In this document: one piece after another, positions 1 to 34,880 of the stretch
How positions within the stretch are numbered: the stretch's first letter is position 1
How the letters are laid out: each line of letters begins with the position of its first letter
Virus record (IMG/VR): IMGVR_UViG_3300045988_170323
Reading direction: 5' to 3' (one strand)
DNA: 34,880 bases
Origin: a virus
Notes under the pieces: model-generated
Database searches by the model: none
Seen by the model: only the letters and a program-made list of their open reading frames with translations
Told to the model about the DNA's origin: nothing
Position numbers and translations under genes: made by a program

Positions 1-99
1 ATTTTTTTTTACTTTCTATTGTTGTAATGTTATCAAGATGCCACAGCTTTAAAATCTCCGGCAACACCTGATATATAGAAAATGTATCAAACTGCTCAA
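1..99. repeat. Terminal direct repeat, copy 1 (identical to 34782-34880); overlap of a circular or circularly permuted assembly
   Basis: The string attttttttt actttctatt ... aatgtatcaa actgctcaa is read at both window ends. Confidence 0.95.
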
Positions 100-352
100 G
101 CCATTCATCAGGATCATTAGGTATATCCGGATCTGCGTGTTTGGCCATAATGTAAGCAACATTTTCAAACATTTCAAGATCATCAATCTCAAAGTCTGTT
201 CCATCTTTTTTCGCCTTTTCAGATTGTGCAGCAAGCTTCTGCATATCCTTAAAAATATCTCTCATAAAAAAACGCCTGTACAGTCGTGGGACTGTCGCAG
301 ACGCTCTGAATTTAACCTTTTTTCCATCAATATCAATCTCTTTTAGTAACAT
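1..352 (-). CDS. Tail assembly chaperone (gpG-like), 5' part; the ORF continues across the circular junction and stops at 34759-34761 (124 aa in total)
   Basis: My own translation from the ATG at 352: MLLKEIDIDGKKVKFRASATVPRLYRRFF...EWLEQFDTFSIYQVLPEILKLW...ESKKKLEQLAGK*. It lies between the major tail and tape measure genes. The track ORFs 49..234(-) and 137..346(+) are in other frames. Confidence 0.75.
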   Translation of the reverse strand, partial: MLLKEIDIDGKKVKFRASATVPRLYRRFFMRDIFKDMQKLAAQSEKAKKDGTDFEIDDLEMFENVAYIMAKHADPDIPNDPDEWLEQFDTFSIYQVLPEILKLWHLDNITTIESKKK

Positions 353-353
353 A

Positions 354-932
354 TCAACCTGCCGCTCCTGTCTTTACTGGAATATAAACAGCCTCATACC
401 ATTTATTGTATGTTTCATCTGGTGTTGAAGCTGTAGTCTTAGTCTTAACATTGCCATTGGCAAGAGGTGAAGCCTTAATAGACAACTTTTCTGTCTGTAC
501 CTCTTTCTTATCTTCGATTGTTTTAGATGCTACGGATGGGCGACTTGCTTTGCATCTGTATAGTACATGTCTTACTGCTTTGGCATCTCCATCAAACTCA
601 AATAATAACGCAAATTCTGCTGATTCTGTGTTACTGTTTTCAACAGACACCTTATTATCATCCAGCTCATTCTTGAGAATGTCTGTTTCAAAAGATTGTG
701 GAACTAATGCAATTTCAAGATCACCTTCATAACCATTATTGGCCGTAGAAGTATAATATACCATACCATCAGCGTAGAATTCTTCTGTGTCACCCTTAGC
801 ATCCAATGACAGTTCTACTCCTCCTGGAATCGGTACTGGTTTCTCATATGTCACTGCTCCTTCTGAATCTATATTAAGCTTCGCATAATGTACATTCTTA
901 AGGTTAAACTTAACTTTATTTTCTTTCTCCAT
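354..932 (-). CDS. Major tail protein (phi13-like family)
   Basis: 192 aa with an ATG start. The N-terminus MEKENKVKFNLKNVHYAKL...VELSLDAKGDTEEFYADG is typical of siphovirus major tail proteins, and the gene lies upstream of the chaperone and tape measure. Confidence 0.7.
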   Translation of the reverse strand: MEKENKVKFNLKNVHYAKLNIDSEGAVTYEKPVPIPGGVELSLDAKGDTEEFYADGMVYYTSTANNGYEGDLEIALVPQSFETDILKNELDDNKVSVENSNTESAEFALLFEFDGDAKAVRHVLYRCKASRPSVASKTIEDKKEVQTEKLSIKASPLANGNVKTKTTASTPDETYNKWYEAVYIPVKTGAAG

Positions 933-938
933 TATTCA

Positions 939-1256
939 TTACACCTCCAATGAATATAATTCTTCAAACATCTTATCTTTTTCTATGTAATATTCCTGCC
1001 TGTTATAAAAAAGTTCATGTGCATCAAGGAGCTCTTCAAGCTGTGCTTCTATACGTGAACTCTTTTCACATACGTACAGTTCTATATACAGCTTATTTAC
1101 CTTCTGGTAAACTCTACCATCTGCTGCCATATTATCAGACTCCGGCATGGAAAATATTATATATGGTGCTGCTGGTACTTCATCTTCATCAAAGCACCAG
1201 TATGCATAAGGCAGACCTAGTTCAGCTATCATCTGTTCAACTTCACTAAAACTCAA
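939..1256 (-). CDS. Tail completion / head-tail joining protein (called from position)
   Basis: TTG start preceded by AAGGAG at about 8 nt. The gene lies between the gp10-like gene and the major tail gene. Confidence 0.5.
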   Translation of the reverse strand: MSFSEVEQMIAELGLPYAYWCFDEDEVPAAPYIIFSMPESDNMAADGRVYQKVNKLYIELYVCEKSSRIEAQLEELLDAHELFYNRQEYYIEKDKMFEELYSLEV

Positions 1257-1690
1257 TTACTGTTCTCCTTTATACGTCTTATAGTCCTTGTTTCAAGTTC
1301 ATTAACAGCCCAGTCCTCTGCCGGCTTTATATGTGCAATAGGTTGTGTTCTTCTGCCTGTATCAATCTTATCAGGGCGTACTATCCTATGACCATTTTCA
1401 AGAAGATGTGTAAGAGAATATTGATGTCCTCCAGCATATACTATCCGGCTTTTTCTGTACGAATTTTCTTCATCAATAGTACTTCTCCAGCTATCTCTGT
1501 AAGAACCTGGCTCATATTTTTTCTTTCTTCCATCATGCCGTACAGGTGCTTTTTCCTTAATCCTCTTAACCGTTCCTCTGGCCACACTATCAATATCCTT
1601 CTTCATATCAGAAGTGACATCATTGACATACTCGTGCAGAAGGCTCATGATTTCACTTGCAAGTGCATCAACCTTTATCGTTTTTGGCAT
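1253..1690 (-). CDS. HK97 gp10-family head-tail component
   Basis: MPKTIKVDALASEI... fits the family's typical size and N-terminus. The ATG at 1690 has AGAAGGTGA upstream and is preferred over the GTG at 1699. Confidence 0.6.
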   Translation of the reverse strand: MPKTIKVDALASEIMSLLHEYVNDVTSDMKKDIDSVARGTVKRIKEKAPVRHDGRKKKYEPGSYRDSWRSTIDEENSYRKSRIVYAGGHQYSLTHLLENGHRIVRPDKIDTGRRTQPIAHIKPAEDWAVNELETRTIRRIKENSN

Positions 1691-1868
1691 TAGAATCACC
1701 TTCTGATTTCTGTTCCGACACCTGAATATTTTTCTTTTTTATTACCTTATCAGGTTCAATGAGCTTCTTACTTATAAGTGCACTAGCAAGTTCATCATCA
1801 GATATGTTTATATCATCTCCCTGTGTTGCACCTATATTTTTATACATAAAAGATTTAAGTACCTTCAT
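1668..1868 (-). CDS. Hypothetical small protein (66 aa)
   Basis: ATG with GAAAGGAAG upstream; short overlaps with both neighbouring genes. Confidence 0.4.
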   Translation of the reverse strand: MKVLKSFMYKNIGATQGDDINISDDELASALISKKLIEPDKVIKKKNIQVSEQKSEGDSNAKNDKG

Positions 1869-2214
1869 CCGTTACTTCCTTTCTGCTAAATTCCGGCATA
1901 GCCTTGTTAAGCGTTACATACATAGCCGGAGGAATTGTATCATACTTCTCCTGAACCTGGCTTACTGTATATTGCACATCATTCATAATAACAAGTGTGT
2001 TATTCGTGTTGATAAAAGGATTAAGCGGTACACTTATAAGCCTGTCTATGCCGCTATTAGCTATCTTGGCCTGATAGAATCTTGTAACGCCAACTGTTCT
2101 TAATCCGAATCTAAGGTGTACTTTATGCTGCACAATAACTCTTTTATTCGTAGAATACACATCCAGTTCACCATCATTAAAAAGTTCCCTGTTTGCCTGC
2201 TTCCCTGTCAGCAT
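1855..2214 (-). CDS. Head closure / head-tail adaptor protein
   Basis: 119 aa, positioned after the gp6-like connector; the call rests on synteny and size. Confidence 0.55.
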   Translation of the reverse strand: MLTGKQANRELFNDGELDVYSTNKRVIVQHKVHLRFGLRTVGVTRFYQAKIANSGIDRLISVPLNPFINTNNTLVIMNDVQYTVSQVQEKYDTIPPAMYVTLNKAMPEFSRKEVTDEGT

Positions 2215-2497
2215 AGGCCTTCACCTCCTGTATAAGCTGCAGCCTGTTAATATCCTGTGAATAATTCTTCTGCCAGTCGTCTAATGCTCCTGCAAGAGCA
2301 TACATAACATAACTGATTAATAACTCTTTTGCTGTATTCTCCTGCTCATAATCGAACTCGCAGCCACATATATCATTAATCCTGTTACATCCACGTAAGA
2401 TGATGCCGGATAATTTCTTATCCGCTGCATCATCATTCCATGTCCTGTCTATGTTATTCTTAATATCTCCCAGAAGCTTTTCATTTACCTCATTCAT
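2177..2497 (-). CDS. gp6-like head-tail connector protein
   Basis: 106 aa immediately downstream of the capsid gene, with an ATG/TAA overlap. Confidence 0.55.
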   Translation of the reverse strand: MNEVNEKLLGDIKNNIDRTWNDDAADKKLSGIILRGCNRINDICGCEFDYEQENTAKELLISYVMYALAGALDDWQKNYSQDINRLQLIQEVKAYADREAGKQGTF

Positions 2498-3708
2498 TAT
2501 GCAGAAGCCTTAGCCTTTGTGTTTACAGGATTATCCTCTGTGTTAGTAACCTCAACCTTAAGGGAAATAGGCTTAAGCTTAGAAATATCAAGATACTTGA
2601 ATGCATTATTATCCTTAGGCTTTCCCATAGCATACATCTTGATAAGATACACTCTGTTATCATCAAGAAACTGATATTCATCTGAATACTCAATCTTTCC
2701 TGACTTACCAGCACCTATACCCATAAAATACTTTTCTGGAAGACCAATAATAGCCTCACCCTCATCAAGTGCAATAGACTGTATAGGTGTTGTTGGATAA
2801 GGGAATATATTATTCTTGTAGTTTCCGGCTGAATCCCTGACTGTTGTACAAGGAACAATCTTTGCTATATAATCCACTGGATTACATATGAATGCAACAG
2901 ATTGAACTGCCCTATATCCTGCATCATTAGGCTTTTTAGCAAGGTCTGCTATAATAGCACAATATTCTACTGGATCAAAACTTAACAGTTTCACTTTTGT
3001 TTTATCAGCATATTCCCCCTGTGTTACAGAACCATCAAGATTCTTACACATACCTATTGGCTGATTCTTGCCTGTACCCTTTAAGATGCCTAATTCAAGA
3101 CCACCGGCGCATGCTTCTGATAAGATGATTCTTACATAGTTATCTAACCAGGATGGTCCAAGATATAACATATCCTTGGAAACTGGAATGAAAGCTAATA
3201 ACTTGGCAAGTGTCATATCCATAACATCAATCTTACCTGCAAGCTCTGTAGATATCTTAGTTGTTAATGTTCCCCATGTTGCAAGGTCAATATTATCAGC
3301 ATTGACAATCATTTTGATAGCTCCCTGGCAGTTAATAAAATTAACAACGCTAAGAAGCGGATGTGCATTCTGCATATCTTCAATAACCGTGTCAATGATT
3401 GTCTGTGGGATAGCCCTGTCAATGTTCACAAGTGCCTGCTTAGGGTTTCCGGCGCGCATAGCCTCGCCTAATTCTGTATAGAATGTTCTTTCCTCTCCTG
3501 TAAGCTGTCTTACACCTCTGCTTGCAAGAATAGCCGCATCATTGTTGCCCTGAAGCTGTTCTGCCTCTTCATGAATAATATTAGCTATATTCTCACCAAA
3601 CTTTTCCATAGCCTTTGTAGCGGCTTCTGTATCATTACTTTTAAGTGCCTGTGATAAATTGGCAAGTGCATCTGCATTTGCCGCCTGAAATAAATCTTTG
3701 TTTAACAT
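2497..3708 (-). CDS. Major capsid protein, HK97 fold family
   Basis: 403 aa, AGGAGG RBS, follows the prohead protease; the N-terminal delta-like helical region is followed by the capsid body. Confidence 0.8.
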   Translation of the reverse strand: MLNKDLFQAANADALANLSQALKSNDTEAATKAMEKFGENIANIIHEEAEQLQGNNDAAILASRGVRQLTGEERTFYTELGEAMRAGNPKQALVNIDRAIPQTIIDTVIEDMQNAHPLLSVVNFINCQGAIKMIVNADNIDLATWGTLTTKISTELAGKIDVMDMTLAKLLAFIPVSKDMLYLGPSWLDNYVRIILSEACAGGLELGILKGTGKNQPIGMCKNLDGSVTQGEYADKTKVKLLSFDPVEYCAIIADLAKKPNDAGYRAVQSVAFICNPVDYIAKIVPCTTVRDSAGNYKNNIFPYPTTPIQSIALDEGEAIIGLPEKYFMGIGAGKSGKIEYSDEYQFLDDNRVYLIKMYAMGKPKDNNAFKYLDISKLKPISLKVEVTNTEDNPVNTKAKASA

Positions 3709-3722
3709 ATCTTTCCTCCTGA

Positions 3723-4613
3723 TTATGATAATTTATTGCTTAGTGCGTTACTTGTCGCACTAAAAAAAGCACTACAGAGCTGTTCTGTTAGTGCTTTATA
3801 AGCTTTCTCATCCTTTTCATGTTCCAGTTTTTCCTTAGCAGCCTGCTCTTTTTCCAGCTTTTCTTTCTCAAGCCTTTCCTTTTCCATCATAGCCTCTTTA
3901 CCTACTGCCGCCTGCTGTATAAACTCCGCTGCCATAAGTGAAAGTGACTTCTGGGAGTTTATCTGTGACGTAAGCTGTTCATACATCTGCTTGAACTGAT
4001 TGGCACCTTCTTCGGCTGGCACAAGCTCCTGAGAATCTACTTCATCACAAAAACCATACTTAAGTGCCTCATCAGGACTTAATATAGTTTCTTTATCAAG
4101 CATTTCCATAAGCTCATCTTCACTCAGATTACACTTTTCAAGGAATATCTGTCTGTTAGCCGCCATCATCTCATCAAGATCATCTGCTGCCTTGCGGAGC
4201 TGTGTTGCATTACCACTACAAGTACACCACATATTATGAAGCATTATCGTTGAACCTCTGTGCATTATTATCTTGTCACATCCAAGTGCTATTACATAAG
4301 CAACAGAATATGCAAAACAATCAATGTGACATATCTTATTAGCCTGTTTAGCCTTAAGAAGATTGTATATCGCAACACCCTCTTTAACCTCACCACCATA
4401 CGAATTAATATGAAGCTCTATATCGCTTCCATCTGGTATAGAATCAAGCAGGCTTATAAAATGCTTTGCTGAGGTTTCTGATTCATCATATTCCCATGTT
4501 TCCCAGTTAAAAGGACCCTGAGCTGTTATATTATCATAAATATATATCTTAGTAGCCCCTGAATCATTCTTCTCCTGTCTAAACATCATTTTTCTCTTGT
4601 CCACCATTATCAC
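3723..4613 (-). CDS. ClpP-family (S14) prohead protease with a C-terminal E/K-rich coiled-coil (scaffold-like) extension
   Basis: The INSYGGEVKEGVAIYNLL...AYSVAYVIALGCDK...MLHNMW motifs are present. The C-terminus reads EKERLEKEKLEKEQAAKEKLEHEKDEK. The exact start is uncertain (GTG 4613, ATG 4607 or ATG 4589). Confidence 0.8.
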   Translation of the reverse strand: MIMVDKRKMMFRQEKNDSGATKIYIYDNITAQGPFNWETWEYDESETSAKHFISLLDSIPDGSDIELHINSYGGEVKEGVAIYNLLKAKQANKICHIDCFAYSVAYVIALGCDKIIMHRGSTIMLHNMWCTCSGNATQLRKAADDLDEMMAANRQIFLEKCNLSEDELMEMLDKETILSPDEALKYGFCDEVDSQELVPAEEGANQFKQMYEQLTSQINSQKSLSLMAAEFIQQAAVGKEAMMEKERLEKEKLEKEQAAKEKLEHEKDEKAYKALTEQLCSAFFSATSNALSNKLS

Positions 4614-5790
4614 CTTCTTTCATAATGTCATAGTTTTTAGTAATATAATGAGTATCGCCGATAGAACTATCTATTGCTGGTTCATTCAGCTTATGGCGAA
4701 GCTCATTAATACTGTAAAGTCCACTAGATATAAGCTTGTCCGTTTTTTCAGCATTCTTAAATATGTCTATATAAGATATAGATGATGTATCTATATTAAG
4801 ACCAGTACCATTAAGTATCTCCTTGCCTGAGCGTTTCCGGTTAATCTCCGTCTGTAGTATGTCGCACAACGGCTCTATCGTTATAGTTATGAATTCATCC
4901 ATAAGAGCATCTATATCTGCTATCTCACCAGCGTATAGCGCATATGGGATATTCAACGCTCCTGCAGCTTTTTTCTTTATCTCATCATTAACATCTATGA
5001 AATCCTTTAACTCGCTTGTGGATTTTTTAGTTGACTCTTTAGCTCCATTCGATTCATAGGAATAACCGTTAAACAATGGAAGTACCGCATTACGTGAATT
5101 ATAGAACTTCTTGAAGCGGACATTCATCATCTCATCCATTATCTCTTCATATGTTTTTCCTAACAGCTTAGCATCTCCCAGAATCTTTTGTGCATCAATC
5201 GTCAGTATGCCCTTTTCGCCACCTGATTTATAGAACTTTTCATAAGCCGTCTGGACTAAAGTGTCATAGCTGTTTATTATGCCATTAAGAAGTGCCGTCA
5301 TATTCTCATTATTATTTTTAAAATATAATACTTCCGACATTCCAAACGCCCTATTTACAGAAAAGCTTCCAGTACTGACATTAGAAAATACTTTCTCACG
5401 TACAACATCATCAGACATTGTATATCCATCAGCAACAAACAACTGCCCTCCAAGTTCATATACAAGACATTCGTTGTTCTTTAAGAGCTTCGACACCATC
5501 TTTTTTATAAAATATGTAGAGCTTTCATTCTTGTTTGGCGCATAATTCCATAGATAATATTCATCTTTTTTTACATTCTTGCCACGGATCCTTGTCTGGA
5601 ATTCACATTTTGCAATAGCATTTGCAATCATATTAATGCCAATATTCATATCAAATATACATTCTGATATAGCCTGGTACTCAGGCGAATCATATACTGC
5701 TTCCATCTCCTGCCTGAAAGCAGCTTCCCTGGATTTACCTGTTAAAAGATCTGTAAAAAAAGCTCTTATTCCCAATGCCCTCACCTCCAA
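4579..5790 (-). CDS. Portal protein (HK97 family)
   Basis: About 400 aa between TerL and the protease. The annotated TTG lies inside a GGAGGTGA motif, so the true start is probably the TTG at 5775. Confidence 0.75.
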   Translation of the reverse strand: MEVRALGIRAFFTDLLTGKSREAAFRQEMEAVYDSPEYQAISECIFDMNIGINMIANAIAKCEFQTRIRGKNVKKDEYYLWNYAPNKNESSTYFIKKMVSKLLKNNECLVYELGGQLFVADGYTMSDDVVREKVFSNVSTGSFSVNRAFGMSEVLYFKNNNENMTALLNGIINSYDTLVQTAYEKFYKSGGEKGILTIDAQKILGDAKLLGKTYEEIMDEMMNVRFKKFYNSRNAVLPLFNGYSYESNGAKESTKKSTSELKDFIDVNDEIKKKAAGALNIPYALYAGEIADIDALMDEFITITIEPLCDILQTEINRKRSGKEILNGTGLNIDTSSISYIDIFKNAEKTDKLISSGLYSINELRHKLNEPAIDSSIGDTHYITKNYDIMKEGDNGGQEKNDV

Positions 5791-5815
5791 TCGTTATTGT
5801 CATTGTTAATATCAA

Positions 5816-7480
5816 TCAATATGTATATACATTCATAGTGTTGAACATTGTCTGATTAATCTCATTCATAGCAATAAGCTCATCCCTGCATATCTCTGCT
5901 GCCACCAATGCCTTAAATGCATCCGTTTTACGTGACTTAGGTTCAATCTTTCCATAAGTCATATTACCTGCAGATGATGTAACTCTCTTAGAATTGTTAA
6001 TACACCACCTCATCAGAGGATCATCACCAACTGCTATCCTGTTATTATTAAACAGACTTGTAAGCGTTGGTATAAGCTGCATTTCATCAGATGGTCTTAC
6101 TATCTTTATTTTTCCATCCTTATCAGCCAGGAAACCATATTCAGCCAGTGCCTTAGACATAAGTGTATATCTGTACTTATCAATGCCTATCTTTAAAATG
6201 TTAAAGCGTTCATTCATAGAATCAAACCATTGTGCCGGCAAGTCCGGACTAATCTCAGGACCTTTTACGAATTCACATAATCCCCTGCGTTCCCACTCTC
6301 TTAGCGGTGCCTTGATACGTGGCAAATCTTTACTTGCTTCACATATCCACGTATGCTGATACACATAATCTATTCCATCCTGAATAACAAGGATTGCTGC
6401 AGATACAAAATCTTCTGTGCTCGCATAATCAAGTCCACCCACAGCATTAGTTCCATGCTCGAATTCAGGAATAATAATATTTGTCGCCTTTATGTTCTTC
6501 CAATCAGTAACCACATCCTCCCTGATAGCTCCGCCAGGGCAGTTACACCTTTTAGTTGCAAAAGATGCATTACCAAGAGGATCTATAACATAATCATCAT
6601 ATTCCAGCTTCATCTCTTCTTGAAGATTAGCAAAATATGGATATGACGGATTAGCCATTGGCCAGTTTTCCGGATTTTTAATATCATCTTTGTTTTTTAT
6701 CCGGCAGATAAATGGAATCATGCCATTATCAGTCAATTCACCACTTAATATCCTGCGCGACTTATCAAGCATAGTATCAAGAGGTCCATCTCTTACATCT
6801 CCGTCAGTGGTAACTATTGTTCTTCTTGGAAATGGAACTTTTCCCAAGCCGGTAACAGCTACATCAACCAGCCTCATATTCTCATAAGCGTGATATTCAT
6901 CAAAGTCAACTTTACCAGGTCGAAAACCATCTTTTGTCTTTGGATTAGATGTATTAAAGGCAAATTCTGAACCAGTTTTAATATTTGTTATTACTTCCTT
7001 CGTCCACTTGAAGTACTTTTTCATAAAGCTTTTATTTTCCTCAAGCACGTTATATACATCCTTGAATGAGGTTTTTGACTGCTGTTCAGACATAGCAAAT
7101 ATATCAATGTTATAGTGCTTGATACCATTCACAGGTGTTAACAGACAGAAATCTTCAAAACCTAGATATCCATTCTTTCCGGCACCACGCCCCACATATA
7201 TAAGCAGTATTGGAAATCGAAGCTGCCCATTTTTCTTATACACACAATTATGCAGCGCAAAACAAAATACTTCCCAGTCGATTAAATCGAATGGAAAGTA
7301 TTTCTGGAAGGCTAAATATTTATCTAATTGTTCTGAATCAACAACAAGTTCCTCTGTTTCAAATATTTTTTCAATAAGGTCACACAGCTGATACTGTTCT
7401 TCGCACATCTTGTATGGAGCCGCTCTTACAAGGTCAATGTACTTCTGTATCCTATAATCCGGTATCATTCTTATCCTCAC
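5816..7480 (-). CDS. terL: Terminase large subunit
   Basis: 554 aa with a Walker-A-like VGRGAGKNG and the expected terminase layout. Confidence 0.85.
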   Translation of the reverse strand: MRIRMIPDYRIQKYIDLVRAAPYKMCEEQYQLCDLIEKIFETEELVVDSEQLDKYLAFQKYFPFDLIDWEVFCFALHNCVYKKNGQLRFPILLIYVGRGAGKNGYLGFEDFCLLTPVNGIKHYNIDIFAMSEQQSKTSFKDVYNVLEENKSFMKKYFKWTKEVITNIKTGSEFAFNTSNPKTKDGFRPGKVDFDEYHAYENMRLVDVAVTGLGKVPFPRRTIVTTDGDVRDGPLDTMLDKSRRILSGELTDNGMIPFICRIKNKDDIKNPENWPMANPSYPYFANLQEEMKLEYDDYVIDPLGNASFATKRCNCPGGAIREDVVTDWKNIKATNIIIPEFEHGTNAVGGLDYASTEDFVSAAILVIQDGIDYVYQHTWICEASKDLPRIKAPLREWERRGLCEFVKGPEISPDLPAQWFDSMNERFNILKIGIDKYRYTLMSKALAEYGFLADKDGKIKIVRPSDEMQLIPTLTSLFNNNRIAVGDDPLMRWCINNSKRVTSSAGNMTYGKIEPKSRKTDAFKALVAAEICRDELIAMNEINQTMFNTMNVYTY

Positions 7481-7775
7481 CCTCGGATATATTGTCTTCT
7501 GCAGATATATTTAACTGCGAAAGTATCTTAAGCATAGCTCCACTGATTTTAGATATTTCAGAGATTGCAGGATTAGCTTTGTGGACTTCATAACCTTTAA
7601 CATTAAGTTCTGTTATGGTTACACCATTTTCTTTAACGTCTTGGATAAGTTTAGCTTTGATATCATACAGTTCACAATAATCATCAACAAGCTTTTCAAA
7701 GTGATATTCTTTTGCATTTTTACGATTTAGCTGCTCAATTAATGAACACCTGATACGTTGTGATATCGTTGCCAT
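7452..7775 (-). CDS. terS: Terminase small subunit (P27-like)
   Basis: 107 aa, AGGAGG RBS, overlaps the terL start. Confidence 0.65.
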   Translation of the reverse strand: MATISQRIRCSLIEQLNRKNAKEYHFEKLVDDYCELYDIKAKLIQDVKENGVTITELNVKGYEVHKANPAISEISKISGAMLKILSQLNISAEDNISEGEDKNDTGL

Positions 7776-7982
7776 ACATACCTCCTGTCTGAATTGTTGA
7801 AAGTTAAAATTGAAACAGCGATTTTGTGTCTGTATGCATATATATTATAAATATGTTACGCATACCCTGAAAAACTATAAAATCACTTTTTACATAATGC
7901 GCAAGGCAAATCTGGATTGTCGAGTTTTGCACCGGTATTTGTCAGAGCCAAAAATTTTTGCATTTTTTTACCCGGGGGTATT
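7776..7982. other. Non-coding gap between HNH and terS; candidate cos/packaging region
   Basis: 207 bp without an ORF. The GC-rich palindromic acccgggggt at 7970-7979 stands out in an AT-rich genome. Confidence 0.3.
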
Positions 7983-8330
7983 CTAATCCCACCGCTCTTC
8001 TGTCAATGGTGCCCGATAATTCTTTTGTCTATATCCATGCCTTTTTTCGTGACATTCGTGACACAAACTTATAAGGTTACGTTGTTCGCAGCCTTTATCA
8101 TCTATATACATAGCTTCAAGAGCCAACTCAGGATGATGCTTTACATAGTTAATATGATGTACTGTTGTTGCTTTGGTATATCTTCCAGCAGCTCTACAGT
8201 CAACACATTCATTGTGATCACGCTTAAGTATTTCTTTCCGGACTCTTAACCATTTGCTCCATATGTAAAAGCGATGCACTTCATTATTCTTTATGCACTC
8301 TTTTACATAATCAATATCATCCTGTATCAT
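7983..8330 (-). CDS. HNH endonuclease (terminase-associated)
   Basis: The motifs CVDC...HHINYVKHH...NLISLCHECHEKRH are present. The ATG at 8330 has a GAGAGGG RBS. Confidence 0.85.
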   Translation of the reverse strand: MIQDDIDYVKECIKNNEVHRFYIWSKWLRVRKEILKRDHNECVDCRAAGRYTKATTVHHINYVKHHPELALEAMYIDDKGCEQRNLISLCHECHEKRHGYRQKNYRAPLTEERWD

Positions 8331-8383
8331 ATTGCCCTCTCTATGCCTCACGTATATGTCATAGGTCTTACTGCTTTTATCTT

Positions 8384-8410
8384 AAAGAAAGAGCGCTATT
8401 TCTAGCGCTC
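8384..8410 (-). terminator. Rho-independent terminator after the late-activator gene
   Basis: Stem gagcgct/agcgctc followed by TTTCTTT on the minus strand. Confidence 0.5.
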
Positions 8411-8506
8411 AATGCATAAAAGATAGGATTCGATGCAGTATCGACTATATTAAAATAACACATATTAATGTGTACTGGTGTACACTCTTTTATTTTTTTA
8501 ATATTT

Positions 8507-8923
8507 TTATAACTGTACTGAATTAACAGCCCTTTTATAGCGCTTTATAAGTCCGCTGCGTGAATAGCCTTCTGCTTTCATAATGTCCTTCATATTCATA
8601 AGCTGTATGTGTCTAGCTATTAATATTCTCCTATCTGTTTCATCCTGGACTGTATTAATAACAGTAAGAACCTCTCTTGCCTTTGTAGCTGCTATCTCTT
8701 CCTCTCTTCTTAACTTGTTTATAAATTTCTTTGTTTCCTTATCAATCTTAATAACCCTGTCTGATAAATCGCTCTGGTTATGTGCTTTTGGCATATCAGA
8801 TATTTCTGGTGACGATAATCCATATAACGAATTAATAAAATCAATCTCAGTCTGATAGTTATTCATCCTTGATACATAATGCCTGTACATATCCAGATAT
8901 CTTTTTTTGTCTTCATCCCCCAT
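8507..8923 (-). CDS. ArpU/RinA-like late transcriptional activator (sigma-70 region-4-like HTH)
   Basis: SDMPKAHNQSDLSDRV...RRILIARHIQLMNMKDIMKAEGYSRSGLIKRYKRAV. It sits directly upstream of the packaging module. The ATG at 8923 has an AGGGTGAT RBS. Confidence 0.55.
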   Translation of the reverse strand: MGDEDKKRYLDMYRHYVSRMNNYQTEIDFINSLYGLSSPEISDMPKAHNQSDLSDRVIKIDKETKKFINKLRREEEIAATKAREVLTVINTVQDETDRRILIARHIQLMNMKDIMKAEGYSRSGLIKRYKRAVNSVQL

Positions 8924-9245
8924 CCTATCACCCTTTAATAAAGTATACATAATCCCTAAAAGTGTATAATTTTTTATAAGCCTTTAGAAATATTCTCAAA
9001 CCCTTGTTTCTTCTATGCTCTAATTATATTTCACTTTCATCATAATTACAAAAAGTATACCGTAAGTTGATAACTCGTTAATAACTCTGTTTTTTGTGGA
9101 TAAGTATTATCATCTGTACATAAAAAAAGCAGCTCTAAAAAGGCTGCTTGCTGTTAATTTTAAAAAAAATTTTTTTGTCTGTTATATCTTAATCAGAAAG
9201 AAAATCTAGTCTTTCTAAAAAATGAAAAAAGGAGATTTACAAATT

Positions 9246-9335
9246 ATGAATAATCTAATATTTGAAATTGTATTTAATTTGATACTTAATGTAGTATCTA
9301 ATTGTCTTTATGATATTTTCATAAAGCACAACTAA
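9246..9335 (+). CDS. Small hydrophobic peptide (29 aa, MNNLIFEIVFNLILNVVSNCLYDIFIKHN)
   Basis: AAAAGGAG RBS 7 nt upstream, with a 12-bp-stem hairpin immediately downstream. Confidence 0.35.
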   Translation: MNNLIFEIVFNLILNVVSNCLYDIFIKHN

Positions 9336-9352
9336 AGATAAAGATTATATGC

Positions 9353-9390
9353 GACAAGCTGCTCCTTTTATTATACAAGAGCAGCTTGTC
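9353..9390. terminator. Perfect 12-bp stem hairpin (gacaagctgctc / gagcagcttgtc)
   Basis: Read directly. It lies between the convergent small ORF and the recombinase gene. Confidence 0.5.
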
Positions 9391-9424
9391 ATTTATAATT
9401 CGCTTTTTTCTGTATATAACACAA

Positions 9425-10087
9425 TTATGATATCTTCTTATGCTTTCCTGGTCCTATATACATTTCCTTTCTATCGTGCTCTGCATCCTCACGTCCCCAT
9501 TGCACATACCTAAGAGTTACATCAGGTGAATCATGATTATACATCTTCATAAGTGTTAATACGTTGCCGCCATTCTTAATATATTGATATCCATAAGTCT
9601 TACGTAAACTATGCAATCCGAATGTATAAGGAATACCAATAGCTTCTCCGGCATTATGAATTATACGATATCCACGCTGCCTATTGATAGGATATATATA
9701 TGACCTGTCATTAAAATACTTCATCTGTCCTCGAAACAGATAATCATACAGACTTAGATTATACTTGCTTATATAATCAAGTATATCCTGGTGCAGCTGC
9801 TTATTCATACGGTAATTCTGCATCTTACCAGTCTTGTTTTCTTTAATCTGTATATATCCTTTAACAACATCAGCCACCCTGAGCTGCAGTAAATCTTCAG
9901 CTCGGAAAGCTGTATTAAGTCCGATGTGAAACAACATATAATCTCTGTCTGCCTGGTATCTCTTAACATCCGACTTTGCATTATTCTGCCTTTGCATAAA
10001 ATAGTTATATAACGCATCTATCTCTTTAGGATCCTTTATAGGTTGTGTTTCATGCTGCCCTGCAAAATACTTAATTCTTCTACCCAT
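9425..10087 (-). CDS. Small tyrosine recombinase (220 aa), essentially the catalytic domain only
   Basis: Catalytic residues R (AFRAEDL), H-x-x-R (HSLRKT), H (NHDS) and Y (TLRYV) are present. It has no N-terminal arm-binding domain and is preceded by a GGAGGT RBS. Confidence 0.85.
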   Translation of the reverse strand: MGRRIKYFAGQHETQPIKDPKEIDALYNYFMQRQNNAKSDVKRYQADRDYMLFHIGLNTAFRAEDLLQLRVADVVKGYIQIKENKTGKMQNYRMNKQLHQDILDYISKYNLSLYDYLFRGQMKYFNDRSYIYPINRQRGYRIIHNAGEAIGIPYTFGLHSLRKTYGYQYIKNGGNVLTLMKMYNHDSPDVTLRYVQWGREDAEHDRKEMYIGPGKHKKIS

Positions 10088-10140
10088 CTATTACTATGAC
10101 CTCCAAACATTATATTTTAGAAGCCGATACTGCATATTCA

Positions 10141-10341
10141 CTATAACACAATCTTTCCAGAAATGTACAATCTCATAAGCTCGGTTATGACTGATGCCTG
10201 ACTTTTACCATCATCCTCACACTTATCTGCGAATTCCTGTACAACATCTTTCTTAAGCTTATATGACTTAGACATATATCCTGCCTTGTCCTGGTACTTC
10301 TTAGATGCAACTGTCTGACTGTTTGGTTTTCCTACTGGCAT
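10141..10341 (-). CDS. Ribbon-helix-helix (CopG/Arc-like) DNA-binding protein
   Basis: 66 aa. KSYKLKKDVVQEFADKCEDDGKSQASVITELMRLYI fits a beta-alpha-alpha pattern. It lies 53 bp upstream of the recombinase on the same strand. Confidence 0.55.
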   Translation of the reverse strand: MPVGKPNSQTVASKKYQDKAGYMSKSYKLKKDVVQEFADKCEDDGKSQASVITELMRLYISGKIVL

Positions 10342-10509
10342 TTATCTTTCCTCTCTTTTTTACATACATATACGACTAACTTTGCAATACCTATTGCTAT
10401 AAAAAATATTCCTAACTTAAATAACATGCTTACCCCTTTCTATCTAGTTTAGATTGTGATATATTATCAATGGGATTAGGGCTTGCGCCCCATCCCTTAA
10501 TATTCTAAG

Positions 10510-10620
10510 TTAACTTAGAAGCTTGTCGATAATCAGAAGTATTATTCCGATTATCAAGTCCGTTAATGCTCCGATTAGCCAGGTCTTTGCATTATCGGAC
10601 TTTTCTTTTTTCTTCGACAT
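10510..10620 (-). CDS. Small membrane protein (36 aa, MSKKKEKSDNAKTWLIGALTDLIIGIILLIIDKLLS)
   Basis: Strong GGAGGTGA RBS, one predicted TM helix, and a GC-rich hairpin downstream (about 10473-10497). Confidence 0.5.
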   Translation of the reverse strand: MSKKKEKSDNAKTWLIGALTDLIIGIILLIIDKLLS

Positions 10621-10885
10621 GGGTATCACCTCCTTACAAGTATATATTAACATATGGTACACCCTATGTCAATAGTTCTATATAATATTTTTTTATTATT
10701 TTTAATATTTTATTTTAGAACTTTTCTCTCATAATTATTATATCAGTTGCAAGAGCATATCCGTACTCTCTGTTAGCTCCTGTAGACTTCTCCCAGCCTT
10801 TAAGCATATATATGTGTGAACACATACTTAACATCATCATAGACATCTGCATGTACTCCTCATAGCTTGTTGTATCTGCATATGA

Positions 10886-11032
10886 AAGTTCCCACTCTTC
10901 TTTCAGTTGCCTGATACTAAAGCTTTACGCAAAAATGTATCATTTCCTGCCTGGATGATTAACCTTGCTGATAAACGTGGTATTAACTGTTCCAAAGTCC
11001 TACAGGATGCCTTATTATCAATTTTTTTGTAG
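10886..11032 (+). pseudogene. Remnant of a HicB-type antitoxin C-terminus (no start codon, no N-terminal domain)
   Basis: My translation ...DTKALRKNVSFPAWMINLADKRGINCSKVLQDALLSIFL* resembles the HicB C-terminal RHH tail. The open frame begins right after a TGA. Confidence 0.4.
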
Positions 11033-11043
11033 ATTCATATGTT

Positions 11044-11067
11044 TACCGGGGAATAAAATCCCCGGTA
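11044..11067. terminator. Bidirectional hairpin terminator (taccgggga ataaaa tccccggta)
   Basis: 9-bp stem between convergent coding regions. Confidence 0.55.
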
Positions 11068-11100
11068 TTTGTATATCTAGTTTTCATATCAGTCATTCTA

Positions 11101-11835
11101 CTAAGAAATGACTGTAAACTGTGGATACTCCTCAAGCTCTCTCATCAAATAATCCTTAATTCTCTGTGTTGCCTCAACCTTCCATGCTCCACCATCAGCT
11201 TCAAAAATTGCACATAATATTCCGTCATACTTATCTGCTTTCATTCTGAATACAAAGTCTGATGCAGGCTGTTCAACCTCTAAGAATGTCCTATAAGGTG
11301 TAAGCTTCACCGGATTAGGTACAATAGCATCTGACTTTGATGCAATACCAGTCTTTACAGTAGCTTTCTGTGTTACACCATCATCACCATATTCTGTTAC
11401 AGTACCATCTTCAACAGTACCAGCAAATTGGAGTACTAACGCCCTGTCACCTTCATCCAGGAACTTAGACTGTAAACCTATGCAGAAATTCTCCTGACTA
11501 ATATAATGGTCATAATTAAAAACAGGTGTCTGTAACAATACATCAACAAGATATTCTCTTTTCCTGTTATCATCAAGCTGGCTATATAACTTCACCTCGT
11601 CTGGACTTGTAACCTCAACAATCATCTTTTCAGACATTGTATCAATATTGCCCTTGATATAATCTAAGAGACTTGTAAGCGTATGCATAGTAATCACCTC
11701 TGCCTTAGGAATATGCTTCTCAAGCAACTGTAAGTCCCTATCTGAATATGTCTGTATAGTTCCATCTGGAAGCTGCACATCCTGTACCTCTGCTCTGCTT
11801 AACCCAATTATGTACTGTAATGCCTCTTTAATCAT
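11101..11835 (-). CDS. Hypothetical phage early protein (about 244 aa)
   Basis: Long ORF. The ATG at 11835 has AGGTGA upstream; the GTG at 11844 is an alternative. Confidence 0.6.
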   Translation of the reverse strand: MIKEALQYIIGLSRAEVQDVQLPDGTIQTYSDRDLQLLEKHIPKAEVITMHTLTSLLDYIKGNIDTMSEKMIVEVTSPDEVKLYSQLDDNRKREYLVDVLLQTPVFNYDHYISQENFCIGLQSKFLDEGDRALVLQFAGTVEDGTVTEYGDDGVTQKATVKTGIASKSDAIVPNPVKLTPYRTFLEVEQPASDFVFRMKADKYDGILCAIFEADGGAWKVEATQRIKDYLMRELEEYPQFTVIS

Positions 11836-11854
11836 CTTTTTCACCTAACCCTTT

Positions 11855-12265
11855 CTAAGCCTGTCTTGTTTTTCTAAAATCCACAACCGAACTATTATCT
11901 GTTTTAACATCTGCTGCCTGTGTTTCACCTTTACCATCATCCGTCTTTAAATCACCCATAGACATTTGTCCTGGAATCTGCTTGCCATACTCTGTAGCAT
12001 ATAACTCTCCTGTTCTAAGGTCTTTACCAATCGAAAATGCTGTTTTCATAGGTGCCTGTGGTGCAAGCTTCTCAACAACATTAATCTTTACCGCCACATC
12101 ATCTCTTAGTTCATTCTGTGTAAACTCAAGAGATATTGTTATCTTTCTCTTATCCCTGGAAGATGTATTAACATCCTGTAGATTATCAATAATTCTCTCA
12201 AAGGATTTATTAAACTTCTCCTGTAATGCACCACCCAATATGCCCTGTAACTCTATTGTGTTCAT
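11855..12265 (-). CDS. Hypothetical early protein; weak recollection of the family annotated 'phage replication terminator protein'
   Basis: 136 aa. The pattern RKITISLEFTQ...VAVKINVVEKLAP is present. The family name rests on memory only. Confidence 0.35.
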   Translation of the reverse strand: MNTIELQGILGGALQEKFNKSFERIIDNLQDVNTSSRDKRKITISLEFTQNELRDDVAVKINVVEKLAPQAPMKTAFSIGKDLRTGELYATEYGKQIPGQMSMGDLKTDDGKGETQAADVKTDNSSVVDFRKTRQA

Positions 12266-12346
12266 ACGTTCAATTCCTTTCCACTATCTCCGGTTATAAA
12301 AATAATTGTGATATTATAATCAACCAGTATTCAGCTATGTAGATAG

Positions 12347-12568
12347 TTATGTAGTAATATTTATCCTTCTATCAGCTTCTAACATAAGCTCACCTATCTG
12401 ATCCGCATCCATTTCCACTAAAAGGATTTTTAACATCATCAGATATCTAAGTGTTCTGATGCGCAATCTGTAGTGCTCATTATCCGTAGTATTAAGCTTC
12501 TGTGCCTTAACTGTCTGATGAGCATATTTTTTAATACATCTATTAATCTCTTTAATCTCTCTATGCAT
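12347..12568 (-). CDS. Hypothetical protein (73 aa)
   Basis: ATGA start/stop overlap with the upstream gene. Confidence 0.5.
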   Translation of the reverse strand: MHREIKEINRCIKKYAHQTVKAQKLNTTDNEHYRLRIRTLRYLMMLKILLVEMDADQIGELMLEADRRINITT

Positions 12569-13176
12569 CAGCCTGTCTCCTTTGAATTATCAAGAAGCAA
12601 ATTATAAAAACTCTCATCTCTTTTTTCACGCTGCTCAAAATTATTAAATTTGTTACGCGCGTGCGCGCTATATATACTTTTATTTACTTTACTTTTCTTT
12701 GTTGCATTATTGTCAACATTAACCCTAGTTTCTGCAACATTAACCTCGGTTTCTGCAACATTTACTACATTTGAGGGTGACTTTAATAAAAGGTATGCAT
12801 TCTCCAAAAAAATTTTTGAACGACGTTTTAATGCTTCGGCATAGCGTTCCTGAATTCCTCTGCTTGTCAGGATCTGATACTTGTCGTACATTTCTTTTGA
12901 AAAGATACCTCTGTTCAGTGCCGTATTTACCACTGAACTTATAAAATTTGTCTTGTAATTAATGTCACCATCCATGACGATTTTAGTTGCAAACAGAATA
13001 AGTGAATCCTTATCCCACTTCATGTAATACCCTTCTTCTCCGTATATAGTCTGAAAAAGGCGTACTATGATACCAAAGCCAGCTATTCCATGCTCAGCTT
13101 CCAGTAATTGAAACTTCTGGTCAAGATTGCAGTCTAAAGGAAAGTAATCAAGATTACTCTTAACTGGTCTTGCCAT
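12568..13176 (-). CDS. DUF4373 (Lin1244/Lin1753-like) replication organiser-type protein
   Basis: The N-terminus MARPVKSNLDYFPLDCNLDQKFQLLEAEHGIAGFGIIVRLFQTIYGEEGYY matches the family signature. Confidence 0.65.
   Translation of the reverse strand: MARPVKSNLDYFPLDCNLDQKFQLLEAEHGIAGFGIIVRLFQTIYGEEGYYMKWDKDSLILFATKIVMDGDINYKTNFISSVVNTALNRGIFSKEMYDKYQILTSRGIQERYAEALKRRSKIFLENAYLLLKSPSNVVNVAETEVNVAETRVNVDNNATKKSKVNKSIYSAHARNKFNNFEQREKRDESFYNLLLDNSKETG
12723..12780. repeat. About 2.5 direct repeats of 21 bp (caacattaaccYYRgtttctg) inside the DUF4373 gene; candidate origin iterons
   Basis: Repeat starts at 12723, 12744 and 12765. The repeats encode NVAETEVNVAETRVNV. Confidence 0.45.
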
Positions 13177-13187
13177 AAAATATGCTC

Positions 13188-14210
13188 CTATCTTTTAAGG
13201 TACTTAGCCATAATATCTCTCTTTGACTGAGGTTCTGCTCTTGGCATAGCTCCAGGCGACTTCTTTACAAAATCAAAGTCATCCTTAAGCTCCTGTCTGC
13301 TCACAGTAGTATTGTTAATAATAATATCCTTACCGGATAATACATCATTATGTATCTCATCCAGTCTTGATAAAGGATAATTAAGTCCTGCAAGCATAAG
13401 AATACAGTCATTATCAGTATAAGTCCTGAATTCATCGTAAGGAACGCCTACAGCCTTATGTAGCTCTTCAAAACTGCTAATGCTCTCATCTGCTGCCAGT
13501 GCAATATACTTAACCTTATCGCCTTCAATCGTAGCATATATATCGCTAAAAATGCTCTTGGCTAAAGCAGCCATATTAGTATTTCCTGCACTATAAATAC
13601 AACTCATACCATGTGTTAATAAAGTTTCTTTAATCTCAGCATCATCGATGTTACCTCGCTGTGAAGAATAGTTATCAGGAATATGTACATAATTGTCAAA
13701 CATCTGGACAAATCTGTTATTAATATAAAACTTATCTGCCTTAGAATTATCAAGGATAAACAGAGATGCCATCTTATCAAGACTAAGCAGCTCTCTGAAG
13801 CACTCATAAGAATTATACTTAGTCTTTATAGACTCATCTGAAGTTGGAAGAATTGTAACAGCTCCTACCTTTCTGTTTTCATCCAGCATAAGATCAATCA
13901 GCATAGGACCTGTACCAGAACCAGTACCTCCACCGGATGAAAACACAACAAACAATATCTCGCAGTCCATAACCTTATCAACCATAGCTGCTATATTATC
14001 ATAGTCATCTATTACAAGCTTCTTAGCTTTATCCCTGTCCTTATTAGCACCTTCGCCATTTGTTATGTGATATACATACTTACTATCCTTCAATGTGTTA
14101 AGGTCTTCCTTGGACGTATTAATATACATCGCCGGATAACCTTCCTGTTCAAAGAGCTGGACTATATTGCCTCCGACCTGTCCTACTCCTATAAAACCAA
14201 TGTCTTTCAT
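13188..14210 (-). CDS. tubZ: TubZ-like tubulin/FtsZ-superfamily GTPase
   Basis: The motifs GVGQVGGNI (T1-like loop) and SSGGGTGSGTGP (tubulin signature GGGTGSG) are present, with a basic C-terminal tail ...SKRDIMAKYLKR. An ATGA overlap couples it to the upstream winged-helix gene. Confidence 0.8.
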   Translation of the reverse strand: MKDIGFIGVGQVGGNIVQLFEQEGYPAMYINTSKEDLNTLKDSKYVYHITNGEGANKDRDKAKKLVIDDYDNIAAMVDKVMDCEILFVVFSSGGGTGSGTGPMLIDLMLDENRKVGAVTILPTSDESIKTKYNSYECFRELLSLDKMASLFILDNSKADKFYINNRFVQMFDNYVHIPDNYSSQRGNIDDAEIKETLLTHGMSCIYSAGNTNMAALAKSIFSDIYATIEGDKVKYIALAADESISSFEELHKAVGVPYDEFRTYTDNDCILMLAGLNYPLSRLDEIHNDVLSGKDIIINNTTVSRQELKDDFDFVKKSPGAMPRAEPQSKRDIMAKYLKR

Positions 14211-14461
14211 ACTTCAAATTCTCCTATCTTTTCTAAACCAGTCTTGCTAATACTATATGTGTTAGCATGTCCATCTTTAAGACCATGCTGTATAAACCCA
14301 GCTTCTAAAAGCTTCTGTACACTCTTATAAAGCGTATTAGTTCTATAACCTGCAAGTCCATCCGTAGATACAAGTTCCTGTAATGACATTGCCGTGGCAT
14401 TTCCAAACGCTTTATTTTCCCTAAGCATAAGCAAAATTAATAATTCTTTTTTATCCATCAT
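14207..14461 (-). CDS. tubR: TubR-like winged-helix centromere-binding protein
   Basis: About 84 aa. The gene lies immediately downstream of the iterons and is translationally coupled to tubZ. The track start (TTG 14479) lies inside the repeat array, so the ATG at 14461 is preferred. Confidence 0.6.
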   Translation of the reverse strand: MMDKKELLILLMLRENKAFGNATAMSLQELVSTDGLAGYRTNTLYKSVQKLLEAGFIQHGLKDGHANTYSISKTGLEKIGEFEV

Positions 14462-14476
14462 TACCTGCTTTCTTGT

Positions 14477-14580
14477 CAATTTGGATTTTTTCTTACCAAT
14501 TTGGATTTATTTTTATTAACTTGGATTTTTTCTTACTAATTTGGATTTATTTTTATTAATTTGGATTTTTTCTTACCCAA
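14477..14580. promoter_or_regulatory. tubC-like centromere: five TTGGATTT boxes on an exact 20-bp period (a 40-bp unit repeated 2.5 times)
   Basis: Boxes start at 14481, 14501, 14521, 14541 and 14561. They alternate between ttggattttttcttac and ttggatttatttttatta. Confidence 0.65.
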
Positions 14581-14589
14581 TTAATTCCA

Positions 14590-14874
14590 TCAGTAATAAA
14601 TTCTTGCCCCTGCAGCATTCTTTTCCAGCAACTGCGCTGTAATATTTTCCCATTCACTCTTGAACTTCTTAATCCATAATTTTTCAGGTAAACAAATAAT
14701 CGCATATCTGTTGCGAAAAGTTGCTTCTTCAGAAGCTAACATCAGCAGTCTGCCTACACTTACCTTGTATTTATCCGCCAGATATTCTACAGACTTCTCA
14801 TAATCAATAATATCTCCAGTCACTATATCAACTATGCTGAATAACCTCTTATCCTTATTAGACACATCCTTCAT
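14590..14874 (-). CDS. Hypothetical protein (94 aa)
   Basis: ORF in the early operon. Confidence 0.5.
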   Translation of the reverse strand: MKDVSNKDKRLFSIVDIVTGDIIDYEKSVEYLADKYKVSVGRLLMLASEEATFRNRYAIICLPEKLWIKKFKSEWENITAQLLEKNAAGARIYY

Positions 14875-14886
14875 CTCCTTTCCACA

Positions 14887-15117
14887 CTATTGAATGTCGC
14901 CTATGCCAGGAACAAATATGTTATGCCAATGGATAGCTCCGCCACAGGTGCCGCAGAAACTAAGATTCCACACACGCTGCACATTATATCCACAATAAGG
15001 ACATATTCCATATATAACACCCTTATGATCATTGTAATAAGGCTCCCTGACCTGCATATGCTCCACTCCATCAATGTTTAATAATTCATTCTTTGTTGCA
15101 GCAAATTCATATTCCAT
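14887..15117 (-). CDS. Zinc-ribbon protein (76 aa)
   Basis: CPYC...CGTC pairs of cysteines; GAAGGAG RBS. Confidence 0.55.
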   Translation of the reverse strand: MEYEFAATKNELLNIDGVEHMQVREPYYNDHKGVIYGICPYCGYNVQRVWNLSFCGTCGGAIHWHNIFVPGIGDIQ

Positions 15118-15148
15118 ACATAACTCCTTCTGAATGCTGCAGCGAACC

Positions 15149-15259
15149 CTAAATAAAAAGACCTAGTAAAATAAGCCCATAAAAGCAGCCTGCCATAATA
15201 GCAGCTCCGGATAAATCCTTTGCAACTGCTTTCACACTATTTAATTTTTTGTTGTTCAT
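15149..15259 (-). CDS. Small membrane protein (36 aa, MNNKKLNSVKAVAKDLSGAAIMAGCFYGLILLGLFI)
   Basis: My own translation. It is not in the ORF track because it is shorter than 60 aa. Confidence 0.35.
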   Translation of the reverse strand: MNNKKLNSVKAVAKDLSGAAIMAGCFYGLILLGLFI

Positions 15260-15432
15260 AGTATTTGCATTCCTTTCTAAAATGTGTTATTATAATTATG
15301 TTGTTTATAGGTGTTTGCACCTGAGGGACAGTGCTTGTCACTGTCCTTTTTTTATTACCTTATTAGCTGTTCAGGGCTATATTTCTCTATAGTATCATGG
15401 TAAAAGCTTCCTACTCCTTCATCATGTACCAT

Positions 15433-15666
15433 CTATGTATCCTTTTTCCTTATCTCTTCAAGAGTTCTTGCTAACTCCTCTGTTGTCATACCTTGTCGCT
15501 TAGCCAGTGCCGCTGCACTTATGTTATAAGTCCAGATAGAGGACATCTTTATAGCATTACCAATATCTAATATTCCTCTCTGCATCCCAATTCTGACAAA
15601 CTGTGGACTACATCCCATTATTACAGCTGCTTCCGCTGTCTTAATTCTTTTAATATTTGGCATCAT
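15433..15666 (-). CDS. HTH DNA-binding protein (excisionase/MerR-like HTH_17 type)
   Basis: MMPNIKRIKTAEAAVIMGCSPQFVRIGMQRG. The ATGATG at 15666 has an AGAGGTGA RBS. Confidence 0.5.
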   Translation of the reverse strand: MMPNIKRIKTAEAAVIMGCSPQFVRIGMQRGILDIGNAIKMSSIWTYNISAAALAKRQGMTTEELARTLEEIRKKDT

Positions 15667-15775
15667 CTTCACCTCTTTATGCATTTTCCTCTGACATACG
15701 GATCACATCCGCTACATCTTCCTGTGTCATCTTAAGTGGAATGTGTTACAATAAATAAAAAACTTGGAGGTGCTT

Positions 15776-16117
15776 ATGAATAACTTTGAAAATATAAATC
15801 TTACATTAACTGAAAAATACAAATTATTTATCATGCGATTCATAAAACACGCCAATGATAAATTCCTCGGTAAAGATTCTGAATATCTGCTTGAAATCGA
15901 ATTTATTGAACCAGATCTTGCAGCATCAAATTCAGAATTGATTCCTTATACTTTCGCAGGTACATATCATCTCACGCAAAAATACAAACGCTATTGCATA
16001 CACTGCAGAAAAATATTTGTAAGAGGAATGTTCTCATCTTTCATAACACCCATAGTTGTATCCATAATCACATCAATACTAACAGTACTAGTATTACGAT
16101 TATTAGGATTACAATAA
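15776..16117 (+). CDS. Membrane-anchored protein (113 aa, C-terminal TM helix), encoded opposite to the surrounding operon
   Basis: GGAGGTG RBS before the ATG at 15776. The hydrophobic tail reads FITPIVVSIITSILTVLVLRLLGL. Confidence 0.55.
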   Translation: MNNFENINLTLTEKYKLFIMRFIKHANDKFLGKDSEYLLEIEFIEPDLAASNSELIPYTFAGTYHLTQKYKRYCIHCRKIFVRGMFSSFITPIVVSIITSILTVLVLRLLGLQ

Positions 16118-16244
16118 TAATCTTGTACACATTTTCCCTTTTATGTACATAAACAAACAATGCCATCTCATCATCTGATAAATGGTTAAATTCCTGAAAA
16201 CTTTTCAGTCTTTCTGCTTTTAATTTCTTTTTCTCTTTATTCAT
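16068..16244 (-). CDS. Hypothetical small protein; its 3' end overlaps the convergent + strand gene by 50 nt
   Basis: AAGGTGG RBS before the ATG at 16244. The hydrophobic tail may be a shadow of the opposite-strand TM helix. Confidence 0.35.
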   Translation of the reverse strand: MNKEKKKLKAERLKSFQEFNHLSDDEMALFVYVHKRENVYKIIIVILIIVILVLLVLM

Positions 16245-16285
16245 CAGAACCACCTTGAATTTTTTCTTTTCTCACGTCATTGTCC

Positions 16286-16558
16286 TTAGTCCAATGCCTT
16301 TAATATCTGCTGTAGCTGCAGCTCCATATCTCTTAAAAACTCAGCGTTACTGACTGCGTTCTTAAACTTCGGCTCGCCATTCTCATCCGTCTCCTGCGCC
16401 AGCTCTTCCCACACCTTGAGTCTTTCTTCTCTGTTGTGCGTATCACTTAAGATATAGAACTGTAATATATGCCATAACCTGTTAGTAAGCGTTACTGTTT
16501 TCGGCTGCTGCTCCCAGCTTGTAGCCTCTGCACTGTCGTTGTCTCTTTTCTTTGCCAT
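16286..16558 (-). CDS. Hypothetical protein (90 aa)
   Basis: GGAGGT RBS. Confidence 0.55.
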   Translation of the reverse strand: MAKKRDNDSAEATSWEQQPKTVTLTNRLWHILQFYILSDTHNREERLKVWEELAQETDENGEPKFKNAVSNAEFLRDMELQLQQILKALD

Positions 16559-16670
16559 TCCTTCGTTACCTCCTCTGTTGAAAATAAATAACCTTGCCTA
16601 TTTTCTTCCTAACTCTTATACTTTAATTACTGGTGTCTCAGCACCTAGTTTCCAAGAAAGGAGATTATTT

Positions 16671-17066
16671 ATGCCTAAAGTTGATTTAACTGTTACAATT
16701 TCTGTTATTATTGCTATCTGTGCTATCATTTCCCCGATTATCACTACGATTTTAATCAATCGCCATCTTTATAAAATACGTAAATTAGATGAAGCTGCAC
16801 AACTTCGAAAAGAAACTTACTTTTATAAACGTGGTATCTATGAAGATTATTTACGATATACTGGTCAATGTATTACACATGCTACTGTTGAAACTCTTGA
16901 TAATTATGGTGCTACATATGCTCTTGCACTCATATATTTTCCAGAAGATTTACAAAGCAAAATAATTGATTTGAATAATGCAATTAATCATGGTACGAAA
17001 GATAATGCTTTAAAAAAGCTTAATAAGCTTGCACCATTAATCCGTATGCAACTACAAGATTTGTAA
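16671..17066 (+). CDS. N-terminally membrane-anchored protein (131 aa), opposite orientation to its neighbours
   Basis: AAGGAG RBS before the ATG at 16671: MPKVDLTVTISVIIAICAIISPIITTILINRHLY. The track's upstream extension from 16539 has no RBS. Confidence 0.55.
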   Translation: MPKVDLTVTISVIIAICAIISPIITTILINRHLYKIRKLDEAAQLRKETYFYKRGIYEDYLRYTGQCITHATVETLDNYGATYALALIYFPEDLQSKIIDLNNAINHGTKDNALKKLNKLAPLIRMQLQDL

Positions 17067-17072
17067 TTGCAA

Positions 17073-17306
17073 TCACAATTCATCATTTAGTAACTCCCAA
17101 TCATCCGCAACCAAATCCGCTTGTGTAGGGTTCCAACATCTGCATGAGCGGGTTTCATCCTCTTTAAACACAATCAGTTTGCACCTTTCATAAGAATTAG
17201 TTGGTTGTACAGCTCCAAACACGGTATCCGACTTTGATATGATGCTTTTTCTTACCATTAGCCTTCCTTGCTCTGCTGCCAACTTTGCGGCTTCGCTTAT
17301 GTACAT
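17073..17306 (-). CDS. DUF2829-like small protein (the family that contains Thoeris anti-defence Tad2)
   Basis: The C-terminal CWNPTQADLVADDWELL resembles the family's W-x-P-x(3)-DLLAxDWE motif. The N-terminal ISEAAKLAAEQGRLMVRK also fits. Confidence 0.45.
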   Translation of the reverse strand: MYISEAAKLAAEQGRLMVRKSIISKSDTVFGAVQPTNSYERCKLIVFKEDETRSCRCWNPTQADLVADDWELLNDEL

Positions 17307-17370
17307 CTCTTACACCTCCTCTGTTTAAAATAAATAACACCATTGGCTATTGTTGTTATTTTCGCAACTT

Positions 17371-17583
17371 TTATTTTAAAAAAATTTGGTAGCCAATATT
17401 ATGTTTATCTTCAATTTTTTCCACTTCGCTTATGTAAAAATCCGAATATCCATTTACCTTTGCACCAACTGATGTTTCGGATATATTCAACGTTTTTGCT
17501 ATATCAGCATAAGTTAATCCGCGTTCTCTAAGTATTCCTTTAAACTTGTTATATGGTGCATGGATTATTTTTCTTTTACCCAT
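17371..17583 (-). CDS. Cro-like XRE-family HTH regulator
   Basis: MGKRKIIHAPYNKFKGILRERGLTYADIAKTLNISETSVGAKVNG. It has a GGAGGTGA RBS and is divergent from the repressor gene. Confidence 0.7.
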   Translation of the reverse strand: MGKRKIIHAPYNKFKGILRERGLTYADIAKTLNISETSVGAKVNGYSDFYISEVEKIEDKHNIGYQIFLK

Positions 17584-17599
17584 TTTGTTATCACCTCCC

Positions 17600-17751
17600 T
17601 GTTTCGTTTGCAATAACAAAATATCATACCAATGTTGCGTTGTCAATAACTTTTATTAAAAATATTATTGTTTGCAATAACTTTTCTTATTTTTAGCTTG
17701 TGTTTTCTTATGGCATATGATAACATTTTATTATAGAAAGGAGGTGCACAA
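17600..17751. promoter_or_regulatory. Divergent lysis-lysogeny switch region with three operator-like boxes TTG(T)CAATAAC
   Basis: tttgcaataac occurs at 17607-17617 and 17671-17681, and gttgtcaataac at 17639-17650. Two of the boxes continue as caataactttt. Confidence 0.55.
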
Positions 17752-18375
17752 GTGTTTGGAAAAAGACTTAAACAGATTAGAAAAGAACAGGGTTACACTC
17801 TTGACTCCTTAGCAAATGAATACAATAAAATATTTGATGCCGGATTAAATAAAGGAACCTTATCTAAATATGAAAATGAAAAACAAGAACCGATGATTTC
17901 AGTAGTTAATAATTTAGCAACATTGTTAAATATAAATACTGATTATTTACTTGGTAAAACTGATAATCCCAATAAAGAAAAAGGCATTCGCATACCAGTC
18001 CTTGGTTCAGTACCTGCTGGCGTTCCTATTGATGCCATAGAAGATATTATTGATTATGAAGAGATTGACTCCGTTACTGCCTCCAAAGGTGAATATTTTG
18101 GATTAAAAGTTAAAGGCAGCTCTATGGAACCAAGAATATGCGAAGGTGATATTCTTATCGTTAAACGCCAGGATGATTGCGAATCAGGAGATATTGCCAT
18201 CGTAATGGTTAATGGTAACGATGCAACTGTAAAACGCCTAATGAAATATGCCGATGGTATCCGGTTAATACCTAATAACCCAGCATATGAACCAATATAC
18301 TTTACTAACGAGGAAATTATAAGAAAACCAGTTAAAATAATTGGTAAGGTAATAGAGAACAGACAGAAATATTAA
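17752..18375 (+). CDS. CI/LexA-like repressor (XRE HTH plus S24 peptidase)
   Basis: An N-terminal HTH is followed by GSSMEP...VKRL (Ser/Lys dyad context). GTG start after AAAGGAGGTG. Confidence 0.85.
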   Translation: MFGKRLKQIRKEQGYTLDSLANEYNKIFDAGLNKGTLSKYENEKQEPMISVVNNLATLLNINTDYLLGKTDNPNKEKGIRIPVLGSVPAGVPIDAIEDIIDYEEIDSVTASKGEYFGLKVKGSSMEPRICEGDILIVKRQDDCESGDIAIVMVNGNDATVKRLMKYADGIRLIPNNPAYEPIYFTNEEIIRKPVKIIGKVIENRQKY

Positions 18376-18393
18376 ATTTAAGGGGATATAATT

Positions 18394-19707
18394 ATGAGAG
18401 AACAAAAAGGTACTAATTTATTAATTTTTCCAAACGATTATACAGTTATTGATATCGAAACAACTGGTTTATCACCAGAATATGATGAAATAATTGAAGT
18501 GTGTGCATTAAAATATCGAAGCAAAAAAATGATAGATAAATATACTACATTAGTAAAACCTGAATATCCTGTTGACGAATATATTACATTTTTAACAGGT
18601 ATCACTAATGATATGTTATCATCTGCTCCATCTCTTAAAGATATTATACATACATTATATAATTTTATTGGAAATGATATTATAGTTGGTCATTCTGTCA
18701 ATTTTGATATCAACTTTATATATGATGCTTGCAATCAATATTTATCCGAACCTCTTACCAATGATTTTGTTGATACTTTAAGACTTGCAAGACTATTACA
18801 TAATGAAGAACATAATAGATTAAAAGACTTATGTATAAAATACAATTTATCATATGATAATGCACATAGAGCTGAATTTGATTGTTTAGTCACCAATGAG
18901 ATATTGTCTATATTTAACAATGAATTTATTGAAAATTATGGAGAAAATGAAACAATTAGTAACATATTTAGAAGATATGAAAATGGCAAATTAATTCCAA
19001 TAAAAGCCGCAGATATTTCAACGGATAAAACTGAATTTGATATAGATAATCCTATTTATGGAAAAACTGTTGTATTTACTGGTGCTTTAGAGAAAATGGT
19101 TAGAAAAGATGCTATGCAAATGGTTGCTGATTATGGTGGTATAAATGGTGATAATGTAACAAAAAACACTAATTATTTAGTACTTGGCAATAATGACTAT
19201 CACAATTCAATTAAAAATGGTAAAAGTAGTAAACAAAAAAAGGCAGAAAATTATAAACTTAAGGGATATGACATTGAAATAATACCAGAAAATGTATTTT
19301 ATGATATGGTTGATATTCCATCATCTGAGCCTGTTCCCACATATAACAATGACAATATATATAAACAGAGCTTATCGCTTAGTGATAGAGAAATATCTGT
19401 CATAGATGTTGTTAAATCATATCTTTCAACTTCACCTGACTTTTCTGCTTTTGGAGTAGACGTTAGAAGTGACAACTATATAACCTTGTTGTGCGGAAAT
19501 AACGATTTTATGAGGTTTAAATACTCTCCTCGCGTTTTTTGGATATCCTTAAGATTACCTTATGATGTAGCAAAAGCAAACATTGATAATCCCTTATTTG
19601 CAGCTCAACAAAATAAAAAACAAGCTCATTGGAAAGCCGCTTTAACATCTTTTGAAGAAATAGAAAAATTAAAGGATTTTATTATATTATCATTTATTAA
19701 TGATTAA
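18394..19707 (+). CDS. DEDDh (DnaQ-like) 3'-5' exonuclease, BRCT domain and an unknown 130-aa C-terminal domain
   Basis: ExoI is VIDIETTGL..DEIIE, ExoII is GHSVNFDINFI and ExoIII is HRAEFDCLVT. The BRCT-like stretch is GKTVVFTGALEKMVRKDAMQMVADYGGINGDNVTKNTNYLVLG. Confidence 0.75.
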   Translation: MREQKGTNLLIFPNDYTVIDIETTGLSPEYDEIIEVCALKYRSKKMIDKYTTLVKPEYPVDEYITFLTGITNDMLSSAPSLKDIIHTLYNFIGNDIIVGHSVNFDINFIYDACNQYLSEPLTNDFVDTLRLARLLHNEEHNRLKDLCIKYNLSYDNAHRAEFDCLVTNEILSIFNNEFIENYGENETISNIFRRYENGKLIPIKAADISTDKTEFDIDNPIYGKTVVFTGALEKMVRKDAMQMVADYGGINGDNVTKNTNYLVLGNNDYHNSIKNGKSSKQKKAENYKLKGYDIEIIPENVFYDMVDIPSSEPVPTYNNDNIYKQSLSLSDREISVIDVVKSYLSTSPDFSAFGVDVRSDNYITLLCGNNDFMRFKYSPRVFWISLRLPYDVAKANIDNPLFAAQQNKKQAHWKAALTSFEEIEKLKDFIILSFIND

Positions 19708-19718
19708 ACTTTTCTACA

Positions 19719-19858
19719 ATGAAATATGCCGATGATATTCGGTTAATACCTAATAATCTAATCAGGCATACAAACCAATGTACTTTACCAATAAAGAAAT
19801 TATAAGCAAACCAGCTAAAACAATTGGTAAGGTAATAGAAAACAGACAGAAATATTAA
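19719..19858 (+). pseudogene. Degenerate second copy of the 3' end of the repressor gene (compare 18241-18375)
   Basis: atgaaatatgccgatg(g/a)tat(c/t)cggttaatacctaataa...attggtaaggtaatagaRaacagacagaaatattaa aligns by eye. The second copy carries indels and mismatches. Confidence 0.8.
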
Positions 19859-19878
19859 TTAACTTAACATAATAATAT

Positions 19879-20730
19879 ATGGAGGTACTTAACTTGAGCT
19901 TACCAATAGATAAAGACATTGTTATAAAACATAAAAAGAATGCAATAAAAGAATTGAATAATCTTTTTGAACACTACATAAACGAACCATCTGGAAAATA
20001 TTTAAAAAAAGCCAATCTATTAGCCTATTGGTTCGAAACATATGTTAAATATATCAGAAATGAAGAACGTTATGATCCTAAAAAGCAAATTCGTTATAAC
20101 AGAGGTGACGTTATAAAAGTTAACTTTGGATTTAACATTGGAAAAGAATATGGTGGCTTACATTATGCAATAGTCCTTGACAAAAACAATCACTTAAGTG
20201 CTAATGTCGTAACTGTTGTTCCTCTTACATCTGGAACAGAATCTGAAACTTATAATACGGATGTGTATCTAGGTTCTGAACTTTTTAGCAAATTAGATGC
20301 ACGACATGCCTATATGCTTGAAAAAGCCCATAAGGATTTAGATGAATGTAGTAAAATAAAAGATTCCATTGATTCTACTAATTCTGTCATTGAAAAAATA
20401 ATTTCTAATGACACCAATTCTCAAAGTGAATATGATGACGAAATTGCTGCAACTTTAGCTGATAACTTAAGCATACTAACAGATAAACATAGTGAATTCA
20501 CACAAAAAATCGAACAAACAAATCAGGATATACAATTCCTTGAAAAAAGCCGACAAGAAATAGCAAAGCTAAAATCTGGAAGTATAGCTTTAATTGGTCA
20601 GATAACTACAATTGATAAATCCAGAATATACACACCAAGAAAATCAACAGATGTATTATATGGTATTAAATTTTCTGATGAAAAAATGAATGCTATAAAT
20701 GAAGCAATAAAAGCAAAAATCATCTTTTAA
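19879..20730 (+). CDS. MazF/PemK-fold protein with an N-terminal extension and a roughly 100-aa coiled-coil insertion
   Basis: RGDVIKVNFGFNIGKEYGGLHYAIVLDKNN...VVTVVPLTS is the N-half of the fold. After the coiled-coil insert, GSIALIGQITTIDKSRI...MNAINEAIKAKI is the C-half. The TTG at 19894 after GGAGGT is an alternative start. Confidence 0.6.
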   Translation: MEVLNLSLPIDKDIVIKHKKNAIKELNNLFEHYINEPSGKYLKKANLLAYWFETYVKYIRNEERYDPKKQIRYNRGDVIKVNFGFNIGKEYGGLHYAIVLDKNNHLSANVVTVVPLTSGTESETYNTDVYLGSELFSKLDARHAYMLEKAHKDLDECSKIKDSIDSTNSVIEKIISNDTNSQSEYDDEIAATLADNLSILTDKHSEFTQKIEQTNQDIQFLEKSRQEIAKLKSGSIALIGQITTIDKSRIYTPRKSTDVLYGIKFSDEKMNAINEAIKAKIIF

Positions 20731-20784
20731 GTTTAATTACGTTTAAATGCATTTATTTTAGTACATACAATTTTAAAATTTATA

Positions 20785-20813
20785 TTGACTGTGATGGTTT
20801 TTCATAATATAAT
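20785..20813 (+). promoter_or_regulatory. Consensus sigma-70-type promoter (TTGACT, 17 nt spacer, TATAAT)
   Basis: Read directly: ttgact gtgatggtttttcataa tataat. Confidence 0.6.
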
Positions 20814-20819
20814 AATTGA

Positions 20820-20957
20820 GCAAAGAGATTTATTTCTTAGCAATCCTGCCTATAGGGCATTAAAGAAGATTATTTTTATTTAGGAAAGACCTTCGCAGTA
20901 ATGCGGAGGTCTTATACGTTATAAGGAACCTCGCATTGATATGAGGTTCCTTTTTTA
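20820..20957 (+). ncRNA. Candidate small RNA of about 140 nt (promoter to intrinsic terminator, no ORF)
   Basis: Internal hairpin aagaccttcgc/gcggaggtctt (20886-20913). Terminator aggaacctc-N10-gaggttcct followed by T6 (20924-20957). Confidence 0.4.
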
Positions 20958-21111
20958 TTGCTACAAAGCTCACTGCGCAACAATTTCAGAAAAAGGCGGC
21001 ATTTCTAATTTATCATTCAATTAGAACAACTGTTCTGAATTTTATTGCAATAAAACATTAATCATAGTAAAATATTACCATATAATAAAAAAGGACGGAG
21101 TGATATATACA

Positions 21112-21480
21112 ATGTGTTCAATACTATTATCAATCAATCCCATTCATGTCGAAAATATAATGAATGGAACAAAATTATATGAATTCAGAAAAAAAGCGTG
21201 TAAACAACATGTTGATAGAATTGTAATATACTCTACTACCCCTATTAAAAAAGTGGTCGGTGAAGCTGAAGTTGAGGATGTTCTAATTGATAATCCTCAA
21301 ATAATATGGAATATTACACATGAATACTCAGGTATTAACAAAACATTTTTTGATAGATATTATAATAACAGCGAACAAGCAGTCGCTTATAAATTAAAAA
21401 ACGTTATTAAATACCAGGAACCAAAAGATTTGAAATCCTATGGTATAAATAATGCACCTCAGTCATTCCAATATATTTAG
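21112..21480 (+). CDS. ASCH (PUA-like) domain protein
   Basis: ILLSINPIHVENIMNGTKLYEFRKK...VIYSTTPIKKVVGEAEVEDVL...AYKLKNVIKYQEP...APQSFQYI matches the pattern I remember for this family. Confidence 0.6.
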   Translation: MCSILLSINPIHVENIMNGTKLYEFRKKACKQHVDRIVIYSTTPIKKVVGEAEVEDVLIDNPQIIWNITHEYSGINKTFFDRYYNNSEQAVAYKLKNVIKYQEPKDLKSYGINNAPQSFQYI

Positions 21481-21566
21481 CTCCTGAGATAACTTTTTAT
21501 TTGACTTAATAACACTATTATATTATTATATATCTTAAGAAGATATGGCTAACTTGTTTGGCTGTG

Positions 21567-21607
21567 AATAGAGGACTTGAGATATATGACATCTCAGGTC
21601 CTCTATT
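21567..21607 (+). terminator. 17-bp stem hairpin after the ASCH gene
   Basis: aatagaggacttgagat / atctcaggtcctctatt, with one G-U pair. Confidence 0.55.
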
Positions 21608-21822
21608 TGCATTATATAAATAAAAGCCCCTGTGCTACCAACACAAGAGCTTTTACCACGATACTTACATAAGCTGTGCCTATGATATAATACCGCCCTG
21701 AACAAGCTGTATTATATCATTTCTGACACCGCTTTTGCAAGTAGGTGTTATTTTTATACTCTGATTTATTAAATTAATGAATAACATAACTTAATTCAGA
21801 TGAAGAAAGAAGGAATGATAAT

Positions 21823-22893
21823 ATGAAATTAGCTAATGGAATGGGTAGCGTATATAAGCTATCTGGAAGAAGACGTAAACCATGGGTTGCTCGTAAAACA
21901 AAAGGCTGGGATATTGATGAAAAAACTGGAAAAACCAAACAGCTCTACATGACTATTGGATATTTTCCCACAAGACAGGAAGCTCTTACTGCTCTTATTA
22001 ATTACAATGAAAACCCATATGATATAGAAATCAATAACATAACATTTGAGGAAGTATACGAGAAATGGAGCTCTGAACATTTTCTAAAAATATCTCAAAG
22101 TGGTGTAAGAAGTTGGATAAGTGCTTTTAATCATTCCAAACCGCTTCACAAGATGCGTATGAAAGATATCCGGGCTAATCATCTTGAAGGAACAATACAT
22201 AATGCTAATGTTGGTGAAGCTACCAAACAACGTATGAAAAGCTTATATAATCTTATGTATCGATATTGTCTGAAAAATGATATCGTTGATAAAAATTATG
22301 CAGCCCTTTGTGAAAGTGTATCACGTGGAGAAACCAAAATAAAGCGTGTACCATTCTCTGATGAGGAGATAATGAAGCTGTGGGATAACATAACATATCC
22401 ATTCACTGATATGGTTTTAATAGGCATATACAGCGGTTGGAGGCCTCAGGAGCTGGCTATTCTTAAGATAGCTGATATAGATTTAGATAACTGGTCCTTC
22501 ACCGGCGGTCTGAAAACCGATGCTGGCCGTAATCGTACTATACCTATTCATCCAGCCATCCAGAAGCTTGTTAAACAGAATTATGATAAAGCCATACAAA
22601 TGCATAGTGTTTATCTGTTTAATGATCAAAATGGACAACAAGGTACTCATCTTACTTATGACAAATATCGTGGTCGCTTTAATAAAGTTATGATGAAGCT
22701 TAACCTGAAGCATAAACCACATGATACAAGACATACATTTATCAATGCTGCTAAAGCAGCTAATATGAACGAATATGTATTAAAGATAATCGTTGGCCAC
22801 GTTATAGAAGATGTTACAGAAGCTGTATATACCCACAGAACTGTAGATCAACTTCGTGAAGAACTTATTAAAATCGACCTTCCTAATCCATAA
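21823..22893 (+). CDS. int: Phage integrase (tyrosine recombinase, full length with N-terminal domains)
   Basis: 356 aa. The catalytic motifs GWRPQEL (R), HDTRHTF (HxxR) and GHVIEDVTEAVYTH (H...Y) are present. Confidence 0.9.
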   Translation: MKLANGMGSVYKLSGRRRKPWVARKTKGWDIDEKTGKTKQLYMTIGYFPTRQEALTALINYNENPYDIEINNITFEEVYEKWSSEHFLKISQSGVRSWISAFNHSKPLHKMRMKDIRANHLEGTIHNANVGEATKQRMKSLYNLMYRYCLKNDIVDKNYAALCESVSRGETKIKRVPFSDEEIMKLWDNITYPFTDMVLIGIYSGWRPQELAILKIADIDLDNWSFTGGLKTDAGRNRTIPIHPAIQKLVKQNYDKAIQMHSVYLFNDQNGQQGTHLTYDKYRGRFNKVMMKLNLKHKPHDTRHTFINAAKAANMNEYVLKIIVGHVIEDVTEAVYTHRTVDQLREELIKIDLPNP

Positions 22894-22905
22894 TATAATA
22901 TCAAA

Positions 22906-22944
22906 ACAGACTGCTGATTATCACATACTGCAGTCTGTTTTTTG
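22906..22944 (+). terminator. Rho-independent terminator after int
   Basis: Stem acagactgc / gcagtctgt followed by a T-run. Confidence 0.6.
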
Positions 22945-22998
22945 TTAGTTATGTGTTAGTTACGTCTGTTAGTTACCTGTTAGTTACTTGTTAGTTAC
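22943..22998. repeat. Five tandem TGTTAGTTA(C/T) boxes at 11-13 bp spacing; candidate integrase arm-type sites
   Basis: Box starts at 22943, 22954, 22967, 22978 and 22989. Confidence 0.6.
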
Positions 22999-23060
22999 GT
23001 CTATAAATTCACGTTATTTCATACATTTTCAAAACATTTTTATTTTAATTGTATATAATA

Positions 23061-23096
23061 CAAAAACCGCCGCAATCCCAGTGATTACGGCGGTTT
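23061..23096 (-). terminator. Rho-independent terminator reading on the minus strand
   Basis: Stem aaccgccg / cggcggtt, followed on the minus strand by TTTTTG. Confidence 0.55.
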
Positions 23097-23120
23097 AACG
23101 CATTTAACTTATTAAATTAA

Positions 23121-23183
23121 TTAGAACTTACCTTCATCAGCAGCCTGCTGTACAGAAACAGCAAGTTGCTTATTTACTGGTAT
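23121..23183 (-). other. Startless 20-codon open frame (IPVNKQLAVSVQQAADEGKF*) followed by a terminator; possible host-gene 3'-end mimic in the attP core
   Basis: My own translation. It is bounded upstream by a TAA and lies between two groups of TGTTAGTTAC boxes. Confidence 0.3.
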
Positions 23184-23195
23184 TTAGCATAATAT

Positions 23196-23216
23196 TGTTA
23201 GTTACGTGCTAATTAC
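23196..23216. repeat. Additional TGTTAGTTAC box plus a degenerate tgctaattac box (candidate second arm of attP)
   Basis: tgttagttacgtgctaattac read directly. Confidence 0.45.
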
Positions 23217-23335
23217 ATATCTGTTTTTCTACTACCTAATAGTGTTCCAACAATATAAATATTATAAATCATTTTTATGTGTATAGTGTGTATTTTTATT
23301 ATGATATGAAAAGAGTTTCTTCCTTATTATATATG

Positions 23336-24469
23336 TCAGACTTTTTCAATGTTATGTACATCTATCGCACTTGTTACAGTATTGCCAATACCAATAACAG
23401 CTCGGTTTCCATTAACCTGGATAACATCATATTCATCATAATAAAGATTAAATACTCTATCTGTATCATAATCAACATTAAGAAGCACTCTTACCTTATC
23501 ACCGGCTTTTATGTCGGATATGTCAGTTTCAGATTCTTCATTGCTTTCACTGTCGCCTGCTGATACAATACATCCATCATTAACCCAACCTGTTCCGTCA
23601 TTAATAAGATATGGATTGGAAGCCCAGGGAATAACCCTTGTTATCGTTCCACCTGTGAATCCGCTTGATGGTGTAAGTGCATCTTCTGATGTAGATGAGG
23701 CATATATTGCATTATATTCAACATAATCTCCTATCTCATGCTGCAGCTGCTCTGTATCTGTCTCATCAGAACCGGCATTATTATCTTCATCAGCATTATC
23801 ATTATCTTCAACACCATCATTCCTGTGATCATACTCATTGGCTTTTGTAAGTCTGTCGAAAACTTCATCATACATTATGTCAAAATCTACCCTTGTACCA
23901 TCATTAAGATAATAGTCGCTGCTTTCCTGTGACATTGCAAACCTGTCTTCACATATCTCACCGTCATCATTCCAATGCGCTTCCCAGATAAGAGCGCCAT
24001 GCTCTATAAGCTCATCTACGTTCATATAATCGTCAAGCCAGCTATGACTTGCGTAGATACCTTTTGCTGTGATATCTGATAATGCATCAAGCCATGTAAG
24101 TGCGAGCTCCTGCGTATAATGATAATCGATGCCATGTTCAGCCTTATATCCGTCTGCATCCTCTATGTCGAGATATAATCCCATTGTCGGATTACACTTA
24201 TTGTACCATTCTCTTATATGAGCAGCTTCACTTAATGATTCATCATTGTTGCAAGCATACTGATAAATATATAATCCGTATGGGATACCCCTCTTCTCAC
24301 ACTCATCTATATATGTCTGTGCCATGCTGTCGCACTGTCCGCACTCACTGTCATCCTCGCTTAAGTCATTGCCGTAAGCGCAGCGGATGATAACATAATC
24401 AAAGTTAGCTGCAATGTAATCAAAATCAAGTTCTCCCTGGTGTCTGCTTATGTCTATTCCTCTTTTCAT
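23336..24469 (-). CDS. Endolysin: GH25 muramidase, acidic linker and two SH3-like wall-binding repeats
   Basis: MKRGIDISRHQGELDFDYIAANFDYVIIRCAYG... The ATG at 24469 has a GAGGA RBS. The track's 28-aa upstream extension is rejected. Confidence 0.75.
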   Translation of the reverse strand: MKRGIDISRHQGELDFDYIAANFDYVIIRCAYGNDLSEDDSECGQCDSMAQTYIDECEKRGIPYGLYIYQYACNNDESLSEAAHIREWYNKCNPTMGLYLDIEDADGYKAEHGIDYHYTQELALTWLDALSDITAKGIYASHSWLDDYMNVDELIEHGALIWEAHWNDDGEICEDRFAMSQESSDYYLNDGTRVDFDIMYDEVFDRLTKANEYDHRNDGVEDNDNADEDNNAGSDETDTEQLQHEIGDYVEYNAIYASSTSEDALTPSSGFTGGTITRVIPWASNPYLINDGTGWVNDGCIVSAGDSESNEESETDISDIKAGDKVRVLLNVDYDTDRVFNLYYDEYDVIQVNGNRAVIGIGNTVTSAIDVHNIEKV

Positions 24470-24552
24470 AATCTTATTCCTCGCTTTCTTTTTATATATT
24501 TTCGCTATGTGCGCATAAAAATAGCACACATAGCGATTACTACATGTGCTCA

Positions 24553-25035
24553 TTAGTTAATATATGTTTTATTGTTACTTACCTCTGGTACTGCCTTGTC
24601 CTCTGCAAGCTCATCATCATCTGGAAGCTCATCTGTATATTTACTTAGAAACGTCTTTACGTATAACCATAATTTCTTAACAGGTAAACCGCATAATGCC
24701 ATATTTTTTAATATACTTACAGTTTCATATGCTATATAGAGCAATGCAATAAATCCTGAGATTCCGATACTATTTCCGATATGCTGTCTTATTTCCTCCG
24801 GTAGGAATCCAATCATATTAAAACCTGTTATGTAATCTACAATTACAAGTAGCATTATTGATATAACCATTGCACACTTTCTTATTGCGCCATCGATGCC
24901 AAAGCAGCTGTTAAACTTGTGTTCTTTAACTGATCTTAATACTCCAAATATTGTATCAATAATTACTGCTATAATAACCAACTGAATCAACTTATTATGT
25001 GCGGCCGCTATATATATTTCTCTCATTGTCATCAT
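24553..25035 (-). CDS. Holin (Phage_holin_4/TcdE-like, multi-TM)
   Basis: Three or four hydrophobic helices with an acidic C-terminus DELPDDDELAEDK. It lies directly upstream of the endolysin gene. Confidence 0.65.
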   Translation of the reverse strand: MMTMREIYIAAAHNKLIQLVIIAVIIDTIFGVLRSVKEHKFNSCFGIDGAIRKCAMVISIMLLVIVDYITGFNMIGFLPEEIRQHIGNSIGISGFIALLYIAYETVSILKNMALCGLPVKKLWLYVKTFLSKYTDELPDDDELAEDKAVPEVSNNKTYIN

Positions 25036-25037
25036 AA

Positions 25038-25337
25038 CTACTTATCCTCCTTGGTTTCTTCTGTTGTCTGCTTTGAATCATTTGCTTTTGCCGTTTCCTC
25101 TTTCTCTACGTATGCAGTTCTAACAAGCTCATCAAACTTATTATCAAATGCTGTGACTTCTTCATCATAAGCTGCCTTATCTGCATAATATACAGATGAA
25201 TCCTTAATTGTCTTTGTAATGCTAATTCCTCCATCCTCTGATAATGATGAATTGCAATACATCACCTGCTTGCTGTCCGTTCCTGTACCTGTTTTGATTG
25301 TACCTGACAGGATAATTTTCTTTGTCATTTCTAACAT
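25038..25337 (-). CDS. Hypothetical protein (99 aa) upstream of the holin gene
   Basis: GGAGGA RBS. Confidence 0.5.
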   Translation of the reverse strand: MLEMTKKIILSGTIKTGTGTDSKQVMYCNSSLSEDGGISITKTIKDSSVYYADKAAYDEEVTAFDNKFDELVRTAYVEKEETAKANDSKQTTEETKEDK

Positions 25338-25401
25338 GTCTTTGTCCTCCTTGGATATATGATATTTATAATTAGCTCTTTATAAGCATAATTATTGATA
25401 T

Positions 25402-25425
25402 AAAAAAAGCACTGATAAACAGTGC
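25402..25425 (-). terminator. Terminator just outside the invertible fibre segment
   Basis: Stem gcactg / cagtgc followed by T7 on the minus strand. Confidence 0.45.
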
Positions 25426-25524
25426 AAAAGTGTATGCTTAACAGACATAACTTTATTAAATTTTTAAAAGCCATGCCTGGAGATTTCGTCTTTAATTTTT
25501 CTATAAAATATGTTCTTATGTTTC

Positions 25525-25540
25525 CTAAACAACAATATTA
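25525..25540. repeat. Inverted repeat, left copy (CTAAACAACAATATTA)
   Basis: It is the exact reverse complement of 26380-26395. Confidence 0.9.
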
Positions 25541-25866
25541 TTGAAACAATGGGTAGCAATGGTATTAGCTCTGGAAATAGTATAAATATGGATAGTGAGC
25601 TTTTTAGCTCTCATAAACCATTATATATTCACGCTATAACTACACAAAATCCTAATAGCATAGTCGGAATGCCTCAAGGTGCATATGGATATGGTGTTCT
25701 TATAACATTATTGTCAAAATATGAATCTTCATGGGCTTCATGTCAAATATATATACCTCATGGTGGTGAAGTTTCAAGAGATATATATGTTCGTACATCG
25801 GGCGATACATATAAAAGAAAACCGTCTTGGAGACGCATTGAAGCAACTCAAATTGAAGCGACTTAA
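25525..25866 (+). CDS. Silent alternative tail-fibre C-terminal cassette (knob-like), antisense to the late operon
   Basis: The frame opens only 18 nt before the repeat, and the ATG at 25510 has no RBS. The pattern GAYGYGVLITL...CQIYIP...IYVRT...SWRRI resembles pyocin/fibre knob domains. Confidence 0.6.
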   Translation, partial: LNNNIIETMGSNGISSGNSINMDSELFSSHKPLYIHAITTQNPNSIVGMPQGAYGYGVLITLLSKYESSWASCQIYIPHGGEVSRDIYVRTSGDTYKRKPSWRRIEATQIEAT

Positions 25867-25957
25867 ATAATTTAATTAAATAGCCGAATGTTGATATTAA
25901 GGAGTAATTAAAAGAAATATTGTTTTTGAAAATTTTATATATATTTCCAATTTAATA

Positions 25958-26521
25958 TTACTGTAAAAATACAAATTCACCATATATATAATAGCCTTTA
26001 ACAAATTCCGAAGCTGCCCATGCGCCCAAGTATCCATCTGTATTATAATACCGTGCAAGCCTTATCATCTTGTTTGTTTGGTCGATACATGTGCCATAAC
26101 CTATTAGTTTGTTGATAATTTTCCCTTCTGCATTATAGCACTGCCATGTACCACCTAATATTTTGATTGCATCAGATATTTGTAAGTTAAACAAATTAAA
26201 TACTTTATTAATATCATATCTGAATTTGAAATCGCTTGTATCTGAACTTGCACGTTCAATTTTAGTCGTGAACTTTAATATGCCAACTTTTGCCGTCTTA
26301 TTGTAAATAGCAAAATTATATCCATATCCTTCACAATTGCTTTCCGATATAAAATTTTTTGTAAAGCAACTATAAAAGGTAATATTGTTGTTTAGCTCAC
26401 TTATCATGCTGTTATTGTTCTTTATCCCATCCTCCATGTGGTTCAGCCTTGCTGCACTCCATGGTGTGCCTCCGCCTGGTCCGTTTTTCCATAATTGTTT
26501 TACATATTCTATAAAATTCAT
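25958..26521 (-). CDS. Tail fibre / receptor-binding protein (currently expressed form)
   Basis: The N-terminal WKNGPGGGTPWSAARLNHMEDGI is a common phage fibre N-terminal motif. The gene follows Tal. Confidence 0.65.
   Translation of the reverse strand: MNFIEYVKQLWKNGPGGGTPWSAARLNHMEDGIKNNNSMISELNNNITFYSCFTKNFISESNCEGYGYNFAIYNKTAKVGILKFTTKIERASSDTSDFKFRYDINKVFNLFNLQISDAIKILGGTWQCYNAEGKIINKLIGYGTCIDQTNKMIRLARYYNTDGYLGAWAASEFVKGYYIYGEFVFLQ
26380..26395. repeat. Inverted repeat, right copy (TAATATTGTTGTTTAG) inside fibre codons 43-48
   Basis: It is the exact reverse complement of 25525-25540. Confidence 0.9.
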
Positions 26522-26549
26522 ATCGTCTGTTTCCTTTCTTAATCAAAAT

Positions 26550-29500
26550 CTAGACCCATTCACTATTTCCAGGGCTATATTTATATGAAGCAATTATTGT
26601 GTTATCTATATATATTCTAAGATAAGTTCCATCCCAGCCAAATGAAATATCGTTATCTGAAGTCCTATTTAAAGCTGCTCCACACCAACCAATATTTTGA
26701 TTATATAATTTAAAAGAATCTGTCTTTATTCCTCCTATAACAGATAGAGCACAATCCTTATAATAATTAGTATTATTATTACAAATGCGAACATATCCCT
26801 TGCCTATTTTTGTGTATTTTTGAGAATTTGGCTGATACCATAATGTTATACTATCTCTAAGCACTGAAACTTCTGTGCCAGCGGATCCAGTTATAATAAG
26901 TCCATCTCCACTGCCATCATCACTATTAGATACCAATGTAAGTGTATTTATATTTTCTTTATTTCTTGCATGTATTCCGTGTGGATGTATTAGAGTATAT
27001 GTATTATTGGTTGTATCAAGCATCTTAAGATATCCACCAAAAAGACATGCTTCAGAATTAAATGTATTACCTGACTCTTGCAATTGACCATACGAACACA
27101 TTTTACCTTCTGCTGTTATAAAGAATGTATAATCAAACAAATTATTCTTTTCCTTAGTAACTTGTAATATATGCGTTGATGGCTTTTCTGCTTTGTGTAA
27201 TGATACATCATATGTCACATCATTATAATCGTATGATGAATATATTGACTTATCACCTATTTTCCAGCCGCCAACTGTACCACCATCTACAATGATATTT
27301 TTACACTTTGTTATTCTGCCATCTTCCGTAAGTGTAAAATTATCACTATCTATAGCAATTCTATTCCCCGAGAGGTTAAGTCCACCTTTGGCCGTAATAT
27401 TAATCGTGTCTGCAATAGCTTCTATGGCACTCTTTAACTGACCATCCTTATTCTCTATTAATGCTTTCAAGCTTGCAGATGTAGCATAATCCCCCAGCTT
27501 GGCAGTTACTGCCGCCGATATACTTGTTTCCCCAGGTGAAATAGCCTGGATAATATCTGCCGTTGTCGAATACGTTTTAAGAGCATTATCAGTATAATTA
27601 TTAGCCCCAGATGTTGCTGCATTGGCTGCATCATCAGCATACTTCTGTGTTGCATAAGTCGCCTGCAGTGAAGAGCTTATTGTTGATTTATCATCCTTAA
27701 TTTCCTGAACAATCCGGTTAACCATTTCGGTTGTAGTAGAATAGTTGTTAACTAAATCCTTTCTAACGCTCGTAAGCTCACCTGTTATATTATCTACAGC
27801 TACATCATGCCGGGCGAATCTGTTAAGCATATAGGCTGTTTCTGTGTTTGATATCTCTTCCCACACCCAAGCATCATCTTTCTTTGTAAATCTCCAGGTC
27901 TTATTAGCCGTTGGATTATATGCTATGGCTCCTACATGTAGAGCGTATGCTGAATCATTATATTGCCACGTATCTGTTTCAAGTGGATACCAGTCTTCCG
28001 CAGGATATACTGGGACAAAAAACTCCGTCGCCGGATAATTATCAAGGGTTGGAATTTCCGATACCGTATATGCATTAAAATCTCCGCCTATCCGCTTATA
28101 CGTTTCTGACACATATGTTTTAACACTATCAGCTGACAGCTTTATAGCTGATTCCATATCCTTTGTAACCGTATAATTCTTTAAGGCATCAGTTAATGCA
28201 TTTGCTGCAGTACCTTCTGCTGCTGACTGTGCTGCACTTGCCACTCCATCTGCATATTCCTTGGTAGAATTTATTCCATCTGTAAAATCTGTCATAGTTG
28301 TATACGTTTTAGATATTGAAGATGTAATGCTTTCCTCACTCTGACTTATAAGAGATTTTGCAGATTCAGTTGTTATATAGTTATCCTTGATATCAACCTT
28401 AACCCTGCTAACTTCCGCTGTTATCCCATCAATAGCAACCTGAAAAGCTGCATGCTTATTAAGCATATAAGCTGTCTCACTTGCAGATATTTCCGTCCAT
28501 CCATATGTCCCAGACGACTGTTTAAGAAACTTCCAGGCACGATTAGAACTTTTCATATAAGCAACTGCTCCTGCGTGTTTAGCATACTCTTCTTGTGTAT
28601 ACTGCCATGTATCTGTTTCAAGTGGGTACCAGTCCTCTGCTGGATATACTTTCACAAAGAATTCAGTTGCTGGATAATTGTCCAGCGTTGGTACCTCTGT
28701 AATATCATATATCTCAAATGTACCATTAAGCTGCTTAGTAACGTCCGACATATCTATCTTAAAGCTGTCTAATGTTGTCTTAACATCATTAAACTTGCTT
28801 TTTACAGAATTGCCTTCCTCATCAATATCCGTCCACCACAGTTTATGCTCTATGAATGTCTTAGCCTGCAGCATAGTAGAACCCCATGCATCAGAACCAC
28901 CGCTAACATAATTATTAATAGTCTGAAATGTACTCTCCAATGTCTGATCTGTTGTATCTACATGTATCTTACTTGCATTAAAAGTATTGCTCTTATCTGC
29001 GTTCATAACACTAAATACACTATCTATATCCAGCTTCTTTCCAGATATGGCGGCATTATCAGATACCATATCATTTCTGATAATTGCTTTCTTAATGCCA
29101 GCCTCTTGAACGCCATACAACGGGTCAAACATCAATTTTCCGTCTTTATCCCATATATATATATTATAATCACCGGCTGCATCCTTACCTAGCTGGATAC
29201 GTACCCTATCCTTGTCACTTATCTGGATGGTATTATCCTTCCATGTAGACTTACCATCTTCACTATGTACGTTCATTACTGTTGTATTGATATCTATACC
29301 AGTTATCTTATCAAATGCCAGGTCTTTTATCATAGCGCTTGTTATCTGCGCATCACCAATTACAGATACAACCGAATTAGCAAAATCCGTTGTTATAGTT
29401 GTGCCGGTGGCAGAACCGAACAACAAAGTATTCACCTTTTCAACATCAACATTCAGGTCCTTAACACTTGCTTTTATCGCTTCAAAGTCAGTTGCCTTTA

Positions 29501-30734
29501 AATCTGCAAATTCACCGCTAAGCGACTTAAGGCTCTCAATCGTTGCATATGTAATCTCTGCCTCAGCGCTTTTAAGAGTTGTTGTTTCCAATGTACCTAT
29601 CTTTGCTTCTGCGGCCATCATGCTCTGTTCAACTTCAAGTACCTTTGTCTTTGTATTTACAAACTCAGCATTATTTGCAATAACTGTATCAATATTAAGA
29701 ACTTTAGATGCATCAATATTATCAATACAATCACCATCAACAGTACCATTGTCATTTGTAATATTATCAACCGTATCAGTTGTATTATTATATTTCTGCA
29801 CATATGAAGAAAACGAAAGCTTCATGTTAGATATCTCACAGGTATCATCTGCCGGATTATCTGGATAATGCTTCAGCTTAACTATGCGCTGCTTTATTCT
29901 TGTATGCTTCTGCTTATTAATAATCGTAATAACATCACCAACATCACAAGAATTATCCAGGTCAATCAGCTTACAACTATAAGATATATAAGGACAAGCT
30001 AGCTCTTCAAGCTTAGCTGCCGCATCCTCTTTTAAAGATTCAGGTATCGTATATCTTTCATCTTTCCATATGTACGTCTTATTCTTTGCACTATAAGTAT
30101 GATTTTCTAGGAATTTACTACCATAATTCACAGATTCTATAGTAAGACCATCTTTACCTATTGGAAGAATTCTTGTATAAAAATTCGTAGTATCTGACTG
30201 ACTGCTTAATGAAACAAGATTAAGCTGATCAGAAAAATAACAGCCTTTATCTTCTCCTATTTTCTCCTTATAAATAATTTTCTTATTCAGTGAATCTATA
30301 GTCATCTCAAGTCTGAATGTGTCTGCAATCTTTTTAAGAATGTCCCAGGATGAACTATTAGTCATTCTTACAGTACGTTTCTTTTTAATATCACATTCAC
30401 AAGTCCAGCCGGTTCCTGCTAAGGCAAGATTAACAGTATTTAGGGCTGTCTGCTCTACAGTTTCAAATTTCTGTATTGCATTACCTTCTAGCGCATCAAT
30501 ATTAAGCTTCGCAACTATGTCATAGAAATTATTATCAGAGTCATTTATCTGTTTTATAACATATTCATCAGTCTTGGTTATTATATAATCTTCAAGCTCA
30601 ATCTTATTCACAACACTTTGATCAGCGCCGAAACTAAGTGTTTTATCACCATAATCAAGCACTTTTTCGATATATAAATCCTTATATTTTGTAATCGGCG
30701 ATACTATGCCGCTTTTATCTTTATATCTTAACAT
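26550..30734 (-). CDS. Tail-associated protein (Tal; prophage tail endopeptidase-type N-terminus) with a long fibre-like extension
   Basis: 1394 aa. The N-terminus MLRYKDKSGIVSPITKYKDLYIEKVLDYGDKTLSF is typical of Tal / minor structural proteins, and the gene follows Dit. Confidence 0.75.
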   Translation of the reverse strand: MLRYKDKSGIVSPITKYKDLYIEKVLDYGDKTLSFGADQSVVNKIELEDYIITKTDEYVIKQINDSDNNFYDIVAKLNIDALEGNAIQKFETVEQTALNTVNLALAGTGWTCECDIKKKRTVRMTNSSSWDILKKIADTFRLEMTIDSLNKKIIYKEKIGEDKGCYFSDQLNLVSLSSQSDTTNFYTRILPIGKDGLTIESVNYGSKFLENHTYSAKNKTYIWKDERYTIPESLKEDAAAKLEELACPYISYSCKLIDLDNSCDVGDVITIINKQKHTRIKQRIVKLKHYPDNPADDTCEISNMKLSFSSYVQKYNNTTDTVDNITNDNGTVDGDCIDNIDASKVLNIDTVIANNAEFVNTKTKVLEVEQSMMAAEAKIGTLETTTLKSAEAEITYATIESLKSLSGEFADLKATDFEAIKASVKDLNVDVEKVNTLLFGSATGTTITTDFANSVVSVIGDAQITSAMIKDLAFDKITGIDINTTVMNVHSEDGKSTWKDNTIQISDKDRVRIQLGKDAAGDYNIYIWDKDGKLMFDPLYGVQEAGIKKAIIRNDMVSDNAAISGKKLDIDSVFSVMNADKSNTFNASKIHVDTTDQTLESTFQTINNYVSGGSDAWGSTMLQAKTFIEHKLWWTDIDEEGNSVKSKFNDVKTTLDSFKIDMSDVTKQLNGTFEIYDITEVPTLDNYPATEFFVKVYPAEDWYPLETDTWQYTQEEYAKHAGAVAYMKSSNRAWKFLKQSSGTYGWTEISASETAYMLNKHAAFQVAIDGITAEVSRVKVDIKDNYITTESAKSLISQSEESITSSISKTYTTMTDFTDGINSTKEYADGVASAAQSAAEGTAANALTDALKNYTVTKDMESAIKLSADSVKTYVSETYKRIGGDFNAYTVSEIPTLDNYPATEFFVPVYPAEDWYPLETDTWQYNDSAYALHVGAIAYNPTANKTWRFTKKDDAWVWEEISNTETAYMLNRFARHDVAVDNITGELTSVRKDLVNNYSTTTEMVNRIVQEIKDDKSTISSSLQATYATQKYADDAANAATSGANNYTDNALKTYSTTADIIQAISPGETSISAAVTAKLGDYATSASLKALIENKDGQLKSAIEAIADTINITAKGGLNLSGNRIAIDSDNFTLTEDGRITKCKNIIVDGGTVGGWKIGDKSIYSSYDYNDVTYDVSLHKAEKPSTHILQVTKEKNNLFDYTFFITAEGKMCSYGQLQESGNTFNSEACLFGGYLKMLDTTNNTYTLIHPHGIHARNKENINTLTLVSNSDDGSGDGLIITGSAGTEVSVLRDSITLWYQPNSQKYTKIGKGYVRICNNNTNYYKDCALSVIGGIKTDSFKLYNQNIGWCGAALNRTSDNDISFGWDGTYLRIYIDNTIIASYKYSPGNSEWV
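27431..28720. repeat. In-frame tandem duplication (two units of about 645 bp / 215 aa) within Tal
   Basis: (V/I)PTLDNYPATEFFV(K/P)VYPAEDWYPLETDTWQY...W(K/R)F...ETAYMLN... occurs twice, offset by 645 nt. Confidence 0.8.
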
Positions 30735-30768
30735 GTACCGCTCCTTTCCTCATCTCATCATTACTTTT

Positions 30769-31224
30769 CTAATCAATAAGCATAAACAATAACGATTCTA
30801 TATCGTTTCCTGTAAGCCTGTCATAATTATCAGAATCACACTTTTCCAATTCAGAAAACTTAATATTCATTATCTTTATATCTTCCTCTATGTCCATAAG
30901 CTCTTCAACAGACTTAAAAGCCTTGTTCATATCTTCATCAGTTTTATATACATAGTTGTATCTTTTTTCAGATTGTTTTTTCTCTATAATCTCTCCATTT
31001 TCATCTTTTTCAACCATTTCCTTTAACTTAGGATTTCCATGCTCATCTTTTACACATTTTTCTGTTAAGATTTTTTGGCGCTGTTCATCGATGTCCTCTG
31101 CTTTACTAATAAGCAATTTCATGTTAACAGCTATCGCATAACTTACCTTAACAGGCAGCTTCTTGTATGAAAGTGCCTTTAATTTAACCGCATAATTAAT
31201 TACTTCTCTTAATTTTATATTCAT
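30769..31224 (-). CDS. Hypothetical protein (151 aa) between Dit and Tal
   Basis: AGGAGTG RBS before the ATG at 31224. Confidence 0.5.
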   Translation of the reverse strand: MNIKLREVINYAVKLKALSYKKLPVKVSYAIAVNMKLLISKAEDIDEQRQKILTEKCVKDEHGNPKLKEMVEKDENGEIIEKKQSEKRYNYVYKTDEDMNKAFKSVEELMDIEEDIKIMNIKFSELEKCDSDNYDRLTGNDIESLLFMLID

Positions 31225-31268
31225 CAATTACACACTCCTATTTTTCCTAATATTCCATTTTACCTAAA

Positions 31269-31979
31269 TCATCTGTAAAACGCCCTATAATCAACCTTCA
31301 CACTACACGAATTATCAAGTGTAATAATATTTTTCCCAGGCATTAGCCTTGGAAACTCCCATAGATCAGTCTTATCAAGTATATTCTGGCCATTTTCCGT
31401 AATCGTACAATTCTGGCCATCAATAACAACCTTTGCATTCCTGGCTATATCCTTAATAGTTATAGCTTCATCAGTTATACCGGTTACAGTAAGATTTACT
31501 AATGCTATATCCGGTGTAATCGTTACAATCGCTGGCGACTTTGAAGTGCCTTCCATTACAAGTGTTTTTTCTTTACCGGTAAATTCTACAGTACGTAATA
31601 TTCCCTTCTTGCTATACGCATTAAGATTAATCTTATAACTATATAACCACCTCTTCACAAGTTCCCTATCTTCGCTCTTAAAGTCAAAGTCATATGTAAA
31701 GTTCATATTATCAAGCTGCAGCTCTCCAGAATCAAAATCACTCATTATAGAACTCATAGTAAGCTCACACTCTTCCTTGCTTTTACCTTTAACAAGCATT
31801 TCTATACATATCTCAAAATCCGTGTACCTGTTAGGTTTTGACTTTGCTGGAAGAAAGCTTTCTGCCAACCAGTCAACATAAGTTACAACATTACGTGGCT
31901 TAACCGTCTGGCTAAGCCACGTAACATTTTTATATTTCTTTCGTAAGTCAATATTTGCATTACTTTTATTCACTATCAT
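31269..31979 (-). CDS. Distal tail protein (Dit)
   Basis: 236 aa with an ATGA overlap onto the tape measure stop; canonical position. Confidence 0.65.
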   Translation of the reverse strand: MIVNKSNANIDLRKKYKNVTWLSQTVKPRNVVTYVDWLAESFLPAKSKPNRYTDFEICIEMLVKGKSKEECELTMSSIMSDFDSGELQLDNMNFTYDFDFKSEDRELVKRWLYSYKINLNAYSKKGILRTVEFTGKEKTLVMEGTSKSPAIVTITPDIALVNLTVTGITDEAITIKDIARNAKVVIDGQNCTITENGQNILDKTDLWEFPRLMPGKNIITLDNSCSVKVDYRAFYR

Positions 31980-34561
31980 CTATCAGTCACCAACTTCAAT
32001 GCAGCCTGATTCATAAAGTAATCAACATCTGCCTTATCCTTAAAATTATAGTTTCCGTTAAAGTTAATCTGTGTATTGTTGCTTGTTGTCTGGCTGCCCT
32101 GTGAACCAGAAGCAACCATTCCACTTATATTAAGATTAGTTGCCAGTTCCATAGCTGCATCTGATATAAGATGCTTCTGTTGGTTAATCTGCTCTGCCAT
32201 CCTGCCAACAAAGTCAGGCATCCATTCCTCATAATCCCTAAGAGGTCCTTCATCCGGACGTGAGAAATGCAGGAAGCTTGTTATCTTCTCTGCTACTGAT
32301 TTAGCTGCATTCCCAACCGCACCAAGCATAGACCAGATACCATCAATTAGACCACTTATCATATCAGAACCCCATGAGAAAGCTATATCAACCAGATCAC
32401 CGAATGTATTGTAAAGAAATGAAACCATATTACCAATAACACTTCCTATACCTTCAACGATGCCACCAATTATTTCAAGCAAGCCATGCCATGCTCTGTC
32501 CCAGTCTCCAGTAATCACACCCATAACAACATCTATAATTCCCTGTATGGTATGCATAATTCCTTCCACAATACCTTGTATAGCGCCAAGTACTGAACTA
32601 ATTGCATTTTTAATAATTGCAAGTGCAGCTTTTATAATTGCTGATATTGTCGATATCCACAATGATATAACGAGCTTAATATATTCACAGAATACAGAAA
32701 TAGCACCTTTAATAATTTCTAAAGCCGTCATAATCACTGGTTCTATTGTCTCCCAGAATGACTGTATAGCCGTTATCATTCCATTGAAAAATGCTTTCAG
32801 ATATGATGCTAATTCCGTAAATTTCGTATTAATAAAGTTCCTGAAATCATCACACTTAAAATATAAAGCTGTTATTATAGCTATTACCGCCGTAACAGCA
32901 GCTATAACAAGTCCTATCGGTCCTGTAAGTACTGCCAGTGCTCCTGACAATCCAGCAACAGCGCCGCTCGTCCCTGTTATTATTCCAATCAATGTCGTTA
33001 TTATTGGAATAATTGTAGACACAAGACTTATAATTGACGATATTCCAGTTGCTATCTTACCGAATATTATCAGTGCCGGTCCAATCGCCGCCACTACTAA
33101 TGCTATATTAACTATGAGCCGCTTAGAGCTTTCTGACATTCCATTAAACTGTGATACAACACTCATAATGCCTTGTACTATCTGTAATATACTTGGCATT
33201 AAAAGTTCACCCATACTTATAGCAAGCTCCTGAAGCTGGCTTTTAAGTGTTGTAATCTGTCCACTCAGATTATCCTGCATTGTAGCAGCCATATTCTCTG
33301 CTGTTCCATCGCAGTTATTAATAGCTCCTGACAATTTTTCTATATCTGAAGGAGCTGCATTCATAAGTGCAAGAAAGCCTGACATAGCCTCCGTGCCAAC
33401 AAGAGAACTTGCAGCACTTGACTTCTCTGATTCCGACAAATGACCAAACGCTTCACGGCAATCTGATAATATATATGATAAACCTCTCATGGATCCATCA
33501 GCATTAGTTGTTGCTATTGTTACCTTGCCTAACTCATTTCCTTCAATCTCAATATCACCAGTTAAGGAAGTCATTATCTTACGAAGTGTTGTACCTGCCT
33601 GTGAAGCCTTTATACCACTATTTGCCATAAGTCCAATAGCTTCAGCAGTATCTTCTACACTATAGCCTAATGCTCCTGCAATAGGTGCTGCATACTTGAA
33701 TGTCTCACCCATCATAGACACATTTGTATTGGCATTAGAAGAAGCAGCCGCTAAAACATCTGCAAAATGTCCTGAATCTTCTGCTTTCAATCCAAATGCT
33801 GTAAGTGCATCAGTTACTATATCTGACGTTGTTGCCAGGTCTTCCCCTGATGCCGCTGCAAGATTCATTATTCCAGATATACCATCAATCATATCTGATG
33901 TTTTCCACCCTGCCATAGCCATATAGCCAAATGCATCACCAGCTTCTGTAGCTGAGAACTTAGTCTGTGACCCCATTTCTCTTGCTTTACTCTTAAGCGC
34001 TTCTAAATCCTCACCAGTTGCACCTGATATGGCTGCAACATTGCTCATAGAACTTTCAAAATCAGCAGTAGTTTTTACTGCCGCCGCACCCAGACCAACT
34101 ATAGCAGCACTTCCCTTAGACATATTACGTCCAATGCTCTGTGCTCCCTCGCCAACCTTTCCAGTAACATCCGCTATACTTGCAAGCTTTGCATTCGCAG
34201 ACATGCTTTCTTTAGTAAGATTCTTAAGTTCCTGCTCCGTAGCAACAATCTCCCTGCAGAGCGCCTGGTATTGTTCCTGGCTTATCTTGCCCTTCTGTCC
34301 TACCTCTGTTGCCGCCTGCTTCTCAGCTTCTTTTAAAGCTGTAAGCTTATTACTCGTTTCTTCTATAGCAGTCTTTAATAGTTTCTGCTTCTGGCTTAAC
34401 AGCTCAGTATTAGTAGGATCCAGCTTTAATAACTTATTAACATCTTTTAATTCACTTTGGGTTGTCTTTATTGCCGAATTCGTATCTTTTAATGCACTTT
34501 GGAGTTTAGTTGTATCTCCTCCAATTTCTACAGTAATTCCTGCTATTCTACTTTTCGCCAT
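31976..34561 (-). CDS. Tape measure protein
   Basis: 861 aa with an N-terminal coiled coil, a central hydrophobic/Gly-Ala-rich region, and the expected position. Confidence 0.9.
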   Translation of the reverse strand: MAKSRIAGITVEIGGDTTKLQSALKDTNSAIKTTQSELKDVNKLLKLDPTNTELLSQKQKLLKTAIEETSNKLTALKEAEKQAATEVGQKGKISQEQYQALCREIVATEQELKNLTKESMSANAKLASIADVTGKVGEGAQSIGRNMSKGSAAIVGLGAAAVKTTADFESSMSNVAAISGATGEDLEALKSKAREMGSQTKFSATEAGDAFGYMAMAGWKTSDMIDGISGIMNLAAASGEDLATTSDIVTDALTAFGLKAEDSGHFADVLAAASSNANTNVSMMGETFKYAAPIAGALGYSVEDTAEAIGLMANSGIKASQAGTTLRKIMTSLTGDIEIEGNELGKVTIATTNADGSMRGLSYILSDCREAFGHLSESEKSSAASSLVGTEAMSGFLALMNAAPSDIEKLSGAINNCDGTAENMAATMQDNLSGQITTLKSQLQELAISMGELLMPSILQIVQGIMSVVSQFNGMSESSKRLIVNIALVVAAIGPALIIFGKIATGISSIISLVSTIIPIITTLIGIITGTSGAVAGLSGALAVLTGPIGLVIAAVTAVIAIITALYFKCDDFRNFINTKFTELASYLKAFFNGMITAIQSFWETIEPVIMTALEIIKGAISVFCEYIKLVISLWISTISAIIKAALAIIKNAISSVLGAIQGIVEGIMHTIQGIIDVVMGVITGDWDRAWHGLLEIIGGIVEGIGSVIGNMVSFLYNTFGDLVDIAFSWGSDMISGLIDGIWSMLGAVGNAAKSVAEKITSFLHFSRPDEGPLRDYEEWMPDFVGRMAEQINQQKHLISDAAMELATNLNISGMVASGSQGSQTTSNNTQINFNGNYNFKDKADVDYFMNQAALKLVTDR

Positions 34562-34577
34562 AAGCCAACTCCAAAAA

Positions 34578-34609
34578 GACCGCCTTAATGCTAAACATTA
34601 AAAGCGGTC
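34578..34609 (-). terminator. Terminator-like hairpin covering the gpT stop codon, 17 nt before the tape measure ATG
   Basis: Minus strand reads GACCGCTTTTAATG-TTTAG-CATTAAGGCGGTC followed by TTTTTGG. Confidence 0.4.
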
Positions 34610-34791
34610 AAAGTCTTCCTGCTGTGCCACAACTGGCCAGTCGTATTCATCATTCATTTTTTCTGCATACATATCATACACAAGCCCTATTGTTACATAA
34701 TCACAATCTTGAATAGAAAGCCCTATCTGCAGACATCGGTACATAAACAATGGTGTTGTCATTTCCCTGCTAGTTGCTCTAATTTTTTTTT
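34598..34791 (-). CDS. gpT-like -1 frame extension of the tail chaperone (G/GT programmed frameshift product)
   Basis: The -1 frame after the A9 run stays open for 62 codons (IRATSREMTTPLFMYRCLQIGLSIQDCDYVTIGLVYDMYAEKMNDEYDWPVVAQQEDFDRF*). It stops just before the tape measure gene. Confidence 0.65.
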
Positions 34792-34880
34792 ACTTTCTAT
34801 TGTTGTAATGTTATCAAGATGCCACAGCTTTAAAATCTCCGGCAACACCTGATATATAGAAAATGTATCAAACTGCTCAA
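34759..34880 (-). CDS. Tail assembly chaperone (gpG-like), 3' part (partly duplicates 1-99)
   Basis: This is the same ORF as 1..352(-). The TGA stop is at 34759-34761. Confidence 0.75.
   Translation of the reverse strand, partial: EQFDTFSIYQVLPEILKLWHLDNITTIESKKKLEQLAGK
34782..34880. repeat. Terminal direct repeat, copy 2
   Basis: Identical to bases 1-99. Confidence 0.95.

Follow-up and report, generated by a model that had tools for sequence, protein, structure and literature searches.

Organisation of the tubC-tubR-tubZ locus

The DNA analysed here, IMG/VR record IMGVR_UViG_3300045988_170323 (34,880 nucleotides, referred to as the window), is a closed circular assembly of 34,781 bp with a 99-bp terminal overlap. 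Its gene content is that of an ordinary HK97-type siphovirus, with no jumbo-phage genes, and the phage, a temperate siphovirus infecting Lachnospira, uses cos packaging, is of SOS type and looks fully competent; the host is the common human-gut commensal Lachnospira pectinoschiza/rogosae. On the minus strand, an array of iterons is followed by the gene for a winged-helix protein and the gene for a GTPase of the tubulin/FtsZ fold (Table 1), the stop codon of the former (TGA) overlapping the start codon of the latter (ATG) in the sequence ATGA. The original prediction had described this overlap, a winged-helix gene of about 84 codons, a 340-residue protein with the motifs GVGQVGGNI and GGGTGSGTGP and a basic C-terminus, a full-length integrase with attP-like arm repeats, a second small recombinase and toxin-like cargo; all of these were recovered in our analysis, the cargo in the form of a PemK/MazF-like protein. 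Judged by homology and structural models, the locus is a compact, predicted DNA-transport cassette of type III (TubZRC-like), belonging to the lineage of phage c-st and lacking TubY.

Table 1. Features of the phage genome referred to in the text, with their positions in the window.
Feature	Position	Strand	Description
Small tyrosine recombinase	9425..10087	-	220 aa, catalytic domain only; between replication and packaging modules
Conserved ORF	12347..12568	-	73 aa; no family match; part of the tubR-tubZ-rep-orf73 block
Replication initiator (rep)	12568..13176	-	202 aa, Lin1244_N family; 12 bp downstream of tubZ, same orientation
tubZ	13188..14210	-	340 aa, tubulin/FtsZ-fold GTPase (Pfam, PDB, AF2, Foldseek)
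tubR	14207..14461	-	84 aa, winged-helix DNA-binding adaptor, predicted to bind the centromere (PDB, phmmer, AF2)
tubC-like centromere or operator	14469..14582	-	Five 20-bp iterons, equal to 2.5 copies of a 40-bp unit
Divergent promoter-like pair	17618..17668		Between CI-like repressor and cro-like/early genes
CI-like repressor	17752-18375	+	HTH plus Peptidase_S24
PemK/MazF-like protein	19879-20730		
Tyrosine integrase	21823..22893	+	356 aa; Pfam Phage_integrase, E 1.7e-12
attP	22943..23204	+	Arm-type repeats TGTTAGTTA, five at 22943-22997 and one at 23196; core ends at 23164

TubZ and TubR resemble the proteins of phage c-st

The tubZ product matches the Pfam families Tubulin (E 2.4e-17) and TubZ_C_3 (E 9e-10), both above cut-off. 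It carries the T1 motif GVGQVGGNI at residues 8-16, the T4 motif GGGTGSG at residues 93-99 (within the longer GGGTGSGTGP, residues 93-102) and the T7 motif N187-x-D189-x-x-E192, which aligns with GVVDEDE of c-st TubZ and varies little or not at all among 37-40 sequences. A search of PDB sequences returned c-st TubZ (4xcq and 3v3t, E 6e-35; 30% identity over 302 aa), with CetZ as the next match (E 4e-10). The AF2 model (pLDDT 85, pTM 0.85) gave the same order in Foldseek, where c-st TubZ occupies ranks 1-2 (TM 0.87, E 1.5e-26), followed by CetZ (E 8e-19), with Bacillus TubZ, FtsZ and PhuZ behind. The C-terminus is basic (...PRAEPQSKRDIMAKYLKR); the model shows a disordered linker (residues 302-327) leading to a terminal helix (residues 330-338), and the conserved basic sequence of this helix, SKRDIMAKYLKR, is a motif kept across the clade with a related form in c-st.

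Like PhuZ of phages 201phi2-1, PhiKZ and Goslar, which acts in lytic growth and improves replication, the protein is a tubulin-fold GTPase encoded by a phage. Among the PHROG families, phrog_17961 matches residues 4-280 (E 4.9e-35), and phrog_4733, annotated as 'tubulin PhuZ', gives a weak N-terminal match restricted to residues 3-141 (E 2.9e-14). Such a match, along with the general resemblance of the fold to PhuZ and FtsZ (Foldseek ranks 13-50), would favour a filament that works independently of a centromere, either as a PhuZ-like spindle centring the phage factory or capsids or by acting on the host cytoskeleton, where it would interfere with FtsZ and halt division. We regard a role of this kind as very improbable, given that c-st TubZ is much closer in both sequence and fold than PhuZ of Goslar (9pm9; sequence E 1.1e-5, fold rank 16) or TubZ of PhiKZ (fold rank 49). 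PhuZ forms a different subgroup without adaptor or centromere, whereas here both are predicted, and an adaptor gene and a centromere-like array are kept with TubZ family-wide. The tail of PhuZ is acidic and used in polymerisation, in contrast to the basic tail found here, which matches that of c-st. PhuZ also belongs to genomes of more than 200 kb that build a phage nucleus, unlike the present siphovirus of 34.8 kb. The original prediction had offered, as an alternative to partition, a use of the tubulin during infection in the manner of PhuZ; this alternative comes nearer to the reading we prefer, since the use during infection fits the evidence, while PhuZ is the wrong model for it.

Read from its first ATG, tubR encodes 84 aa; its relatives are annotated from the next ATG and count 83 aa. 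TubR of phage c-st is the best PDB sequence match (6tey, full length, E 1.5e-6), and phmmer comparison with c-st CST190 gives E 1.8e-9. The AF2 model (pLDDT 85), based on a shallow alignment since the homologue search gave only 7 close relatives, has an H-H-H-wing-H topology and 6tey as its top Foldseek match, at an E-value (2.7e-3) that is weak and typical of any small winged-helix-turn-helix protein. Of the 43 family loci tested, about 32 have a TubR homologue ahead of TubZ. With c-st proteins coming out best for both genes, with Tubulin and TubZ_C_3 passing in Pfam and with iterons lying upstream of tubR family-wide, the TubZRC identity first proposed for the locus is well borne out.

The iteron array and the adjoining replication genes

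The array fills the whole 128-bp gap between tubR and an upstream ORF of 94 aa (stop at 14590; no family match), ending 8 nt short of the tubR ribosome-binding region. The box TTGGATTT is found on the plus strand at 14481-88, 14501-08, 14521-28, 14541-48 and 14561-68, and only one further copy occurs in the whole 34.9-kb window; the prediction of five boxes on an exact 20-bp period was correct, its end point of 14576 being approximate, as the last box ends at 14568. Tandem Repeats Finder reports a period of 20 (14469-14575, 5.3 copies) as well as a period of 40 (14481-14582, 2.5 copies, 93% matches), which indicates that the true unit is a 40-bp pair of slightly differing 20-bp iterons. Conservation extends beyond the 8-bp box to the core AAWTTGGATTTW, with 0-1 mismatches in all five copies; on the gene strand the core is WAAATCCAAWTT. 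tubC is a single contiguous block: the 12-bp core (0-1 mismatch) clusters nowhere else in the window, so that no second centromere block was seen, the total of such matches in the window is below shuffle expectation, and no other repeat families were found near the array. A consensus scan found no sigma-70-like promoter at 9/12 matches in the iteron-filled gap, a weak negative from a crude consensus applied to AT-rich DNA that leaves room for a weak promoter within the array, under the control of TubR and working in lysogens; judged by eye, TTGACA at 14480-14475 is the one good -35 in the gap, and its distance from the start codon is too short for it to drive tubR.

In close relatives the array persists, with a different copy number (3 versus 5 boxes) and a sequence that has turned over, and at most of the genome loci examined 6-10 iterons with a 10-bp period (WATCAGAGWW and variants) lie directly upstream of tubR. 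On the other side of tubZ lies the replication initiator (Pfam Lin1244_N, E 3.9e-26; phrog_2562 and phrog_20437, 'replication initiation', E 4e-54), inside whose gene two 21-bp direct repeats (12714-12755) mark a candidate origin. Across the family the gene after tubZ, where identifiable, is nearly always an initiator (Phage_rep_org_N, Lin1244_N or a D5-like primase-helicase), and the 73-aa ORF follows the initiator in all close relatives (synteny of L010-L013 and L077-L085).

This tight linkage of tubRZ with an initiator, and the position of the iterons, which border the ribosome-binding site of tubR at the head of an operon ending in the initiator gene, would also suit an origin or copy-control function, in which TubR acts as repressor or handcuffing protein of tubR-tubZ-rep and TubZ as a replication accessory like RepX of pXO1. 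Bacillus TubZ is listed in the PDB as 'plasmid replication protein RepX' (4ei7), and tubRZ with iterons were reportedly described at first as the minimal replicon in pBtoxis and pXO1. As a main function we find this improbable. The sequence of the iterons co-varies with the TubR subtype and not with the initiator family: a locus with a Lin1244_N initiator (L122) and two with D5-like initiators (L123 and L124) share TAAGAG iterons, for which reason we rejected, as the main reading, that the iterons are Rep-binding origin repeats. The candidate origin inside rep is separate from the array, and TubZ retains T1, T4, the catalytic residue of T7 and a tail predicted to bind the adaptor, which regulation alone would not need. 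A regulatory contribution of the array is in any case largely compatible with the role in DNA transport that we favour below.

Comparison with characterised type III systems

The locus of phage c-st (CST190 TubR, CST189 TubZ, tubC/tubS and CST188 TubY) supplies the closest solved relative of both proteins. In both phages the iterons, tubR and tubZ follow one another in this order, TubR is short (81-84 aa) and without the extra N- and C-terminal helices of Bacillus TubRs (PMC6009700), and TubZ ends in a flexible tail with a related terminal motif. c-st differs in being a 186-kb plasmid prophage, where the phage analysed here has 34.8 kb and integrates. The tubC of c-st comes as two separate blocks (TTGAC and A/TGAA iterons) in a non-coding region of about 500 bp with its own predicted promoter, and split centromere blocks are common to the type III systems studied (PMC6009700); here, in contrast, one array of about 100 bp occupies the gap, with no recognisable promoter. 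The overlapping tubR and tubZ are 18 bp apart in c-st. A MerR-type TubY follows tubZ in c-st, and TubY accompanies every characterised type III system (PMC7762940), whereas the initiator follows tubZ here and phmmer with c-st TubY found no match at E <= 10 among the ORFs of 40 aa or more from all six frames of the circularised window. The 202-aa gene downstream was considered as a MerR-type TubY and rejected, being the replication initiator. To call the locus complete, as was done at the outset, was therefore an overstatement.

With the Bacillus TubZRC systems (pBtoxis, pXO1 RepX, pBc10987, pBsph) the cassette shares its architecture and presumably its mechanism, in which the adaptor sits on direct repeats, treadmilling TubZ captures it via the C-terminal tail and the complex auto-represses the operon (PMC6009700, PMC7762940). 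Bacillus TubZ is nevertheless far more distant than that of c-st (4ei7, E 1e-5; TM about 0.6-0.7, 14-17% identity) and larger, with about 380-410 residues in solved chains; its TubR is a dimer, and the systems include TubY and sit on large low-copy plasmids rather than on an integrating phage.

Integration and genomic context

The lysogenic state of the phage is chromosomal integration. A stretch of 19,977 bp (window 3188-23164) is 100.000% identical to an integrated Lachnospira prophage, the homology ending at 23164 within the 3' end of a host gene, with host sequence beyond. About 45 bp of the att core are the 3' end of this gene, which encodes a GGGtGRT protein; the att site is not a tRNA gene, and neither structured RNAs (Rfam at gathering score) nor tRNAs were detected. 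The six TGTTAGTTA copies flank the core in a 5 + 1 arrangement, and a total of six copies was reached in 0/100 shuffles. On a 75.5-kb scaffold with identical TubZ and integrase, the phage borders genes for the GGGtGRT protein, a chemotaxis receptor, GlmS, a topoisomerase and Asd. The identical integrase adjoins the host junction (attL) in many independent metagenome contigs of 53-403 kb, several independent contigs terminate at window position 23120, and all long contigs with this phage or close relatives show it integrated. A 48.8-kb IMG/VR contig (L001/L022) was rejected as an integrated copy, as beyond the att core it continues into a different lysis and tail module without host genes.

The lysis-lysogeny switch lies about 3 kb upstream of tubRZ, which is on the early/lytic (minus) strand, opposite the repressor-integrase module. 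The best sigma-70-like matches in the switch region are TTGACA-17-TATTTT with TG on the minus strand and TTGTCA-17-TATTAT on the plus strand, and direct repeats at 17639-17689 are operator-like. Phages that share the integrase and the att site and have other replication modules (L076 and L081) have no tubRZ, which indicates that the cassette travels with the replication module and not with the lysogeny module. The small tyrosine recombinase (Pfam Phage_integrase, E 2.5e-17; phrog_216, E 6e-42) has homologues 4-10.6 kb downstream of tubZ in 21 of the 49 genome loci; it may resolve multimers, its membership of the system being uncertain.

A proposed role in the extrachromosomal phase

Since the identical phage is found inserted in the chromosome, the cassette probably handles free replicating DNA rather than maintaining a plasmid prophage. 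Our preferred reading, to which we assign a probability of roughly 55%, is that, once the phage has infected a cell or been induced, TubR, tubC and TubZ move its replicating genome while this is extrachromosomal, as AlpA and AlpC do in the prophage CGP3. In the mechanism we propose, TubR would coat the iteron array, in which boxes two helical turns apart would all lie on the same side of the DNA, GTP-bound TubZ would polymerise into dynamic filaments, and the basic C-terminal tail would capture the TubR-tubC complex, so that the filament drags phage DNA through the cell. Replicating circles would in this way be positioned or dispersed, to the benefit of replication or of the delivery of copies to both daughters before integration or lysis. 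As the prophage is kept by integration and the early strand carries the cassette immediately ahead of the initiator gene, we propose that it is active only when the genome is extrachromosomal and the early genes are on. The TubR-iteron complex would abut the tubR ribosome-binding site and therefore probably also throttle expression of tubR, tubZ and rep.

The closest functional analogue is AlpA/AlpC of the Corynebacterium glutamicum prophage CGP3, which is likewise integrated and has the adaptor gene upstream of the filament gene. There, AlpA binds repeats upstream of the operon, and AlpA and the actin-like AlpC are induced early, and the excised circle does not replicate efficiently without them (PMC4446434). 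AlpA/AlpC are not needed for lysogenic maintenance, and the genomic context of our cassette fits the same scheme. Unlike TubZ, AlpC has an actin fold, with no homology between the two, and CGP3 is large and cryptic. Integrative and conjugative elements (ICEs) also carry co-located replication and partition modules (for example srpMRC of SXT/R391), thought to stabilise the excised replicating form (PMC5587801); these are conjugative elements with type I or II partition, and a survey of 200 ICEs reported no type III (PMC5587801), whereas the present case is viral and type III.

Several observations count against our reading. Why a phage of 35 kb, whose lytic cycle is presumably short, would need active DNA transport is not obvious. 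The one close homologue that has been studied comes from c-st, a plasmid prophage whose tubulin system is interpreted as plasmid partition (PMC6009700), and the cassette with its adjacent initiator and small Xer-like recombinase amounts to a plasmid-prophage toolkit, c-st and phiCD38-2 each having an Xer-like recombinase as well (PMC8026635, Table 1). The phage might be a facultative phage-plasmid that also persists as a low-copy episome, with Rep replicating it, TubZRC partitioning it and the small recombinase, which often co-occurs, resolving its multimers. Such a state, for instance in hosts without a free attB or as a carrier or pseudolysogenic state, would also yield the closed circle with an attP junction, and it would make use of an initiator and a partition system that the phage encodes side by side. 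The att locus is contested by different phages (L010, L076 and L081), which makes an occupied attB plausible, and the frequent contig breaks at the att core are consistent with mixed junction forms in the sample.

We consider an episomal state unlikely nonetheless, though it is the main rival to our reading. The prophage integrates, as the integrase, attP and attL junctions show, instead of persisting as an autonomous replicon; family members in complete genomes are chromosomal. The cassette belongs to the early/replication operon, opposite the lysogeny module, without a recognisable promoter of its own, and a circular assembly with an attP junction is expected from any induced temperate phage. 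In cluster A mycobacteriophages, parABS takes the place of the integrase and is not known to accompany it, which we also count against the episome. No close relative appears on any plasmid record: among PLSDB plasmids, none exceeds 32% identity. Of the dual lifestyle suggested by the original prediction, then, the integrated half is directly observed and the plasmid half is not established; likewise, the assembly check that it called for turned up both a circular form and host junctions in Lachnospira contigs, the former compatible with either state.

Distribution and selection

The clade comprises 136 clusters at 50% identity (E <= 1e-30), and the arrangement recurs in dozens of Lachnospiraceae genomes. 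At least 18 of the 49 family loci lie on contigs longer than 100 kb, two of them complete chromosomes of 6.4 and 6.8 Mb, and most relatives of 40-50% identity lie on contigs far exceeding phage size. A megablast search with 25 kb of the window gave no match among 50,697 GenBank phage records. The sole tblastn matches to TubZ were in Bacillus phage G, c-st and D-1873, with an identity of about 30%. TubRZ of the same clade is also present in non-tailed elements integrated by a serine recombinase.

As integration makes partition superfluous for the upkeep of the prophage, the cassette could in principle be the decaying, functionless remnant of a plasmid-prophage ancestor. This is effectively refuted by the selection data: with dS of the pairs ranging from 0.25 to 2.1 and the most divergent tubZ pair (L010) saturated, dN/dS is 0.06-0.14 for tubZ, integrated copies included, and 0.06-0.2 for tubR, as expected under purifying selection. 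In every relative the two genes are intact, the residues of the catalytic site and the tail are invariant or nearly so among TubZ proteins merely 40% identical, and the iterons are maintained and co-evolve with TubR; the breadth of the clade also speaks against a remnant.

It is conceivable, if still short of probable, that TubR-TubZ-iteron cassettes are a standard, previously unrecognised option of the replication module in small integrating Lachnospiraceae phages and in at least one other class of integrative elements of these bacteria, a cytoskeletal aid to the replication and distribution of the extrachromosomal genome in the phase of infection or induction. In the literature on TubZ with integrating or temperate phages and in Lachnospiraceae we did not find the arrangement described, the c-st paper of Oliva et al. 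(2012) being outside this scope. Phage tubulins have so far been known in two settings, plasmid-prophage partition in the 186-kb c-st and the PhuZ spindle of jumbo phages, and the CGP3 study generalises that it is large-genome phages that rely on cytoskeletal filaments (PMC4446434); the minimal two-protein TubZRC in a 35-kb integrating siphovirus of a gut commensal would add a third use and imply that active DNA transport matters even at 35 kb. Should the cassette be active in the replicative phase, it would offer a small, tractable model for the service of a tubulin filament to a phage genome, and 'partition' genes would be an unreliable marker of plasmid lifestyle in sequence-based prediction of phage-plasmids. 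Should the phage instead be a facultative plasmid, it would be a clear case of integration combined with tubulin-driven episomal inheritance. The natural co-variation of TubR and iterons (ATCCAAA, ATCAGAG and TAAGAG cores; 10- or 20-bp phasing) could reveal how TubR recognises its centromere.

The tubR and tubZ products are closest to those of phage c-st

According to the original prediction the phage carries a complete tubC-tubR-tubZ locus. The identification, though not the word 'complete' (no TubY was found), is upheld: HMM and structure comparisons to TubZ, PhuZ, FtsZ and TubR match the tubulin family and fold, and both TubZ and TubR match the proteins of the Clostridium botulinum plasmid-prophage phage c-st best in sequence as well as in fold. 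TubZ scores above the Pfam gathering thresholds for Tubulin (E 2.4e-17) and TubZ_C_3 (E 9e-10), the tubulin motifs that had been quoted span residues 8-16 and 93-102, and the tail is basic, as described. Among all PDB sequences, two c-st TubZ entries are by far the top matches (E 6e-35 and 5e-34; 30% identity to c-st TubZ across 302 residues), followed by CetZ (4e-10) and then the FtsZs. An AlphaFold2 model built with 40 family members (pLDDT 85, pTM 0.85) also places c-st TubZ first in Foldseek (E 1.5e-26, target-normalised TM 0.87), with CetZ, Bacillus TubZ, FtsZ and PhuZ all ranking below it. In the model, residues 302-327 form a disordered linker that is followed by a short terminal helix. 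The family alignment shows the T1 and T4 nucleotide-binding loops, the T7 loop N187-x-D189-x-x-E192 and the terminal motif ...S-x-RD-I-M-x-KYL to be invariant or nearly so, the last being common to c-st.

The small gene upstream, whose stop was confirmed to overlap the tubZ start, encodes an 84-residue protein with a sole significant match among PDB sequences, the c-st TubR 6tey, which aligns end to end (E 1.5e-6). Conversely, a phmmer search with the c-st TubR CST190 recovers the protein at E 1.8e-9. The protein is modelled as a winged helix (pLDDT 85) with 6tey as the best fold match, at a Foldseek E-value that is weak, as expected for so small and common a fold.

The TubZ clade comprises 136 clusters (50% identity) at E <= 1e-30 among 1.84 billion representatives. 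The possibility that the genes are a decaying remnant is the less likely one, as dN/dS values of 0.06-0.14 for tubZ and 0.06-0.2 for tubR indicate purifying selection in comparisons that include integrated copies. Judged by sequence, the cassette is very probably a working TubZRC-type machine, in which TubR would bind the iterons and the tail of polymerising TubZ would capture the iteron-bound TubR, a scheme that is well supported by homology and co-variation.

A single iteron block adjoins tubR and varies with it

The five boxes TTGGATTT claimed upstream of tubR are present at exact 20-bp spacing, and only one further copy occurs in the 34.9-kb window. Tandem Repeats Finder reports 5.3 copies of a 20-bp unit and, at a higher score, 2.5 copies of a 40-bp unit (93% matches), so that two iteron variants alternate. 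The conserved core of about 12 bp, AAWTTGGATTTW, shows 0-1 mismatches in 5/5 copies. On the coding (-) strand the array takes up all 128 bp that separate tubR from a 94-aa ORF whose stop is at 14590.

The block tubC-tubR-tubZ-initiator-orf73 (orf73 being a conserved 73-aa ORF) is also found in close relatives, which keep the array in altered form: one has three boxes as opposed to five, another close lineage has AAATCAGAATTG alternating with TCCAAATT, and a lineage with a TubR about 50% identical carries AATCAGAG/TATCCAAG boxes at a 10-bp period. Screening a single genome for each GTDB species, we found 49 loci with a TubZ 31-60% identical, chiefly in Lachnospiraceae. Of the 43 loci tested, about 32 have a TubR homologue immediately upstream of TubZ, and most of these carry 6-10 iterons of consensus WATCAGAGWW at a 10-bp period adjoining the 5' side of tubR. 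Such TubZRC cassettes are widespread in gut Lachnospiraceae. Iteron sequence tracks TubR subtype rather than the type of downstream gene; TAAGAG iterons, for example, are common to a locus with a Lin1244_N initiator (L122) and two with a D5-like primase-helicase (L123/L124). This points to the repeats being recognised by TubR rather than by the initiator, and a purely regulatory or origin role of the cassette appears less likely.

In the relative L004 a TubR identical to that of the window is accompanied by iterons of another type (ATCAGAA and TCCAAAT in alternation, also present in the related locus L010), which places a recombination breakpoint between the array and the tubR gene. Such a mismatch, occurring naturally, suggests that either iteron core is tolerated by TubR.

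The cassette differs from characterised type III systems and is joined to a replication module

In c-st the gene after tubZ encodes the MerR-type TubY, a protein present alongside every studied type III system (PMC7762940), whereas here this position is taken by a replication-initiation protein of the Lin1244_N family (Pfam E 3.9e-26; PHROG E 4e-54) and nothing similar to TubY was found in the window. Studied type III centromeres are described as split (PMC6009700); the present one is a single block, no second block having been found in the window. Finally, c-st tubC lies within a non-coding region of about 500 bp with its own predicted promoter (PMC6009700), whereas a crude scan of the iteron-filled gap found no sigma-70-like promoter. 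The cassette is a c-st-type TubZRC that lacks TubY, has a single-block centromere and, in this integrating siphovirus, is coupled to a phage replication module. In the literature covered, which lacks Oliva et al. 2012, we found no description of TubZRC in small integrating phages or in Lachnospiraceae.

Wherever the gene following tubZ could be identified in the family, it encodes, with few exceptions, a phage replication initiator (Phage_rep_org_N, Lin1244_N or D5-like). Two tandem 21-bp repeats inside the initiator gene could be the replication origin. Between the replication and late modules sits a small tyrosine recombinase, followed by an inverted repeat; homologues are encoded 4-10.6 kb downstream of tubZ in 21/49 genome loci. 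It could be an Xer-like multimer resolvase aiding the replication/partition module, or a mere lineage marker. The phrog_1029/phrog_997 gene pair occurs with the TubZ cassette, on either side, in about 24 of the 49 loci.

The same phage is found integrated in the host chromosome

The window is a complete temperate siphovirus, and its terminal overlap closes it into a circle with a true genome length of 34,781 bp. A TubZ and an integrase identical to those of the window are encoded together on a 75.5-kb HMP scaffold. This scaffold matches window positions 3188-23164 at 100.000% identity over 19,977 bp; the homology ends at 23164 and, about 230 bp past the integrase, host genes follow (GGGtGRT protein, chemotaxis receptor, GlmS, topoisomerase, Asd). 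The same phage is thus found chromosomally integrated, which we regard as decisive. Alignment shows that the att core consists of about 45 bp of the host gene 3' end carried by the phage, flanked by arm repeats TGTTAGTTA, five to one side and a single copy to the other. The same host junction together with tubR-tubZ-rep is present in six of the eight contigs shown (53-403 kb), and the host gene at the junction is assigned to Lachnospira pectinoschiza or '[Lactobacillus] rogosae'. The att locus is common to several unrelated phages with an identical integrase. L010, whose TubZ is 66% identical, uses it with a different integrase of 405 aa, and in one variant, L022, the host-gene segment within attP is longer by about 40 bp.

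The dual phage-plasmid lifestyle that had been proposed does not follow, as the identical phage is integrated and the family resides mostly on large contigs (26/49 loci on contigs >60 kb, 18/49 >100 kb, two complete Anaerocolumna chromosomes among them). A facultative plasmid state would fit with the closed circle of the window itself, with the initiator and small Xer-like recombinase that accompany the cassette, and with the use of the attB locus by several competing phages; it is the main rival, at a probability well below that of the favoured reading. In PLSDB (72,556 plasmids) there is no TubZ relative closer than 32% identity, the matches being C. botulinum/novyi plasmid prophages and Priestia plasmids, and among GenBank phages only phage G, c-st and D-1873 encode relatives. 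The finding challenges the view that phage cytoskeletal systems are a property of plasmid prophages and jumbo phages, and it cautions against taking partition genes as a marker of phage-plasmids.

TubR-TubZ pairs of the same clade (P0051-type, TubZ 47% identical) also occur in elements that use a large serine recombinase for integration (L135-L137; contigs up to 208 kb) and that encode T2SSE/T2SSF (Tad/type IV pilus-like) proteins and a 1,331-aa Flg_new protein and have no tailed-phage genes. The cassette is thus not confined to tailed phages. Across the collection searched, P0051-type TubZ appears in 99 indexed blocks.

The cassette may act on the replicating phage genome

Several observations argue against a role in prophage upkeep: the prophage is already inherited by virtue of its integration, the cassette belongs to the early/replication operon opposite the lysogeny module, its neighbour in the family is, where identifiable, nearly always an initiator, and relatives with the same integrase and att site but other replication modules (L076, L081) lack tubRZ. 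We therefore favour, at a probability of roughly 55%, that the cassette serves the extrachromosomal replicating genome following infection or induction. The non-partition use offered as an alternative in the original prediction comes nearer to this reading, although its analogy, the jumbo-phage tubulin PhuZ, is the wrong one and a PhuZ-like role is less likely. The nearest functional precedent is the AlpA/AlpC pair of CGP3, an integrated prophage of Corynebacterium glutamicum, where the adaptor gene lies upstream of the filament gene and the adaptor binds repeats 5' of the operon; both are early-induced, and replication of the excised circle drops two-fold in their absence (PMC4446434). Co-located replication and partition modules also occur in integrative conjugative elements; type III systems were found in 0 of 200 surveyed (PMC5587801).

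Further features of the phage genome

Features of the phage genome
Feature	Position	Strand	Description
Terminal direct repeat	1-99 and 34782-34880		exact, 99 bp (assembler overlap)
Inverted repeat	9344-9399		21-bp arms
Small tyrosine recombinase	9425-10087	-	220 aa, catalytic domain only; Pfam E 2.5e-17, phrog_216
Gene pair	11101-12265	-	phrog_1029 (247 aa) paired with phrog_997 (136 aa, labelled 'replication terminator')
Tandem repeats CAACATTAACCYNRGTTTCTG	12714-12755		two 21-bp copies in Lin1244_N initiator gene, encoding repeated VNVAET peptide; candidate origin
tubZ	13188-14210	-	340-aa ORF
tubR	14207-14461	-	84 aa; TGA stop overlaps tubZ ATG
Iteron boxes (tubC-like)	14481, 14501, 14521, 14541, 14561	+	TTGGATTT
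Hydrophobic peptide ORF MNNKKLNSVKAVAKDLSGAAIMAGCFYGLILLGLFI	15151-15261	-	36 aa, conserved, early region
Hairpin	15323-15349		11-bp stem
Early-region protein	17073-17306	-	77 aa; phrog_643 match
Hotspot cargo	18394-20730	+	DEDDh exonuclease-BRCT, 437 aa; MazF/PemK-like fusion, 283 aa
att locus	22943-23204		3' end of Lachnospira GGGtGRT gene

The HNH endonuclease, P27-type small terminase and large terminase indicate cos-type packaging; portal, ClpP-type protease, HK97-type capsid, major tail protein, tape measure, Dit and endolysin genes are also present. The lysogeny block (+) comprises an HTH-S24 (LexA/CI-like) repressor, the two cargo genes and the tyrosine integrase. In a promoter scan of 5.6 kb (12400-18000) the best promoter-like sites are two divergent ones that separate the repressor from the early genes of the minus strand, with tubRZ about 3 kb downstream on the early side. 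The slot between repressor and integrase is a variable cargo/defence hotspot, in which relatives (compare L011, L076, L080, L135-L137) carry Abi_2, SIR2_2, RloB with an AAA ATPase, ParE/Phd or RelB/PIN. The 77-aa early protein, whose relatives bear a precomputed Pfam Tad2-like label (PF11195), is a candidate anti-Thoeris sponge. The hairpin preceding the 36-aa ORF is terminator-like only on the opposite strand, and in relatives a 36-aa gene is called at the matching position.

Follow-up and report, generated by a model that had tools for sequence, protein, structure and literature searches.

A probable two-cassette inversion switch in a phage tail-fiber gene, related to tyrosine-recombinase shufflons and lacking a cognate invertase gene

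The known systems that appear closest to the locus described here are two shufflons served by tyrosine recombinases, that of plasmid R64 and the Rin shufflon of bifidophages. In the R64/IncI1 plasmid shufflon, the tyrosine recombinase Rci acts at sfx sites in the gene of the PilV tip adhesin (pilV). Mu G (Gin), P1 C (Cin), e14 (Pin), and p15B (Min) are inverted by serine invertases, which have a Resolvase domain and work with an enhancer and Fis. The Rin shufflon of Bifidobacterium prophages consists of a constant segment of the receptor-binding protein gene (Rc) followed by unrelated C-terminal cassettes (Rv) (Mavrich et al. 2018, PMC6109161). Its invertase, a tyrosine recombinase of XerC/D-like type that lacks an arm-binding domain, uses an 11-bp site, rix (TTCCCTAACCC), and its orientations differ between prophage and virion or between related genomes (PMC6109161). 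The same study describes a second inverted tail locus without a recombinase, for which a trans-acting invertase was proposed. Rin-type shufflons are reported from Eggerthella lenta prophages as well (PMC8778435). A broader class, intragenic invertons, has been defined by survey (Chanin et al., bioRxiv 10.1101/2023.03.11.532203).

We analyzed the 34,880-nt viral sequence IMGVR_UViG_3300045988_170323 (the window), which has a 99-nt terminal overlap and is therefore a complete circular genome. The phage is a temperate siphovirus, and its host is probably a gut Lachnospira. A scan of genome collections returned only one Lachnospira MAG, which matched the N-terminus of the fiber gene only. The expressed fiber ORF (25958-26521, minus strand) encodes 187 aa (SELNNNITFYSC). 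Immediately upstream is the gene for a 1394-aa tail-associated protein with a Prophage_tail endopeptidase domain (26550-30734, minus strand; Pfam PF06605, E = 3e-44), preceded in turn by Dit and tape-measure genes, and this neighbor places the fiber gene in the distal tail module. Codons 1-46 (MNFIEYVKQLWKNGPGGGTPW...ISELNNN; 26384-26521, minus strand) make up the constant N-terminal part, which matches the minor tail protein family phrog_2012 (E = 3.6e-8) and ends in a 12-nt core. This part is now fused to cassette A, of about 140 aa (TFYSCFTKNF...EFVFLQ and a stop; 25958-26379, minus strand). Tail to tail with it lies cassette B, of 108 aa (IETMGSNG...ATQIEAT and a stop; 25541-25866, plus strand), which is silent and antisense to the late operon. 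The two are separated by an AT-rich spacer (25867-25957) containing one arm (25935-25953) of an imperfect hairpin, the other arm of which (25973-25991) is just inside cassette A.

As reported in the preliminary description, a 16-nt sequence, CTAAACAACAATATTA, occupies 25525-25540 and recurs as its perfect reverse complement at 26380-26395; the arms enclose 839 nt, and the segment including both of them spans 871 nt. No other 16-nt inverted repeat in the window has arms 100-2000 nt apart (start to start), and dinucleotide shuffling of the full window yielded any such repeat in about 4% of cases. The right copy, assigned to fiber codons 43-48, spans codons 43-47 in full and reaches one base into codon 48. 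The left copy is indeed read in the same frame, in a plus-strand ORF (25510-25866, MFLCF-LNNNI-IETMG), and that frame is open from 25507 on, directly behind the TAA stop at 25504-25506, in agreement with the 18 nt proposed ahead of the repeat. The predicted in-frame fusion to cassette B also held, although the length given for the alternative C-terminus, 107 aa, did not: 108 residues are added, for a product of 155 aa. The minus-strand terminator placed at 25402-25425 is present as an intrinsic-terminator-like hairpin (GCACTG-TTTAT-CAGTGC followed by T7), just outside the invertible segment and downstream of the fiber gene in both orientations.

The functional site is the 12-nt core CTAAACAACAAT with a conserved left arm (ATAAGTnnn) rather than the full 16-nt repeat, the terminal 4 nt of which (ATTA) are merely common to cassettes A and B. 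Sites are asymmetric: conservation covers the left arm (A)TAAGTnnn and the core, and the right side is cassette-specific. Even with one mismatch allowed, the core is found at only two places in the window; at both it is read as codons L-N-N-N, so that the frame is kept across the boundary between constant and variable parts. The proximal site (26380-26404, minus strand) comprises left arm ATAAGTGAG (26404-26396), core (26395-26384), and ATTA (26383-26380), and the inversion breakpoints of relatives fall here. The distal site (25516-25540, plus strand) has a degenerate left arm, TTATGTTTC (25516-25524), followed by the core (25525-25536) and ATTA. A short asymmetric repeat stands upstream of every variable cassette and is rare elsewhere in the genome; its sequence differs from rix.

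We found the same locus in more than 20 independent metagenomic or viral contigs from different assemblers and samples. Of 23 metagenome matches to a 22-nt pattern, 12 lacked fiber homology and were excluded as chance matches (L031-36, L038, L039, L041, L042, L049, L050). In L007, L009, L011, L046, L047, and L004-6, both flanks are collinear with the window and the segment 25525-26395 is inverted, whereas L003, L037, L045, and L052 share the window's orientation. Other assemblies contain the inverted junctions that had been predicted, both N-terminus-repeat-B and flank-repeat-A, and their breakpoints coincide exactly with the repeat. The predicted fusion of the 47-aa N-terminus to B is likewise found among database proteins of 153-169 aa (P0002, P0005-P0009, P0013). 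Among phages without a recombinase, both orientations occur for each of two segment alleles: type 1 in the window, L003, L037, and L045 versus inverted L044, L046, and L047, and type 2 in L052 versus inverted L007 and L009. L044 is an integrated prophage without the recombinase that carries the opposite orientation and matches the window at 99.6% identity across 2.2 kb of flanking sequence plus 0.8 kb of the segment. In L004, N-terminus-repeat-B and A-repeat-N-terminus lie in one contig whose ends are identical (72/72), so both junction types were present in one sample; this could reflect two coexisting strains instead of switching.

Cassettes A and B are intact in every copy seen, with no stop or frameshift, a point on which the preliminary description had advised comparison with relatives. 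Cassette A is 99-100% identical at the amino acid level across all relatives, whether ON or OFF, and the silent cassette B of the window is identical to the expressed copy in L046 at 321 of 321 nt. Alleles of B differ by few substitutions, with dN/dS of about 1.1-2.4, values that either diversifying selection or relaxed constraint could explain. That A and B are diverged duplicates was rejected, as BLASTP gave no significant similarity and only a GYGY-like patch is shared.

Contig ends fall within the segment or beside it in several cases (L005, L006, L010, L044, L051).

In sister phages, the locus is larger. These carry three to four sites in alternating orientation with the conserved left arm ATAAGTnnn, up to four cassettes, and, between sites, a gene for a 327-aa XerC/D-like tyrosine recombinase (rec327). 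A rec327-type gene lies between sites 2 and 3 in L001, L014-17, L019, L040, and L053, and since it stands between two inverted sites it can itself flip. The protein has Phage_int_SAM_1/4 and Phage_integrase domains, that is, core-binding and catalytic domains without an arm-binding domain. It scores 233 bits against the NCBIfam XerA model (curated cut-off 220), and its best PDB matches are XerC-like, XerA, and XerD. L019 encodes a separate lambda-type integrase, which indicates that the rec327-type enzyme is not the integrase; we infer that it is the cognate invertase of the sites. Cassettes that are silent in L008 and L040 occur elsewhere fused to the same N-terminus (C as P0021, F as P0043, and D as P0035). 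More distant rec327 homologues (32-33% identical) occupy the same tail-lysis position in Terrisporobacter phage TPELB_ph1 and C. perfringens phage phiCp-D, in which neither convincing inverted repeats flanking the gene nor cassettes were found.

The core varies among phages (AACAAT, AGTAAT, TAGTAAT, AGCAAT, CTCCAAT) and is identical at all sites of any one phage, which fits a crossover region that requires homology. A palindromic AATATT crossover, suspected from the A/D junction of L008, was rejected: the full D cassette (P0035) shows that an ordinary deletion truncated D in L008, and positions past the 12-nt core vary between sites within one phage.

A cognate recombinase is encoded at the locus in sister phages but not in the window, whose complete circular genome has no rec327 homologue. 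In L040, a relative that has the recombinase, the sequence to the left of site 4 is the same as the window's distal-site flank, tgttcttatgtttc, which is joined here to a cassette whose place is between sites 1 and 2. The distal site of L046 likewise combines, exactly, the left flank of L040 site 4 with the right flank of L040 site 2. Judged from these sequences, the window's distal junction matches exactly the product expected of a deletion between two directly oriented sites. The invertase gene has been lost at least twice independently, in one case through such a clean deletion from site to site, in the other (L008) through an ordinary deletion. Given the absence of the recombinase and the deletion-type junction, the window is a minimal, orphan member of a tyrosine-recombinase tail-fiber shufflon. 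Two sites flank the invertase gene, so the enzyme itself may have excised it through a deletion between directly oriented sites.

We then considered the recombinases that the window does encode. A Pfam scan of 28 ORFs (99-1394 aa; all long ORFs apart from frames antisense within genes) gave no Resolvase domain, in agreement with the claim that no serine invertase is present, and the only recombinases among them were two Phage_integrase-family proteins, as had been described. One is a 220-aa enzyme of FimB/E size with a catalytic domain only (rec220; 9425-10087, minus strand; PF00589, E = 2.5e-17). The other is a 356-aa lambda-type integrase (21823-22893, plus strand) adjoining an attP with TGTTAGTTA repeats at 22943-22997 and 23196; the six TGTTAGTTA repeats at attP are likely arm-type sites of the integrase. 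A shufflon-like site in attP (23190-23205, three mismatches) was discarded, as it overlaps one of these repeats. Neither is an orthologue of the shufflon-embedded recombinase: identity to rec327 is 28% over 50 aa for rec220, limited to the catalytic motif, and 26% over 164 aa for the integrase. The preliminary description had proposed a switch driven by a tyrosine recombinase. The association with this family is upheld by the gene embedded in relatives, but the two enzymes it named are not orthologues of that invertase.

We consider it probable, with good confidence, that the locus is a site-specific inversion switch, a minimal shufflon, in a tail-fiber or receptor-binding protein gene, that its cognate invertase gene has been lost, and that any flipping would now depend on a recombinase supplied in trans. 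The least credible alternative, that a chance repeat in AT-rich sequence coincides with misassemblies, can draw on the share of shuffled windows with such a repeat and on the contig ends in or beside the segment. We regard it as effectively refuted by the exact reciprocal junctions in more than 20 independent contigs from various assemblers and samples; the fusion products, multi-cassette relatives, conserved left arm, concerted core changes, and embedded recombinase are likewise beyond chance. It is also improbable that the phage inverts the segment helper-free with rec220 or its integrase. Both candidates have the Phage_integrase catalytic domain, and rec220 has the size of FimB/FimE and weak matches to the NCBIfam models of such invertases; the tyrosine invertases FimB/E and C. 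difficile RecV do act on distant sites. Against this, neither candidate is orthologous to the embedded recombinase, and the arm-type repeats of the integrase are unlike the shufflon site. The 18 IMG/VR contigs with close homologues of rec220 (72-100% identical) include no shufflon contig, and the near-full-length shufflon contigs L011 and L028 have no match to it. We therefore rejected rec220 as a dedicated invertase, given that it does not co-occur with the shufflon across phages.

With the cognate invertase absent from the genome, the switch could instead be frozen, and of the alternatives this deserves the most weight, though we think it unlikely. Ancestors would have inverted the segment, and lineages would have become locked once the invertase was deleted, so that only A is made and B is an undecayed silent fossil. 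The complete circular genome without a rec327 homologue agrees with this, as does a dN/dS of B near 1 or higher. At least two independent losses of the invertase imply that loss is frequent and that losses in different configurations can occur, and the orientation differences could stem from independent deletions in recombinase-bearing ancestors that differed in configuration. However, both orientations among recombinase-less phages of both segment alleles would require at least four independent clean deletions if there were no inversion in trans, and L044, only 0.4% different from the window, has the opposite orientation. A fossil is also hard to reconcile with a silent B that is nucleotide-identical to an expressed copy, with the lack of a disrupted copy anywhere, and with the perfect preservation of both core sites. 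Inversion of the window's segment in trans is thus the likely reading, to the extent that near-identical recombinase-less phages in opposite orientations speak for it.

For such a trans-acted switch, we propose the following model. The constant N-terminus of 46-47 codons ends in the core CTAAACAACAAT, and a second, inverted core lies 871 bp downstream. Strand exchange within the cores would invert the segment between them, so that the N-terminus, promoter, and ribosome-binding site would read into B instead of A. The fiber product would change from 187 aa to 155 aa with a wholly different distal domain and presumably another receptor specificity, and the terminator outside the segment would be used in both states. 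The cognate rec327 gene would have been lost by deletion between two directly oriented sites; with that gene lost, flipping must now depend on a recombinase supplied in trans. The likeliest source would be a sister phage, co-resident or co-infecting, through its cognate invertase, and rec220 or the integrase would be less likely ones. The anatomy, the two natural orientations with exact breakpoints, the expressed fusion products, and the association with a recombinase in relatives are direct observations; which enzyme acts here, ongoing activity in this phage, and the receptor-binding role are inferred. A stricter version, in which only the invertase of a sister phage still flips the orphan inverton and loss of the invertase amounts to free-riding on a shared enzyme, is a real possibility that we put somewhat below an even chance. 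If it is true, host-range switching would hang on a shared recombinase circulating among Lachnospira phages.

The locus resembles the Rin shufflon in being phage-encoded, with a constant N-terminal segment, unrelated C-terminal cassettes, and short asymmetric repeats at the boundary. As with Rin, orientations differ between related genomes. The sister phages carry a XerC/D-like tyrosine recombinase, and the window, which lacks one, is in the situation of the recombinase-less inverted tail locus described alongside Rin (PMC6109161). It differs in host phylum (Bacillota, probably Lachnospira, versus Actinomycetota), in site (12-nt core plus ATAAGT arm versus the 11-bp rix), and in the position of the recombinase gene, which is mid-shufflon in sister phages and at one end in Rin; the window itself has only two cassettes and no recombinase. 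No Rin-like prophages were identified among the GenBank phage matches listed. As in R64, a multiple-inversion system associated with a tyrosine recombinase swaps C-termini behind a constant N-terminus, and sites have one conserved arm and core with a non-conserved other arm. In R64, however, the target is a plasmid conjugative-pilus gene rather than a phage tail fiber, rci lies outside the shufflon, and the sites have no sequence relationship to those here. The comparison with Mu G and P1 C drawn in the preliminary description stands for architecture only. Those systems, e14, and p15B share the constant N-terminal fiber part, tail-to-tail C-termini, crossover sites within the coding sequence, and the logic of a host-range switch. 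They use a serine invertase, whereas none was found in the ORFs scanned here and relatives use a tyrosine recombinase; their cassettes add a chaperone or assembly gene (U/U'), whereas each cassette here is one short domain; and their gix/cix-type 26-bp sites with a 2-bp crossover are unrelated in sequence to the asymmetric site. Intragenic invertons likewise have inverted repeats within a coding sequence and recode a protein C-terminus in frame; the present locus differs from that general class in belonging to a defined multi-cassette family with a cognate recombinase in relatives.

Lachnospiraceae are abundant, hard-to-culture gut commensals, and, to our knowledge, hardly any work has been done on their phages. 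The locus had no match among GenBank phage records, and the literature searched contained no paper tying shufflons to Lachnospiraceae phages. What emerges is a putative, programmable host-range module in which a constant anchor of only about 46-47 aa is followed by a 12-nt in-frame crossover core; it points to a natural scaffold for exchanging receptor-binding domains. Sister phages carry its putative cognate XerC/D-like invertase, and about 20 unrelated distal domains are available in public data. Because contigs often end in or beside the segment and chimeric ORFs arise, both should be allowed for when metagenomic phages are assigned to hosts or strains are tracked. The recombinase-less form, which occurs in both orientations on near-identical backgrounds, can be used to test whether other prophages drive phage invertons in trans.

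In these public data, the constant N-terminus (about 46-47 aa, residue-identical in several copies) precedes, after ELN(N/S)N, about 20 C-terminal families with no detectable mutual similarity. Gene position and this hypervariability suggest that the C-termini are receptor-binding domains. Searches of Pfam, PHROGs, and PDB profiles with cassettes A and B and eight others gave nothing significant. AlphaFold2 models of the A and B forms had pLDDT values of 47 and 56, too poor for fold searching; a short helical N-terminus and a beta-rich C-terminus are all that can be read from them at this low confidence.

The window is a circularly closed assembly, nt 1-99 being identical to nt 34782-34880, and represents a complete genome of ~34.78 kb, so that gene absences in it hold for the whole genome. 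The phage is a temperate siphovirus that encodes a terminase, portal, ClpP-type protease and capsid, a tape measure (31976-34561), Dit (31269-31979), a 1394-aa tail-associated protein with a Prophage_tail domain (Tal; 26550-30734), a 187-aa fibre, a 99-aa ORF (orf99), a holin and a GH25 endolysin. PHROG matches of the fibre N-terminus are to minor-tail and head-fibre families. Further features are attP, the gene of a lambda-type integrase (21823-22893) and genes for a LexA-like repressor, a TubZ-like protein and a 220-aa tyrosine recombinase consisting of the catalytic domain only (9425-10087). The host is probably Lachnospira: the sole genome-collection match was a Lachnospira MAG, and one of the homologues is labelled a Lachnospira sp. 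protein. Integrated copies adjoin cotJ, PTS and groES genes.

The preliminary description proposed that an invertible segment in the fibre gene exchanges the protein's C-terminus, and its reading of the repeat and frames was borne out. The 16-nt sequence CTAAACAACAATATTA (25525-25540) recurs as an exact reverse complement at 26380-26395, and 839 nt separate the two copies. The right arm falls within codons 43-48 of the fibre ORF, which runs on the minus strand (25958-26521, 187 aa; ...ISELNNNITFYSC...) and ends in the expressed cassette A (25958-26379). The left arm gives LNNNI in that same frame, within a plus-strand ORF (25510-25866; MFLCF-LNNNI-IETMGSNG...) that lacks a Shine-Dalgarno sequence, opens its frame 18 nt before the arm, after the TAA at 25504-25506, and contains the silent cassette B (25541-25866). 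A terminator-like hairpin with a T-run is present on the minus strand at 25425-25402. A second, weaker hairpin (25823-25835, minus strand) lies within the antisense of B, downstream of A in the current orientation. CTAAACAACAATATTA is the sole 16-nt inverted repeat in the window whose arm starts are 100-2000 nt apart, and ~4% of dinucleotide-shuffled windows hold such a repeat. By itself the repeat is modestly unusual; the comparative evidence is decisive.

When the silent 118-aa ORF was used as query against proteins, the matches included some of 153-169 aa (P0002, P0005-P0009 and P0013) in which the conserved N-terminus (MNFIEYVKQLWKNGPGGGTPW...ISELNNN) is joined to the B domain, so the in-frame inversion product that had been predicted does exist. 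The same search returned window-like "off-state" ORFs (P0001, P0003 and P0004). We fetched the contigs and aligned them to the window for orientation and breakpoints. The segment 25525-26395 is inverted, with both flanks collinear with the window, in L007, L009, L011, L046, L047 and L004-6, and has the window's orientation in L003, L037, L045 and L052. Alignments of the inverted contigs switch strand exactly at the 16-nt repeat, and L046 and L047 contain the exact reciprocal junctions taagtgag-CTAAACAACAATATTA-ttgaaacaatgg and tatgtttc-CTAAACAACAATATTA-ccttttatagtt. The silent B of the window and the expressed copy in L046 are identical at 321/321 nt. Contig L044, of opposite orientation, is an integrated copy of essentially the window's phage: the two are 99.6% identical across 2189 nt of the downstream flank and across 792 nt of the segment, and the homology ends at attP. 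The 1379-nt MEGAHIT contig L004 reads tail-N-terminus-repeat-B...A-repeat-N-terminus(rc), with termini identical at 72/72 nt, indicating that k-mers across both junction types were present in one sample. Contig ends often fall within or beside the invertible segment, which may reflect assembly-graph branching at a site present in both orientations.

Across L003, L037, L045, L046 and L047, segment 25541-26379 is 99.8-99.9% identical while the flanks are 83-96% identical; segment identity so far above flank identity suggests horizontal exchange of the cassette pair between phages.

Comparison with sister phages indicates that the window locus is the smallest version of a larger shufflon that has its own tyrosine recombinase. 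In L040, whose Tal C-terminus and fibre N-terminus are 97.5% and 98% identical to those of the window at the amino-acid level, the order is N-terminus, site 1 (+), B-like cassette B' forward, A reverse, site 2 (-), a 327-aa recombinase gene (rec327) forward, site 3 (+), cassette F forward, cassette E reverse, site 4 (-) and orf99. The site pattern + - [rec] + - recurs in L001, L014, L016/17 and L053, and three of its four sites were seen in L015. rec327 has a SAM-like core-binding and a catalytic domain, exceeds the NCBIfam cut-off for the XerA-type model, and has XerC-like proteins, XerA and XerD as its closest PDB relatives. Inversion is supported as the interpretation of the locus, with one refinement: the presumed cognate enzyme is found in relatives and is absent from the window.

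Silent cassettes of these loci are expressed elsewhere: C (silent in L008) in P0021, F (L040) in P0043 and P0042, D in P0035 and an E-like cassette in P0027. Among 84 database proteins with this N-terminus, ~20 C-terminal families without detectable mutual similarity start right after ELN(N/S)N. In P0036, and also in L012 and L013 (9400-10360), the B domain lies in frame behind an E-like cassette via a degenerate site, CTAGACAACAAT (LDNN); B is here not silent but part of a longer two-domain fibre, and old sites can in this way turn into linkers between domains. In P0046 (172 aa), ELNSN of the fibre N-terminus is followed by two-thirds of the holin (its C-terminal part), reflecting either a deletion variant or misassembly at a shufflon site.

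The + - [rec] + - pattern also occurs in a different phage, L019 (4324-7545), beside an unrelated 457-aa fibre with Ala/Ser-rich repeats. Its invertase belongs to the same family (65% identical), and its four sites have a different core (ACTAAACTCCAATA); the invertase-site module has moved from one fibre type to another. L019 encodes a separate integrase, 73% identical to that of the window, so the rec327-type enzyme is not that phage's integrase. XerC/D-like "integrases" 32-33% identical to rec327 occupy the same position, between tail genes and holin-endolysin, in the cultured Clostridia phages TPELB_ph1 of Terrisporobacter (L072; 17645-18640) and phiCp-D of C. perfringens (L073; 21639-22616). 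TPELB_ph1 has a second integrase elsewhere in its genome. No clear inverted sites were found at either gene.

All sites share a left arm, (A)TAAGTnnn, and a 12-nt core, CTAAAYARYAAT, followed on the right by cassette-specific sequence. The 16-nt repeat of the window consists of this core and a final ATTA that A and B have in common by chance. The core varies among phages (...CAACAAT, ...CAGTAAT, ...TAGTAAT, ...CAGCAAT; ...CTCCAAT in L019), and within any one phage all 3-4 sites have the same core. Such concerted change is as predicted for a crossover (overlap) region in which a tyrosine recombinase depends on homology; exact cleavage points are not derivable from sequence alone. The sfx sites of the R64 shufflon likewise have one conserved and one variable arm.

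No rec327 homologue was found in the window, and rec327 shares only catalytic-domain motifs with the window's 220-aa recombinase and integrase. The distal junction of recombinase-less phages combines the left flank of L040 site 4 (tgttcttatgtttc) with a right flank that is either that of site 2 (cassette A) or that of cassette B, precisely what recombination between two sites in direct orientation yields. Such an event would excise rec327 along with cassettes F and E. In L008 (2428-2720), an ordinary deletion joins a truncated core of A head-to-head to a 5'-truncated D, removing the first third of D (expressed in full in P0035) and leaving only B' and C between intact sites. Together, the site-to-site deletion and the separate L008 deletion indicate that the invertase gene was lost at least twice.

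Both orientations occur among recombinase-less loci. For the type 1 allele of the segment, the window, L003, L037 and L045 are opposed to L044, L046 and L047, and for type 2, L052 is opposed to L007 and L009; only 0.4% separates the window from L044. These pairs make it probable that the locus still switches. Orientations might instead have been fixed after invertase loss, leaving a frozen relic, but this would take at least four independent clean deletions from recombinase-bearing ancestors in different configurations, which is possible but less parsimonious, and we regard it as rather doubtful. If switching continues, the most plausible trans source of invertase would be rec327 of sister phages, whose core and left arm are identical to the window's and whose hosts are apparently the same. 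The window's own 220-aa recombinase is less plausible: 18 IMG/VR contigs encode close homologues of it, none of them a shufflon contig, and no match to it was obtained in near-full-length shufflon contigs.

Four features suggest a receptor-binding role for the variable C-termini: the gene follows Tal directly, its conserved anchor is short, the C-termini are extremely diverse, and dN/dS between alleles of B is at least 1 (4 synonymous and 17-18 non-synonymous differences). Domain and PDB searches of the variable ends gave no informative match, and predicted structures of the fibre forms were too poor for use.

The architecture is that of the tail-fibre inversion systems Mu Gin, P1 Cin, e14 Pin and p15B Min, but the recombinase there is a serine invertase. 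In agreement with the preliminary description, no Resolvase-domain protein was found among 28 ORFs of the window (99-1394 aa) scanned against Pfam. The closest described system is the Rin shufflon of Bifidobacterium prophages, in which an XerD-like tyrosine invertase acts with Rc/Rv cassettes and rix sites of 11 bp (PMC6109161); Eggerthella prophages were subsequently noted to have it too (PMC8778435). The Bifidobacterium study also describes an inverted tail locus that has no recombinase, and proposes an invertase acting in trans (PMC6109161). Our literature search found no paper connecting shufflons with Lachnospiraceae phages, and GenBank phage records had no match to the locus. What stands out here is the invertase gene between inverted sites inside the shufflon, its repeated loss, and an orphan two-cassette switch found in both orientations.

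Elsewhere in the genome, five direct TGTTAGTTA repeats lie downstream of the integrase gene (22943-22997), with a sixth ~200 nt further (23196-23204); they look like arm-type sites flanking attP. Homology with integrated L044 stops near 23055-23062, probably about where the att core lies. No tRNA genes were found in the window. The TubZ-like tubulin/FtsZ GTPase (13188-14210; PF00091 and TubZ_C_3) neighbours a Lin1244_N protein (12568-13176), and the pair (12568-14210) forms a partition or positioning module, unusual for an integrase-bearing phage. Finally, a 283-aa ORF (19879-20730) with a PemK/MazF-like toxin domain (residues 75-140), flanked by a DEDDh exonuclease-BRCT protein (18394-19707) and the integrase, may be toxin or defence cargo.
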